From Candidatus Pacearchaeota archaeon (GTDB taxonomy: Archaea; Nanobdellota; Nanobdellia; Pacearchaeales; GW2011-AR1): a stretch of DNA of 57,373 nucleotides. The stretch is taken from assembly GCA_018303945.1 (NCBI GenBank), contig JAGVXD010000007.1, forward strand, positions 1 to 57,373, read 5' to 3'. The notes under the pieces were generated by a model, which saw only the letters and a list, made by a program, of their open reading frames with translations, was not told where the DNA came from and ran no database searches. Made by a program: the position numbers and the translations under genes. This document shows positions 1 to 57,373 of this stretch, in pieces (the first letter of the stretch is position 1; the number at the start of each line of letters is the position of its first letter).

Positions 1-46
1 AGTTACCAATGTACACTTTGAATGAGATGAATGAAGAAATCTCTTA

Positions 47-394
47 CTAAGTTTCTCTCTTCCTAGAATTTAATCTTCCTTCCTTCTTTTTATCTATCTT
101 TAACATTTCATACATACCATATAAAGCCACTAAAATTAATAATAAACCTGATAACCCAAAGAAAGTACGGTAGCTTTCTAATGATTCACCCATTAAAGTT
201 TTATTTTGATAAGAATAGTATAATATAGATAACCCTGGGAAAATAGTTGAACCTAGGAAATAAGCACTAATAACATAGAAAATAACTTTATAATGAAATC
301 CTTTATACTTCCTGATTCCAAATATCAAAGCAACCAAAGCAAATACCAGACTAAGTAAAAAAGAAATACTATTTGCATCAATAATTAACCCCAT
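47..394 (-). CDS. small integral membrane protein, function unknown
   Basis: 115-aa ORF with several hydrophobic helices (LSLVFALVALIFGI, VIFYVISAYFLGSTIF, GLSGLLLILVALYGMY) and a basic C-tail. No catalytic motif recognised. Confidence 0.45.
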   Translation of the reverse strand: MGLIIDANSISFLLSLVFALVALIFGIRKYKGFHYKVIFYVISAYFLGSTIFPGLSILYYSYQNKTLMGESLESYRTFFGLSGLLLILVALYGMYEMLKIDKKKEGRLNSRKRET

Positions 395-395
395 T

Positions 396-542
396 TTATA
401 AGAACCTATAAGCGATTATTGCGCCTATAATGCCTCCAATTATAGAAAATTCTGGGTTTATTTGACCCACTATTAACCATCCCACTATTCCCCCAACAAG
501 AGTCATAACCACTTTAGGTGAAATTTGTCCTTTCTTATTCAT
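396..542 (-). CDS. possible 48-aa membrane peptide
   Basis: Hand translation below the track cut-off: MNKKGQISPKVVMTLVGGIVGWLIVGQINPEFSIIGGIIGAIIAYRFL. Gly-rich hydrophobic. Its stop lies 2 nt upstream of the next gene's start. Confidence 0.3.
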   Translation of the reverse strand: MNKKGQISPKVVMTLVGGIVGWLIVGQINPEFSIIGGIIGAIIAYRFL

Positions 543-576
543 GCTCTCTATTATCAAAGTATCATTAAAAATTTAT

Positions 577-1215
577 CTATATGTACTCTTTTGTAACGTC
601 TTCTCGTTTACCGTTTAAATCTTCAGCGTATAATTTTGTAAGGTTTTTATCTGCAGCCCATTTGAATTTATCATAAATAACTTGGTTACTCGAGGGGTCA
701 ACTGCAATTTTATAACCATCAATAGTGTAAAACTCTGCCCACGCATGGTCCCATTCTTTTGTCTCAGGTTTTACCATCCTTGCATTAAATCCAGATTTAT
801 TCATTACTTCTACAAAATATCTTGCATCTTCACCACATCTTCCCATTTTGGTAATAATTGTCCAAGATGCTGGACCTCCTCTGAAAAAGAACTTTGTTTT
901 GTTGTCAAATCTGTAAAGCCCCATTCCTCCACCTAAATGAAACTTTACCTCGTTCAATTGTGGATAATGAACATTCTTATTTGTCCAATTCATAAATAAC
1001 AAAGCTGTTGTTAGCGCGTCTGTTTCATTCCCTTTTATTTCTTTAATGTGCTCGACTACTATCTCTTTGCCATATATCCAATCATAGAAAACTGGAACAA
1101 AGTAGAGAATAGTAAAAAATAATAAAATTATAAAAAACAATATTAGCAGTTTAAGATAAAACACTATTATTGACTTCCAAAGATGACTGTTGTTATTCTT
1201 TGCTTTATGTTCCAT
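577..1215 (-). CDS. membrane-anchored transglutaminase-like cysteine protease domain protein
   Basis: N-terminal TM helix (IIVFYLKLLILFFIILLFFTILYF). A Cys-His-Asp arrangement typical of the transglutaminase-like core follows: GRCGEDARYF ... DHAWAEFY ... AVDPS. Confidence 0.6.
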   Translation of the reverse strand: MEHKAKNNNSHLWKSIIVFYLKLLILFFIILLFFTILYFVPVFYDWIYGKEIVVEHIKEIKGNETDALTTALLFMNWTNKNVHYPQLNEVKFHLGGGMGLYRFDNKTKFFFRGGPASWTIITKMGRCGEDARYFVEVMNKSGFNARMVKPETKEWDHAWAEFYTIDGYKIAVDPSSNQVIYDKFKWAADKNLTKLYAEDLNGKREDVTKEYI

Positions 1216-1631
1216 TTTTTATTTGCAAATTTAAGAATGGAACCTAAAATAGTTAATGAGACTAGTGCGAGAGTCATCTCAAATGAAATATGTAAAAAGC
1301 TAATTTCCTGCTTAAGCTCTCCGATTTCAGTGTGAAGGTCAGTTATATTCTGATTAAGAATGAATATGTTTTGATTAAGTGAAATAAGCTCCCTATTTGT
1401 AATATTAACTTCTTTTGATTCATATAATTCTTTATAATAGCTTGAGAGATTCTCATAATATATAGAGCTATTGTTAAAATCGGTTCTCTGTTGCTCACAG
1501 ATAGTTAGATTTGCCAAGATAGGATTCATTTGCAGTCTACAATCGATTGGTTGTGTTGGCGTTGTGTCTGCTGCATAAACTAAATTAAATAATGCTAAGA
1601 AAAGTACCAAAGAAAAGAATAACTTTTTCAT
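1167..1631 (-). CDS. secreted coiled-coil protein with C-terminal TM anchor
   Basis: Signal-peptide-like N-terminus (MKKLFFSLVLFLALFNLVYA), several N-x-S/T sequons, heptad-like middle and a C-terminal helix (LALVSLTILGSIL). Its start overlaps the stop of the upstream HNH gene (ATGA at 1628-1631). Confidence 0.5.
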   Translation of the reverse strand: MKKLFFSLVLFLALFNLVYAADTTPTQPIDCRLQMNPILANLTICEQQRTDFNNSSIYYENLSSYYKELYESKEVNITNRELISLNQNIFILNQNITDLHTEIGELKQEISFLHISFEMTLALVSLTILGSILKFANKKWNIKQRITTVIFGSQ

Positions 1632-2533
1632 TTTTTTGTCTCCTGTTGTTGACTATATTTCTTCAAAACATCATTATAATTTCCACCTAAGAGAATGTTT
1701 GAAAATATTTCTCTTTTTAATAATATGTTTTTAATATAAACTGGAATTAAGACTAATATTTCTTTTTGAAGATTCATGAACTCATCAAAAGCGATAGGTA
1801 AATTTTTCCATTTAGGATTGAGTTTAAAAAGATGTTTAGTGCATGGATTGGAATCATCAAATTCTAATTCCTTGGCTAACCAACTTATAGTCACGTGAGC
1901 AAAGATATCTCTTATTTTAGAGATTTTCTCTAAATCTGACAATAACGGTGGTTCTGGGGAGTTTGGTAATTCTATTGAAGTAGATTTTTTGCCAAGCTGG
2001 CAATACCAACATAAAACCCCTACGTCTGGTATGTCTTCTTTACCAAAATTCTCATAATGAATATGATGGGTACTCAATTGCTCTGTGCTACCGCACTTGC
2101 TACATTTCTTAAAATAATTTATAAAATAACCGTCTTTCTTCTTCCATTCTTCACTCTGGATATAATCTCGATAAACAACTTCGTCATCCATCTTTTTTAG
2201 AATATTTTTTAAAATCCTTATTTTGTCGTTAAATCCTAATCCCCCAAGTTCATTTTTATTTTTAGCACCTGTAATCAAATGAAACTCTTTCTTTTCAGGA
2301 TTAATAACCAAATCTTCCCCGCCTGTTTTTGTAATAAGTTCGTCAAAGGCTGTTTCAAGAATTATTGAAGCCTCAATAACTCTTCCCCTTGCAATAACAA
2401 CTTCTTTATATTTTTCATTCAAATTAGGAATCTTTTCTTTTACAAATCTTTTAGATTCTTCAGTCATTCTATCTACGTCCGATATATTTTTCTCTTTTAT
2501 CAGATTATCAAATTCCTTTAAATCCTCAGTCAT
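1628..2533 (-). CDS. HNH-type zinc-finger nuclease motif embedded in a helical protein; R-M-linked accessory gene
   Basis: CSKCGSTEQLSTHHIHYENFGKEDIPDVGVLCWYCQ matches the CxxC...HH...N...CxxC HNH signature. The C-terminal IRDIFAH resembles the R-[ND]-x-x-A-H motif of Abi_2/DUF4145-type proteins (weak). ATGA overlap with the hsdS stop at 2530-2533. Confidence 0.6.
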   Translation of the reverse strand: MTEDLKEFDNLIKEKNISDVDRMTEESKRFVKEKIPNLNEKYKEVVIARGRVIEASIILETAFDELITKTGGEDLVINPEKKEFHLITGAKNKNELGGLGFNDKIRILKNILKKMDDEVVYRDYIQSEEWKKKDGYFINYFKKCSKCGSTEQLSTHHIHYENFGKEDIPDVGVLCWYCQLGKKSTSIELPNSPEPPLLSDLEKISKIRDIFAHVTISWLAKELEFDDSNPCTKHLFKLNPKWKNLPIAFDEFMNLQKEILVLIPVYIKNILLKREIFSNILLGGNYNDVLKKYSQQQETKK

Positions 2534-3729
2534 ACTTTCAATTCTCCGTTAAATGCCTTTTGCATTAATGCATCAAAAAGAGTGTTTATTTCATTTGTAG
2601 TTTTTTGTTGATGCTCTTTTATCTTTTCAACTTTCTCAACAAGTTCAGCGAATTTATTTTGGAGCAATATCGGAGGAACAGGTATTTGAGTCTTTTTTAT
2701 GACATCCATAGAAGCAACATTTTTTATTCCTGAACCTTCAGCATTTCCAAATAACTTTCTTTGAACAGTCACAGACTCAAGAAAGTATTTTAAATAAATT
2801 TGTAAGATTTTATTTCTATCTACAGTAATTTTGAGTAATGCCTGATTTATTATTCCATGTTTTACATCTTTTGGTGCTATTGCAATCTTTCCAATCGTTC
2901 CAGAACAGCTAACAAGTATATCTCCTTCCTTGACTGCAAAAGGCAACATATCTTCATATTTTTCTTTAGTTATATAGTACTCTCCTAAATCAAAGTTATT
3001 TTTTATTGCGTGTTGTTGCTCGTATACTTTGTAACCATCTTTTACAAATATCTCCTTTTTTAAAGACCCTCCGAACGGACCTCTTTTTAATGAATGTCGA
3101 TCATTAGCTACAACTTCTTTTAGAGTCTGAACTGGAAATTTCTTATCGTTTTTAGTTGGATCGCCGAACATCTCATAGAAAATATTAGTTATTACGGAAG
3201 ATGTTTCTTCATTTGCTCTCTCTCTTCTCTGATTTAATCGTTCGGCTTGTTCAAGAATTTCCACTATCTCTTTTTGAATCTGAATTGGTGGCACAGGAAT
3301 CTTTATATTTAATATCTTATTAGAAGAAATATGTTTTACGGTTACAAATGGTGTCGTATCTTCAATTAATTGCAGACTCTCTTGAATCAAATAAAATATA
3401 TATCTTGGAATAATCTTCTCAGAGAATTTTGTTAATTTACATACTCTTTGATTTAAAAGAGACATCTCACCTTTCCATTCATAAATCTTAAATTCTCCAT
3501 CCATACCCATTAAAAAATCTCCTTTAGCTACTAAGTAATCTTCTTTGTAGTCTCCAGAGTAATAGGTGTTTGATTTACTATTTTGCAAATCTCTTATTCT
3601 TATCAACGGAAGACCTTTTTTATCTTCATTAAATAAATTGGATTTAAAAGCATAACCATTGATTAATTTAGCAACATCCTGGACCTTATTCCATTCCCAA
3701 CCCTTTGGTAATTTTTTATCTTCAGCCAT
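2530..3729 (-). CDS. hsdS: type I restriction-modification specificity subunit HsdS
   Basis: Two target-recognition halves, each followed by the conserved helical repeat (VPPIQIQKEIVEILEQAERL... and VPPILLQNKFAELVEKVEKI...). I start at the internal ATG (MAEDKKLPKGWEW), which has GGAGG 9 nt upstream. The track ORF extends to 3786 and would overlap hsdM by 53 nt. Confidence 0.85.
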   Translation of the reverse strand: MAEDKKLPKGWEWNKVQDVAKLINGYAFKSNLFNEDKKGLPLIRIRDLQNSKSNTYYSGDYKEDYLVAKGDFLMGMDGEFKIYEWKGEMSLLNQRVCKLTKFSEKIIPRYIFYLIQESLQLIEDTTPFVTVKHISSNKILNIKIPVPPIQIQKEIVEILEQAERLNQRRERANEETSSVITNIFYEMFGDPTKNDKKFPVQTLKEVVANDRHSLKRGPFGGSLKKEIFVKDGYKVYEQQHAIKNNFDLGEYYITKEKYEDMLPFAVKEGDILVSCSGTIGKIAIAPKDVKHGIINQALLKITVDRNKILQIYLKYFLESVTVQRKLFGNAEGSGIKNVASMDVIKKTQIPVPPILLQNKFAELVEKVEKIKEHQQKTTNEINTLFDALMQKAFNGELKV

Positions 3730-3733
3730 TATG

Positions 3734-5218
3734 TCACAACCTCCCTTTGAGGTCACGAAGGTCTTCGACAATGGCCTCCTCTTCATTCAAAATTGAATCA
3801 ATCATTTTCTTTGGATCTTTGTATTCAATTTCAGCGACTTCGTTTTTTCTGTATTTTTGAATTGAAAGGTTATAATCGCCATCTCCTTTGATGGTAGCAA
3901 AGTCTATACTGAAGCTTTGAGGTCCTTCTGCTTTTGTCTTGAATTTTTTAATAATGTCTGGAATGTCTCCTTTTCCGTCAATGAAATCTCTCTTTTGGTC
4001 AAGACTGTATCCATCTGCTTTCATATCGTAGAACCATACTTTGTTTGTCTTTCCACCTTTAGTAAATACAAGAACCGCAGTACCTACACCAGAATATGGT
4101 TGAAATACCCCTGAAGGTAAAGAAATAACTGCTTCAAGCTCACACTTTTCTAAAAGAATCTTTCTCACTTCTTTGTGAGCATTTGAACTTCCGAATAATA
4201 CTCCGTTTGGAACAATTACTCCTGCTTTTCCGCCTTTATGCAGTAAGTTATGAAATAATTCTACAAACAATAACTCCGTTTTTGTTGTCTTTATCTTAAA
4301 ATTATCGTTTATATCACTTTCATCTATACTTCCTGTGAATGGTGGATTAGCGATAATTACATCATAAGCTTCTTTTTGTTGGAATGCTTTAGATAAACCG
4401 TCTCCGTAGATTATGTTAGGATGTTCAATTCCGTGGAGAATCATATTCATTAATGCTAATCTTACCATTGTAGAGTCATTATCATGCCCGTAGAATGTTT
4501 CTCTTCTTAGGAAATCCCATTTCTTTTTATCGTGAATTTTATCTCCCACTAGATTATGGGCAGTTCCTTCTTCATCATATTCTATCATTTCCTCAGAAGT
4601 ATTTTGTTTTAAGATATGTTCATAAGCATTGATTAAGAATCCAGCAGTTCCGCATGCAGGGTCACATATCTTTTGCCCCAGCTTTGGTTCGACAAGAGAT
4701 ACAATCATCTTAATAATATGTCTTGGAGTTCTGAACTGACCATTCATTCCAGATGTTTTAAGTTCATTCAAAAGATATTCATAAATATCTCCTTGAACAT
4801 CCTGATTTTGAGCACTTAGATTAATACTATCAATAATAGATACTGCTTCCTGTAATAGAGATGCTTTAGGAATTAAGAATACCGCGTCTTTCATACTTTC
4901 TGCAAATAGAGTATCTTCTCCTCTTCGTATCTTTTTTATAAATGGGAATACAGCATCTCTAACATGACGAAGCATATCATCTGCATTGAAGTGTTTCCAA
5001 TTTGACCAACGACATTCTTTGTATTCTTCAAATATGGATTGATATTTCTCTCCTCTAGCTTCTGCTAGCGATTTGTGTCTATTATCTAAGTCTTCAATTC
5101 TTTTCATAAAAATAATATAAGACATTTGCTCAATTGCCATCAAAGGATTAGATATTCCACCGCTCCAGAATTTATCCCATAGCTTATTGATTTGCGATTT
5201 TAGGTCTTGCTTTAACAT
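3734..5218 (-). CDS. hsdM: type I R-M N6-adenine DNA methyltransferase subunit HsdM
   Basis: AdoMet motif DPACGTAGFL and catalytic IIANPPFTG (NPPF). HsdM-type N-terminal helical domain. Lies directly upstream of hsdS. Confidence 0.9.
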   Translation of the reverse strand: MLKQDLKSQINKLWDKFWSGGISNPLMAIEQMSYIIFMKRIEDLDNRHKSLAEARGEKYQSIFEEYKECRWSNWKHFNADDMLRHVRDAVFPFIKKIRRGEDTLFAESMKDAVFLIPKASLLQEAVSIIDSINLSAQNQDVQGDIYEYLLNELKTSGMNGQFRTPRHIIKMIVSLVEPKLGQKICDPACGTAGFLINAYEHILKQNTSEEMIEYDEEGTAHNLVGDKIHDKKKWDFLRRETFYGHDNDSTMVRLALMNMILHGIEHPNIIYGDGLSKAFQQKEAYDVIIANPPFTGSIDESDINDNFKIKTTKTELLFVELFHNLLHKGGKAGVIVPNGVLFGSSNAHKEVRKILLEKCELEAVISLPSGVFQPYSGVGTAVLVFTKGGKTNKVWFYDMKADGYSLDQKRDFIDGKGDIPDIIKKFKTKAEGPQSFSIDFATIKGDGDYNLSIQKYRKNEVAEIEYKDPKKMIDSILNEEEAIVEDLRDLKGRL

Positions 5219-5219
5219 T

Positions 5220-5609
5220 TTATTCTTTGAACCTCCTTATTGCTTCGGGTATATATGACTGCTTCTTCTTAATTTGTTTTAAGAATTTGTTTCTTTTATC
5301 AATACCTTGTTTCATAGCTAAGTATACACTTTCAACGAAATGTGGACCTAACTTGCTTGAAACGATTAGAGGATTACTTGTACCTGTATGAATTGCCCAA
5401 ATAAAAGAGTCTGATTCTGGGTCGTAAGTAAAATTGTTTTCTCCTATTGTAGGAAAAACGTTTTGGCTTGTGCCTTTAACTTTTTCTGTTTCTTTCTTAA
5501 TTAGACTTGCAACAAACTCATTTACTTTCTTCTTTTCTCTGTCGCAAATGATTTTCATTGCCCCGTAATCTTCTTCACTTATCTTTGCAGATATTGTTTT
5601 CCATTCCAT
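5220..5609 (-). CDS. ribbon-helix-helix-like small protein inside the R-M operon
   Basis: The N-terminus KTISAKISEEDYGAMKIICDREKKKVNEFVASLIKKE has a beta-strand/helix/helix pattern like CopG/Arc. The gene sits between hsdR and hsdM, and its stop is 2 nt from the hsdM start. Confidence 0.5.
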   Translation of the reverse strand: MEWKTISAKISEEDYGAMKIICDREKKKVNEFVASLIKKETEKVKGTSQNVFPTIGENNFTYDPESDSFIWAIHTGTSNPLIVSSKLGPHFVESVYLAMKQGIDKRNKFLKQIKKKQSYIPEAIRRFKE

Positions 5610-5680
5610 AACAAATCTTATGCAGAAGACTTTAAATACTTATTTGTATACAAATAATACATATTATGTATACATCTAGT

Positions 5681-8482
5681 CTAAATTTCCTTTTCTAAGT
5701 TAGTACACATAACAACAAGCTCTTTAAGTTCTTTATCGTTGAATAATGGTCTTGGTGCCTTGCCAATATTTGTAAATGGTACATCAAATAGGTCTTCCAT
5801 TGCAATATGTTTCCTAGCCATGAAAACACTCTTTAGTGTTATTAAGAATCTCTGCTGGTCTGCATTTAAGTCACTTCTTTCAATCATGTAAGTCTTGAAA
5901 GCTTCATCAATAATTTTCTTCGAATCTGGGAACTGATATAATCCCAATATCAATTTAATGAATTGAGTAAGTGTCCCTTTAGGTTTATCAAACGTCTTTC
6001 TAAGTGTTTCTTCAGTAATATATAACTCAGGACTATTGAGAGTATCTTCTAACTTCTTGATATCTGCTTCAGTCAAAACCTTGTTCTCTCTTATCTTTGA
6101 TAACGTAGGATGTTTCGCAGCTAGTTCTTTAATTCTTTTCTCTACTCTTTCTTTGTAGACTTTTACATATTCCTGTTTGGGATTTGATGCTGGTCCAAAC
6201 TCAATAAGTCTTCTTTGTTGAACAACATCATCTATGTCTAAAGTAATCTTTGGAACAGGTTCAGGTCGTTTATATTTCATCAGAGGTGCAATTTCTTTAA
6301 GGAGAGTTAAGGTATCAGTATATCTTATCTTATTCCAGAAAGGAGCTTCTGAAACCTTATCAAGTAATTCATTTTTCTTCTTAACATCATTAATTGTTCG
6401 TGGTAAGCAGTTTATATCTTCAACAATATCAACAGCTAGTCTGTCTATTTCATCTTGATTTTTATTTAATATAGCTAAACCCAATCTTTCTATTTTCAAT
6501 ACAAATGACTCTGTATCTAGGTTCACATTTTGTTTGAATCTCATAAGTGGCGTTATCTTAGTTCTTAAAAATTCAAATGCATCAAGTCCGATATTCTTCC
6601 AGATTTTTTCTGATAGAGCCGTGTCAACCTCTTCTCTTTTCTCCCTTATTGCAACAGATTTCATAGGTAGTGATTCTATGTCATTTTTTATTCTTTGGAG
6701 AACCTCTATTCCTTCAGGTTTATCTTTGATAATTTTATATTGATTAATTCTCGCTAAGAATATTCTTGAAGGCAAAGCTAAACTTGAACTAGGTTCTCTT
6801 CCTTGCGGATGCATATTGAACCAGTCGAAGTTATTCCAACAATCAAATATTAAGAAATTATCTTTTTTACCACCTGCTAGCCAATCTTTATGTTCGCAAG
6901 CCTCATCAGGTCTTGTTCCTCTACCAATCATCTGCCAAAACTTAATTTTTGAAAAGACAGGTTTAGCAAATACAAGATTAGAAACTTCTGGAATGTCTAC
7001 CCCCGTATCGAGCATATCCACGGATATTGCTATTCTTGGAAGAGAATCAGTTTTGAAATCTTTAAGTAAATCTTGAGCTCTAGAATCTTCTGAAGTGATG
7101 ATTACTGCAAGTTTACTCTTGTATTCAGGATAGAGTTTGTTAAATGCCTCCCATAATCTTTTAGCGTGTTGCTTTGATACAGCAAAGAATATTGTTTTTG
7201 CAGGCAGAATTCCAGCCTTATCCCATATGCAGTTGTCATAAAATTCTTTCACTATTGCTTCATTAGTTCCTTTGATTATAACTTTTCTTTCAATGTCTGT
7301 TCCTTCAAAGTTAATATCTTCATCTTCAATTCCTTTTTCCGATAATTCTTTCTTAATTGTTTCAGGTACATCTTTTGGTTTTACTCCTTCGATTTGAAAA
7401 TGAGTTTGAGAACTATGTACCCTAAATGGAACGAGCCAACCATCTGCTACTGCGTCGTCAAATTCATACAAGAATGTTGGACTGTCATCGCACTCAAAGA
7501 ATCTAAATGTGTCTCTATCCAATAAACCTGATGGCGTAGCAGTTAATCCGACTTGAACTGCATCAAAGTATGTAAATACATCTTTCCATTTATTATAGAT
7601 TGAACGATGAGCTTCATCTGAGATTATTAAATCAAAATCGCCAGGTGAGAAATCATGATAACATTCCATAAAAGTTTGAATCGTTGATGCATAAAGACGA
7701 GCATTTTTATCTAAGTTTCCAGAATATATTTTTTGTCTTGATTCGTTTGTAAACCATTTCTTAAAACCATCATTAAAAGCTTGGTCTCGAAGTGCTTTTC
7801 TATCAGTTAGGAATAATATCTTCTGAGCTCTTTTTGATTGCATTAAAATATCAATTAGTGCCATAGCAACTCTCGTCTTACCTGTTCCAGTTGCTTGAAC
7901 AAGTAGGAACTTTCTTTTTCCTTTCTTTATACCGTCTAATACTCTATTAACGGATTCGATTTGATAGTCTCTATTGATAATATCCTTTCTGATTTTTACT
8001 TGTGAAAATTCAAGCCTATTTGCATTTTGATATTTTAGTCTCTCCAATGCTTCAAGGCTATAGAATCCTTTAATCATTCTCATGCTCTCGTGTGGAGTAG
8101 GATGCTTCCAGTTCCAGAACCATATTTCATCACCATTTGATAAAAATATGAAAACTTCTTTTCCTGTTTGTCTAAAAATATCTTCTGCGTATTGTTCTGC
8201 TTGTTTCTTTCCTATAATCGGGTCTTTAGTTGTTCTCTTTGCTTCAATTATAGCAAGAGGGTCACCATTACTATCAAGAAGAAGATAATCAGCATACTTA
8301 CTCTCCAAATCATTTTTGAATGTCTCCGAAACTTCAAGATATTTTTGGTCTTTAAACTTGGATTGTTTTGTATCTATCTCCGTTCTAACCCTTGATGTGT
8401 CTTTAACATCCCAACCTTGTTCTTTCAAATAAACATCAATTCTTGTCTTCCTTGTTTGTAGTTCACTTAGGTATTGTTGCAT
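5681..8482 (-). CDS. hsdR: type I restriction enzyme R subunit HsdR (nuclease + SF2 translocase)
   Basis: N-terminal PD-(D/E)xK-like ADYLLLDSNGDPLAIIEAKR, Walker A QATGTGKT, DEAH box ISDEAHRS, and a long helical C-terminal domain. Confidence 0.9.
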   Translation of the reverse strand: MQQYLSELQTRKTRIDVYLKEQGWDVKDTSRVRTEIDTKQSKFKDQKYLEVSETFKNDLESKYADYLLLDSNGDPLAIIEAKRTTKDPIIGKKQAEQYAEDIFRQTGKEVFIFLSNGDEIWFWNWKHPTPHESMRMIKGFYSLEALERLKYQNANRLEFSQVKIRKDIINRDYQIESVNRVLDGIKKGKRKFLLVQATGTGKTRVAMALIDILMQSKRAQKILFLTDRKALRDQAFNDGFKKWFTNESRQKIYSGNLDKNARLYASTIQTFMECYHDFSPGDFDLIISDEAHRSIYNKWKDVFTYFDAVQVGLTATPSGLLDRDTFRFFECDDSPTFLYEFDDAVADGWLVPFRVHSSQTHFQIEGVKPKDVPETIKKELSEKGIEDEDINFEGTDIERKVIIKGTNEAIVKEFYDNCIWDKAGILPAKTIFFAVSKQHAKRLWEAFNKLYPEYKSKLAVIITSEDSRAQDLLKDFKTDSLPRIAISVDMLDTGVDIPEVSNLVFAKPVFSKIKFWQMIGRGTRPDEACEHKDWLAGGKKDNFLIFDCWNNFDWFNMHPQGREPSSSLALPSRIFLARINQYKIIKDKPEGIEVLQRIKNDIESLPMKSVAIREKREEVDTALSEKIWKNIGLDAFEFLRTKITPLMRFKQNVNLDTESFVLKIERLGLAILNKNQDEIDRLAVDIVEDINCLPRTINDVKKKNELLDKVSEAPFWNKIRYTDTLTLLKEIAPLMKYKRPEPVPKITLDIDDVVQQRRLIEFGPASNPKQEYVKVYKERVEKRIKELAAKHPTLSKIRENKVLTEADIKKLEDTLNSPELYITEETLRKTFDKPKGTLTQFIKLILGLYQFPDSKKIIDEAFKTYMIERSDLNADQQRFLITLKSVFMARKHIAMEDLFDVPFTNIGKAPRPLFNDKELKELVVMCTNLEKEI

Positions 8483-8539
8483 ATAAAACCCAAGAAAACC
8501 CTATTAAAAAGTCTTTCCTTATCAAGATATTAATATTAT

Positions 8540-9226
8540 TTATTCACAAGTATTATTATTTCTTAATATCTTCCATACAACAAATGTAGATGGATTTTTC
8601 TTATTCTTACTCCTATCATAATAATACGTTTGTTTGGAAATATCTTTTATAGATAGTGTTGGGTTATCCTTTTTTATTTTTAAAACATCCTCAGTTAATC
8701 TTTTATTATTGAAAACTTCTTTCCTTCCCCATTTATTTCCTTTATAGGATTGTGTTGGTTTACCATCTTCCTTTCTTACAGCATTCTTAATTCTATCTGA
8801 CTTTTTTTCGGATTCATCTTCCGCAATCCATCCTAAAATTTGTATCATCATAGAAAATAGTATTTCATTCCATGGCTCTGGTGCTTTATACACATCTTCC
8901 AACCAGTTTTGTCTGAGTGAGTAAATCCTACACTTAAACATCTTACAAACCTCAAAAAAACTAACTAACTTCTTTCTATTTCTATACAATCTATCTAAAT
9001 CCCAAACGATTATTATTTTTATATTGCTACGTTTGATTTCTTTTATAATAGTATTAAACACTTCTCTCTTATCATCGTTTTTGAAAGCTGACTTTTGTTC
9101 TTCTACAATATCATAATCATCTTCCCTCAAATTTAACTTCCTCACAATTTCCTTACATCCATTTAGTTGTAGTTCGGGAGTTTGTTCCGTTGTAGATGTT
9201 CTCAAATAGATTATGTTTTGTTTCAT
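8540..9226 (-). CDS. serine recombinase (resolvase/invertase family)
   Basis: N-terminal IIYLRTSTTEQ (catalytic Ser context), WDLDRLYRN motif, and a C-terminal basic HTH-like tail. Confidence 0.85.
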   Translation of the reverse strand: MKQNIIYLRTSTTEQTPELQLNGCKEIVRKLNLREDDYDIVEEQKSAFKNDDKREVFNTIIKEIKRSNIKIIIVWDLDRLYRNRKKLVSFFEVCKMFKCRIYSLRQNWLEDVYKAPEPWNEILFSMMIQILGWIAEDESEKKSDRIKNAVRKEDGKPTQSYKGNKWGRKEVFNNKRLTEDVLKIKKDNPTLSIKDISKQTYYYDRSKNKKNPSTFVVWKILRNNNTCE

Positions 9227-9390
9227 TATTTTATTATAGTTCCTTTTTTGTTTAGATAAAAATTATTGTTTTCATCTAATTTATTTAGTAAATTAAATAA
9301 TGAACGTACAAAAATATTATTATTTCCCGTAAAGAGATTACTATGAATCCCAACTCTCCTATTATATATGTGTGATATGCTGAGTTAACT

Positions 9391-9483
9391 GCTATGTAAG
9401 TCTAGCTCTCTCGTTCAACTCATTTAATTGATTCGATTCAACTCAATTAATTAAGTTCAATCATGGATTTGTAGCTACATAGC
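9391..9483. repeat. iteron-like direct repeats bracketed by an 8-bp inverted repeat (candidate res/origin/operator site)
   Basis: TTCAACTCATTTAATT (9414-9429) and TTCAACTCAATTAATT (9437-9452) are direct repeats with one mismatch, plus a partial GTTCAA. GCTATGTA (9391-9398) and TACATAGC (9476-9483) form an inverted repeat around them. The site lies in the 290-nt gap upstream of the serine recombinase gene. Confidence 0.4.
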
Positions 9484-9516
9484 GGTAAAATACCAAAAGC
9501 GAGGTATAGGATTGGA

Positions 9517-9705
9517 TTATTGTGTTACTCCTATTTGCTTTCGGAAGTTATTTTTCAAAATCCAAATGAGAATACAGATTATAATGAGAGAGAACAAACT
9601 GAAGATGGCTAAAAAAAGGACAAGGTTCTCGATGCCTTTGTTTCCGATACACTGAATAAAAGTTGGCACGTTCTGTGTTGTAGAGTTGATAGTCTGATTG
9701 TTCAT
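9517..9705 (-). CDS. hypothetical small membrane protein
   Basis: 62-aa ORF with one strong TM helix (LVLFLAIFSLFSLIIICILIWIL). 4-nt overlap with the upstream ORF. Confidence 0.4.
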   Translation of the reverse strand: MNNQTINSTTQNVPTFIQCIGNKGIENLVLFLAIFSLFSLIIICILIWILKNNFRKQIGVTQ

Positions 9706-9935
9706 TTCTTCTTTTTCCTTCTACTCTTTTCTATCTGGTGCAAGAATTGAAAACACTCTAAAGAAGTATTGAATATTCCTACCATTATCCATACGTTATC
9801 CTTGTTCTCTATGAAAGCATTCCAATTAGCAATTAAAGTACCCATAAGAGTATCTATATGGAAGCATTGTTGAGCATAGCTCCATACTAGCACATAGGTG
9901 TTGTTTAGATCGATTGGTCGTGTTTGAGAGGTCAT
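9702..9935 (-). CDS. hypothetical protein
   Basis: 77-aa ORF, co-oriented and overlapping the next ORF by 4 nt. No motif recognised. Confidence 0.4.
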   Translation of the reverse strand: MTSQTRPIDLNNTYVLVWSYAQQCFHIDTLMGTLIANWNAFIENKDNVWIMVGIFNTSLECFQFLHQIEKSRRKKKK

Positions 9936-10050
9936 GTTAAAATCACTATATTTTCCTTATTTTGCATATTATTCATAGTATTGTTTTTATTATGCATATT
10001 ATAATTTAAATATAAAAAATATAAAGAATAGGAATAATATGGATAATTAC

Positions 10051-12342
10051 TCATGTTAAGGTCTCCTGTTTTTCTAAATCTTTAATCGATAGTTGCGGAC
10101 ATTGTAGATCTGTAATGGAGTTAAAGATAGGAATGGTTATCTCAAAATAACTTCCTTTATTTGTATCGAAAGTTCTATAATCCTTGAACCCCAATTTATC
10201 TAGGTGTGATGATATGGTTTTATTGTATCCTTTGTCTTTAACACCAAGACCGCTTGTTGCACCACCATTAATAACTTCTCTTATTTCCTCAACATAGATT
10301 TTATCATCCTTATTTGATATGTGATATTTTCTCGTTAAGATTTCCTTTAAACAGCTCAATACCTTATAATCAGTTGTGCCTTCACTCAATAGATCTGCTC
10401 TTCTTAAGTTAGAAGTTTTTTCAGCGAATAAGAGAATGTCTTCATACAATTTAGCGTCTATGATTTTGGCTAGAACTAAAATAGGTTTCCATATCTGCAA
10501 GTCTCGCTTTTTAATCCCATACTCTTTCCCTTCTTTATTAACGCCGATTTGAAAAGTTAAGTACTCATCATAAATCCTTTTCCAATTCTGTAATGTAAAC
10601 AAATAACATTTATTCCTTATCTCTTTCCATTTAACATCATTTATATCATCCTCTGGATCCCTTTCTCCCCTTTTATCATTATCTGGAGATTTTGTGTGTA
10701 TTTGAGTAATTGCTCGGTTTTCAGTTGCTCCAAACAATCCAGTAATAGAACTAATCATAGTTGGAGAATAACAATGATATCTCTTAGTCACATACTTGTT
10801 TCCTTGTTTTTCTTGTCTTAGAACAGCTCCATTTCTTGTGTATGAAGCATTAATTAGCTCCACTCTGTTATCTGGTTCCATTCCTTCCTTAGTCCATTTA
10901 AACAATCTTTCTGCTTCATCTATGTATTTAGTTGGGCGAATACATTCAGTTTCTCTAAATAATGTAGCTTCTGAAGGATTAATCATTATATCAGTTGCAT
11001 TAAGAGTTATGTAAGAACTTACCACCATAGTTTTAGTTTTTGCAGTGCCAGATAGCCCTCTATTTTCAAAGATTGGATAAGCCGAGAATACCTGATGTGA
11101 GTAGGTTCCAATATCCCAAAGAGCGTGTATATAATACAATAAAGGTTCTCTGAAATAGAGATAATACTCATACTGCTTTTTTATAGCATCTAATAAATCT
11201 TTTCCACTAACTTTTTCAGGATTCTTATGAACATAAGTATCTATATCCTCAAGCTCCCATCTTAATTTCATAAAATATGGTATTTCTTCAAATTTAATCT
11301 TATAATCTTTCTGAAACCAGCTTCCGTAAGTTAGCCCTCTTCTGTCTGAGGTTATTGAAACAGGCCTCCAGATTTGAGTTTTTCCCGTTATATTGCCTTT
11401 TTTATCAAAAGTGTCCTCTTCTCTTGGGAGTAATAATCCAAATCCAAAAATACTATCATTCAACAGATGTGAGCTAAAAACTCGATTTTGAATTATCTCA
11501 TTTTTATCAAATATAAATGTCTTCAGGTCGTTATTCTCTCGTGATTCTTCTTTTTTTTCTGACTTTAATCTTTCTTGCAGATAAAAAGCTTCGGCACTTT
11601 CAAAAGTTATTTTTTTATATTGCTCAGGTGAAGAAGCCCATTTACTATATGCTTCCATTATCTTATAAATTTCTTCTCTATTCTTTCCTTCTCTCAACAA
11701 TGCAAGAATTCTTCTATACTCTAAACCGCTTCTGCTTGTATCTTTACCTTTGCTTTTTGTTGCTTTGGTTATTGGCGCTTCTTCTCTCAAATAAGGTTTA
11801 ATCAACTCTAACAAATCTTTAGAAGATATTTCTGCAATCGGAATATCTTTTATTATTTCATAATAATTTCCAGATGGATGCTTGCATGGTGCAGAAACTA
11901 CTTGGTATTTATTTGCTCTTAACTCTCCTTGCTTATTAATAAGAACATGATTTTTTTTATAATCCGATATAAAATAAAAATGAACGCCTCCAGAGCCAGT
12001 TCTTACAGCAAAGGTATTCAATTGTTTTAATAGCTTCTCTGCAAGTTCTTTATCATCAATATCTAAAATTATTAGATCCCCATAACCGCCGATAACTCCA
12101 AAATTGTGTTGATGATTTATTAATTTCACATCATCAAACTTGTAATTATTTTTAGTTTGCCATTCTTTCTCGAAAGGAGATTTTCCTAATGGCTTCCAAT
12201 CTTTATTCTTCTTATGTTCCAAATAATCTTTTAGTTCCACAATAATTACAGCTTTTGATATGTTATGCTTCCAAGTATTCCAACCACCTAGTAAAACAAA
12301 TCTAAACTTAGGATTTTGTAGCTGTTTAGGAACTGATGTCAT
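10051..12342 (-). CDS. replicase: archaeo-eukaryotic prim-pol domain fused to a P-loop NTPase/helicase-like domain
   Basis: Prim-pol motifs LIILDIDDKE (DxD) and VRTGSGGVHFYF (sGxGxH). Downstream lie the Walker A-like GLSGTAKTKT and Walker B-like KYIDEAE. 763 aa, a size typical of plasmid/viral replicases. Confidence 0.8.
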   Translation of the reverse strand: MTSVPKQLQNPKFRFVLLGGWNTWKHNISKAVIIVELKDYLEHKKNKDWKPLGKSPFEKEWQTKNNYKFDDVKLINHQHNFGVIGGYGDLIILDIDDKELAEKLLKQLNTFAVRTGSGGVHFYFISDYKKNHVLINKQGELRANKYQVVSAPCKHPSGNYYEIIKDIPIAEISSKDLLELIKPYLREEAPITKATKSKGKDTSRSGLEYRRILALLREGKNREEIYKIMEAYSKWASSPEQYKKITFESAEAFYLQERLKSEKKEESRENNDLKTFIFDKNEIIQNRVFSSHLLNDSIFGFGLLLPREEDTFDKKGNITGKTQIWRPVSITSDRRGLTYGSWFQKDYKIKFEEIPYFMKLRWELEDIDTYVHKNPEKVSGKDLLDAIKKQYEYYLYFREPLLYYIHALWDIGTYSHQVFSAYPIFENRGLSGTAKTKTMVVSSYITLNATDIMINPSEATLFRETECIRPTKYIDEAERLFKWTKEGMEPDNRVELINASYTRNGAVLRQEKQGNKYVTKRYHCYSPTMISSITGLFGATENRAITQIHTKSPDNDKRGERDPEDDINDVKWKEIRNKCYLFTLQNWKRIYDEYLTFQIGVNKEGKEYGIKKRDLQIWKPILVLAKIIDAKLYEDILLFAEKTSNLRRADLLSEGTTDYKVLSCLKEILTRKYHISNKDDKIYVEEIREVINGGATSGLGVKDKGYNKTISSHLDKLGFKDYRTFDTNKGSYFEITIPIFNSITDLQCPQLSIKDLEKQETLT

Positions 12343-12515
12343 CTATTCACCTCTTTAATAAAGTCAATTGAACTCTCCTTAATACAAACCTTAGAATTAG
12401 TCTTGTCAATTAGAGTGATAGAATTGTCATCGGTTGCAATAACTAGACCGATATAAGTGAAGCCATTCCCGAGAATAATTTGCACTCTTTTATTTAGATA
12501 TTTATTTAATTCCAT
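12339..12515 (-). CDS. 58-aa protein, possibly a small beta-barrel (Sm/SH3-like), coupled to the replicase
   Basis: Hand translation below the track cut-off: MELNKYLNKRVQIILGNGFTYIGLVIATDDNSITLIDKTNSKVCIKESSIDFIKEVNR. Its TGA overlaps the replicase ATG (ATGA at 12339-12342). The fold guess comes from the alternating beta pattern only. Confidence 0.45.
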   Translation of the reverse strand: MELNKYLNKRVQIILGNGFTYIGLVIATDDNSITLIDKTNSKVCIKESSIDFIKEVNR

Positions 12516-12518
12516 GAT

Positions 12519-12671
12519 TTACTCCTTAATATCTCCCTTCTTCATCTCCTGTAATTTTTGAAGAGATTTCCAATCTTTTTTTTGAATAAGTTCTGCTTCA
12601 GCTTCAGCATATGCTTGTAATTTTGCTTTTGTATGAAGTTCCACCATCATGTTATCAAAATCGCTACCCAT
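12519..12671 (-). CDS. hypothetical small helical protein
   Basis: I start at the internal ATG (MGSDFDNMMVELH...), which is preceded by GAGGAGAG. Charged coiled-coil-like sequence. Confidence 0.35.
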   Translation of the reverse strand: MGSDFDNMMVELHTKAKLQAYAEAEAELIQKKDWKSLQKLQEMKKGDIKE

Positions 12672-12825
12672 TTTTCTCTCCTCTTGTAATCCTACCTTTC
12701 TCTTCCACAATCTTTTTTAACAATTGATTAACTTCATAAGACATAGAAGAATCCATTTGCTGAATTATCTTAGTAGCCTTTTGTTTTAAGTCACCATCAA
12801 CGGTAACCGACATCATTGTTTTCAT
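12664..12825 (-). CDS. ribbon-helix-helix (CopG/Arc-like) DNA-binding protein
   Basis: MKTMMSVTVDGDLKQKATKIIQQMDSSMSYEVNQLLKKIVEE shows the beta-strand then two helices typical of RHH. The internal ATG was chosen over the longer track ORF. Confidence 0.5.
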   Translation of the reverse strand: MKTMMSVTVDGDLKQKATKIIQQMDSSMSYEVNQLLKKIVEEKGRITRGEKNG

Positions 12826-12912
12826 AAAACAATTTATAAATAAATATTTATAAACCACAATATTATTTTTATGCTGTAGTTTTATAGAATAATAATATTA
12901 TTTTTTAATAAA

Positions 12913-13242
12913 TTATAACTTTGGGGGAAATTGCTTTCTTATAAGTTCATAGAAGTAAGATTGAGATGGAAATTGCTTTGGAAGTAGGTTGTGTTTTTTA
13001 CATAATTCTCTTTTTATCTTTTCATATTTGTACTTTTTAGAGAGATATGATATCCCGTATATTTCTTTATCTTCTGTTTTAAATCTATGATATTTTAACC
13101 CAACATCACTATCTACTCTCATACTATCATTATCGAATCTACTACGTTGTCCTTTTCTTAAATCTTCAAAAAAGGTAAAAATATCTGCTAGTAGCTCTTT
13201 AGAATATTTAATTACCCTACCCTTTCTTTTATCTATTTTCAT
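12913..13242 (-). CDS. hypothetical basic protein
   Basis: 109-aa ORF with a 4-nt overlap with the integrase stop. No motif recognised. Confidence 0.45.
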   Translation of the reverse strand: MKIDKRKGRVIKYSKELLADIFTFFEDLRKGQRSRFDNDSMRVDSDVGLKYHRFKTEDKEIYGISYLSKKYKYEKIKRELCKKHNLLPKQFPSQSYFYELIRKQFPPKL

Positions 13243-14531
13243 TTTCTTGACTCGCTTAAAATTTCTTTCTTAAGTTTATCTTTTAGTTCTTTCATCAAAT
13301 TTCCTTTTAGGTCTTCCATATCAGCTTTTAATTTATTCAGTTCTTCACCCTTCATCTTATTCTCATAACTTTGTTTATCCATTTGATGTTTTAATTCACT
13401 TATTTCAGTATTGACAACGTCCTTAGTAACTTCCTTAAACATCATCTTAGATTTTCCACCACCATATCTTGCCTTCATCGGGCTACCATATCTCCATCCA
13501 AAAAAGTAATCCATTTGTGAATCCGAAAATCTTTCTCTTAACCAGTTAGCACTAGAATGACGGAATAGATGGAAGTGTAGAATCATATTTGCACGTTTTC
13601 CTATTCTCTTAATCATATTATCACTTGAAGCATATGGTGTTACCCATACAAAATCCTCTTGAGATTTAAATTCAAAATAATGTTTACGTTTTTCCAACCC
13701 CTTCTTACGTTCCTCTACAAAATCTCTTACTGCTTCTAAAGAATTCTTATAATATAACGGAATAGTTCTACCTTCTGTTTTGGAGTTTTCAGTTCTTAAT
13801 GTTAGTTTACAGAAGTTTTCTTTCCCTTCTGGAAATTCAATATCACTAAATCTAATATTCAAAAATTCAGCTATTCTAGCACCGCTTGAAAACAACATAG
13901 CTATCAAATATTTCTCCTCAGAATTTGAACATTTTTTATAAAGTTTATCAACTTCATCTTCACTTATAACTACAACACTTTTCTCTTTATGTTTTATCCT
14001 AGTTCTTAATGATTGTGTTAATGGAGCATACTTTGTAACCGCTAACGCTGGGTTTTTTGAGTAGATATTCTTAAATCTCCATTCAATATAAGTAGCCAAC
14101 TGCATACGATATTGTTTTTGTGTTTCAAAAGACTTTTGGATTTCGCCCTTATTTAATCTCCTTACAAAATCATCTACCTGTTTAACGGAAAGTTCATCAA
14201 CAGGTTTCTTTAGTATTTCTAAAACAGCTTTTAGAGTTAAAGCATAGCGGGATAATGTTTCTCTATTTTCGTTAGTAAACGCATTAGTGCTAATCTTACC
14301 CAGTTCATAATCAGCTAAATATTTTTTAAGAAATGGCTTCTCTTTCTTTGGAAATTTACTCCAATCATATCTCCAATAGGTTTTATGGAAACGATTCTTT
14401 GGAATAATCACAAACTTACCCTCAATTCTAATATCTCCAATCTCATCGGATAGCTTTATTGTTTTATCAATAGCTTCCACTATTATGTGATATATTGGCT
14501 TCTCTATGATTATTCTTTCCATAGTATACAA
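13239..14531 (-). CDS. tyrosine recombinase / integrase
   Basis: C-terminal catalytic-domain signatures: GARIAEFLNIRFSDI (Arg I), HLFRHSSANWL (H-x-x-R), and a later GWRYGSPMKARYGG region with the candidate Tyr. N-terminal SAM-like/arm region. Confidence 0.8.
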   Translation of the reverse strand: MYTMERIIIEKPIYHIIVEAIDKTIKLSDEIGDIRIEGKFVIIPKNRFHKTYWRYDWSKFPKKEKPFLKKYLADYELGKISTNAFTNENRETLSRYALTLKAVLEILKKPVDELSVKQVDDFVRRLNKGEIQKSFETQKQYRMQLATYIEWRFKNIYSKNPALAVTKYAPLTQSLRTRIKHKEKSVVVISEDEVDKLYKKCSNSEEKYLIAMLFSSGARIAEFLNIRFSDIEFPEGKENFCKLTLRTENSKTEGRTIPLYYKNSLEAVRDFVEERKKGLEKRKHYFEFKSQEDFVWVTPYASSDNMIKRIGKRANMILHFHLFRHSSANWLRERFSDSQMDYFFGWRYGSPMKARYGGGKSKMMFKEVTKDVVNTEISELKHQMDKQSYENKMKGEELNKLKADMEDLKGNLMKELKDKLKKEILSESRK

Positions 14532-14559
14532 TATACCCCAACGTATATATACTTTTATA

Positions 14560-14580
14560 CCTTCTTAATTATTAAGAAGG
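14560..14580. repeat. perfect 9-bp/3-nt-loop palindrome CCTTCTTAA-tta-TTAAGAAGG
   Basis: Read directly. It spans the stop codon of the 112-aa ORF and lies 29 nt upstream of the integrase start codon. Confidence 0.5.
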
Positions 14581-14910
14581 TTTTAACAATCCTTTATCAA
14601 TCAAATCGCTATCTTTCTTCATATCAGTTAATTCTTGTGAACCTAAAACTACCTTAAAGCGCCTGCCCTCATAAGCTCCTTTGGCAGGGTAGGCAAAACC
14701 ATCCCCTGAATCAAAATAGTTAGCATTCCAATCACTTTTAGGAGAATTTGCTTTTCTTTCCATGATTACATAAACGGGAGCTAGAACTCTTCCTGCAGCT
14801 TTAACTTCTGATGCTCTTTTTACATTCAGACCATAAAACTCTTTGAAGAAAGGTATTTCTAGCCCATCAGTTCTTATATGTTCTTGTTCAGTGTTCAAAT
14901 CTAATCCCAT
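14572..14910 (-). CDS. hypothetical protein
   Basis: 112-aa ORF, somewhat G+C-richer than its neighbours. No motif recognised. Confidence 0.4.
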   Translation of the reverse strand: MGLDLNTEQEHIRTDGLEIPFFKEFYGLNVKRASEVKAAGRVLAPVYVIMERKANSPKSDWNANYFDSGDGFAYPAKGAYEGRRFKVVLGSQELTDMKKDSDLIDKGLLKPS

Positions 14911-15458
14911 GCTTTCTTGGAGAAATAGGAGTTTATAAACTTTTCGCTTATGTTACTACTAAATAATAATATGTAATGTTGCCCCATAAGCTATCTGAGA
15001 AACTTGAGTTATCCAAGTTACATCTCGGGCAAATAAGAATATGGTGAGTGGCTGTTAGAGTCAATTTTAGAGTTCTTCTCTTTCTAAGAAAAGAATAATT
15101 GGTACTTTTTCAGAGCAAAGCTCTAAATCTTTTAGTCCTTTTTTAAGCTCTTCTTGCTCTTTTAAGTAATTCAATACTTTTTCTGTTGATTTATTTGTTG
15201 CCATCTCTTTTATTTCTATATACGATAAAACCTCCAAATATTATAAAGCTCTGGGCTAAAAAGGGACTTTTTAGTCGTTTTTCAGATGTGGAAAGCTCAG
15301 AAATATAATATAGTTAATGACCAAAACTGACCTTTTAGCCTTTTTCCGCCTAAAAAACTATTCATAAAATCCGCTAATTCCGCGTTTTTACTGTATGAAA
15401 AAGTAAACATATGTGCAGAAAAGTAAACAATTTTAAAGTTAGAGCTATTGCAAGAAAG

Positions 15459-15824
15459 ATGAAAAAAGAAGTTATTTATCTTGTTGGGGATAGCGGTCCA
15501 GAACATAATTCTGTTAGAAGTATTCATAAAACTCGTGAAGGTGCTTTCAAACCATGGAACAAATTAAGACTTGATTTATTACACGAAGCAGAAGATGGCT
15601 TAAAATATAGTAAAGAAGATGCTGAGAGAAATTTGAAGGATGGAAAATGGTCTGAAGATAGACCATTTACTCAAGAGAATATAGATTATTTCAAAAAAAT
15701 TAAGGAAAAAGGTGATGAGATGTATCTTGATATGATAAAAAGCCTATCTTGTGAAGATCCTGAGAAGATAGACAACAGTCCACACGATACTCCCTATATT
15801 CAAAAAGTAGAAGTTGAGAATTAA
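15459..15824 (+). CDS. hypothetical protein
   Basis: ORF taken from the internal ATG (MKKEVIYLVGDSGPEHN...). Charged and soluble-looking. No motif recognised. Confidence 0.45.
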   Translation: MKKEVIYLVGDSGPEHNSVRSIHKTREGAFKPWNKLRLDLLHEAEDGLKYSKEDAERNLKDGKWSEDRPFTQENIDYFKKIKEKGDEMYLDMIKSLSCEDPEKIDNSPHDTPYIQKVEVEN

Positions 15825-15944
15825 GTAGTATGTCAATAATGTCATAATATTATGTTACTTATACCATAATGAAATAATAACAACTTTGTTTCTAAAAATG
15901 TCATAAAATAGCATTATTAGAAACGAGAAAAACGTTAGTTGTGC

Positions 15945-15965
15945 AGTGCAAGCTGTGCTTGCACT
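15945..15965 (+). terminator. 9-bp perfect hairpin AGTGCAAGC-tgt-GCTTGCACT downstream of the 15459-15824 gene
   Basis: Read directly. It is G+C-rich relative to its surroundings. Function as a terminator is an inference. Confidence 0.3.
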
Positions 15966-16025
15966 TCGCTTTCCAAGATTATATCTTTTATTGTTTAAAT
16001 TCTTCATTTCAAGAATAGGCAATAA

Positions 16026-16691
16026 ATGCCTAAATCTGAAACAACACGAAAGATTTATATACGATTAAACCATAGAGCATTTATGAATTCAATAAATAGA
16101 ATACATGAAGCTCTTATAAATAGAGGCAAAATCTTCACGAAGAAGGAGATTTTAGATTTATATGAGGAATATAAGAAAGTCAATCCAAGCATTCATCACA
16201 AGAGTTTAATTGCAGATTTATCTAAAAATAGATACATAAAAAGAATCTTTCTTGGCTATTATTACATCAATTCTTATGATGAGAGAAAAAGAGGATATTC
16301 TGAATACTCAGATAAAGAGCTTTTATTCTGGGTACTGAATAAAGAGAAGATAAAGTGGTATCTTGGACTTAATACTGCAATTTATGAGCAAGGAAAGACA
16401 TGGCAAACCCCTAATAAGATTAACATAATAAATACCAGATTAAGCGGAGATAGAAAAATAGTTGGGCTTAATGTTAGATTCATAAAAACTAAAGAAAATC
16501 TCATCTTTGGACTAAAGGAATTAAAAACAAAAAACGATATTGTTTATTTTTATTCTGATCCTGCAAAGACCTATCTAGATAAGGTCTATTTTGGAGAATC
16601 TAATAATTTAATAAGCGTGAAGAACACTCAAGAATACTTAAAGAGGTATCCAAAATGGGTTGGCAAGAAATTAACAAAAGCAAATATATAG
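16026..16691 (+). CDS. abiEi: AbiEi-like antitoxin/transcriptional regulator (type IV TA)
   Basis: 221-aa basic protein immediately upstream of, and overlapping, a clear AbiEii gene. The call rests on size and position; its own motifs are weak. Confidence 0.55.
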   Translation: MPKSETTRKIYIRLNHRAFMNSINRIHEALINRGKIFTKKEILDLYEEYKKVNPSIHHKSLIADLSKNRYIKRIFLGYYYINSYDERKRGYSEYSDKELLFWVLNKEKIKWYLGLNTAIYEQGKTWQTPNKINIINTRLSGDRKIVGLNVRFIKTKENLIFGLKELKTKNDIVYFYSDPAKTYLDKVYFGESNNLISVKNTQEYLKRYPKWVGKKLTKANI

Positions 16692-17581
16692 AACAAATAA
16701 AGAAGAGTCTTAATCTGAATAACCATGAAGATATCTTGGAGAAGGATCTTCTTTTGACATTAATTTTGGCTGAATTTGAAAAGAAAGGATTGGGAAAAGA
16801 TTTGATATTCAAAGGCGGAACTTTGCTTTCAAGAAATTATCTGAAATATCATCGCTTCTCTGAGGATTTGGATTTTGTCTTTAAAGATTCAAATGCTATA
16901 AGGGATTTAGGAAGGAATCCTCGAGAAAGAAAAGTTAAGATATTCCTAGATAATTTTGTGCCTGAACTAAAAAATGTCGCTGATACTCTTGGACTTGATT
17001 TTAGCACAGATAGGAGCAATAAGAAATATTGCAAGATGCTAAGTGGAAGAACCGTTTATACCTTCAAGATATATTATTCAGAAAATAAATACATAAAGGT
17101 AGAGATAAATTTCGTAGAAAAGATAATTGATACTCCAAAGAATACCTCTGTAAAGGCGATAACTGATTTTTTCGATTCAAAGGAACTTTTATTTTCTCTT
17201 GGACTAAACTATCAGAATTTCAATGTCCTTAATTATTCCCTAAAGGAGATTACCTTAGAGAAGTATAGGGCCACTTTAACAAGGAAGAAACTTCAAGAAA
17301 GAGACTTATTTGATTTGTTTTTGATAAAAGATTCCCTTAAAGCAGATATAGGTGAGATTATTGAAAAGATAAATAACTCTTCACTTATTAAAACCGATTT
17401 AACTAGTTTAATTACTGAAAAGCTTGATCTTCTTCTAAAGGATAAATTCTTTGAAAGCGAGGAAAAGATAGAAGAGCTTGCAATATCCTCATATGAAAAG
17501 AAGGAATTTGAGTATTTCAAAGAAAAGATTAAACCTATTCTCATAGATATTTGTAATAAATTTTTGGAAAGTAATAAATGA
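16655..17581 (+). CDS. abiEii: AbiEii/DUF1814 nucleotidyltransferase toxin (type IV TA, abortive infection)
   Basis: LIFKGGTLLSRNYLKYHRFSEDLDFVF matches the KGGTAL...R-x-S-x-D-hD-F signature of the AbiEii nucleotidyltransferase family. Confidence 0.85.
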   Translation: MGWQEINKSKYIEQIKKSLNLNNHEDILEKDLLLTLILAEFEKKGLGKDLIFKGGTLLSRNYLKYHRFSEDLDFVFKDSNAIRDLGRNPRERKVKIFLDNFVPELKNVADTLGLDFSTDRSNKKYCKMLSGRTVYTFKIYYSENKYIKVEINFVEKIIDTPKNTSVKAITDFFDSKELLFSLGLNYQNFNVLNYSLKEITLEKYRATLTRKKLQERDLFDLFLIKDSLKADIGEIIEKINNSSLIKTDLTSLITEKLDLLLKDKFFESEEKIEELAISSYEKKEFEYFKEKIKPILIDICNKFLESNK

Positions 17582-18141
17582 TAGATAAGAAAATGATGAA
17601 TTTTGCAATTGAGGAGTTTGATAGCGCTTGGCAGGAATTCTTTGAAGATAAGTCTGAACCTAAAGATGATGAGGAAGATAAAAAACAGCAAGAAGAATTT
17701 TATCATTGGTATAATTTTGTAAGAAAGCAGAGCGATACTGGAAAGACTCCTGCTGAGATGTATAAAGAGATGTATGGAGAAGAGCCACCTCAAAATATGG
17801 AAGAGGTTAAACCCAGCAGAGTAATGAGTTTTGGGTGGGATGATGAATATGACGAAGAAGATTTTGAAGGCGAGGATGAATTAGATTATGCTCAGGAAGA
17901 AGCGGTTGTTATCGCAACTAAAATATTTGAAGATAGTTGGAAAAGAATAAAACAAGAAGTTGAAGGAGTTAGTAAAAGAGAAGCGTGCAAGTATTCTTTC
18001 ATTTTAGGATTCTTGGATTATCTTAAAATGATGGATAAAAAAGCTGAACAATTAGAGAAGAAGATAAAGGGCATGTCAAAAGAAGATATAGAAAAGATGG
18101 TTGAGGATTTTAAGGATTATGAAGAAAAAAGAAAGTCTTAA
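17578..18141 (+). CDS. highly acidic 187-aa protein, coupled to abiEii
   Basis: ATGA overlap with the abiEii stop (17578-17581). Long D/E runs (KDDEEDKKQQEE, WDDEYDEEDFEGEDELDYAQEE). Confidence 0.55.
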   Translation: MIDKKMMNFAIEEFDSAWQEFFEDKSEPKDDEEDKKQQEEFYHWYNFVRKQSDTGKTPAEMYKEMYGEEPPQNMEEVKPSRVMSFGWDDEYDEEDFEGEDELDYAQEEAVVIATKIFEDSWKRIKQEVEGVSKREACKYSFILGFLDYLKMMDKKAEQLEKKIKGMSKEDIEKMVEDFKDYEEKRKS

Positions 18142-18748
18142 CTTTGAGAATATTAGTGATGTAAAGAAAGTTCTTAAGTTAAAAATAGAGAAATTAAAAT
18201 ACCTCTCTCCAAATGAATTCGAAGGAATAATTGATCAGGTTAAACAAATAATCACAATTCATCTTTATCCTTTTTCTCATAGAAAAATAAAAGAAAAATG
18301 TTTGTTAGATTTACAAAGGTGGAGCTATCATAAAATTTACTTAATTGTTTATAATAATCAAATATATTGGACTTTCGGTCATGGCGATAGTAGTCAATCT
18401 AGAAATAATCATAACAAGCTTATAGATATATTTCTTAAAGACGAAAAAGCAAGAAAAAAAGTTTTAACAGTTATCCTTGTAGTCCGTAATTCTGAGATAT
18501 TATCCTATTATTTTTATCAAGGATTTGCATATTCAAACCACGATATCGGTTCAAATTGGAACTCAAATATATATAATTTATTAAAAAGTTCCAATTTGCC
18601 TTTCTCTCAAGTTAGAAGTAATTCACTTCTCTCTACAAAGAGCTTAATTTTTATAGATAAGGGAAAAGAAAATGAATTGTATAAACAAACAGAAGAAGAT
18701 CTATCAACTAGAAAGATATATGCTCAATTAAACAAGCGAGAAGTCTAA
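18101..18748 (+). CDS. hypothetical protein, last gene of the AbiE-linked operon
   Basis: 215-aa ORF overlapping the acidic gene; an alternative start is ATG 18119 (MKKKESLNF). It is followed by a CACGA-ttta-TCGTG hairpin plus a T-run. No motif recognised. Confidence 0.5.
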   Translation: MRILRIMKKKESLNFENISDVKKVLKLKIEKLKYLSPNEFEGIIDQVKQIITIHLYPFSHRKIKEKCLLDLQRWSYHKIYLIVYNNQIYWTFGHGDSSQSRNNHNKLIDIFLKDEKARKKVLTVILVVRNSEILSYYFYQGFAYSNHDIGSNWNSNIYNLLKSSNLPFSQVRSNSLLSTKSLIFIDKGKENELYKQTEEDLSTRKIYAQLNKREV

Positions 18749-18847
18749 GGTCTTGCTATTTGGCACGATTTATCGTGTTTTGAAATTTGTTGAATAACAG
18801 CATTAACGGAGACGAACCCCTCCCCCACCCAGAGGGCACCGCTTCCG

Positions 18848-19330
18848 TTATTCCGTAATAAATCGACTCAAAAAGCTAATATAATCAAACTTCGGAATAG
18901 CTATTCTTACTCTGCCACGTCGATTAGGAGCAGAACGCCATTGAAAGTCGAAACATCCAAGCATCTCTAAAGTATCCAAATAAACCCTAAATTGCCTTTC
19001 TCCGACCGCACCAAAGTGCTCGTTTTTGGCATTAAAAACATAGTTTTTGTAGGCATCTGGGTAAGTTATAGCGTAACCGCCGTTTACTTTAGTATTTACA
19101 CATAGAGCCAAGATTGTAATCTTAAGATGTCTTGATAAAGTTGGGAATATCTTTTCAATTTCAGATAATTGTAACTCTTTTATTGCTTCTTTGACTACTG
19201 TAAGCTTAATTTCGACAACAGTTTGTGGTTTTAAGTCTTGCTGTAAAAATTTTGGAATTACAATTATCGCTTGGTGGCCGTGTTTGGCTATTTTCTTTGT
19301 TAATACGTAACTTTTTGGTTTTTGTGCCAT
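18848..19330 (-). CDS. AbrB/SpoVT-like swapped-hairpin domain fused to an Orc1/Cdc6-type winged helix
   Basis: The N-terminus KIAKHGHQAIIVIPKFLQQDLKPQTVVEIKLTVV fits the AbrB/MazE pattern. The C-terminus FRVYLDTLEMLGCFDFQWRSAPNRRGRVRIAIP resembles the Cdc6 C-terminal WH (yl..L...G.i......GR.GRtR). Pattern-based only. Confidence 0.5.
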   Translation of the reverse strand: MAQKPKSYVLTKKIAKHGHQAIIVIPKFLQQDLKPQTVVEIKLTVVKEAIKELQLSEIEKIFPTLSRHLKITILALCVNTKVNGGYAITYPDAYKNYVFNAKNEHFGAVGERQFRVYLDTLEMLGCFDFQWRSAPNRRGRVRIAIPKFDYISFLSRFITE

Positions 19331-19440
19331 TTTATATACTTTTTATGTATAAAATATCTATTTAAACCTTTCTATTAGTGTATCTTTATAGTGGTAACTA
19401 AAATACTCTATTTGACCTTAATTATCTTCTTAAACAGGAT

Positions 19441-19800
19441 TATCCAGGTGTTCATGCCCTAGAGGGTTGTCGACTTCGTTCTACTACCTTGTAGAATACT
19501 AACGAAGACAAGACTTAACAGGCTACACGCATAACCATAGTGTTTTCCCCGAAAGGAAAGCCAATAAAATACAGCAATAACAGTTAGTAGCAGTGAAGAG
19601 CCTTGGGTAAGCTTGGAGCGAATATTCGCGTTGCAGTGATACTTAATGGAAGTGCTACAACTGTCGCGAGGTTCAACGCGAATTCGGATAGGACTAACCT
19701 GAACTGCAACAGGAATCCGACGAACTCTTATGCTAGACTTGGGGTATTTGAATGCGCCGAAGGCGCTGACGCAAAAATTGGAAGAAATTGCAAGGGAAAA
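19441..19800 (-). ncRNA. candidate structured RNA of unknown class (G+C-rich, helix-dense, non-coding)
   Basis: Hand count gives 161/360 G+C (~45%) in an AT-rich context. Only junk-like overlapping ORFs are present. There are at least six complementary segment pairs (see finding). U.G pairs favour the minus strand. Boundaries are approximate. Confidence 0.4.
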
Positions 19801-19801
19801 T

Positions 19802-21001
19802 TTAATATATGTTAGCAAAAAGCGCTTTTTCTGCCCATATCTTCTTTGCAGTAACTTCATGGCGAGTATCATAAAATGGTGCCCCTTCTGGACCTTTTGT
19901 ATAAGGAGCAATCCAAATAATTTTTTTAATCTGCATATTTTCATCTCTTAATTTTCTATTGTGCCCTCTTACTGCTAATTGATATGTTAAAATCTGACCT
20001 TTATGATGGTTTTTAGGTTCATCGTAGGATTCATCTCTAACTTCAACAAATGAATATGGTTTTGTTTCAACAGGTCTTTCAGGATGGTATGTTGGAGTAC
20101 CTGGACGATTTCTTGTTGCAATTGTCATATTATGGGCATTTATGTAATTGATAAGATTTGTTGACAAGCTAGGAACAATGTCAATAGCGCTGTGCGGTAC
20201 AGAACTTAAAGATACTTCTTTATCAAATAACTCATTAAAATCAACTAATTCGGTAGCTTTTCTATATAATGCATGTCCCAATGCAGCTTCTTTTTTGGCA
20301 CTTTGGGCAATCCACAATCTATCCTTGTTTATATCAATTATAAACTGATATCTATTTTTATCCAATTTTTGATTATCCAAGTCAAAATTTGACCTTGAAA
20401 GATGATTAACTTGCCCACGGAAAAATTTGGATCTTGGGTCACTCATAAATAAATCAATGCTCATTATTTCTCCTTCTTTGTCTTTCCAAAATGAAGTGAA
20501 CACATAGTTCATTGAACCGCTTTTGTTATTTCCGCATAAATAAACACCTTGCAGAGAAACTTCAGACCTTTTTACATGTGGAATTGTTGCTGAAACGTTT
20601 TCAGCAAACTCAAAGAATAAAGGATTAAAAGGCAATTTACCTGTCGTAATATAGTCATAATTATCAACTGGCTTATCTAATAGGCTTTCAAGAGTTGCAG
20701 GACCTATTAAGAATGGGTGGGCTCTCGCAAAATTGCGCCTAAATTGAATGGCGCCTGTAAAATTATCTAAATCCATTTCGGCATAAGGCTTGTAAAAGTC
20801 AGGGCATCGAAATGGTATTTCAATGACCTCTCCAAATGATGGACTTACATGACTGAAGACAAAAGATTTAGTATTAGCTATACCGAACTTAGCATCAACT
20901 TGTCTTTGCATTTTCTTTAATCTGGCTTTGTCTTCTTCATCCTTTTTTCTAAATAAGGAAGCCAATTCATCATAAAACCATGTTTTGCTATCTAAATTCA
21001 T
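19802..21001 (-). CDS. hypothetical 399-aa protein (orphan)
   Basis: Long clean ORF with protein-like composition. I recognised no nuclease, NTPase or zinc-finger motif. The C-terminal VRGHNRKLRDENMQIKKIIWIAPYTKGPEG is distinctive but unassigned. Confidence 0.65.
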   Translation of the reverse strand: MNLDSKTWFYDELASLFRKKDEEDKARLKKMQRQVDAKFGIANTKSFVFSHVSPSFGEVIEIPFRCPDFYKPYAEMDLDNFTGAIQFRRNFARAHPFLIGPATLESLLDKPVDNYDYITTGKLPFNPLFFEFAENVSATIPHVKRSEVSLQGVYLCGNNKSGSMNYVFTSFWKDKEGEIMSIDLFMSDPRSKFFRGQVNHLSRSNFDLDNQKLDKNRYQFIIDINKDRLWIAQSAKKEAALGHALYRKATELVDFNELFDKEVSLSSVPHSAIDIVPSLSTNLINYINAHNMTIATRNRPGTPTYHPERPVETKPYSFVEVRDESYDEPKNHHKGQILTYQLAVRGHNRKLRDENMQIKKIIWIAPYTKGPEGAPFYDTRHEVTAKKIWAEKALFANIY

Positions 21002-21101
21002 TTTTTGCTTTCCATATCAAGATAATTATAATTTTACTACAATTATTTTACTAAAAGCGTTCTTTTAAATCTTCCTATGGTAACTACTTTATAGTTATAT
21101 A

Positions 21102-22048
21102 TTAAGCTTCCAAATTTACAATATATTGTCCACTTCTCATTGCCATAGCTATATCAATATCTCCTAATCTCTCTGCCCTGATTGCAACCCATTTATTCTT
21201 TCCAGCAAGATAAAGATATTCTGCAGCTTCTTTTTCACGGCCTTTTATTCTATCTGCTGTATTTGAAGCACGCTCCCATTCTTTATTTGCGACAAAAATA
21301 GCCAAAGCTCTATGATGGTCTCCGACTCTTTCATAAAATCTACCTCTTGGAAGACTATCTCCGAGACTCTCACATTCAATAGCAAGAGATTCGATCCGAT
21401 CTCTTTTAGCATTGCTGTTAGAAGTGCCACTATTAAAGAAATCTTGCAATTTTTCTTCAAATTCTTTCCTTGCACTATTCAATGCAAATGTGCGAAGTTG
21501 GTCGCAGTATGGGGTAGGTAGATTTTTAGCATAGTGTAAATAAACATTCCTGTATACGGCATTTTTTTCCCATGGCATCCACCAGGAATTGAATGTGTTA
21601 AGAAATAGACTGCATTATCAGGTGAGGCGTTATTTGCAATCATTTCTGCAACATTTTCATATACATTTATTCCCTTATCAGTTCCATCTTTAAGCATCCA
21701 ATCATTGATGTACCAGAATTCACATTCATGGCTTTTATGTTGGATGATAGCAGGCAACTCCCGTTGGACCAACCGACTTTCACCAGAATTGGAGAGAATT
21801 GAAACCATAAGAAATGCAGCATTTGCTCTTGTAGACAAAATTTTTTTGTAACTATATTCAGTTTGCCCTTGGAAGTTAGCGTAATATAACTCTCCTTTTA
21901 CCTTGTCGTATCTTTCCCACATAGATAAGTTAATAACTCTACCATTATCGTCTCTATGGTTCTTATTTTCTTCTATCTCTTTTACTTTCTTATTCTTTTT
22001 AAGATCCGCAATAAACTTTCTATGAACTAATCTATAATTGAAATTCAA
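21102..22048 (-). pseudogene. one gene split into two overlapping ORFs at an A7 run (frameshift: error, decay or recoding); N-terminus lacks an ATG
   Basis: ORF 21479-22048 and ORF 21102-21578 overlap by 100 nt. The upstream ORF's tail after ...FLTHSIPGG looks out-of-frame, and the downstream frame opens at MPWEKNAVY just before a T7/A7 run (21562-21568). The upstream ORF starts at TTG, and the in-frame upstream peptide ILYYFYLEVSARKTAKELNFNYRLVHRKF looks like an HTH with no ATG. Confidence 0.4.
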
Positions 22049-22396
22049 TTCTTTAGCAGTCTTTCTTGCAGATACTTCTAAGTAAAAATAATATAATATC
22101 TCAATTTCTATAAGCCATATTTATCACAAAATATGCATTTTCTACCAAGAAAATACACGTCTGACGACACTTTTCTCATATATCTCGTCGTATTTAAGCT
22201 AATTTATAAGCTTTTTTGGTGCTAAAATGTATCAATTACCTAATATTTTAATGTTCTTATTTAATAAAAATATCGTAGTGAGGCTAGTGGGTATTGCACC
22301 TAGTTTGAGCAATAAAGCTCTGATAAGTTGAAACTGCCGCAGATAGAAAAGTTTATATGGGCAAATAATTTTGCTATGGCATACGGAGGTATAACA

Positions 22397-22588
22397 ATGA
22401 ACGGCAAGGTAAAATTTTTCAATGAAGTGAAGGGATTTGGATTCATAACTGCTGAAGATGGAAAAGAATATTTTGTACATAGCAGCGGTTTGAATGAAGG
22501 AGTTTCTATCACTGAAGGCGATTCTGTCACATTTGAGATAGAGAAAGGAGACAAGGGCCTTAAAGCAGTTAAAGTCTCTAAAGGATAG
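22397..22588 (+). CDS. csp: cold-shock domain protein (CspA family)
   Basis: MNGKVKFFNEVKGFGFITAEDGKEYFVHSS carries RNP1 (KGFGFI) and RNP2 (YFVHSS). GGAGGT lies 7 nt upstream of the ATG. The longer track ORF start was rejected. Confidence 0.9.
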   Translation: MNGKVKFFNEVKGFGFITAEDGKEYFVHSSGLNEGVSITEGDSVTFEIEKGDKGLKAVKVSKG

Positions 22589-22673
22589 ATATTTTGAACA
22601 GGTTAAATAATATCTAAGATGGGAGTACTTATGAAAAATTCTGATAATTAGGATAGTAATTTGTCCAGAATCA

Positions 22674-22718
22674 TCAAGAATCTTCGATTCTTGAGTGCCT
22701 CGAGAACCAGCGGTTCTC
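22674..22718 (+). terminator. two tandem perfect hairpins downstream of csp
   Basis: TCAAGAATC-ttc-GATTCTTGA (22674-22694) and GAGAACC-agc-GGTTCTC (22702-22718). Read directly; the function is inferred. Confidence 0.35.
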
Positions 22719-22859
22719 TCAGTCTCTTAATAGATAATTCCTTAAGCACTAATTCAGTTATAGGAAATCACTTTAATATAGATAATTCCTTTAATTGTAT
22801 ATTGATTAGTAGTTGTTGCAAAAAAGAAGCCTTCTTTTTATAATGTTGCGGACCCTGTA

Positions 22860-23453
22860 ATGTATATGGGGACTAGAGTTAGGAAGAATGTGAAAATATA
22901 TAATCGGAACTATTTTATATTGGCAATTTTGGTGGCTTTCCTTATTGCTTGGATGATTATTCTTCTTTCCGTTGGCCCCGAAAACATTGTAAAACGACTG
23001 GGCATAACAAACAGCTATATGCTTATTTTTCTTGTTGCGGCTTTTGGAGGAATCTCTTCAGTTACGGCTTTTTCTTTCTACACTGTCCTATCTACGCTGG
23101 CTATTGGTGGACTTAATCCATTGCTCCTCGGTTTAATTGGCGGAATTGGAGTTACATTTGGAGATAGTATATTTTTCTACCTTGGAAAGAAAGGAAATAA
23201 AGTGATAAAAAATAGCAAAGCCATCATAAAAATATTTAATACGTTTGCTAAAAAGGTACCTTCCTGGTTAATGCCGCTGGTGATATTTTTATATGCTGCA
23301 TTCGTACCTCTCCCCAATGATATAATGATGGTTTCTCTCGGACTAGCGCGTTACCCGTTTAAATTCACTTTCCTTCCTATTCTCATAGGGAATATGCTTT
23401 CAGTCATGATAATTGCATATCTAATAGGTTATAGCAGTGAGAGATTCTTTTAG
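22860..23453 (+). CDS. polytopic membrane protein (possibly VTT/DedA-like)
   Basis: 197 aa with about 5 hydrophobic helices. The AAFVPLPNDIMMVSLG segment is reminiscent of the DedA/VTT re-entrant motif (weak). Confidence 0.55.
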   Translation: MYMGTRVRKNVKIYNRNYFILAILVAFLIAWMIILLSVGPENIVKRLGITNSYMLIFLVAAFGGISSVTAFSFYTVLSTLAIGGLNPLLLGLIGGIGVTFGDSIFFYLGKKGNKVIKNSKAIIKIFNTFAKKVPSWLMPLVIFLYAAFVPLPNDIMMVSLGLARYPFKFTFLPILIGNMLSVMIIAYLIGYSSERFF

Positions 23454-23531
23454 AGATAGACAACTAACTTTTAATTACTTTTTAAGTTTTTATCATATGT
23501 TACAGAACGCGAACAACCCTCTTAGCCTCTC

Positions 23532-23571
23532 CAAGGAGAATGTCTATCTTAGTGACCAGACATTCTCCTTG
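23532..23571. terminator. 14-bp perfect hairpin between convergent genes
   Basis: CAAGGAGAATGTCT (23532-23545) pairs with AGACATTCTCCTTG (23558-23571) around a 12-nt loop. It lies between the 22860-23453 (+) and 23614-24177 (-) genes. Confidence 0.45.
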
Positions 23572-23613
23572 ATTATTCATTATTAAAATGCCCATCTGCA
23601 GGTCAATAAACCA

Positions 23614-24177
23614 TCAATTTACCTTAATATTCCTTAAAATGAATTTTGCTCTGTTCTTAACGCTGTCAAATGGCACCCTAATTACCTTATATCCGAATTT
23701 AGCATAAGCTTTTATTATTAGCTTGTGAATTTTCAAAGATTCCATGTAACTTTCTGAACGTTTGCCGTCATTCTCATAAAACTTTTCTGGCAGAGGGTCT
23801 AAGATGAAAACATAATCATATTTTATCTGATTACCCTGAAAAACCCTTTCAATTGGCTCTTTGATATTTGATAGATGCAAATACGCAAAGCCATCAAAAT
23901 ATCCTCTGTCAAAAAAGGCGAACTTCCTATGATTTAATGAGAGTGCGTTCTTGTAGTGCTTCAATTCAAGATCCCATATGGCTTCTTGAAAATTAATTCC
24001 TCTGGCTTGTGCTGCGTCCTTGCCCCTAAAAATCTTATTTCTCTCGAGAATAAGCCTTGCTGACTCGGGGGCAATGGGGTATTTTTTAGCTATAAGCTTT
24101 ATAACTGAAGTCTTACCGGTTCCAGGACCGCCAGTAATCACCACCGTCTTTATCATAATTGTGAGGAGTAAGCCCAT
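23614..24177 (-). CDS. P-loop NTPase (AAA_28/NadR-like ATPase family)
   Basis: Walker A VVITGGPGTGKTS near the N-terminus and a Walker B-like YVFILD. Small single-domain size. An alternative start is ATG 24156. Confidence 0.7.
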   Translation of the reverse strand: MGLLLTIMIKTVVITGGPGTGKTSVIKLIAKKYPIAPESARLILERNKIFRGKDAAQARGINFQEAIWDLELKHYKNALSLNHRKFAFFDRGYFDGFAYLHLSNIKEPIERVFQGNQIKYDYVFILDPLPEKFYENDGKRSESYMESLKIHKLIIKAYAKFGYKVIRVPFDSVKNRAKFILRNIKVN

Positions 24178-24296
24178 ATATTTAAAGATATGGAGAATTG
24201 CGTAGGTTTATTACATATTTGTACTCAATTCTCTAATGGATAATTGAAGGAGTTTGAGCAATAAAAGCTTATAAATAAAAGACTCTTATAAACAAG

Positions 24297-24581
24297 ATGG
24301 TGCTTCCGCTTGGAAAGATTCAACAGCTCCTGAAAGAACTTAATAACTGGTATTTAGAAGGCGATATGATAATGAAAGAATTCTCATTTGAAAGCTTCGG
24401 TGAGTCAATTAAATTTGTCAATTTTGTTGCGGAAATTGCTGAGGAGAATCAGCATCATCCTTCAATAATAATCAATTACAAGGAAGTTAAGCTAATGCTT
24501 ACCACCCATAGTGAATCAGGTCTGACCGAAAAAGATTTTATGATGGCAAAGCTAATTGACGGAATTAAAAATGATGGTTGA
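24297..24581 (+). CDS. pterin-4-alpha-carbinolamine dehydratase (PCD/DCoH)
   Basis: ENQHHPSIIINYKEVKLMLTTHSESGLTEKDFMMAKLID matches the PCD signature (HHP...y..v.v.l.TH...GlT..D). 94 aa. Confidence 0.8.
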   Translation: MVLPLGKIQQLLKELNNWYLEGDMIMKEFSFESFGESIKFVNFVAEIAEENQHHPSIIINYKEVKLMLTTHSESGLTEKDFMMAKLIDGIKNDG

Positions 24582-24822
24582 GATATTAATTCTAATTTTG
24601 GCAATTCCTACAGGGATTTTGCTGGCATGGGCTGCCAGAGATGAACTCGTAGCAGGAAGAAAATGGTTTAGGATTACATTTATAATATTTATTCTCGGGT
24701 CTTTAATTTTGTATATAATAAACAGATACGCTGAAGCAATGACTCTGATGTTTGTATCTATATTGTCAATCATAGCTTATACAAAGAGCTTTAGCAAATC
24801 CTGGACGAAGAGAAGAATTTAA
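24571..24822 (+). CDS. small membrane protein
   Basis: Two hydrophobic helices. The ATG overlaps the PCD stop region (ATGATGGTTGA). Confidence 0.4.
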   Translation: MMVEILILILAIPTGILLAWAARDELVAGRKWFRITFIIFILGSLILYIINRYAEAMTLMFVSILSIIAYTKSFSKSWTKRRI

Positions 24823-24945
24823 ATATGCGTTATCTTTGTGTATTGCAATGGCTGAAAATAAGTGTGAGCATCTACGGCAAGCTGCAATTTCTAAAATAGC
24901 TATTATAATCTAATAGCAAGTCTATTCAGACTTGCGCATATTCTT

Positions 24946-25308
24946 ATGACTAAAAATTCATACAAATCTGCTTCTGAACGTTTGCCTAGGAGATTCTTTG
25001 ATGGGCTTGGATTTTCTTTATCATGGAACATATATTCTGAAGTTGTGCATGGAGAACATAGCACTGAAGACTTTGAGATAAAGATGAGAGATGGAGAACC
25101 AATGGAGTCTATTAGAAGGTACTCTGAAGTATTACTTGAAAAAGGAGTTAAGTATGGTGCATTAATTAATTTAATGTGTAGAAATCTCTCAAGTGAAGAC
25201 ATTGGGAATGAAAGAGAGAGATTATTCTATGAAGAGTTTAGTGATTGGAAACTTGAAAGTAAAGTTGCAAGATACAAGGGGGTAAAGAGAGACTTTAAAA
25301 AAGGATGA
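24946..25308 (+). CDS. hypothetical protein
   Basis: 120-aa ORF. No motif recognised. Confidence 0.4.
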   Translation: MTKNSYKSASERLPRRFFDGLGFSLSWNIYSEVVHGEHSTEDFEIKMRDGEPMESIRRYSEVLLEKGVKYGALINLMCRNLSSEDIGNERERLFYEEFSDWKLESKVARYKGVKRDFKKG

Positions 25309-25344
25309 GGATATTAAATTATACAGGGGCTATAATATACTAAA

Positions 25345-28158
25345 ATGTACAATACGCAAGAAGTTGAAAGCCAAATATTGGAATTCTGGAAGAAAAACAA
25401 GATATTTGAAAAATTAAGAGAGAAAAATAAAGGAAAGAAAAGATGGAGTTTTCTTGACGGCCCAATAACTGCCAATAACCCTATGGGCGTTCATCACGCA
25501 TGGGGAAGAACTTACAAGGATTTATTCCAGAGATTTAAAGCCATGCAGGGATATTATCAGAGATTTCAAAATGGTTTTGACTGCCAGGGACTATGGGTGG
25601 AGAGAGAAGAAGAGAAAGATCTTGGGCTAAAAGACAAGAAAGATATAGAAAAATTTGGCATACTTAACTTTGTAAATGCCTGCAAAAAAAGAGTTCAGAA
25701 GTTCTCTAAGATACAGGCAGAACAGAGCATAAGGCTGGGCTACTGGATGGACTGGGATAATTCCTATTATACCATGAGTGATGAAAATAACCTGCATAAT
25801 TGGTTTTTATTAAAAACATATTATGAGAAAGGCTGGCTATATAAAGGAAAAGATGCAGTCCCTTGGTGCTGGAGATGCGGCACTGCAAGCTCTAAACACG
25901 ATATTGCCACTGAAGGATATAAAGAAGTAACTCATAAGGGATTATTCATGCGGTTTCCGCTAAAGGCAAATCAGAATGAATATTTTCTGATATTTACTAC
26001 AACGCCATGGACGGTTCCCGCAAACGTTGCCATTGCTGTCAATCCAAAATTAGATTATGTTAAAGTTGAGAATGAGGGCGTTAAATATTGGATTGTGGAG
26101 TCAAGATTAAATGAGATTAATGGAAAGTACAAGATATTAGAGAAAGTTAAAGGGAAAAAACTAAAGGGCATTGAGTATTTAATGCCTTATGCCAAACTTG
26201 AAGTACAGAAAAAATCTCCGCATAAAGTCGTATTGTGGGATATTGCTTCCGGAGAAGAAGGAACTGGAATAGTGCATATTGCTCCGGGTTGCGGAACAGA
26301 AGATTTTGAGTTAGGAAAGAGAGATAATTTGCCTGCTATCTCCCCCCTGAATGAATCTGGATTTTACAATGAAGGATATGAAGAATTTAGCCTGAAAAAA
26401 TATTCAGATGTTAATAATCTTGTCTTGGAAGATATTGATAGAAGAAACTTCGTCTATAAGATAACAAACATACGCCATAGATATCCTCATTGCTGGAGAT
26501 GCGGACAAGAATTAGTGTTTAGATTAGTTGATGAATGGTATATAAAATCAAAAGAAATAAGAAAAAATCTAATAAGAGAAAACAAGAAAGTTAATTGGTA
26601 TCCTCAATATGGAAAAGTCAGGCAGGAAGAGTGGTTTAAAAATATGGGGGACTGGCTTATTTCCAGAGAGAGATATTGGGGATTGCCTTTGCCAATATGG
26701 GTATGTGAATGCGGAGAGATAGAAGTTATAGGAAGCTTAAAGGAATTAAAGGAAAAAGCAGTGGACAAGAAAAAAGTTGATGACCTGCCAGAAATACATA
26801 GACCGTGGATTGATGATATTAAGATAAAATGCAAAAATTGCAAGAAAGAAGCCGAGAGAATAAAAGATGTTGGGGATGCATGGCTTGACGCTGGAATTGT
26901 GCCTTTTTCTACAATCGGTCCTTATCTGGAGAATAAAAATGAATGGGAAAAATGGTATCCTGTAGATTTAATAAGTGAGAATATTCCTGGACAATTCAGA
27001 GGATGGTTTAATGCGTTGTTTTGGTCCGGAGTAACCTTAACCGGAAAGGCTCCTTTCAAAGCGCTATTTGGATATGAAACTCTTAAAGATGAAAAAGGAG
27101 AGGAGATGCATAAAAGCAAGGGAAATGCAATATGGTTTGATGATGCAGTTGGAAAAGTTGGAGCAGACCCGATGAGACTGATTTTCATGCTTCAAGATCC
27201 CTCTCAAGAATTAAGATTTGGCTATAATGTACTAAAAGAGCCAACAAATAATCTAGGCATATTGTATAATATTAAAAAATTAGTTAAAAAATCTAAAGAA
27301 AGTAAAATTGGTGCTGTTGAAGATAAATGGATATTGAGCAAGATAAATAATTTAATAGTTAATGTAACTGAAGAAATGGAGAGTTTTCATCCCCATCTTG
27401 CTGCAAGAGCCCTGCAGGAATTCTGGTTAAAGGATTTCAGCAGAGGATATATTCAGATTATAAGAGAAAGATTATCTGAAGATGATGTTGCTGCACAAAA
27501 TGTATTAAGAGAAGTCTATCTTAATTTAATCAAATTATGCGCTCCTTTTGTTCCATTCATTATGGAAAAAATCTGGCTGGAATTAAAAGAAGATAAAATA
27601 GTTGATGGTGAATCAATACATTTAAGTGATTGGCCAAATCCGAACAGGAAAAAGATTGATGATAAACAGGAAAAAGATTTTGAAACAGCTTTCAAGATTA
27701 TTGAATATGGATTAGCAGAGAGAGACAAATCAAAAATAGGATTGAGATGGCCACTGGCTAAGGCATTAGTTATATCTGGAGAGAAATTATCCGGAGAGAT
27801 AAAAGAAATACTCTCCAGGCAGTTAAATGTAAAAAAAATTGAGCTGAAAAAAGGAGAGAACCTGGAAGTTCATCTTGATACTGCAATGACTCCAGAACTT
27901 GAAGCAGAAGGATTCTCTAGAGAATTAGCAAGAAAAGTTCAGGCAGAAAGAAAAAATGCCGGGCTGAAAAAAGGAGATCTAGTTCAGCTGAAAATTTATT
28001 GTGAAAAGGCGATGGAGAAGATGTTTTCTTCCCACCTGGACTTTCTAAAGCAGAGAACAAACAGCGGCAAGATAATATTTATCGAAGATAAATACCCGCC
28101 TGAGGCAATTGTATTTACTATAAAAGAGAAAAAAATCGCAATAGAGCTATGTAATTGA
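25345..28158 (+). CDS. ileS: class Ia aminoacyl-tRNA synthetase, most likely isoleucyl-tRNA synthetase
   Basis: WSFLDGPITANNPMGVHHAWGR...KDLFQRFKAMQG...GFDCQGLWVE follows the IleRS N-terminal pattern (f.DGPP.aNG..H.GH...KD...Ry..m.G...GwDchGLP.E). Zinc knuckles PWCWRCGT and HCWRCGQELVFRLVDEWYI. KMSKS-like EMHKSKGN. Confidence 0.75.
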   Translation: MYNTQEVESQILEFWKKNKIFEKLREKNKGKKRWSFLDGPITANNPMGVHHAWGRTYKDLFQRFKAMQGYYQRFQNGFDCQGLWVEREEEKDLGLKDKKDIEKFGILNFVNACKKRVQKFSKIQAEQSIRLGYWMDWDNSYYTMSDENNLHNWFLLKTYYEKGWLYKGKDAVPWCWRCGTASSKHDIATEGYKEVTHKGLFMRFPLKANQNEYFLIFTTTPWTVPANVAIAVNPKLDYVKVENEGVKYWIVESRLNEINGKYKILEKVKGKKLKGIEYLMPYAKLEVQKKSPHKVVLWDIASGEEGTGIVHIAPGCGTEDFELGKRDNLPAISPLNESGFYNEGYEEFSLKKYSDVNNLVLEDIDRRNFVYKITNIRHRYPHCWRCGQELVFRLVDEWYIKSKEIRKNLIRENKKVNWYPQYGKVRQEEWFKNMGDWLISRERYWGLPLPIWVCECGEIEVIGSLKELKEKAVDKKKVDDLPEIHRPWIDDIKIKCKNCKKEAERIKDVGDAWLDAGIVPFSTIGPYLENKNEWEKWYPVDLISENIPGQFRGWFNALFWSGVTLTGKAPFKALFGYETLKDEKGEEMHKSKGNAIWFDDAVGKVGADPMRLIFMLQDPSQELRFGYNVLKEPTNNLGILYNIKKLVKKSKESKIGAVEDKWILSKINNLIVNVTEEMESFHPHLAARALQEFWLKDFSRGYIQIIRERLSEDDVAAQNVLREVYLNLIKLCAPFVPFIMEKIWLELKEDKIVDGESIHLSDWPNPNRKKIDDKQEKDFETAFKIIEYGLAERDKSKIGLRWPLAKALVISGEKLSGEIKEILSRQLNVKKIELKKGENLEVHLDTAMTPELEAEGFSRELARKVQAERKNAGLKKGDLVQLKIYCEKAMEKMFSSHLDFLKQRTNSGKIIFIEDKYPPEAIVFTIKEKKIAIELCN

Positions 28159-28231
28159 ATAAGAGTAATCCATAGAAAAGATTTAAATAGTAGTAGTTTC
28201 TTTGTTACGCATAGAGGATGATTATAAACAT

Positions 28232-29050
28232 ATGATAATCAAAGAAGAGTTTTTAAGTCGGCTAAGGAAAATATTTGATTTGAATCTTTATGAGGCAAAG
28301 GTTTGGACTGCTCTTCTTTCGCGTGGTGTTTCTACTGCTGGTGAGTTAAGTAGCATATCTGACGTTCCAAGAAGCAGGACATATGATATATTAGAGTCTC
28401 TGGAGAAAAAAGGTTTCATTGTTATGAAGATAGGAAAACCTATCAAGTTTGTAGCCCTTAAGCCTGAAGAGGTAGTTGAAAGAGTAAAGAAGAATCTTAT
28501 AGTAATTGCTCAAGAAAAGAGCAAGAGACTTGAGAAGCTCCGCAATGATGAAGTTCTTGATGAGCTTAACAATTTATTTACCAATGGTATAAAGTTTGTA
28601 GAGCCATCTGATTTGTCTGGAAGCTTAAGAGGCAGACAGAATATGTATAATCACATGGATATGATGATAAGATCTGCAGAGAAAACAATAACTCTTGTAA
28701 CGACTACAGATGGGCTGAACAGGAAATTAGAAGCTTTGCTTCCTGCATTTGAGAAGGCAAGAAAGAGAGGCGTTACAATAAGAATTGCAGCACCATTAAC
28801 TGCAGATAACTACAAGATTGCAAAAGAAATGTCTAGGTTTGCTGAAGTAAGAAACTTATCAGGTTTTCAGGGAAGATTTGCAATAATAGACTCCGAGCAA
28901 GTAATGTTTATGCTTCTAGATGATAAGTCCGTTCATCCTAGCTATGATGTAGCTGTATGGCTTTCTACAGAGTTTTTTGCAAAATCCTTAGAGCAAATGT
29001 TTGAGCTTGCATGGAGCCAATTTACTCCATTAAACAAAATTAGAATTTAA
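28232..29050 (+). CDS. TrmB-family transcriptional regulator
   Basis: The N-terminal wHTH YEAKVWTALLSRGVSTAGELSSISDVPRSRTYDILESLEKKGFI is typical of TrmB. A C-terminal effector-type domain follows. ATG 28232 was preferred over the TTG at 28202. Confidence 0.8.
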   Translation: MIIKEEFLSRLRKIFDLNLYEAKVWTALLSRGVSTAGELSSISDVPRSRTYDILESLEKKGFIVMKIGKPIKFVALKPEEVVERVKKNLIVIAQEKSKRLEKLRNDEVLDELNNLFTNGIKFVEPSDLSGSLRGRQNMYNHMDMMIRSAEKTITLVTTTDGLNRKLEALLPAFEKARKRGVTIRIAAPLTADNYKIAKEMSRFAEVRNLSGFQGRFAIIDSEQVMFMLLDDKSVHPSYDVAVWLSTEFFAKSLEQMFELAWSQFTPLNKIRI

Positions 29051-29087
29051 GCGATAGATTCTTAAGATATAGAGGCATTTAACATAT

Positions 29088-29840
29088 ATGAATCTTATAG
29101 ACGTGCATTGCCATCTGGACATTTGTGACGATATTGAAGGTGTGCTTGAGCGTGCCAAGGCATCTGAAGTAAAAAAGATAATTACTAATGGGATTAATCT
29201 TGATTCTAATAAGAAAGCCCTGGAACTATCACTCAAATATCCTGAAATAAAAAGCGCTATTGGATTATACCCTATAGATGCGTTATCCTTAAATGAAAAA
29301 GAAATAAATGAAATAATTTCTTTTATAAAGGGCAATTCTGATAAAATTATAGCAATAGGTGAAGTTGGCTTGGACTTCAAGGAAGATGATAAACAGCATG
29401 AAAGGCAGAAAGAAATATTCAAGATTATGATAAAACTATCCAAGGATTTGGATAAGCCGATTATTGTACACTCGCGCAGAGCAGAAAAAGAGTGCATTGA
29501 AATATTAGAAGAGATGCAGGTTAAAAAAGTAATTATGCATTGCTTTAGCGGGAGAAAAAACCTAATAGCTAGGATAGTTGCTAATAAGTGGTTTATAAGT
29601 GTGCCAACCAATGCAAAATATAGCCGGCAATTCCAGCAAATGGCTTATGATGCACCATTAACGCAGATTTTCTGCGAGACAGATTCTCCTTTTCTTCATC
29701 CTGACAAACTGAAAAACAATGAGCCTTCATTTATAATAGAAAGTTATAAGATAATTGCAGCTAAAAAAGGCATATCTTTGCAGGAAGTAAGTGAGATAAT
29801 AGAAAGAAACTATAATAAATTATTTTCTCATGAAAATTGA
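29088..29840 (+). CDS. tatD: TatD-family metal-dependent hydrolase/DNase
   Basis: IDVHCHLD, EVGLDF, VHSR, HCFSG and ETDSPFL motifs in the canonical order. Confidence 0.85.
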   Translation: MNLIDVHCHLDICDDIEGVLERAKASEVKKIITNGINLDSNKKALELSLKYPEIKSAIGLYPIDALSLNEKEINEIISFIKGNSDKIIAIGEVGLDFKEDDKQHERQKEIFKIMIKLSKDLDKPIIVHSRRAEKECIEILEEMQVKKVIMHCFSGRKNLIARIVANKWFISVPTNAKYSRQFQQMAYDAPLTQIFCETDSPFLHPDKLKNNEPSFIIESYKIIAAKKGISLQEVSEIIERNYNKLFSHEN

Positions 29841-29879
29841 AAGTAACAAGGATTAAATAGGTCTAAAACATGTATTTTC

Positions 29880-30089
29880 ATGCACTCAAAAAGAGGTCTG
29901 GCGGGGTGGATTCTCATATTTGCATCTTTAATAGTATGGCTTATCATAATAATTGTATGGTACAGGCCGTCTTCGGTCCTTGACTTGACGGACAAGACTA
30001 ATCTATTCATAGTTATATGGTGGAGCATTGTATGCATTATCTGCTTATTTATAGGATATAGAATAGAACGTCGCAGGGAAACGCAATAG
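29880..30089 (+). CDS. small membrane protein
   Basis: 69 aa with two hydrophobic helices and a basic tail. Confidence 0.4.
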   Translation: MHSKRGLAGWILIFASLIVWLIIIIVWYRPSSVLDLTDKTNLFIVIWWSIVCIICLFIGYRIERRRETQ

Positions 30090-30131
30090 CTGCAAGAAAG
30101 GGCTTAAATATAGATGAGTATCTAAAATTAT

Positions 30132-33100
30132 ATGAATAAGAGGTTAATCTTGTTTCTGGCAGTAATATTTATAATTGTAATTAAATCTGTATGGGCTTTA
30201 GCAGATATAGAACCTCAAGCAATAAAATCCCTTGAAAAAGAAGATAAAATACCTGTAATAATAACCTTTAAAGATGCTTCTTCTGACCAAAACACTTTAA
30301 AAAAGGCAAATGTGAAAAGAGAATTGGTAATTGAGCAACGCGGGCATATAGGAAGAGCAAAAGTAAACTCTGATGAATTGGAGAAGCTTAGAAATTATGA
30401 TAATATCGCTAAAATAAGCTATGATTATCCTGTACATGCCTTCCTACAAACTTCTCCAGGAATAATAAATGCGACAAGAGTCTGGCCTTTATTGTCAAAC
30501 AATGTAAACATAACAGGAACTGGACAGAGCATATGCATAATAGATACTGGAATTAACTATTCACATAGTTCTTTGGGAGGGTGCTATGGAAATAATAATG
30601 CTTCATCAGTATGCAAAGTAAAGGGAGGATATAACTTTGTAAGCAATTCAAATGACCCTCTTGATGACCATGGACATGGGACTTTTACTGCTGGAATTTC
30701 AGCTGCACAAGGCAATATAACTGGAGTAGCTCCTGGAGCTTCGCTTCTTGCTTTGAAGGCTTTAGACAATGCAGGCAGTGGATTCACTTCAGACATAATA
30801 GCTGCCATTGATTGGTGTGTTGGTAATGCGTCAGTTTATAATATAAGTGTTATAAGCATGAGTCTAGGCACTTCACAGCTATATTCTACATATTGCGATT
30901 CTCAACAATCAGATTTTGCTGACTCAATAAATAACGCCGTTGCTAAGAATATAAGCGTTATCGCTGCTGTGGGTAATGAAAATCTTCCGAGCGTTCCAAG
31001 AAACACAAGCGCAATAGCTGCCCCTGCGTGTGTGGAAAACGCCACTTCTGTATCTGCAACTAATAAAAATGACAATATTGCAAGCTATGCCCATTACAGC
31101 CCCTTTGTTTCTATATTTGCGCCCGGCACTAGCATAAACAGCACAGATATAGATGGAACTTTCTCCACAGATTCCGGGACTTCGATGGCTGCACCGCATG
31201 TCGCAGGAGGAGTCGCATTAATAAAACAATTTCTTTCCATTTATGGGTTAAACTCTACATCGCGAAACATAACGAGAACTCTAAACACGACGGGGGATAG
31301 AGTTACGGATGGAAGCAGAAATTTCACGAGGGTTAACTTATATCGGGCAATTCTTGCTTTTGACATTTTTTCTCCTTCAATTACTCTTCTAAATCCGGCT
31401 AACAATACTATTAACCTCAATACAAGCCAGATTTTCAGATGCAGTGCAACAGATTTCATATTGCAGAATGGAAGTGTGATGATATGGAACTCTACCGGAG
31501 CATTAATAAATGAGAGTACCTATTCTGTATTAAACGGAAGCGCCGCGATAGAAAACAACGTTAGCCTTAATAATATTGACACATATCTCTGGAACTGTAT
31601 ATTTACAGATGCTGCAGGAAATAGGGCTGGAGCTTCTTCAAATCTTACCCTTGACTTGACAAGCTTGACAACTTCTTTAATCTCTCCAGTAAACAATCTG
31701 AATACAAGACAAAATCAGACTTTTACCTGTAACTCAACTTCAAGCAGCAATCTGGCGAACTCCAGTTTTTACATATGGAATGAAACTGCTCTTTTAGCTA
31801 ATATAAATTCAAGCATTTCCGGAAATTATAATCTCTCCAATTTCTCTTATAATGTAAGTGAAGGGTCTTACGAATGGAATTGCAAGTACCAGAATATCCA
31901 AGGAACATCCCAATTTGCTTTATCCAATTTCACTTTTTCTTATGATTTGACTCCTCCAACAAATAACATTCAGAGTCCAATAAATGGCAGCTGGTATAAT
32001 TACGGAAGATTTAATGCCAGCATTAATGAGCAAGGAAACTGCTCATATACACTCGATAATGGAATAAACAATGTAAGCATGAACTCTACAAATTATCTTA
32101 ACTTCAGCCTAATAAACAATACACTTATTCAGAATTCTACTTATAATGTCACATACTTATGCACTGATAACGCCGGAAATACCAATCAGTCTGCACAAAT
32201 AAGCTTTACAATTGACCTGACTCCTCCCAGCATAAACACGAGCAGCCCAGATAATTCTGCGACATTCAATGGGGCAAGTACACTGAACTTTAACTATACT
32301 GTTCAAGACAACCTAAACATAAGCAAATGCGAATTAATAGTAAATAGTGCAGTGAACGCGACTAATAGTTCTATAACTAATACTTCTAACTCATATATAT
32401 TTACACAGACATTTGGAGCAGGAAGCTATACATGGAATATAAGCTGTTTGGATGATGCCTCTAATGAAGGAATATCTGAAACTAGAAGTTTTGTCGTAAA
32501 TTCTCCCAGCACAGCGGCTTCTTCATCCGGAGGGGGAAGTGGCGGTGGAGGGGGCGGAGGAGCATCTTTGTCAAGCATTTATACTTTAAGTCCTGAACAA
32601 TCATTGCAAGGATACACTAAAGAGCTAAAGAAATCTGATAAAATACAGTTCACTATATTTGATATAAATGCCTCTAAGCATACGGTATCTGTTGAAAATA
32701 TAACAAATGAAGCAGTAAATATTACTATCAGAAGCTCTCCAATAAACGTCCTTCTGGGAATTGGGCAGAGTATAAAACTTAACCTTACTAGTGCAGATTA
32801 TTACGACTTATACATTAAAGTTGAAAAAATAAGCCTGCCAAATGTTTTACTCACAATTCAGACGATAAAAGATCCTATAATCAATGCTGTTAGCAATGCA
32901 TCTTCTTATCCGGGAAACATCAGCGTAATGGAGCAGAAAAATAAAGATGGAGAAAATGCAAGAGTGAAAATAAATCTTGCCCCGTATTTTGCAGGAATGA
33001 TTATTGTTGCTATGTTGGCTGGTATAGTTATACATATAATAGATGTCAGAAGAGAAAATAAAATGAAGGATGAGGTTGCCAGAGCTATAAAATCAATAAA

Positions 33101-33143
33101 GAAACGCAGAAGACAAAAGACAAATTATAGGAAATCACTTTAA
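30132..33143 (+). CDS. secreted subtilisin-like (S8) serine protease with Ig-like repeats, Gly linker, conserved C-terminal module and TM anchor
   Basis: Signal peptide. Catalytic triad contexts are CIIDTGI (Asp), HGHGTFTAG (His) and GTSMAAPHVAG (Ser). Many N-x-S/T sequons. SSGGGSGGGGGGGA linker. C-terminal helix FAGMIIVAMLAGIVIHII plus a basic tail. Confidence 0.85.
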   Translation: MNKRLILFLAVIFIIVIKSVWALADIEPQAIKSLEKEDKIPVIITFKDASSDQNTLKKANVKRELVIEQRGHIGRAKVNSDELEKLRNYDNIAKISYDYPVHAFLQTSPGIINATRVWPLLSNNVNITGTGQSICIIDTGINYSHSSLGGCYGNNNASSVCKVKGGYNFVSNSNDPLDDHGHGTFTAGISAAQGNITGVAPGASLLALKALDNAGSGFTSDIIAAIDWCVGNASVYNISVISMSLGTSQLYSTYCDSQQSDFADSINNAVAKNISVIAAVGNENLPSVPRNTSAIAAPACVENATSVSATNKNDNIASYAHYSPFVSIFAPGTSINSTDIDGTFSTDSGTSMAAPHVAGGVALIKQFLSIYGLNSTSRNITRTLNTTGDRVTDGSRNFTRVNLYRAILAFDIFSPSITLLNPANNTINLNTSQIFRCSATDFILQNGSVMIWNSTGALINESTYSVLNGSAAIENNVSLNNIDTYLWNCIFTDAAGNRAGASSNLTLDLTSLTTSLISPVNNLNTRQNQTFTCNSTSSSNLANSSFYIWNETALLANINSSISGNYNLSNFSYNVSEGSYEWNCKYQNIQGTSQFALSNFTFSYDLTPPTNNIQSPINGSWYNYGRFNASINEQGNCSYTLDNGINNVSMNSTNYLNFSLINNTLIQNSTYNVTYLCTDNAGNTNQSAQISFTIDLTPPSINTSSPDNSATFNGASTLNFNYTVQDNLNISKCELIVNSAVNATNSSITNTSNSYIFTQTFGAGSYTWNISCLDDASNEGISETRSFVVNSPSTAASSSGGGSGGGGGGGASLSSIYTLSPEQSLQGYTKELKKSDKIQFTIFDINASKHTVSVENITNEAVNITIRSSPINVLLGIGQSIKLNLTSADYYDLYIKVEKISLPNVLLTIQTIKDPIINAVSNASSYPGNISVMEQKNKDGENARVKINLAPYFAGMIIVAMLAGIVIHIIDVRRENKMKDEVARAIKSIKKRRRQKTNYRKSL

Positions 33144-33174
33144 TCTAGAAATTACATAACAATATGCAATAAAA

Positions 33175-33224
33175 AATCCCATCGTGACAAACTATGGGGT
33201 ATAAGACCCATTTGGAGCAATTAA
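33175..33224. repeat. copy A of a ~50-60-nt intergenic repeat (24-nt identical core GGTATAAGACCCATTTGGAGCAAT)
   Basis: The core at 33198-33221 is identical to 54045-54068, and the flanks AATCC[CT]ATCG... also align. Both copies lie between convergent genes, just 3' of an anchored surface-protein gene. Confidence 0.6.
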
Positions 33225-33233
33225 AGTTATTAG

Positions 33234-36200
33234 CTATAAGTCTAAAGAAGATATAATTTCCCCTGTAATCTTCTCTTTAGAATCCCATCCCCCTTCAGAT
33301 TCTTGGGCATTCTTATCTTTATTTTCATCTCTGTGTTCTCCTCGCTCTCCTCCGTTCTGCATCATTGAGAAGAACTCATTAAAGAGCGCCTTTGAATCTG
33401 ATTCTGATTCCTTAGGATAATAATTCGCTGAATTCATTATGCTCTTTATCTTTAACCATGCCTGTATTCCATTGGCAACTTCTTTTACTCTCTGTGTTGG
33501 TCTTGGTGTTCTATCCCATGGTGGAGATTCAATTCTCTCGCCCTGCATTTCTTTTTCCATGGAATATATGAAATCATACATTTTGTTGAAATCTATCTCA
33601 ATGCGGATATCTTCTTGAGGCACTTCTGAAGGAAGCATTGGCTCCATCTTTAAGATATCCTCTTCATTCACCTGCACATAGAGGTTGAACACAACCTCGT
33701 CTTTCTCCATGTCCTTGAACTGAACAACTGCATCAATATTTCCGCCATATTTGGAAGTTATTTTATTTATTTTCTCTATGAATTTTTTATCTTGCTTTAT
33801 CATCATCTTCTCTTCTTCAGTTGGTCCGCCCTCATTTTCTCTCTCTGCAGCATCTTCTGAAGGTCCTGGGAATTTGTGCTCTTTCATACTCTTCTTCATC
33901 TCATTTATTATAAATTCCCGTGGAGGAAATACCCAAGTTTTCATATATGGTGTCAGCGCCTGCACTTCTTTGTCTAGACCAGGCATACGCACGGTCTTTA
34001 TTTCTTCCCAGAATTCAAGACTTCCATACTCTGTTTCATATTTAACGTTGATAAGGTTGTACTGCGGCAAAGTATCCAGATTTAAACAATTCATCTGATA
34101 CGCCGTTTCTCTTGATATTTCTACATCATGCCAGTATAACTCAAATATCCCTGAAATATGCTGCTCCCATTCATCTGCTGAATTTGCAAGATATTTTTCA
34201 AAGAACCAGGTCACAAATTCCTGATTAAAGCTCTTCTCAAATTCCTGCCTCTGCTTTTGAAGATTCTCCAATTCATTTTTACACCACTCGCCCTGCCCTC
34301 CCTGATAGTATTTTTGCTTAAGCCTCTGCCATCCTTCAAAATTCTTACCCCATCCGTCAAAGAAAATAAACGCTTCTGTCTTTGTAGGACTCTTTCTGCA
34401 CATTCCTCCAACCCTGAATACTCCAACTTCTTCCTTAAACTCCTGCTTGTTTCTCTCAAACGAGACACCAAAATCTTTTCCTTTTATACAATTATCAGAA
34501 CAGCTCTTTACACATGCGTTTAAATCTTCCTTGCTTTGGCAAGTTGATTCACAACTCTGCTTTACTTCATCAATATTGCATTCTAAATCCTCTCCGCAAC
34601 TTTCCCATATACATTTTTCTGCACATGGGCGTATTTTAGCGTCCTTGCATGTACGAGTACAATCTTCAGAACATTGAGAATCTCTTCTTTCACGTTCTTC
34701 TGACTCTCTTCTTTCCCTGTCTTCGTCATCTCTTCTTTGCCTATCCTCTTCTCTCTCGGGCGAATCTTCGCGCCTTGGCTGTTCTTCATTCTGTTGGGTA
34801 TTTGAAGTGTCTTGATTTTGCTCTGAATTATCTGTTGAAGGCTGGCTTTGCGATTCTTCTTGGCTTTCTGATGAAGTACCTGAATCTGATGTTTCTGAAG
34901 AAGGAGAATCTGAACTTGATGATTCTTGAGGCGGTTCACTTGAAGTTCCTGAAGGTTCTTCACTTGAGCTTTCTTCAATGTCAAAGCCAGTTAAAGTAAG
35001 TTTTGCAAAAGTAAAGCGGAGAAAATTCATAATTACTCCTGCTGTAACTTCTGTTTGTTCTGTTGAAGATGATTCTGGTGCTGGAGCTTCATTTACTCTA
35101 TCCTCTGCGGATTCCGGACTTTCTTGCTCTTCATTTTCTGAAGGGGGCGAGGTATCCTCTTGTAATTGCTCTTCTGAACCTGCAGGCTCGCTTTGCTCGT
35201 TGCTTGGCTCTTCAGATTCAGATGGAGTAATTTCTGTATTTTCCTGCACTGCTTCAGGAATTGCCACGCAAATGCCATTGCTGCATACATCGTTAGCATT
35301 TCCACAATCTTCTTTAGTTATGCATTGGTCACCGAGAACATCATCGTTAATTGTAGATTCATTGCCTGAACTTGTGCTTCCCTCTGTGCATATTGCGTTA
35401 AGTTGTTTCCAAATGCCTGAATCACAAACAGCATTAACTACCCTTTCTCCTGATGAACAAGACAAATATTGCTCTTCTCCTTCTGAACATTCTGATTCTC
35501 TGCACTCCTGCAACTCTGTAACTTTGCAAGTACTTTCTATGCACTCTGCTATTCCGCATAGAGGCTGCTGACAGTCAGAGGTTGCATTGCATGAAGAGAC
35601 TTCCTGAACGCAAATTGGAGGAAGTGGACAGCCGGAAGCATTCTGTCCTGAAAATATGACTCTTCCCGAACATTCTATCGCATCATAATCTGGGCAGGTT
35701 GAACAATCTTGTGAACAGCTTTCTTGCTCTCCAAATTCGCATATGTGGTTGCCGCAAACTGCCTGCCTCTGCTCCAATACTTCTTTTGCCTGACATGAAC
35801 CGGCAATACAATATAATGCTATCTCTTCCTCAATAGTGTTATTGCCGTCCTCACGAGTCACTTTTTGCTTTCCACAGACTTGTCCTCCACATTGCAAGTC
35901 TGAGCAATCAATTTGTGAATCTTTGTTGTCATCTTGGTTGTTATCGCATATCTCATTGCCTGCTTCCCTTATCTGCTCAAGCAAACGATGCTCATATTCT
36001 TTCTGTTCAAAATAAAACTCTTTTTTCTCGTAATCTTTGAATAAATTAAGATAAAATTCCTTTCTTAACTCATAATTATTTGCCTTTAATTCCTTCTCGT
36101 ATTTTCTTCTCTCCTGTTCTCTCTTTATCCACCCATATTCCTCCTGCTTCTCTCCTTCCTTGTTGTTGAATAAATTATCGGTGCTCTCACGAATATTATT

Positions 36201-37208
36201 TGATTTTTCATTCCATGCATTGTTAACTTCTCTTATCTCGTTTCTTGCAGAAAGAGCAGACTTGTAGTCTCCAGCTTCAAGGTTTGTCTTCATCTGCGAG
36301 ATTAAAGTAATTATACGTTCTTTATAGTAAGAATCATCAAGGTTTTTCTCTATCTCCCCGGAAAATGAGCTTTCTTCAGACTCCCTGAATCCAGGACCGC
36401 GCCCTTGAGTCCAGAATTCAAGATTAATCCAACTCCATTGGCAATCTTCACACATTTCAAGTCTTCCAATCATTGCGAAATTATCACCTTCGTAAAAATC
36501 AATCTCGTATGATAATATTTTCTCGTCTTTTCTCTTATTTTCGCTTCCGAAAATTTCACCCATAATCTCTTCGCATTTGCCGCCGTTCTGCCTATAATAT
36601 GAATTAAACAGCTTTTCCACATTTACGCTCTCTTTTGCAAGAGCCTCCCCATTTGAAGATGAAGGGTCTGCTATGAAAGATTCAGCAAGAGATTTTATTG
36701 ATGAGAATTTATCCTTTATGTTAAGCTCGTCTTTAGGCCGTTTAAAGTCTATGTCAAAATTAAGCCTGTAAATTACTTCCTCTTTTTCTCCCCGTGTGAA
36801 AATAGAGGGCCAAGCATTTAATCGTATCTGAATTTTATTTCCATCGAATATTATCTTCTCCCAGACTGGGACCGGTCTGTCAAGTTTCTTTTCCTTTTGC
36901 TCTTTATCAGACCATGCCCATTTCATCTCTTCCGACGGCGAACCAAGAACATTGCGAATTTGCTCTTCCTTAAACAGCCCGCCTTCTTCACGGCTTACTA
37001 CTCCAAGTATTTCTGTAAGTCTCTGCCGGCTTGCACTTGCATAAACAAGAAGTTCAACGAAATTTATGTTGCCAATCTCATATTCTTCCGCATAGTGGAC
37101 AATTTTCTGGATTTCACCCTCAACTGTATTGTCTAAAGATAGAGCATTTGAGCTAAGAAAGACAAGCGCAGAAATAAATGCAAGCGCCACCAAGCCCCTT
37201 TTTACCAT
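33234..37208 (-). CDS. large secreted protein with Cys-rich modules and an extreme Ser/Glu/Asp-rich low-complexity core
   Basis: 1324-aa ORF with signal peptide MVKRGLVALAFISALVFLSSNALS. Clusters of spaced cysteines (CDNNQDDNKDSQIDCSDLQCGGQVCG..., CSQDCSTCPDYDAIECSG...). An ~200-aa acidic S/E/D/Q/R tract. No enzymatic motif recognised. Confidence 0.7.
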   Translation of the reverse strand: MVKRGLVALAFISALVFLSSNALSLDNTVEGEIQKIVHYAEEYEIGNINFVELLVYASASRQRLTEILGVVSREEGGLFKEEQIRNVLGSPSEEMKWAWSDKEQKEKKLDRPVPVWEKIIFDGNKIQIRLNAWPSIFTRGEKEEVIYRLNFDIDFKRPKDELNIKDKFSSIKSLAESFIADPSSSNGEALAKESVNVEKLFNSYYRQNGGKCEEIMGEIFGSENKRKDEKILSYEIDFYEGDNFAMIGRLEMCEDCQWSWINLEFWTQGRGPGFRESEESSFSGEIEKNLDDSYYKERIITLISQMKTNLEAGDYKSALSARNEIREVNNAWNEKSNNIRESTDNLFNNKEGEKQEEYGWIKREQERRKYEKELKANNYELRKEFYLNLFKDYEKKEFYFEQKEYEHRLLEQIREAGNEICDNNQDDNKDSQIDCSDLQCGGQVCGKQKVTREDGNNTIEEEIALYCIAGSCQAKEVLEQRQAVCGNHICEFGEQESCSQDCSTCPDYDAIECSGRVIFSGQNASGCPLPPICVQEVSSCNATSDCQQPLCGIAECIESTCKVTELQECRESECSEGEEQYLSCSSGERVVNAVCDSGIWKQLNAICTEGSTSSGNESTINDDVLGDQCITKEDCGNANDVCSNGICVAIPEAVQENTEITPSESEEPSNEQSEPAGSEEQLQEDTSPPSENEEQESPESAEDRVNEAPAPESSSTEQTEVTAGVIMNFLRFTFAKLTLTGFDIEESSSEEPSGTSSEPPQESSSSDSPSSETSDSGTSSESQEESQSQPSTDNSEQNQDTSNTQQNEEQPRREDSPEREEDRQRRDDEDRERRESEERERRDSQCSEDCTRTCKDAKIRPCAEKCIWESCGEDLECNIDEVKQSCESTCQSKEDLNACVKSCSDNCIKGKDFGVSFERNKQEFKEEVGVFRVGGMCRKSPTKTEAFIFFDGWGKNFEGWQRLKQKYYQGGQGEWCKNELENLQKQRQEFEKSFNQEFVTWFFEKYLANSADEWEQHISGIFELYWHDVEISRETAYQMNCLNLDTLPQYNLINVKYETEYGSLEFWEEIKTVRMPGLDKEVQALTPYMKTWVFPPREFIINEMKKSMKEHKFPGPSEDAAERENEGGPTEEEKMMIKQDKKFIEKINKITSKYGGNIDAVVQFKDMEKDEVVFNLYVQVNEEDILKMEPMLPSEVPQEDIRIEIDFNKMYDFIYSMEKEMQGERIESPPWDRTPRPTQRVKEVANGIQAWLKIKSIMNSANYYPKESESDSKALFNEFFSMMQNGGERGEHRDENKDKNAQESEGGWDSKEKITGEIISSLDL

Positions 37209-37324
37209 TGCAGATTTGACTACGTAGATGATTATAAATGCTTCTATTCTTTTATTTGCTGTTCTATTAATATCTGCTTTAATTATTCCATTCTATAAGT
37301 ATATGTTAGATCATTGGAATTAAG

Positions 37325-37918
37325 ATGGATAATGAACATCATGTTAAAAAAGCTTTTCTGATTTCTATGATTGTTTCTTTATCAATTAGTGTTTTAATTG
37401 GAATAGTTATATTTCTATTAGGATCGTTTGGTGAAACACAAACTAGAATACTATTAACCACTTTGACTATAGTTGGATTTAGCCTTGCAGGGCTCTGCAG
37501 TGCAACATTATATGATAAACAAAACTATGTTCAGCCTGTTAGGAATTATAGTTGCAGTATTGGGGTTTATTGTTACAACTGCTCTTATCTGGATATATTG
37601 GGAGTAGGTAAAGTATGTAGATTTGGTCTTACATTAATATTACTTTCATTCACATTTTCCCATGTATCTTTGCTTCTTCTTATAGACACGGAAAGAAGTT
37701 CAGTTAAGGCGTCTCTCATAGGCACTATACTCTTTATAGCATTAGTGGCATTTTCGCTATTGGCTGTTATTTGGGATCTTATCAGATTTGAACAGTTCTA
37801 CATTAGGCTATTTGGGGTATTTGCAATTTTAGATGTACTTGGAACGATTATTACACCAATAATCTATAAAGTTACAAAGATGAAACAGCAAGACACATCT
37901 TTTTCTCAGACTTATTAA
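37325..37918 (+). CDS. polytopic membrane protein
   Basis: 197 aa with about 5-6 hydrophobic helices. No motif recognised. Confidence 0.5.
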   Translation: MDNEHHVKKAFLISMIVSLSISVLIGIVIFLLGSFGETQTRILLTTLTIVGFSLAGLCSATLYDKQNYVQPVRNYSCSIGVYCYNCSYLDILGVGKVCRFGLTLILLSFTFSHVSLLLLIDTERSSVKASLIGTILFIALVAFSLLAVIWDLIRFEQFYIRLFGVFAILDVLGTIITPIIYKVTKMKQQDTSFSQTY

Positions 37919-38030
37919 TAACTTCTAATCGAAAGGAAAGTATTGCGATTCTACAGCCTCACAAGGCGGAACGAAGAGCCTTTATAAAGAGTACACAATT
38001 TTCACCATGTATATAATTTAAGAGTATAGA

Positions 38031-38158
38031 TGCGGGAGGGAGGATTCGAACCTCCGTAGGCACTAAGCCACAGGATTTCTTCAATCCTGACTTTGAGCCG
38101 CTCTAGCGAACGGCCGACCTCTTAAGTCCTGCCCTTTTAACCACTCAGGCACCCCCGC
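38031..38158 (-). tRNA. tRNA-Leu(UAA) with a ~44-nt intron at the canonical 37/38 position
   Basis: Minus strand: acceptor GCGGGGG/CUCCCGC, 3-bp D stem, anticodon stem CAGGA/UCCUG with loop CUUAAGA once 38076-38119 is removed. Long variable arm UGGCUUAGUGCCUAC, T arm GGAGG-UUCGAAU-CCUCC, discriminator A, no encoded CCA. Confidence 0.85.
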
Positions 38159-38199
38159 ATTAAAATTAAGATGAGAAATGCATTATAAAGGTTGCTATT
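38159..38199 (-). promoter_or_regulatory. archaeal TATA-box promoter block of tRNA-Leu (41 nt identical to 45212-45252)
   Basis: Minus strand reads AATAGCAACCTTTATAATGCATTTCTCATCTTAATTTTAAT and is followed directly by the tRNA. TTTATAAT is centred about 27 nt upstream of tRNA position 1. Confidence 0.6.
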
Positions 38200-38467
38200 T
38201 TATGAGCTGAAAGTTATGTGGAAAACTGAAGATGGAAAAGGGGCATATTCCTCTGTCTATAATAACGGAAATTTCAGGAGAGCGGCAAGAGAAAGACTTG
38301 TAGAATTGAAGTAATTTTTTCTTTTTTTGTTCCCCTTCCCTTTCTATAAATTAGAAAACTTCTTTTTCTTAAAGTGAAAATTCGATTGCATATAACATCA
38401 GAATTTAACGAAGTTTATTTTTCAGAGCGAAGGAAAAATTCAAAGTCTTTTAGACTATATTGAAAAA

Positions 38468-38478
38468 TAGGGGCCGGC
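38468..38478. repeat. left arm of an 11-bp G+C-rich inverted repeat TAGGGGCCGGC (partner at 39328-39338)
   Basis: Read directly. The arms bracket one gene plus its structured leader. Confidence 0.55.
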
Positions 38479-38577
38479 GAGTCTATTATTAATTTTATAG
38501 TAATGTCATTATCAAAAATACGATGCGCACCCCATCCTAAAGGAGGGGGTTTGAGAAAGCGCTCGTGTTTTGGATGC

Positions 38578-38628
38578 TCAAGAGACGACCACACCTTTCA
38601 AGGTGTGGTTTTCTGTCAAGTCTCTTGA
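38578..38628 (+). promoter_or_regulatory. nested hairpin in the leader of the 38669 gene
   Basis: Outer stem TCAAGAGAC (38578-38586) pairs with GTCTCTTGA (38620-38628). Inner stem CCACACC (38589-38595) pairs with GGTGTGG (38602-38608) and is followed by TTTTC. A second imperfect G+C-rich hairpin lies at about 38531-38551. Confidence 0.4.
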
Positions 38629-38668
38629 CATAAAGATATTTAAAATACTGTTCTATTCCATTAATAAT

Positions 38669-39310
38669 ATGGTAAACCCAAGAATGCAAGGGCAACCTGA
38701 TTACTACTTATTTGTCATAGATACTGATAAATATGCAGGAAATTTTGAAAGAGAAATGTGTGCATATATTACTGGTCAGATAGGAGAATGTGAAGTTGGA
38801 AAAGAAAACGCAAAACTTGCTAGACAAGAAATTCCAGATGTGGTCGCCAGACTTGATGAATTGATTGATAGTGTTCCCGATGAAAATGGTTGTCATAGAC
38901 CTGTCTCAATTTTTCCAACACCGGGATGGTTTAATAATGGAATGGGGGGTCATTTTAGAGATGGTCAGGAAGAGAAAGCATTGGCTCATTACAAACAAGA
39001 AACTAAAAAATACTACGAAAAAGCTCCAGAAAGCTATGCAGAAAATCTAAGAGAGAAAGTGCGTGTGGAAGGCCAACAGAAAATTGATGAGGCCAATGCA
39101 CTTACTGTAGTACAAAAATATCCTGCATATATGAGCATAGCAATTTATTTTCATTCAATTCCTGATAGAGATCTAATAGATGTAATAAAACAACGAGCAA
39201 GAGATATTGCAGCACAAGGGGTTGGACTAAGATTATTTGAAAGCCAAGTAAGAATTGATGGATTTAGATTTTTAGAACAATACACTACATACAAAGAATT
39301 GAATTTATAG
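38669..39310 (+). CDS. hypothetical protein (213 aa from the internal ATG)
   Basis: Protein-like composition from MVNPRMQGQPDYYLFVIDTDKYAGNFEREMCAYITGQIGECEVGKE... onwards. The track ORF's first 33 codons (TTG start) cover the hairpin region and look non-coding. No motif recognised. Confidence 0.55.
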   Translation: MVNPRMQGQPDYYLFVIDTDKYAGNFEREMCAYITGQIGECEVGKENAKLARQEIPDVVARLDELIDSVPDENGCHRPVSIFPTPGWFNNGMGGHFRDGQEEKALAHYKQETKKYYEKAPESYAENLREKVRVEGQQKIDEANALTVVQKYPAYMSIAIYFHSIPDRDLIDVIKQRARDIAAQGVGLRLFESQVRIDGFRFLEQYTTYKELNL

Positions 39311-39327
39311 ACACTACTCTTTTTCTT

Positions 39328-39338
39328 GCCGGCCCCTA
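39328..39338. repeat. right arm of the 11-bp inverted repeat GCCGGCCCCTA
   Basis: Exact reverse complement of 38468-38478. It lies 18 nt after the stop of the 38669-39310 gene. Confidence 0.55.
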
Positions 39339-39564
39339 AATAATATTTCTCCAAACGATTGAGATTAACATCGCGATTAAGAGAAGTTTGCGGAACGCTC
39401 GAAAGTTTTTTCTAAAAGAAAGAATTTGGGAAACCGAAGTGCAAAGAAGTTTCAGTTAAATTCCTGTTACTAATCAAACTGGCAAGCCCTAAATATCTAT
39501 CGTAAAAGATTTTCTTGCTTCAGGCAAAACACCAAGATATTTTATACTAATTACCTGATAAACA

Positions 39565-39723
39565 TTATTCCTCTGTTCCAACTTTAGACAGAATATTCTT
39601 TGTTTCTTTGGTTACATAACGCAGGACTTCCTCGTCACTTGCATGAGGATGCTCGCGCTTATACTGCAAAGCATGTGAAGCACCGGATATCAGTGCGATT
39701 TTCAGCATATTAGTTTCGTTCAT
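39565..39723 (-). CDS. possible 52-aa protein
   Basis: Hand translation MNETNMLKIALISGASHALQYKREHPHASDEEVLRYVTKETKNILSKVGTEE. It lies 22 nt downstream of the 39746-40366 gene on the same strand. Below the track cut-off. Confidence 0.3.
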   Translation of the reverse strand: MNETNMLKIALISGASHALQYKREHPHASDEEVLRYVTKETKNILSKVGTEE

Positions 39724-39745
39724 AAATGTCTTGAGAGCATTTGGT

Positions 39746-40366
39746 TTAAAAGGATTGTTGTAGTTGCCTCTCTACATCTACATAATGGGTATCTTTTGCA
39801 GGATTTGGATACTTTTTATCTCTAGCCATATGAGAGCGAAGATTATGATACCATACGCTTGCCAGTGCATCTGCTATCCTCAATAAATGAGAATACAATG
39901 TTGGAGATTCCGCTTTCTTTTTAGGATATGAATTTATACCTATATCCGGAGAATGCTGAAAGAGATCATCGTATTTGATTCTCTCCTCCAGAACACTCTT
40001 CAGCCTCTCCCTCTCCCGCTCCAATAATATTCCATCTACCTGAATATTTATGGTCTCAAGGTTATCTAAGTATCTTTTGTCTTGACGGCTTAAATAATTT
40101 CCAATTAAATATGGAGTTGCAATAATGAGATTTGAATAAAGAGACGAAGTATTATGATGCATTTGAGTAAACCTATAATCTTTGCGATTGCAGTTTATCC
40201 ATGAAGATACCTCATCTTTTTTTAAACGGGCTGGCCTGCCTTTTATTTCAACAAGTCTTGCTTCTCCCTCTTCTGGAGAAAAAGCTGCGGCAATTATTTC
40301 TTCATAACGGGATTTATGGTGGTTTGATTCGTCAAGACCTATGAAAAGTGAAGACCCTATATTCAT
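39746..40366 (-). CDS. hypothetical protein (weak DUF3800-like N-terminus)
   Basis: 206-aa ORF. The N-terminal FIGLDESNH resembles the DUF3800 start motif (h-h-D-E-S-G), which is a weak match. Confidence 0.5.
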   Translation of the reverse strand: MNIGSSLFIGLDESNHHKSRYEEIIAAAFSPEEGEARLVEIKGRPARLKKDEVSSWINCNRKDYRFTQMHHNTSSLYSNLIIATPYLIGNYLSRQDKRYLDNLETINIQVDGILLERERERLKSVLEERIKYDDLFQHSPDIGINSYPKKKAESPTLYSHLLRIADALASVWYHNLRSHMARDKKYPNPAKDTHYVDVERQLQQSF

Positions 40367-40479
40367 TTGAGAATGATGTGGGCAGGTATTTAAAGCATTG
40401 TGGTAATGAAAAATAAGGAAAGATGAGAGTAAACATTTAAATAAACGTTCGTTTAAGGAGATATACTGAAGAGAGTGCT

Positions 40480-41313
40480 ATGAATTACCTACAATCGATG
40501 CAAAATGAACTGAAGTTCCGAGGTTTATCACCCTTAACTGTGCGCAACTATTCTTTTTTTGTTGATAAGTTCATTAAACATGCAGGCAAAGATCCTGAAG
40601 GACTTGCGCCTGAAGATGCGAAGAATTATCTGGCATCATTATATGACACTAAATCCAAAAATACTATAATGCTGGCTGCTGCGGCACTCAAATTCTTCTA
40701 TACTGAAATTATTAAAGTTGATTTTGGAGAAATTAAAATTCCTAAGAAAGATAAAAGTCTTCCCTCAGTATTAACTAAGGAAGAGGTGCGGAAATTAATC
40801 GATACTGCAGATACAGAAAAGTCGCGATTGATTATTTCATTGCTATATTCAACTGGACTGCGTGTTTCTGAATTGGTTAATCTAAAAATAGATGACATTA
40901 ATTTTCAGGAGAACACGGGGTGGGTGCGCAGAGGCAAAGGTGCAAAGGACAGATTATTTGCAATGTCTCCAACAATCTCACAATACATAAGAGAATATCT
41001 TGAGGGAAGAGAGCACAAATATGTCTTCTCAAAGGAAGAGCCGCTTACAACTAGAAACATTCAGAAAATAATTAAATTTACAAGTCATAAGGCAGGTATT
41101 GCAAAAAGAGTAACTCCTCATACTCTTCGTCATAGTTTTGCCACGCATTTGCTTGAACAAGGAACAGACATAAGAATTATACAAACAATGCTTGGACATT
41201 CATCACTAAATACAACTCAAGTATATACCCACGTTTCAAGCGAGCAAATAAAGAAAATACAAAATCCATTTGATTTACTTATTTCTTCTGCTATTGCACA
41301 GAACGTTGGCTAA
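40480..41313 (+). CDS. xerA: XerA/XerC/XerD-type tyrosine recombinase
   Basis: YSTGLRVSELVNLKIDDI (Arg I), HTLRHSFATHLLEQG (H-x-x-R), LGHSSLNTTQVYTHV (His...Tyr). 277 aa with an N-terminal SAM-like domain. Confidence 0.85.
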   Translation: MNYLQSMQNELKFRGLSPLTVRNYSFFVDKFIKHAGKDPEGLAPEDAKNYLASLYDTKSKNTIMLAAAALKFFYTEIIKVDFGEIKIPKKDKSLPSVLTKEEVRKLIDTADTEKSRLIISLLYSTGLRVSELVNLKIDDINFQENTGWVRRGKGAKDRLFAMSPTISQYIREYLEGREHKYVFSKEEPLTTRNIQKIIKFTSHKAGIAKRVTPHTLRHSFATHLLEQGTDIRIIQTMLGHSSLNTTQVYTHVSSEQIKKIQNPFDLLISSAIAQNVG

Positions 41314-41369
41314 AAGTTGTCTTTAAATATTCAACGCGATATTATATAGAAAAATTCATTAAAAGTAAG

Positions 41370-43175
41370 ATGTGTGGAATTATAGGTTCTATAGGAGTTA
41401 AAAATGCCGTTCCTGTTCTTTTGAAAGGATTGGAGAGGCTTGAATACAGAGGATATGACAGCGCAGGAATTTGCGTCGTCACTAATAATTCCCTTGTTGT
41501 AATAAAAAAGACTGGAAAGGTTGCTGAACTTGCTGCGCATAGTGCCATTTCTTCCCTGAAAGACACAACTATAGGTATTGCTCACACTAGATGGGCGACA
41601 CACGGAAAACCAAGCGAAGAGAATGCTCACCCGCACTTAGACTGCAAAGGAGAAATTGCTATAGTGCATAACGGAATTATTGAAAACTATCACAAGCTTA
41701 AGAATGAACTTGAAGAAAAAGGACATGTGTTCCGCTCTGAAACTGATTCCGAAATAGTTGCTCATTTGATAGAATATTATTACAACGGCAATCTTGAAAG
41801 AGCAGTCATCATGGCTTTAAAAAAAGTTGAGGGCGCTTTTGGACTTGCAGTAATGCATAAGTCAGAGAAAAGCATTGTTGCTGCAAGGCGTGGCTCTCCT
41901 CTTGTCCTTGGCATAAGCGATGGAGCAATGTTTGTAGCTTCTGACGTATCTGCATTGCTAGATTATACTAGTAGAGTTATTTATCTAGATGATAACGAAG
42001 TAGCCACGCTCACTTCTAAGAGCTATACTATTAAGACACTAGAAGGAAACATGATAAGGTCCCGGGCAGTGCAGGAAATTGACTGGAATATAGATAAAAT
42101 AGAAAAACGAGGGTATAAACATTTTATGTTAAAGGAAATTCTTGAACAGCCTATAAGTATAGAAAAAGTTCTTCAGAATCGAATAATAAATAATAGAATA
42201 TTGCTTGATATAAAAATAGATATTAATACGTTGAAAAGGTTATATATTGTTGCATGCGGAACTAGCTGGCATGCAGCACTGGAAGGGAAATATATAATTG
42301 AGAGAATTGCAGGAATTCCTGTGGAAGTTGATTATGCGTCAGAATTTAGATATAGAAATCCTTTATTCATAAAGGGGGATGCAATAATAGCTATATCGCA
42401 GTCCGGAGAAACAGCAGACACTCTGGCGGCAATACGGCTTGCAAAAGAGAAATCTCTGCCTATAATAAGTATAGTAAATGTTGTCGGTTCGGGCATTGCT
42501 CGCAATTCGGATTCGGTCATTTATCTTAATGCCGGACCTGAAATTGGAGTCGCTAGCACTAAAGCATTCACCGCTCAAATAATGGCTCTTGTTCTCTTTG
42601 CACTTTATATAAAACAAGAAAGAAATGATATAGCAGATAATGAGATATTGAATTCTCTCAAAGTTATAAATTGCTCAATTAAAGAAGTTTTGAAATCACG
42701 AGAAGAGATAAAGAAAATCGCCGATGAGATATATGCCAGCCGCGACGCTTTATATTTAGGAAGGGGGATGCAATTCCCAGTTGCACTTGAAGGTGCATTA
42801 AAACTAAAAGAAATATCATATATTCACGCAGAGGGCTATCCTGCCGCTGAAATGAAACATGGACCAATTGCTCTTGTGGAAGAAGGTACACCAGTTATTG
42901 CTTTGGCTATGGAAGATGTATTACATGAAAAGATGATAAGCAATATACAGGAAGTAAAAGCGCGAAAAGGAAAAGTAATAGCTATAACTGACTCTCAAAG
43001 CTTGAGAGTTTCATCGCTTGCTGACAGAGTCATAAAAGTTCCTAAAGTTCTGGATATACTCTCCCCTATTGTTACAAGCATACCTCTGCAGTTGCTTGCA
43101 TATTATGCGGCTGTAAAAAGGGGGATTGATGTTGACAAGCCAAGAAATCTGGCAAAAAGCGTGACTGTGGAATGA
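41370..43175 (+). CDS. glmS: glutamine--fructose-6-phosphate aminotransferase
   Basis: N-terminal nucleophile MCGIIG, class II GATase domain, two SIS domains, and the C-terminal ...KPRNLAKSVTVE typical of GlmS. Confidence 0.92.
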   Translation: MCGIIGSIGVKNAVPVLLKGLERLEYRGYDSAGICVVTNNSLVVIKKTGKVAELAAHSAISSLKDTTIGIAHTRWATHGKPSEENAHPHLDCKGEIAIVHNGIIENYHKLKNELEEKGHVFRSETDSEIVAHLIEYYYNGNLERAVIMALKKVEGAFGLAVMHKSEKSIVAARRGSPLVLGISDGAMFVASDVSALLDYTSRVIYLDDNEVATLTSKSYTIKTLEGNMIRSRAVQEIDWNIDKIEKRGYKHFMLKEILEQPISIEKVLQNRIINNRILLDIKIDINTLKRLYIVACGTSWHAALEGKYIIERIAGIPVEVDYASEFRYRNPLFIKGDAIIAISQSGETADTLAAIRLAKEKSLPIISIVNVVGSGIARNSDSVIYLNAGPEIGVASTKAFTAQIMALVLFALYIKQERNDIADNEILNSLKVINCSIKEVLKSREEIKKIADEIYASRDALYLGRGMQFPVALEGALKLKEISYIHAEGYPAAEMKHGPIALVEEGTPVIALAMEDVLHEKMISNIQEVKARKGKVIAITDSQSLRVSSLADRVIKVPKVLDILSPIVTSIPLQLLAYYAAVKRGIDVDKPRNLAKSVTVE

Positions 43176-43189
43176 GTATAGTAAATATA

Positions 43190-43546
43190 TTATCTTATCT
43201 TCGCAGGCTGTTCGGCTGATTTGTACATTCTGCCATCAACTATCACAAAGAAGTATTTAGAAAAATCTCCTAAATGTTCTATTTCTTTTTCCGCTATTTC
43301 TGTAAGTGAAAGGTCTATTGGTATAGGGTGGTACCCACCGCTTATTCTCATTTCAAAATCCCTTATTGGCCCTGAATTTAATTTTTCTCCAATGGAGATT
43401 TCGCTTTTACTTAATTCTCCAAGAAGAACAACATAATCTGAATTACTCTGAACTATATTAAGGGCTAGATAACCTCGTGCTGGAAAACGAGCATAATTAT
43501 CGGGTATGAATAGTTTTACTGCGACCGGCTCATATTTTGCTTTCAT
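43190..43546 (-). CDS. hypothetical protein
   Basis: 118-aa ORF downstream of the r-protein operon. No motif recognised. Confidence 0.45.
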   Translation of the reverse strand: MKAKYEPVAVKLFIPDNYARFPARGYLALNIVQSNSDYVVLLGELSKSEISIGEKLNSGPIRDFEMRISGGYHPIPIDLSLTEIAEKEIEHLGDFSKYFFVIVDGRMYKSAEQPAKIR

Positions 43547-43583
43547 GGTGTTCTCAGTTTGGCCTGAGTGCTGCCACCTCTAG

Positions 43584-44000
43584 TTAACGATATGATTTCT
43601 GTCTCTTTGCCCTTGGAGCGGAGTCGCCCGGCTTTGAAGCTTCTTTGCGACGCGCATCTGGAACGACCATATTCCTATCATAAGCGATAAAGGCTTTCTT
43701 AAGTGTTTCTGAACCAGTAATCTCAATAAGTGCTTTTGCAAGAGCAAGACGTGCTGCTTGAATCTGCGCTTCTTTGCCTCCTCCAGAGGCTCTGATGTAA
43801 AAGTCGTATCGCAAATCCTCTCCAAGTTCGTGCTGAAAAATGCGCAGGGGCTCGGCAAGAGCAAGCTTGTGAAATAGGGGAAGTTCATTTGCAGGAAGCC
43901 CTTTATAATAAACTTCTCCCTTGCCGGCTTTCATACGAATTTTAGCTACCGCTTCTTTTCTCTTTCCAGTCATAATCCTAGAAAGCAAAATATCTGCCAT
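43584..44000 (-). CDS. rps9: 30S ribosomal protein uS9
   Basis: GGGKEAQIQAARLALAKAL and the C-terminal ...RRKEASKPGDSAPRAKRQKSYR are typical of uS9. Follows L13 as in the archaeal operon. Confidence 0.9.
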   Translation of the reverse strand: MADILLSRIMTGKRKEAVAKIRMKAGKGEVYYKGLPANELPLFHKLALAEPLRIFQHELGEDLRYDFYIRASGGGKEAQIQAARLALAKALIEITGSETLKKAFIAYDRNMVVPDARRKEASKPGDSAPRAKRQKSYR

Positions 44001-44407
44001 TATGCCTCCCTCAAAAGCTCTGATAGCTTTAATGAAGCATGAGAAATCTGTCTAGGCAAAGTAGTCTTGCTACTTTGTACATATTCTTGTGGTATTTGTG
44101 AATAGCAGCGTATTCTATTGAGCGCATCTCGACCTCTCTGTTGTTTGTGAGAAAGCATTCCCCTGACAGTTCTCTTTACATATCTCTCCGTGCTTTTTCT
44201 AGGAATCTTAGGTCCTTTCAAACCAGAACCTCCACGAGTTACGTTTGTTCTGTACTCTAAATAGATATTTTTACGATTTCCCGTTATAAGTACGTCATCG
44301 CAGTTTAATATGATTACTGACTTTCCCAAAAGAGCCTGCTTAGCTACATAGCTGGCAAGTCTCCCCAATACAGTGTTTGAAGCGTCTATTATAATTTGAT
44401 TATTCAT
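44000..44407 (-). CDS. rpl13: 50S ribosomal protein uL13
   Basis: IIIDASNTVLGRLASYVAKQALLGKSVIILNCDDVLITG matches the uL13 N-terminal signature. Confidence 0.9.
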   Translation of the reverse strand: MNNQIIIDASNTVLGRLASYVAKQALLGKSVIILNCDDVLITGNRKNIYLEYRTNVTRGGSGLKGPKIPRKSTERYVKRTVRGMLSHKQQRGRDALNRIRCYSQIPQEYVQSSKTTLPRQISHASLKLSELLREA

Positions 44408-44772
44408 TGAATTACCTTAATCCCATTGGCTTTGGGATTTTCTTTTATTTCCTGGCTAAGTGTGATAAGCTCCGACTTGCTCTTCTTGGCTTTCTCCCTT
44501 GCAGATGAAGAGAATGAGAGTGCGCATATCCTGACTTTTTTAGTTAAATCTCCAGTGCCTAAAACCTTTCCAGGAACAACGACTGTATCTCCTACTTTTG
44601 TTGATTTGTCAATAAATGAGAGATTTACCGATGCATAGCGACGTGTTGAAGATGAAAGCCTCTGCGCCAAAGGTTTCCAGGCCGGATTCTTAAGAGCAAG
44701 ATAAATTGTATCTGTAAGTGTGGGATTGGTCTTATTTTTCATCCTGTTCTTTATATATGTTCTGCTTATCAT
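44404..44772 (-). CDS. rpl18e: 50S ribosomal protein eL18 (L18e)
   Basis: KTNPTLTDTIYLALKN...VNLSFIDK...VVVPGKVLGTGDLTKKVRICALSFSSSAREK fits the L18e pattern and the operon position. Confidence 0.8.
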   Translation of the reverse strand: MISRTYIKNRMKNKTNPTLTDTIYLALKNPAWKPLAQRLSSSTRRYASVNLSFIDKSTKVGDTVVVPGKVLGTGDLTKKVRICALSFSSSAREKAKKSKSELITLSQEIKENPKANGIKVIQ

Positions 44773-44848
44773 GAAAAAACTATCTGATGAGGGTATTTAA
44801 ATGTAATCCTTGCGAAAGTATTTTATACCCTTGTACACACTAGTATGT

Positions 44849-45076
44849 ATGAGTAAAAGATTAAGGGTGAACATAACTGTCGATAAAGATTTGCTTGTGC
44901 AGGCAAAGAAAAAGCTCTCTTTATTCGGAGGGAAATTAAGCACGTTGTTTAACGCTTACTTGAGAGATTTTGTTGAGACAATGGACAAAAATTATTCTGC
45001 CGGGCAAAAGGACATGATGCAAAAAGTCAAGGATTTGGAAGAAAGGATTGGAAAATTGGAGAAGGCGAAGAAGTAA
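44849..45076 (+). CDS. ribbon-helix-helix small protein
   Basis: MSKRLRVNITVDKDLLVQAKKKLSLFGGKLSTLFNAYLRDFVE shows an RHH pattern followed by a coiled-coil tail. The internal ATG was chosen. No adjacent toxin gene. Confidence 0.5.
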   Translation: MSKRLRVNITVDKDLLVQAKKKLSLFGGKLSTLFNAYLRDFVETMDKNYSAGQKDMMQKVKDLEERIGKLEKAKK

Positions 45077-45127
45077 TAATATTGTTTAAATTCATTAATT
45101 CAATATTTACTCTGTAAAAAAGAGAAA

Positions 45128-45211
45128 TGCGGGGAAGAGGATTCGAACCTCCGCAAGCACTAAGCTACGACGGCCTTAACGTCGCCCGTTTGACCGCTCC
45201 GGCATCCCCGC
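45128..45211 (-). tRNA. tRNA-Leu, class II, anticodon read as AAG (unusual A34), no intron
   Basis: Minus strand: acceptor GCGGGGA/UCCCCGC, 3-bp D stem, anticodon stem CGACG/CGUCG with loop UUAAGGC. Long variable arm UAGCUUAGUGCUUGC, T arm GGAGG-UUCGAAU-CCUCU, discriminator A. Confidence 0.8.
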
Positions 45212-45252
45212 ATTAAAATTAAGATGAGAAATGCATTATAAAGGTTGCTATT
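45212..45252 (-). promoter_or_regulatory. second copy of the 41-nt tRNA-Leu TATA promoter block
   Basis: ATTAAAATTAAGATGAGAAATGCATTATAAAGGTTGCTATT is identical to 38159-38199. Confidence 0.6.
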
Positions 45253-45694
45253 ATAGTATTTTCGTTCTAAATAATCTTGGTGTAACTTCCAACAGCTCTC
45301 CATCTTTTGAGAAAATTGTCCTGGATTCTGAAAAATAATAAGGCAAATATGAAACATAGTCATGATGCGATATTTCAGCAAGATGCCTTAACAATCTAAC
45401 AATTCTTTGCAGTTGTCCTTCATAATTTTCTCCTGGAATTTTATTTACCAGTAAATATAAATCCTCTAGCGGGGTTTCTATGATGTCCTTGCCCAATACC
45501 AATTCACATAAATTTGCTTCTGGTTCTCCCCACCAGACATCTCTGCCTATTGTAATTGCTTTTGCAACATAAAAAGTTCCTTTATCAACTCCTTTCTCCA
45601 TAAGAAAATATGGTTTCCAATCAATCTTAAAATGTCCATCAATATTACCAGATTTAATTCTTGAAGCAATATCTGTAGTTGCCATACTATCCAT
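45251..45694 (-). CDS. hypothetical protein
   Basis: 147-aa ORF. Its stop abuts the tRNA promoter block. No motif recognised. Confidence 0.45.
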   Translation of the reverse strand: MDSMATTDIASRIKSGNIDGHFKIDWKPYFLMEKGVDKGTFYVAKAITIGRDVWWGEPEANLCELVLGKDIIETPLEDLYLLVNKIPGENYEGQLQRIVRLLRHLAEISHHDYVSYLPYYFSESRTIFSKDGELLEVTPRLFRTKIL

Positions 45695-45874
45695 AACTGG
45701 TTATAATGTAATTAAGTTTAAATAATTTTCTAGGATGGATAGCCAGGTATTAGATTTCGCTTCAATTGGGATTAACGACTATTAAAAGATATTAAAAGAG
45801 ATAGATATTCGTTTTATAAAAAGTAGATGATGTTTACTTTAAAACTTAGTTTTTCAACCTGATTTTATATCTTA

Positions 45875-46780
45875 TTACAGAGAACTGCCACTCCGTAAGC
45901 TATAAACAATGCAGTTATCTATATCCTGAAAGTTGCCGTTGTAAAAGAAGCCTATCGGGGAATTTACTTTTGATTCCAAGCTGAAAGATTCTGACTTAAT
46001 CGGCTCTTTGCGAAGTGGAGTGTCATGATGAAACTCATACGGAAGATAACTGTAAATGCAGCTCGTAGCATAAATTGATGTTCCTGTGATGAGCGCTCCA
46101 AGTGTTTTACGCTTAATTGGAGAGATAGCATTTATTTCATTATAGAAAATGCGTCGCCTTGTCAGCGAAGGTATGCCAAAAAGACGCTTATAAGAGTCTA
46201 CTGCAAGCCCCATGAAAGGTCCTGTAACAAATCCAATAAGGAATGCGTTTGATCCTCCAGTCAGTATCTTATCTAAATGATGCCCGGTAAAGCTGTAAAA
46301 TATTCCCGAGACAATTCCACTAAAAGCCGCAGTTATCATTGCGTCATGAATTATTTTGTATCTCTCTCTAGTATTATCAGTTATTCCGATCTTTTCATTT
46401 GAATATGAACGAAAAAGAGTGTAAAGCTTATTCAATCCTATAAATGATGCTGCGGCTACTAAACCTCGATTATCCATTGACTCTGAAGCGTAAATTGGTC
46501 TGCCTGCTTCTGCAAACTGCCAGAGATATGTTGAGCCTATATCTGTAAGGGCAATTAAAGGAGTTGCCACGCTCACTGCGCCCGTTGTTTCAGTTATGTG
46601 CTCTAAAAGACAACTAAATATTTTAGGTGGATTCTTTTCTCTTGGAGGCAAGGAGGAAGCCACATCCACTATAGCCCTTGCTGCAGATTGAACGCCGTGT
46701 GTATTGTCTCCACTGTTCTGTGAGATATTTCTTACATCTGTTTGAAAATTTGGCTTATTAGATAATACTCCCTCATTCAT
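45875..46780 (-). CDS. polytopic membrane protein
   Basis: 301 aa with a soluble N-terminal ~45 aa and then multiple Gly/Ala-rich hydrophobic helices. No motif recognised. Confidence 0.5.
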   Translation of the reverse strand: MNEGVLSNKPNFQTDVRNISQNSGDNTHGVQSAARAIVDVASSLPPREKNPPKIFSCLLEHITETTGAVSVATPLIALTDIGSTYLWQFAEAGRPIYASESMDNRGLVAAASFIGLNKLYTLFRSYSNEKIGITDNTRERYKIIHDAMITAAFSGIVSGIFYSFTGHHLDKILTGGSNAFLIGFVTGPFMGLAVDSYKRLFGIPSLTRRRIFYNEINAISPIKRKTLGALITGTSIYATSCIYSYLPYEFHHDTPLRKEPIKSESFSLESKVNSPIGFFYNGNFQDIDNCIVYSLRSGSSL

Positions 46781-47084
46781 AACAATTTAAGTTGATAAAA
46801 TTTAATTTATTATAGGTGGGGCACATCATTAGTTATAAATATTTTTCAATAAAAATAAATGTTGTCTGAATAGATACTACTGAATGCTGAATTTTTTATT
46901 ATCTGTAAATTTACTCGACTATTGACAAAAGAAACATTTATATATAAGATGTATTTATAAATAGCACTGCTTAAAAGCATCGTCGTAAAAGAGGCGAAGA
47001 CTTTGAAAAGGGGAAAATCGGAAATATTTAGAGGTTGCATATTGAATTTATCCCTTGGAATGATTTCTGTCTTTGATAATTACA

Positions 47085-47738
47085 ATGAATGACAAAACTC
47101 TCCTTATAGCTGCTGTTTCTCTCCTTGTTGGAGGATTTCTACTTATTGTTATAGCAGGACAGGCACAAATAGCTGGAAAAGTTGTTCAAGAAGACGCTCC
47201 TGAAGAAGATTCTTCAGATAATGTAAATGAGGTTTATGTTTGTTCAAGCGGAACATGCAACCCTGAAAGCGCAAGAGAAATATGTATAGACGGGAAATGG
47301 TCTGCTTGCCCTTCTGAACAGGTTTGCGTAAGGGGCTCATGCACAGTGCCAAAAAGTGGTGGTTCAAGCACTCCGTTTGTAAGCAGTTCTGGTTCATCGG
47401 GAAGTTCAGTTGTTACGACAACAACCAGCAGCACTCCAACAAGCAAAAGCATGACGACAAGCAGTATAGGGGAAATTGAAGGAAGCAAGACTTTAGAGGT
47501 GGGAGAAGAGATAATCAAATTTAATATGAATGGAGAATCTTATACTCTTCAAATTAATAATATTGAAACTACGAGTGCTTCTCTTGGGCTTAATGGAATT
47601 GATGCAATATTGAATGTCGGGGAAGAGAAAGGATTTGACGGCAATGGAGATAATACAAATGAGATAAAAATAAAGCTCAAGTCTGTTAATTTAGTCAAGA
47701 ATAAGATTAGCTTAATTGTGACGGAGGCATCCGCATGA
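47085..47738 (+). CDS. secreted/anchored small surface protein (N-terminal TM, Cys-rich knot, Ser/Thr linker, conserved C-terminal module)
   Basis: N-terminal helix LLIAAVSLLVGGFLLIVIAG, then the CSSGTCNPESAREICIDGKWSACPSEQVCVRGSCT cluster and an S/T-rich linker. The C-terminal ~90 aa are similar to the modules in the 30132 and 52690 proteins. The gene overlaps the next gene by ATGA. Confidence 0.6.
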   Translation: MNDKTLLIAAVSLLVGGFLLIVIAGQAQIAGKVVQEDAPEEDSSDNVNEVYVCSSGTCNPESAREICIDGKWSACPSEQVCVRGSCTVPKSGGSSTPFVSSSGSSGSSVVTTTTSSTPTSKSMTTSSIGEIEGSKTLEVGEEIIKFNMNGESYTLQINNIETTSASLGLNGIDAILNVGEEKGFDGNGDNTNEIKIKLKSVNLVKNKISLIVTEASA

Positions 47739-50700
47739 AATTTAACAAGCAGGTATGTTTAATGATTTTAATTTTCACATCTATAATTGCACTTGGCGGC
47801 TTAAGCAGCGCCAATACTTATGTTAGTGAGATATCTTTCTCTCTTCCAGATAGTGTTTATATAACTAATGAGAATATATCTTTTATTGGTACAATTTCTC
47901 AAGCAAACTATAGCACCAATGGAAGTTTAGTTTCATCTTCTGCATTAACATCCAATTCTAGTGTAAATGTAACAATACAGAATACTGCCGGAATTAATGT
48001 TAGTAATTATACTTTCACAACAGACAGCAATGGCAAATTTTATTCGTGGAGCCCATATTACATAGGCTCACAGCAAGTTAAAGCTCCTTCAGACTCTGGA
48101 GATTATTACATATTAATTGTTTATACGGATCCTAACATTACAAGGTGGTTTTCAAGGGTAGAAATTCAAGTGGTAAACTATACTATAGACACGGTAAGCG
48201 TTAAAACTCAAAAAGCAACTTATAATGCTGCAGAAAGCATAGTGGTTGAGGGTCAAGCACAAAAGACGATAGGGGATCAAGTGTTATATGTTAGTAATAT
48301 AACTGTAAATGGAAGCTTAATGAATTCATCTCTTAGCGTAATTGAAAGATTTAACTGCACTACCGGAAACAATGGAAAATGCAGTATATCTGTAACAGCT
48401 CCTTCTACATATGGGCAGTACTTTGTTGAATTAGATAACTTCAAAGCATTTACTTCTGTTTATGTCGTGCCTTTTAAATATACTCTTAGCTTGAAAGATG
48501 AGCTTGGAAAGTCTCCAAAAAGTATGTTTGCCCTTGGAGAACAAGCCAGCGTTGAAGTAAGCATAATAAATGCATCCTCGACTGAAAGCTATTCATTTTC
48601 AGGATATGTTATTGACTCATCTGGAAATGTTGTAAGTGTTATAAATTCCACCACTCTAAACAGCAACAACTCATTCACAAACATATTCACGTTTACTGTA
48701 GATGCATTGACTTATTCGTACAAAGCATATAGGGCTAGCGTAACTATAAGCAAAGTTGGGGATGGAAGCACATCCGCTTCTGCACCATTTGAGGTAAAAG
48801 ACTGGACTCTTGCATTAAATAAAAGAAGTTCAAATTCTGGATTTGAATATGAATATAGTACATTCCCTAACAAGACTCTTCGCTTTGAAATATATCCTAC
48901 TTGGAGATCAAACGGAAGCGTTATTCAGACTGTAAATGTATCCTTATTTTCTATAGCTTTGAAAGATTCCCTTAACAATGTATTGACTGCTGTAAACACA
49001 ACTTTCAATTCTAGCTGTGCCAATGATGGATGTTATGAGTTTTCAATTAACTCTTCTGGATTGCCAGGACAATATAAATTAAGCGTGACATTAGTTTATT
49101 CAGGAAGCACGCAAGTAAGAAGCGTCCCTATAAATGTTATTACTGGAGTAGCATCTGCACAGTCAACTGATAAAGAAGGAGCGATAAAAGAATTATTTGG
49201 CACCAATGAATATGTTTACATTTCTCTCTCTGCCTACAACATGACTGCGAGCCAATTTAATCTGTCAAATGCAGAATTAATCCTAATTCAATATATGAAC
49301 GGCACAGAGTTAAACTATACGAATGTTACTAATTTTGGCGATGTAAATGCAACTAATACTGCTTTTGAATGGGCATGGAATAGTACGGCTCAAAGACTAA
49401 AGCTTGACGTTCCAAAAGATGGAGGGATGTATACTGTGTATATATGGGGAAACAATAGAACACTTGGAACCAGCACTAAATTCATTGTCAATCCTTATGA
49501 TATCTGCACAAGTGCAAAGGACACTCCTGGAACTGTAAATTCAGGAAATTATTATGTGTGGCAGTTCAAGAAGACTGACCCAGTCTATTTTGAGTTCAAG
49601 ATTACCCAAGCAACTAATCCTTTAGGAAAAGCACTCGCTCAAAACAGCTCGACTAACAGCAGTTCTTCAGGAAGAGGTGCAGGATGCACTATAGACACGA
49701 CAACTAAACAAGCAGTGATAAATGCAACAATTACAATAGTTGAGGTTAAAAATTATGAATCTGGAGCATCTCAAAATATTAATGTAAGCGAATCTTCTTG
49801 CCAAGCAAGCGACAGTTCTGGAGGATATAGTTGCACCATTAAACCATTGACTAAATGGGATGGAGGAGTAAATACGGTAATATTTAAAGTACAGGGAGCA
49901 GATGGCACAACCTCTTTTGCAACTGGCAGATTTGAAGCAAGAGCTTTCTATATATATGGATATTCTCAAAATTGGCAAAATAGTCCGTCTAGTAACTTGA
50001 CATTGAATGTGCAAATATATGAAGCAGGAAGCAATTGGTGGAGCGGAGGAGGAACTGGAGGATTAGGAGGAACTGTAACAGTTAAGAAAGTAGAATATCA
50101 AGGCAGAGATGGAGAATGGATATGGCCTCCTGTTAGCTATGGTTATAATGTCTCTGCCCTTAATTCATCAGTTATAACTTCAGGTAGCGGGTCTATATCT
50201 CTTCCGGTTACTTACACTACTGATGGAACATGGAAGACAGGATATTATCGTGTACTATTGCAGGCAACAACTTCATCAGGAGACACAGATTATGGATATG
50301 CTTGGTTTGGGATTAAGCTCTGGGATGTATATGGTATGCCAATTGAATGCACTTCCACGGGATGTGCATATAAGAATTATTATAACTCCAAAGAAAATAT
50401 TACTCTTTATGTAAAGATATCCACTGCCGGAGACTATAACTATAACTCTCAAGGGGGACAGAGTATAGGCGGTAATGTTTCAATTGGTATAAAAAAGATA
50501 ACTGACTGTAGATTATGGCCTTGTAAGGAGCTAAATAGTTCTGACTATACTGCCAACACCCTTGTATTAAACGAGTCTAGTCCATGGTATTGGAGTGCTA
50601 ATTTACAAAATCAAAGCAAATATATGCTTACAATAAACAATACAAGAGGAACATGGAATACAGGATATTATTCTGTTGTTCTAGATGTTAATGGAACAGA

Positions 50701-52693
50701 TACTGGATATGCCTGGTTTAATACAATTGCATTTTATGTTGAAACACAGCCTACGAATAGCACTGGCACAGGATACAAATATAGCCTACGGGGCAGTGAG
50801 AAAGCTTATTTCAATGTAACTACTGTTAAAAGTTATAAGAACGGCTACTATTATAATGGAAATTATATAAAATATAATTTATCTGATTATATGAATGCAA
50901 CTATTGATTCTGTAATTCTTCGCGTTTGGAACCAATCATCTCAAAAACCAATAGAATATAGTTATCCTACACAGCTTAATGTAACTTCTCTTTCCTTAAA
51001 TGGAAGTTCACTTCTGAATATTAGTTTCCTTAATGGAAGCTGGCCAAGTGGATGGTATTGGGGAGAAGTAACTTTAAGAAATAGCGAAAATGAGACTTCT
51101 AATGGATACTTATGGTTTAGTGTTCGTCCATTCAGAGTTCAGGCATCATCTAGTTCGTATAGCATTGACAGCGACCAGTGCATAAATTCAACAATATCTA
51201 TATATGACCCAGACTGGTATTCTTCAACTCCTCTTGTAGGAAATTATTCAGTTATAAGCGTTTACGAGTATATATGGTCTGGAAGTGGAAGTTCCCAAAC
51301 AACATATACTAACTATACTTCTACTTCATTTAATGCAACTGGAAATATTACATTCTGCCCTAATAATGGCGCGTGGAGTGGTGGCAGCTGGGGAGGATAC
51401 CATTATCTAAATGTTGTTGTAAAAGATAATGTGCAGAATGATACAGAAGTTGGGTGGCTGTCATTCAGAACAATTCCATTCCAGATATCATGGGGAAGTG
51501 TTAATGGAGGAACAGGCAAAGCAACAAATGCTGCAATAAATGTACCTGTTACTCTAACGCGTTCTAGCGGAGGAAATGCTACCGGAAATCTAACTAATAT
51601 ATATCAATGGAGATATGATGCAAGCACTCAATACAGAAGCGTCAAAGAAAGCTATGTGTTTAGCGTTGGAAGCTGTTATTCAAATGTATCTTCTCAATGC
51701 ACAGTAAATGGGACGCAAAATGTTACAATATATGCTCCTTCATCTGGATGGAAGGTAGGTTATAATTATCTAAATGCTGATTGGGCAAAACAAAACGATG
51801 CAAGTTCATCTATACAAGACTGGAGCACTATATACTTTGAAGGAAGAGAAAGCTATAATGGTTATTTCTCAAATACCGACAGTAACGGAAACTGGAAGTA
51901 TTACTTTAATGAAACTCAAAATATAACGATAAAAATATTCGTAAGAGATTCAAATTATAATGGAATAGCCGCAAACATTACTGGAGTGTCATACTCACTA
52001 AGGAGCGGCAGTTGTTATAGTGAATGGTGCAGACAGTACACAAGTGCTACATGGGGACTTATTGGAGGGGGAGTACAAACTGCTTCCGATGGCACTGCTA
52101 TAATTACTATAAAAGCGCCTAATGGGTTGTGGGCACGCGGAGAATATGATATAAAAGCGACCATATCTGGAAGTTCAGGAACTGGTACAATAACGGGAAG
52201 CCAAGTCAAAGTTAGAGATGAGACATCTATAAATATAACAATTGTCTCTCCAGTAAACAACGCTACTTACAATAACGGAACATTCTTATGGAGCATGACA
52301 ACTACAAAGAATGCACAGTGTTATGTCTCAATATATAATTATTATAACTTCCATAACTGGAATTGTGGGGGATGGAATGTGACAAATTCATCCAATACTA
52401 CAAGTGTCTCGCCTCAAAAGATTGGGGCATGCAATACTACGTTATATACGAATTATAATGGGACAAGTTACTTTACATTCTATGCTTCAGACCAGTACAC
52501 ATCTAAATATGATGGGAGCACGTCTACATGGTCATCTGGCTCTACAGGACTCTCAACCGGAAGTACAAGCCATACATATACAGTAAATATAACTAACTGG
52601 ACTGTTCAATATTATGGATTGTATTCATATTGTTATGATAGTGATGGCAACTCAAACAATGAAGTTGCGGCTTTCAAGGTGCAACCATCATGA
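47735..52693 (+). CDS. giant (1652-aa) secreted, sequon-rich repeat protein; S-layer/cell-surface glycoprotein candidate
   Basis: Signal peptide. Very many N-x-S/T sequons. Beta-rich composition with a recurring domain-end motif G-x-W-x-[TS]-G-[YW]-Y...G-[YW]-[AL]-W-F...F-x-V. No TM anchor of its own. Confidence 0.8.
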   Translation: MKFNKQVCLMILIFTSIIALGGLSSANTYVSEISFSLPDSVYITNENISFIGTISQANYSTNGSLVSSSALTSNSSVNVTIQNTAGINVSNYTFTTDSNGKFYSWSPYYIGSQQVKAPSDSGDYYILIVYTDPNITRWFSRVEIQVVNYTIDTVSVKTQKATYNAAESIVVEGQAQKTIGDQVLYVSNITVNGSLMNSSLSVIERFNCTTGNNGKCSISVTAPSTYGQYFVELDNFKAFTSVYVVPFKYTLSLKDELGKSPKSMFALGEQASVEVSIINASSTESYSFSGYVIDSSGNVVSVINSTTLNSNNSFTNIFTFTVDALTYSYKAYRASVTISKVGDGSTSASAPFEVKDWTLALNKRSSNSGFEYEYSTFPNKTLRFEIYPTWRSNGSVIQTVNVSLFSIALKDSLNNVLTAVNTTFNSSCANDGCYEFSINSSGLPGQYKLSVTLVYSGSTQVRSVPINVITGVASAQSTDKEGAIKELFGTNEYVYISLSAYNMTASQFNLSNAELILIQYMNGTELNYTNVTNFGDVNATNTAFEWAWNSTAQRLKLDVPKDGGMYTVYIWGNNRTLGTSTKFIVNPYDICTSAKDTPGTVNSGNYYVWQFKKTDPVYFEFKITQATNPLGKALAQNSSTNSSSSGRGAGCTIDTTTKQAVINATITIVEVKNYESGASQNINVSESSCQASDSSGGYSCTIKPLTKWDGGVNTVIFKVQGADGTTSFATGRFEARAFYIYGYSQNWQNSPSSNLTLNVQIYEAGSNWWSGGGTGGLGGTVTVKKVEYQGRDGEWIWPPVSYGYNVSALNSSVITSGSGSISLPVTYTTDGTWKTGYYRVLLQATTSSGDTDYGYAWFGIKLWDVYGMPIECTSTGCAYKNYYNSKENITLYVKISTAGDYNYNSQGGQSIGGNVSIGIKKITDCRLWPCKELNSSDYTANTLVLNESSPWYWSANLQNQSKYMLTINNTRGTWNTGYYSVVLDVNGTDTGYAWFNTIAFYVETQPTNSTGTGYKYSLRGSEKAYFNVTTVKSYKNGYYYNGNYIKYNLSDYMNATIDSVILRVWNQSSQKPIEYSYPTQLNVTSLSLNGSSLLNISFLNGSWPSGWYWGEVTLRNSENETSNGYLWFSVRPFRVQASSSSYSIDSDQCINSTISIYDPDWYSSTPLVGNYSVISVYEYIWSGSGSSQTTYTNYTSTSFNATGNITFCPNNGAWSGGSWGGYHYLNVVVKDNVQNDTEVGWLSFRTIPFQISWGSVNGGTGKATNAAINVPVTLTRSSGGNATGNLTNIYQWRYDASTQYRSVKESYVFSVGSCYSNVSSQCTVNGTQNVTIYAPSSGWKVGYNYLNADWAKQNDASSSIQDWSTIYFEGRESYNGYFSNTDSNGNWKYYFNETQNITIKIFVRDSNYNGIAANITGVSYSLRSGSCYSEWCRQYTSATWGLIGGGVQTASDGTAIITIKAPNGLWARGEYDIKATISGSSGTGTITGSQVKVRDETSINITIVSPVNNATYNNGTFLWSMTTTKNAQCYVSIYNYYNFHNWNCGGWNVTNSSNTTSVSPQKIGACNTTLYTNYNGTSYFTFYASDQYTSKYDGSTSTWSSGSTGLSTGSTSHTYTVNITNWTVQYYGLYSYCYDSDGNSNNEVAAFKVQPS

Positions 52694-53997
52694 AATTAAC
52701 AATTTATCTTTTTGCTATTGCAGTAATGCTCTTGAGCACAAGTGTAGTTAGTGCTGCGGCAAACCTTGCAATAAATAGTTTCTCATGTACTCCAAGTGAA
52801 GTAGCTGTAAATGATGTTTTTTCGTGTACAGCCAGAATATACAATAGTGGAGATGCCTCTGGTTCCGTCAGTGAATTAAGACTTTATCCTGATTCAAATG
52901 ATTGGCTTGAGTCGTCCAATTACTTAGCTACCTCTGGCACGAGCGTAGGTACGGGGCAAAGCACGGATGTCACATTTACGGGGCTTAGAGCAACTAAAAC
53001 TGGATTAAATGGTTTTTCCCGAATAACCCTTGATAATGTAGATGACACTTATGTATCTAGTGGAAGTGTTGAAGACACAAATGTAATAAGCGTTGCTGTC
53101 ACCACAACTAATTCACGCTCTAGCGCTCCAACAGGAGATACATTTACAGTCACTCCTGAAGTTACTGCTGGAGGTTCTATTGACGTCACTCTTACTCTAA
53201 ATCTTGACTCTGGAGGATGTAGTATTGGAACTCAAAGTTCTGAAAAATCAACAACTGGATTGACAAATCAACAAAAATGGACGCCTACTGCATGGACAAT
53301 AACGCAGGGAGATAGCGGAAACTGTGTTTACACGCTCTCTGCAGCAGCTACTGGAGCAAGCGGTGTAGCTTCTAAGACCTCATCTGCAAGCAGTAGTGTT
53401 ACATGCAGTAACTGCACTTCTGCAAGCTCTTCAAGCAGTTCATCTTCAAGTGGGGGCGGTGGAAGCGGAAGTGGTGGTGGAGGAACTGGAGCAAGAGAAT
53501 TGAATGAGAGCATATCATATGATTTGGGCTCTGGAGAGAGTGCAACTTTCAAGTTTGGAGGAGTAAGCCATACTTTAATTGTGAGCAATGTAACTGATGT
53601 CCAGGCAGCTATTACAATTAAAAGCAAAGAGAAGACATTTATAATGCGTGTAGGAGAGGAAAAAATAGTGGACTTTGAAGATGATAATAAAAATGATATA
53701 TCTGTGATGCTTAAATCAATAAATATTCTGACAAAGAAAGCCAAAGTAATATTAACGCCGCTCTATATTCCTGAAACGCCTCAAGATGCAGAGAAAAGAG
53801 CAAGTGGGGATGGCGGAAAAGAAGGAAATGGTAAATCTGAAGAAAATCTCACTCCTGAAGAGAAAAAGAAGAGGGGAATCATAATAGCATTAGTTGCATT
53901 AATAATGATTATCGCAGGAATTATAATATTTATTTTCTATACAAAGAGACGTGTAAACGAGAAGATATTCCGTAAATCTGTTTATGTCAAGAACTAA
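52690..53997 (+). CDS. CARDB-like surface protein with Ser/Gly linker, conserved C-terminal module and TM anchor
   Basis: Signal peptide. N-terminal LAINSFSCTPSEVAVNDVFSCTARIYNSGDASGS is CARDB-like. SSSSSSSSSGGGGSGSGGGGTGA linker. Module shared with the S8 protease. C-terminal helix IIIALVALIMIIAGIIIFIFY plus a basic tail. ATGA overlap with the giant gene. Confidence 0.7.
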   Translation: MKLTIYLFAIAVMLLSTSVVSAAANLAINSFSCTPSEVAVNDVFSCTARIYNSGDASGSVSELRLYPDSNDWLESSNYLATSGTSVGTGQSTDVTFTGLRATKTGLNGFSRITLDNVDDTYVSSGSVEDTNVISVAVTTTNSRSSAPTGDTFTVTPEVTAGGSIDVTLTLNLDSGGCSIGTQSSEKSTTGLTNQQKWTPTAWTITQGDSGNCVYTLSAAATGASGVASKTSSASSSVTCSNCTSASSSSSSSSSGGGGSGSGGGGTGARELNESISYDLGSGESATFKFGGVSHTLIVSNVTDVQAAITIKSKEKTFIMRVGEEKIVDFEDDNKNDISVMLKSINILTKKAKVILTPLYIPETPQDAEKRASGDGGKEGNGKSEENLTPEEKKKRGIIIALVALIMIIAGIIIFIFYTKRRVNEKIFRKSVYVKN

Positions 53998-54012
53998 TTT
54001 GGTAAAATAATT

Positions 54013-54071
54013 AATCCTATCGCTCACTTCGCAGCAAGCTATGTGGTATAAGACCCATTTGGAGCAATAAA
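54013..54071. repeat. copy B of the intergenic repeat (core 54045-54068)
   Basis: See copy A at 33175-33224. Confidence 0.6.
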
Positions 54072-54078
54072 GAGGTTT

Positions 54079-54777
54079 CTATTTTAGTGCCTTCTCGCAC
54101 TCATCTAAATTGTCCTCGAGCGCCTGAACTGATTTTAAGAATATATCCTTTGCGTCCATCTGACCGAAGGATTCTATGACAAATAATATCTCTGATGAAT
54201 CTTTAATAGCTTCATTGTCTAATGTATTTATTGCATCTATTTCTGCGTCGTTTAAATCGCAAATCCATTTAGAGCCATTCTTTTCAGGCTTGATAAAGCC
54301 CAACTTAGATTTTTGCACAATCTGATCTATTTGCGGTGATGAGAGTATTTCTTTTATATGCTTATAATAGCATAATCCCGGAACATATTTAGCGTGTGAA
54401 ATTCCCCTGCCAAGACTTGCAGTCGCCACCAGCTCAAGCTTATTGTTTCCAGACAATATTGTCAATGGAGTTTTAGGATAAATAACTTCTGCGTTGCCAT
54501 CCAAATCACCTGCATAGACTATTCCAGGTCCTATTTTAGATAATTTCAAGTCTATCTTTGTTTTTGATGAAATTGATTTTTCAGTCTTTAAAGCTACAAG
54601 CCCAAGACGATGAGCAAGCATCTCGTCGTAGATAGCAGAATCATTTTTGAATATCTCCACTTCATCTATTGCCAGTGTTGGAACTTCTGAAACGCTTCTT
54701 CGCAAAGCATTTGCCAATGGTTCATTTGCGTCGGTGCGAATAACCAGCAGCTGGGGAGTTTTTTGCACTATTTCCAT
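54079..54777 (-). CDS. rpoD: DNA-directed RNA polymerase subunit D (Rpo3)
   Basis: LANALRRSVSEVPTLAIDEVEIFKNDSAIYDEMLAHRLGLVAL matches the Rpo3/RpoD dimerisation-domain signature. Follows S11 as in archaeal operons. Confidence 0.85.
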   Translation of the reverse strand: MEIVQKTPQLLVIRTDANEPLANALRRSVSEVPTLAIDEVEIFKNDSAIYDEMLAHRLGLVALKTEKSISSKTKIDLKLSKIGPGIVYAGDLDGNAEVIYPKTPLTILSGNNKLELVATASLGRGISHAKYVPGLCYYKHIKEILSSPQIDQIVQKSKLGFIKPEKNGSKWICDLNDAEIDAINTLDNEAIKDSSEILFVIESFGQMDAKDIFLKSVQALEDNLDECEKALK

Positions 54778-54809
54778 GTTGTTATAATGTAAAAATGGCT
54801 TTTAAATCT

Positions 54810-55304
54810 TTAGACTCTTCGGCCACGCTTTCCTCCTTTCTTCTTTGGTCCTCCCCTAGGAACTCTTGTAGCGTCTAAAACGCTTATAATCTTGAATCCT
54901 TCCTTATCCAGACTTTTGACAGCGGCATGAGCCCCTGAACCAGTGCCTATGCTTCCAGTCTTGGCTCTGACTCGGACATAAAGACTTGTTATGCCTAAGT
55001 CCTTAGCCCTTTCTGCGGCGCGTTTAGCGATGAACATGGCAATTGTAGGATCAGCTTTGAGACGGCTATGTTTAGTAATCATTCCTCCGGATATTCGGCA
55101 TATAGTGTTGCCAGCTAAATCAGTTATATGCACTAAAGTATTATTTTGTGAAGTATATATGTATGCTATTGCCGCACGTTCATCTTTAACTTCTTCTGGT
55201 TTTATTTCCTCTACAATTGTAGTTTTAACATTTGATTTTGCCTCTGCCGATTCTGAAGAGGTTTCTTTAACACTTGTTTCTTCTTTTACTTCCTGCTTCT
55301 TCAT
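54810..55304 (-). CDS. rps11: 30S ribosomal protein uS11 (with N-terminal acidic extension)
   Basis: The core AIAYIYTSQNNTLVHITDLAGNT...GGMITKHSR... and the C-terminal RVPRGGPKKKGGKRGRRV are typical of uS11. Confidence 0.9.
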   Translation of the reverse strand: MKKQEVKEETSVKETSSESAEAKSNVKTTIVEEIKPEEVKDERAAIAYIYTSQNNTLVHITDLAGNTICRISGGMITKHSRLKADPTIAMFIAKRAAERAKDLGITSLYVRVRAKTGSIGTGSGAHAAVKSLDKEGFKIISVLDATRVPRGGPKKKGGKRGRRV

Positions 55305-55807
55305 TTTGCTGCCTCCTCTTCCTCAACTTCTGGCTTACCGGGAGCAATTTCTTTTTTCATTACATCCACGCCGACCTTTATCTTGTTCTCTTCTGAAATG
55401 CTGACAATATAACTTGGGATGTTAACTATTTTTCCATCTATTGTTACTTTCTTATGTGTGACCAATTGGCGTGCCTGACGCGAAGTATTTGCAAGACCCT
55501 TCCGCAATAACACGGTTGGCAGCCTGCGCTCCAGAATGTCTTCAATTTTAAGTGCGAGAACTTCTGATATTGTACTAGTCTTTAGCCCCAGATTTTGAAG
55601 CTTCCTGAAAAGAACTTCCTGCTCTTCCAGCGAAGATCTTGCCAGACTCTTTGCCCTTCTCCTGAAATATCCTAATTTTGCATTTGTCTTCCAGATTTCC
55701 TTCTTATTCTTTAGTCCATACTTTTCCTTTAGAATGTTTTCCTCTGCAATGCGGGAACTTTGATAAAGCTTTTTAGGGCGCACATACATTTTAGGTTTTC
55801 TAATCAT
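55301..55807 (-). CDS. rps4: 30S ribosomal protein uS4
   Basis: The N-terminal basic region, the YGLKNKKEIWK motif and the S4 RNA-binding domain (RLPTVLLRKGLANTSRQARQLVTHKKVTIDGKIV). Confidence 0.9.
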   Translation of the reverse strand: MIRKPKMYVRPKKLYQSSRIAEENILKEKYGLKNKKEIWKTNAKLGYFRRRAKSLARSSLEEQEVLFRKLQNLGLKTSTISEVLALKIEDILERRLPTVLLRKGLANTSRQARQLVTHKKVTIDGKIVNIPSYIVSISEENKIKVGVDVMKKEIAPGKPEVEEEEAAK

Positions 55808-56322
55808 TTTTTAACCGCCTTCTTCACTCCGCCACCAGTCAGTCTTTTTGCTCTGAAGTGAGATCTGGTTCTCTGGCCTCTTACCGGAAGCCTTGAAGCG
55901 TGTCTTATGCCTTTGTAACTCTTTATCTCCTTCATTCTCTTTATATCAAAGTCTCTCTTCATGTCTAAGTCTGTGCCATAGAAATGACCTGTCTCGCCTG
56001 TTTCTCTGTCTGAACGGCGGTTTTTCAAAAATTCTGGAATGTCTAATTTATCAAGAAACTCCTCAATTTTTACAATGTCCTCTTTTGACAAATCGCCTAT
56101 CTTTTTTGAACGTGAATAATTTAGCTTTATGCAAACGGCGTTGGAAATTGACCATGAGACGCCTTTAATTCTAGTCAATCCAGCGTATATATTTCTTGAA
56201 CCTTCTATATCATATCCGTAGATACGCACTAAAAATTCTGTATTTTCAATTGCTGCCGGCTTATGCTCTGATTTTGATTTCTCGCTCTTCTCTGACTTGC
56301 CTGTTTGTTTTTTTTCTGCCAT
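55804..56322 (-). CDS. rps13: 30S ribosomal protein uS13 (with N-terminal Lys/Ser/Glu extension)
   Basis: LVRIYGYDIEGSRNIYAGLTRIKGV... and the C-terminal KGIRHASRLPVRGQRTRSHFR are typical of uS13. Confidence 0.9.
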   Translation of the reverse strand: MAEKKQTGKSEKSEKSKSEHKPAAIENTEFLVRIYGYDIEGSRNIYAGLTRIKGVSWSISNAVCIKLNYSRSKKIGDLSKEDIVKIEEFLDKLDIPEFLKNRRSDRETGETGHFYGTDLDMKRDFDIKRMKEIKSYKGIRHASRLPVRGQRTRSHFRAKRLTGGGVKKAVKK

Positions 56323-56862
56323 TTAACGTACAAAAAGATTGAATCGCTGCTTTTCTGAAAGCTCCTCGAGCAATCTGCGCTCTATCGCTTTTTTTGGATC
56401 CGGAATGTTTTTCAATCTAGTTCTCATTTCCTCAAAAGACTCGAATGGCTTTTCCTCTCTCGCCTGCAAAAGCTCTTGCGTGTGCTTTCGACCAAATCCT
56501 GGAATAAGCTCTATCTGATGGAGTCTAGTATTAATGGCTTGGGCAGTGTTAAAGAAATCTATAAATTTCTTCTCCTGCTCCGCAACCACTTGTTCTATGA
56601 ACTCCTGCAGCTGGATCTTCGCAGTCTCTGTAAGTCTATCACGAGGAAGTCTCCCCGCGATATAGTATACTTTATCTCTCTTCTCCGGGCCTATATAAAC
56701 CTTTTCTTTTGGCACCAGCGTTATGCCTCTGCGAGGAACTAACTCTAGCAATGCTAAAGTCTTTTCTCCTATTGCTTGAGCTAGAGCGTTCGTCTTTCCG
56801 CCCATTGGATAACCGTAAGGCAAGTAATCTAGAATTATTGCATAATCTTCTTTCTCTGTCAT
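56323..56862 (-). CDS. DUF655/COG1491-type OB-fold + helix-hairpin-helix nucleic-acid-binding protein
   Basis: N-terminal YAIILDYLPYGYP and C-terminal HQIELIPGFGRKHTQELLQARE (HhH). Conserved position next to rpoF in archaea. Confidence 0.75.
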   Translation of the reverse strand: MTEKEDYAIILDYLPYGYPMGGKTNALAQAIGEKTLALLELVPRRGITLVPKEKVYIGPEKRDKVYYIAGRLPRDRLTETAKIQLQEFIEQVVAEQEKKFIDFFNTAQAINTRLHQIELIPGFGRKHTQELLQAREEKPFESFEEMRTRLKNIPDPKKAIERRLLEELSEKQRFNLFVR

Positions 56863-56866
56863 GATT

Positions 56867-57166
56867 TTAGTATTTCTTCACGAGCGCGAGAATAGCGTTC
56901 GACTCTTCCTCGGTCAAGCTTACTTCGAGGAAAATTTTATTTAGGTCTTCGGCATCGCGAGGCATAATGTCGAGAATCTTAAGAATCATCTCTTCGCGAA
57001 TCTTTGGATTATTAAGTGCGCGTATTTCTTCAGATAATTTTTCTGCATCTGCTGTTTCAAGCTTGCAGAATGCTTTTAAATAGTCATTCATTACTTTGTT
57101 CTCCTCAAAGCTAAAGCTATATTTTTTTACTTGTGCAAGTGCGAGAGGTGTCCTGTTTAATATCAT
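56867..57166 (-). CDS. rpoF: RNA polymerase subunit F (Rpo4)
   Basis: 99 aa. LALAQVKKY...NDYLKAFCKLETADAEKLSEEIRAL...ILKILDIMPRDAEDLNKIF fits the Rpb4/RpoF pattern. Lies in the synteny L21e-RpoF-DUF655. Confidence 0.7.
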   Translation of the reverse strand: MILNRTPLALAQVKKYSFSFEENKVMNDYLKAFCKLETADAEKLSEEIRALNNPKIREEMILKILDIMPRDAEDLNKIFLEVSLTEEESNAILALVKKY

Positions 57167-57373
57167 GCTGTCTGAATCCTCCTTAGATGAATTGGCTTTA
57201 AGATATAATATTTTGGCTTGTTAAGGTCTTTAATTTCCACACAATATGCTGTTCCTCTCTTTGCAATTACTTTTCCTGTCCTGCCCTGAACATTAAGAGA
57301 GTATCCAAACTTCTCACTGTGTTCTCTGACTACTGCTACAGAGTCTCCTGCCTTAAATTGCTGAAAATATCTC
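57163..57373 (-). CDS. rpl21e: 50S ribosomal protein eL21 (L21e), 5'-truncated by the window edge
   Basis: Hand translation ...RYFQQFKAGDSVAVVREHSEKFGYSLNVQGRTGKVIAKRGTAYCVEIKDLNKPKYYILKPIHLRRIQTA fits L21e (F..GD.V.i......G.p...hGrTG.V......a..V.v....K.i.v...HL). The TGA overlaps the rpoF ATG. Confidence 0.75.
   Translation of the reverse strand, partial: RYFQQFKAGDSVAVVREHSEKFGYSLNVQGRTGKVIAKRGTAYCVEIKDLNKPKYYILKPIHLRRIQTA

Follow-up and report, generated by a model that had tools for sequence, protein, structure and literature searches.

The window (the whole stretch of 57,373 nucleotides of Pacearchaeota DNA that was analyzed) contains at positions 19441-19800 a stretch whose G+C content is 44.7% (161/360, exactly as counted in an earlier note on this DNA), compared with 35.1% for the entire window; the 300-nt flanks are AT-richer, as that note had also remarked (27.7% and 33.7% G+C). 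The three overlapping ORFs that had been described across this region are indeed there. The AT skew of +0.24 makes the plus strand of the stretch A-rich, which is the expectation for the template of a diversity-generating retroelement (DGR). At 19802-21001 on the minus strand lies a 399-aa gene, regarded earlier as an orphan, for which 14 homologues of 28-65% identity were found in groundwater and other metagenomes, where they sit in unrelated gene contexts; only one of these homologues (P0010) has a precomputed Pfam match, to PF26125, and NCBIfam gives no match. The neighborhood at 1-17600 resembles a mobile and defense island, with type I restriction-modification genes (HsdR, HsdM, HsdS), a serine resolvase, a tyrosine integrase, a 763-aa primase-polymerase protein and, preceded by a partner ORF, an AbiEii toxin gene.

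The stretch had been proposed to be a helix-dense structured RNA of unknown class. Comparison with Rfam gives instead a full-length match on the plus strand to the RT-16 family (RF03019, model positions 1-158), with a score of 59.7 bits and an E value of 1e-6 for the whole window, where the gathering score (the curated cut-off) of the family is 50 bits. The class is thus a known one, and the novelty of the stretch, which the earlier note itself had said a clean Rfam match would remove, goes with it. The features of the locus are collected in Table 1.

Table 1. Features of the RT-16 locus, in coordinates of the window. TR, template repeat; VR, variable repeat; RT, reverse transcriptase.
Feature	Position	Strand	Remarks
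S1 (CCCUAGAGGG)	19457-19466	+	5' half of the outer part of the long-range helix that closes the DGR RNA
P1 hairpin	19474-19507	+	7-bp stem 19474-19480/19501-19507 enclosing an inner CUAC/GUAG stem
RT-16 match	19488-19663	+	Rfam RF03019, 59.7 bits
S2 (UUAACAGG)	19515-19522	+	5' half of the inner part of that closing helix, immediately upstream of CUACACGC
P2, 5' strand	19529-19538	+	pairs with 19646-19655; closes the RT-16 core
Invariant block AUAAAAUACAG-CAAUA-ACA-GUU-AGUAG	19564-19590	+	columns invariant in 16-20 sequences
P3, 5' strand	19574-19578	+	within the invariant block; pairs with 19630-19634
P4, 5' strand	19581-19583	+	within the invariant block
Mutated core motif UCGCG	19626-19630	+	near-invariant UGAAG in the family
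P3, 3' strand	19630-19634	+	pairs with 19574-19578
P2, 3' strand	19646-19655	+	pairs with 19529-19538
GCUAC	19654-19658	+	end of the RT-16 core
TR-type repeat body	19665-19737	+	~80% identical to the L016 TR
IMH-type motif TGGGGT	19740-19745	+	VR (recipient) form replacing the TR form TGGAAT
Target-site hairpin GCGCC-GAA-GGCGC	19754-19766	+	GRA triloop; encodes Ala-Glu-Gly of the target-protein tail
Remainder of target-protein tail (…RLGVFECAEGADAKIGRNCKGKFNIC*)	19767-19815	+	in frame with the repeat; conserved CGCAAAAAUU block

The description of the stretch as helix-dense is not borne out by its fold energy: compared with dinucleotide shuffles, the MFE gives z = -1.60 for the plus strand and -1.48 for the minus strand, with no significant excess on either strand, and 8-9 of 100 shuffles fold equally well. 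The complementary segments listed in the note do lie where it placed them, and four of these are exact (the P1 stem, 19630-19637/19703-19710, 19664-19668/19677-19681 and 19754-19758/19762-19766), whereas 19691-19701/19710-19718 is complementary only in part and several of the listed pairs are not conserved pairs; the pairing of 19630-19637 with 19703-19710 is not retained among homologues. A blastn search of the stretch against phage and plasmid collections gave no useful match, two pattern scans of viral contigs returned zero matches and one spurious match (L001) without RT-16, and a scan for bacterial-type promoters and terminators was uninformative, the host being an archaeon.

The resemblance of the window copy to RF03019 extends from the full-length match above the cut-off to the individual elements of the structure. 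P1 corresponds to the variable 5' hairpin of the Rfam model, and the complementarity of its stem is exact; 8 of the 10 P2 pairs and all five P3 pairs form; and the blocks GGCUACACGC, AUAAAAU-CAG, ACA...AGUAG and GCUAC are all present. The invariant block that carries the 5' strands of P3 and P4 also includes the AGUA of the sarcin-ricin-like loop, a loop of this type having been noted for RF03019 (PMC13085918). The window copy differs from the family in that no RT gene follows it, in that its score is the lowest among 21 RT-16 family matches (62-104 bits for the others), and in that UGAAG, in columns at least 90% conserved across the family, has become UCGCG. This change breaks the pair of P4 between C19581 and G, the window being the only sequence with a CC mismatch at that place, and it is also the source of the palindrome GCGAAUAUUCGC (19618-19629) that had been seen earlier.

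When representative genomes were scanned with the invariant block ATAAAATNCAGNNNNNACANNNAGTAG, 45 loci were returned (designated here by L and a number), 19 of which are true homologues with RT-16 scores of 62-104 bits. All 19 are from archaeal MAGs (Nanoarchaeota, Woesearchaeota, Pacearchaeota, Micrarchaeales and Methanosarcinales), and thus mostly from DPANN and Methanosarcinales. In those homologues with enough contig, an RT ORF with YVDD starts ~150-210 nt past the anchor on the same strand, and these ORFs match RVT_1 at E values of 5e-22 to 1e-27. The RT-16 match ends no more than 3 nt from a repeat of 70-93 nt, a second copy of which lies in a neighboring gene, and the two copies mismatch almost only at adenines of the RT-proximal copy (adenine/other mismatches of 15/0 in L017, 18/0 in L018, 19/0 in L030, 13/0 in L032, 11/0 in L052 and 11/0 in L016). 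A TR/VR pair that differs at TR adenines is present in at least 12 related loci, and among the 19 homologues the target gene is usually upstream of the TR. Repeat differences restricted to adenines are the TR/VR signature of DGRs, and RT-16 is therefore placed as the 5' flank of the TR in archaeal DGRs; as read from sequence comparison, RT-16 is the structured 5' domain of the DGR RNA in DPANN and Methanosarcinales. Inspection of ORFs, made without a family search, revealed no evident Avd-like ORF after the RT in these relatives, and the group II RT model gives their RTs 163-166 bits, below its cut-off of 300.

The conserved helices of the core are supported by covariation. RNAalifold applied to an independent MAFFT alignment of 16 cores recovers P2, P3 and P4; P2 and P3 both covary across the 16 sequences, as do P3 and P4 in the alignment of homologues. 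Compensatory changes occur at 9 of the 10 P2 pairs and at 14 of the 18 pairs of P2-P4 together, in which pairing holds for 94.4% of cells and covariation scores 0.70, compared with 0.27 for shuffles and 0.07-0.15 for slid controls. The note was right that the stretch is no ordinary protein gene, and its claim of a structured RNA stands for about half of the stretch (19488-19663), where the helices covary, and fails for the 3' third, which is considered below.

In the homologues, core and template are enclosed by a further, long-range helix. The TR ends in (C/G)(G/A)AAU(A/G) in 19/19 homologues, and the 16-20 nt after this end pair back in two parts, to S2 (the 7-9 nt immediately 5' of CUACACGC) and to S1 (a segment upstream of the P1 hairpin); in 18 homologues the segment equivalent to S2 pairs with the nucleotides just past the TR 3' motif. 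The sequences of S1/S2 and of S2'/S1' vary among loci while their complementarity is retained, such that cognate S1/S2 : S2'/S1' duplexes average -21.7 kcal/mol vs. -12.8 kcal/mol for non-cognate ones (Mann-Whitney p = 9e-11). The RT start codon lies within about 20-30 nt of the TR end, and this interval consists mostly of the closing strands. In the window the two 5' strands are recognizable and their partners are not: S1 is conserved with L016 and L057, where CCUCUAGGG directly after the TR pairs with it, and no complement of S1 occurs downstream in the window, while the partner of S2 is missing as well, the downstream duplexes in the window (-13 to -16 kcal/mol) falling in the non-cognate range. 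The groundwater contig L057 is the sole L016-like relative obtained from a metagenome scan for close relatives, in which no intact version of the window locus was found, and its homology to L016 begins just before the S1 block. In L057 (400-1460 and 1470-1780), ORFs that resemble transposases by eye end ~10 nt before S1 of the L016-like RT-16/TR cassette, which favors S1 as the 5' boundary of the conserved unit.

S1, P1, S2 and the RT-16 core of the window are closely related to those of L016 and L057, and the repeat body that follows is of TR type. It starts 2 nt after the RT-16 match, like that of all homologues, shows 17 differences in 82 nt from the verified L016 TR, and retains all adenines of the latter except two in the IMH motif. 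Its A content of 32% and its 7 AAY codons lie inside the range of TRs and outside that of VRs, where the reference is a set of 12 related DGRs (TRs, 23-36% A and 5-13 AAY; VRs, 5-24% A and 0-4 AAY). The 3' end of the repeat is of the other kind. The TR-type end (GGAAUR) of the 19 homologues is absent from the window copy, and the IMH has the form TGGGGT, in which, or in a close variant of which, most related VRs end. From 19738 the sequence runs CTTGGGGTA, then the GCGCC-GAA-GGCGC hairpin, then CGCAAAAAUU, and this segment aligns with the VR 3' flanks of L050, L017, L042, L018, L030, L043 and L015; hairpins that are identical or nearly so stand after the VRs of L017, L042, L050, L018, L030 and L043. 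In frame, the tail reads …LGVFECAEGADAKI… up to a stop codon at 19813-19815 (ORF 19603-19815), and its comparison with the VR 3' flanks gives the consensus GCGCCGAAGGCGC..CGCAAAAAATT. A tblastn search with the C-terminus of the L016 target matches 19663-19761 (E 0.036), the sole match of that target. Loss of the TR end through a deletion of 19 nt, as compared with L016, was considered and rejected, as the 3' flank is VR-type in its IMH, hairpin and tail. The 3' third is thus not RNA structure of the RT-16 kind, since it consists of TR joined to VR 3' flank and target-protein tail, and the possibility raised in the earlier note of a degraded coding sequence is realized in part.

The other parts of a DGR were sought in the window. 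An intact target gene is absent: the L017 target has no significant tblastn match, only the in-frame tail remains, and a protein search with the 50-aa tail finds only the window's own ORF. No RT was detected in the 57 kb by Pfam (ORFs flanking the locus and those of 1-37 kb), by a six-frame scan for YxDD, or by tblastn with the RTs of relatives over the whole window; tblastn of the relatives' RTs, targets and AAA ATPase against the window hits the TR region only. No VR was found in the 57 kb either, the best candidate being a 22-nt chance-level match at 35240-35261.

The stretch is probably the chimeric relic of an RT-16-type archaeal DGR ncRNA cassette, read from the plus strand. In the RNA of intact relatives the order is S1, P1, S2, the RT-16 core (P2-P4 and the invariant loops), a TR ending in GGAAUR, S2', S1' and the RT start codon, and pairing of S1 and S2 with S2' and S1' closes core and TR into one domain. 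By analogy with the Bordetella phage DGR, the core may serve as a platform that holds the RT and places the TR 3' end for priming, a job that in the phage system belongs to the spacer 3' of the TR. The adenine-mutated cDNA would then replace the VR at TGGGGT (the IMH) and the GRA-loop hairpin. In the window S1, P1, S2, the RT-16 core and the TR-type body are followed from about 19738 by a VR 3' flank. Judged from this anatomy alone, the chimera most likely arose when TR and VR, in direct orientation, recombined homologously, which would have deleted the RT together with the target-gene body; the ancestral layout that this requires, with the VR downstream of the TR and in direct orientation, is not the commonest among the 19 homologues. 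The relic is most likely inactive, because it has no RT, no TR-type end and no closing strands and its core motif is damaged; it could be transcribed and doing something.

A chimera of this form might also arise by aberrant retrohoming, in which cDNA synthesis continued past the TR 5' end into RT-16 and farther upstream and the product was inserted at the target IMH, replacing the gene body. The 3' junction coincides exactly with the IMH and hairpin, the normal site at which cDNA and target are joined, and the 5' part comprises all of the RNA upstream of the TR, from S1 onward. This route is nevertheless unlikely, as DGR cDNA is expected to be adenine-mutated and the repeat keeps its 32% A and 7 AAY codons; with the exception of the two in the IMH motif, all adenines of the closest TR (L016) are kept, which disfavors an origin from mutagenized cDNA.

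The locus could be instead a working template cassette without an RT of its own, served in trans by a DGR RT elsewhere in the genome, which is seen here over 57 kb only, such that an RT and a matching VR could exist outside it. A precedent comes from L044 (a Pacearchaeota MAG), where a second RT-16 and TR cassette (2580-2778 on the minus strand in original coordinates, 87.6 bits) lies ~4.3 kb from a complete cassette (6951-7195, minus strand) and has no RT ORF after it. This arrangement suggests that one RT can serve two template cassettes, and cassettes lacking an RT can thus be normal. The second cassette of L044, however, keeps a GAAUA-like end and its closing strands, whereas the window copy has neither the GGAAUR end nor the two closing strands present in 19/19 homologues and carries a recipient-type IMH and target hairpin in their stead; in addition its UGAAG is mutated, its Rfam score is the lowest of the family, and there is no VR within the 57 kb. 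A role as template in trans is for these reasons quite improbable.

Near-identical repeats such as TR and VR (70-90 nt) are a classic place for misjoins, and an assembler that skipped from one to the other in an intact DGR could have produced the same order of parts. The junction is real, however, since the sequence is identical in at least seven independent assemblies. In 10 fetched loci, 19000-20100 (1101 nt) shows 100% identity, and one more locus, on a contig that stops at 19312, does so over 789 nt. The samples and the assemblers (MEGAHIT k141 among them) differ, and the contigs measure 22-163 kb. The two flanking genes with their 471-nt spacer are found again in many public assemblies, and the locus is present in 40 or more metagenomes, on contigs that reach 0.2-1 Mb. 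The exact runs shared by TR and VR of relatives are moreover short (18 nt at most in L016), and the mutated core motif likewise suits an element in decay, so that an assembly artefact is very improbable. Because all copies found are identical, they provide no population evidence for or against constraint.

Hardly credible is the view of the earlier note, in which a structured RNA of a new class would begin past the stop codon of the 399-aa gene on the minus strand and, as a speculation, serve the island genes. The local G+C excess and the many short complementary segments speak for it. Against it, the minus strand has no significant fold-energy excess, and the choice of that strand from G.U pairs is wrong: the Rfam match, the covarying helices, the A-rich template, the RTs downstream in homologues and all gene contexts are those of the plus strand, a tie to the 399-aa gene was rejected because its 14 homologues occur elsewhere in varied contexts with no adjacent RT-16, and nothing was found in support of a guide, scaffold or antitoxin role.

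The chimeric relic can be compared with several known systems. In the work of Weinberg et al. (2017; PMC5737381), RT-1 to RT-19 are only motifs that occur near RT genes and could be part of retrons or DGRs, and RT-10 is connected with the DGR of the Bordetella phage. In nanoarchaeal DGRs the IMH is TGGGGT at the VR and the IMH* is TGGAAT at the TR, and a GRA-triloop hairpin lies within the target gene (Paul et al., 2015; PMC4372165). The window shares with these archaeal DGRs an A-rich TR-type repeat, the IMH TGGGGT and the GRA-triloop hairpin in the target tail, and differs from them in lacking an RT, a VR partner, the IMH* and the body of the target gene, and in that its TR-type body is joined to a VR-type flank. 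The Bordetella phage DGR has a structured RNA 3' of the TR, and a distal duplex between upstream and downstream segments helps to stop cDNA synthesis (Handa et al., bioRxiv 10.1101/2023.10.23.563531). The S1/S2 : S2'/S1' helix of the RT-16 relatives is a point of likeness to this BPP-1 RNA (TR plus 3' spacer Sp; Rfam RT-10). Unlike BPP-1, the RT-16 class has its structured domain 5' of the TR, with the TR about 20-30 nt from the RT start, and no Rfam RT-10 match was found at the locus. Retron msr/msd is similar to the RT-16 relatives in having a structured RNA beside a same-strand RT gene; however, the TR/VR pairs of the relatives, with their adenine-specific differences, are a DGR hallmark, and no Rfam retron family matches at the locus. 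No group II intron family of Rfam was found in 19250-19950 at E values up to 10.

The object in the window is most likely a degenerate representative of kinds already known (Rfam RT-16 and DGRs) and no new RNA class. What had appeared as a G+C-rich "RNA island" becomes an annotated DGR relic, and the case for a new class is removed. RT-16, which in Rfam is only "near RT genes", is placed as the TR 5' flank in DGRs of DPANN and Methanosarcinales, with an architecture that differs from that of the only DGR RNA studied in mechanistic detail and in which a covarying long-range helix encloses the template. The loss of a DGR may occur by its own TR-VR recombination, leaving a recognizable chimera. 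The current understanding of DGRs is not overturned; the wider value lies in what the comparison reveals about RT-16-type DGR RNAs. A bolder reading, which we regard as unlikely, would take RT-16 as an archaeal class of DGR RNA with a permuted layout, its RT-binding or priming domain 5' of the template, closed by the covarying bipartite helix and with no spacer between TR and RT, and would take the window as a natural TR x VR recombinant that is not inert, perhaps a homing recipient or decoy for a DGR elsewhere; this last possibility comes from the presence of the IMH and target hairpin beside an intact RT-16 5' half.

The survey of homologues also revealed a simple-sequence tract inside 10 of the RT genes linked to RT-16 (L015, L017, L023, L029, L030, L032, L037, L043, L044 and L046), at ~+600 to +900 nt from the RT-16 anchor and in most cases just before the GMPLGNLTSQ motif. 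The tract is a run of 7-13 G, a run of 12 C or an AG-dinucleotide repeat of 26 nt, and the RT frame is split at it in 10/10 cases, by +1 in some and -1 in others; in the five tract-free loci (L016, L018, L040, L052 and L053) the RT ORFs are intact. Slipped-strand ON/OFF switching, slippage-dependent expression and homopolymer assembly error are all possible causes.

Elsewhere in the window, two tRNA genes on the minus strand (38031-38158 and 45127-45212) are paralogous, with 86-92% identity that extends ~40 nt upstream. The former, identified by Rfam and missed by ARAGORN, has a 47-nt anticodon-loop insert, an archaeal-type intron; the latter is a tRNA-Leu (aag) according to ARAGORN. An intergenic repeat (…ATGGGGTATAAGACCCATTTGGAGCAATAAA…) occurs at 22283-22317, 24232-24266, 33177-33225 and 54024-54072, after several genes; it contains an internal hairpin, two of its copies are 83% identical over 48 nt, and a role as terminator or small regulatory element is conceivable.
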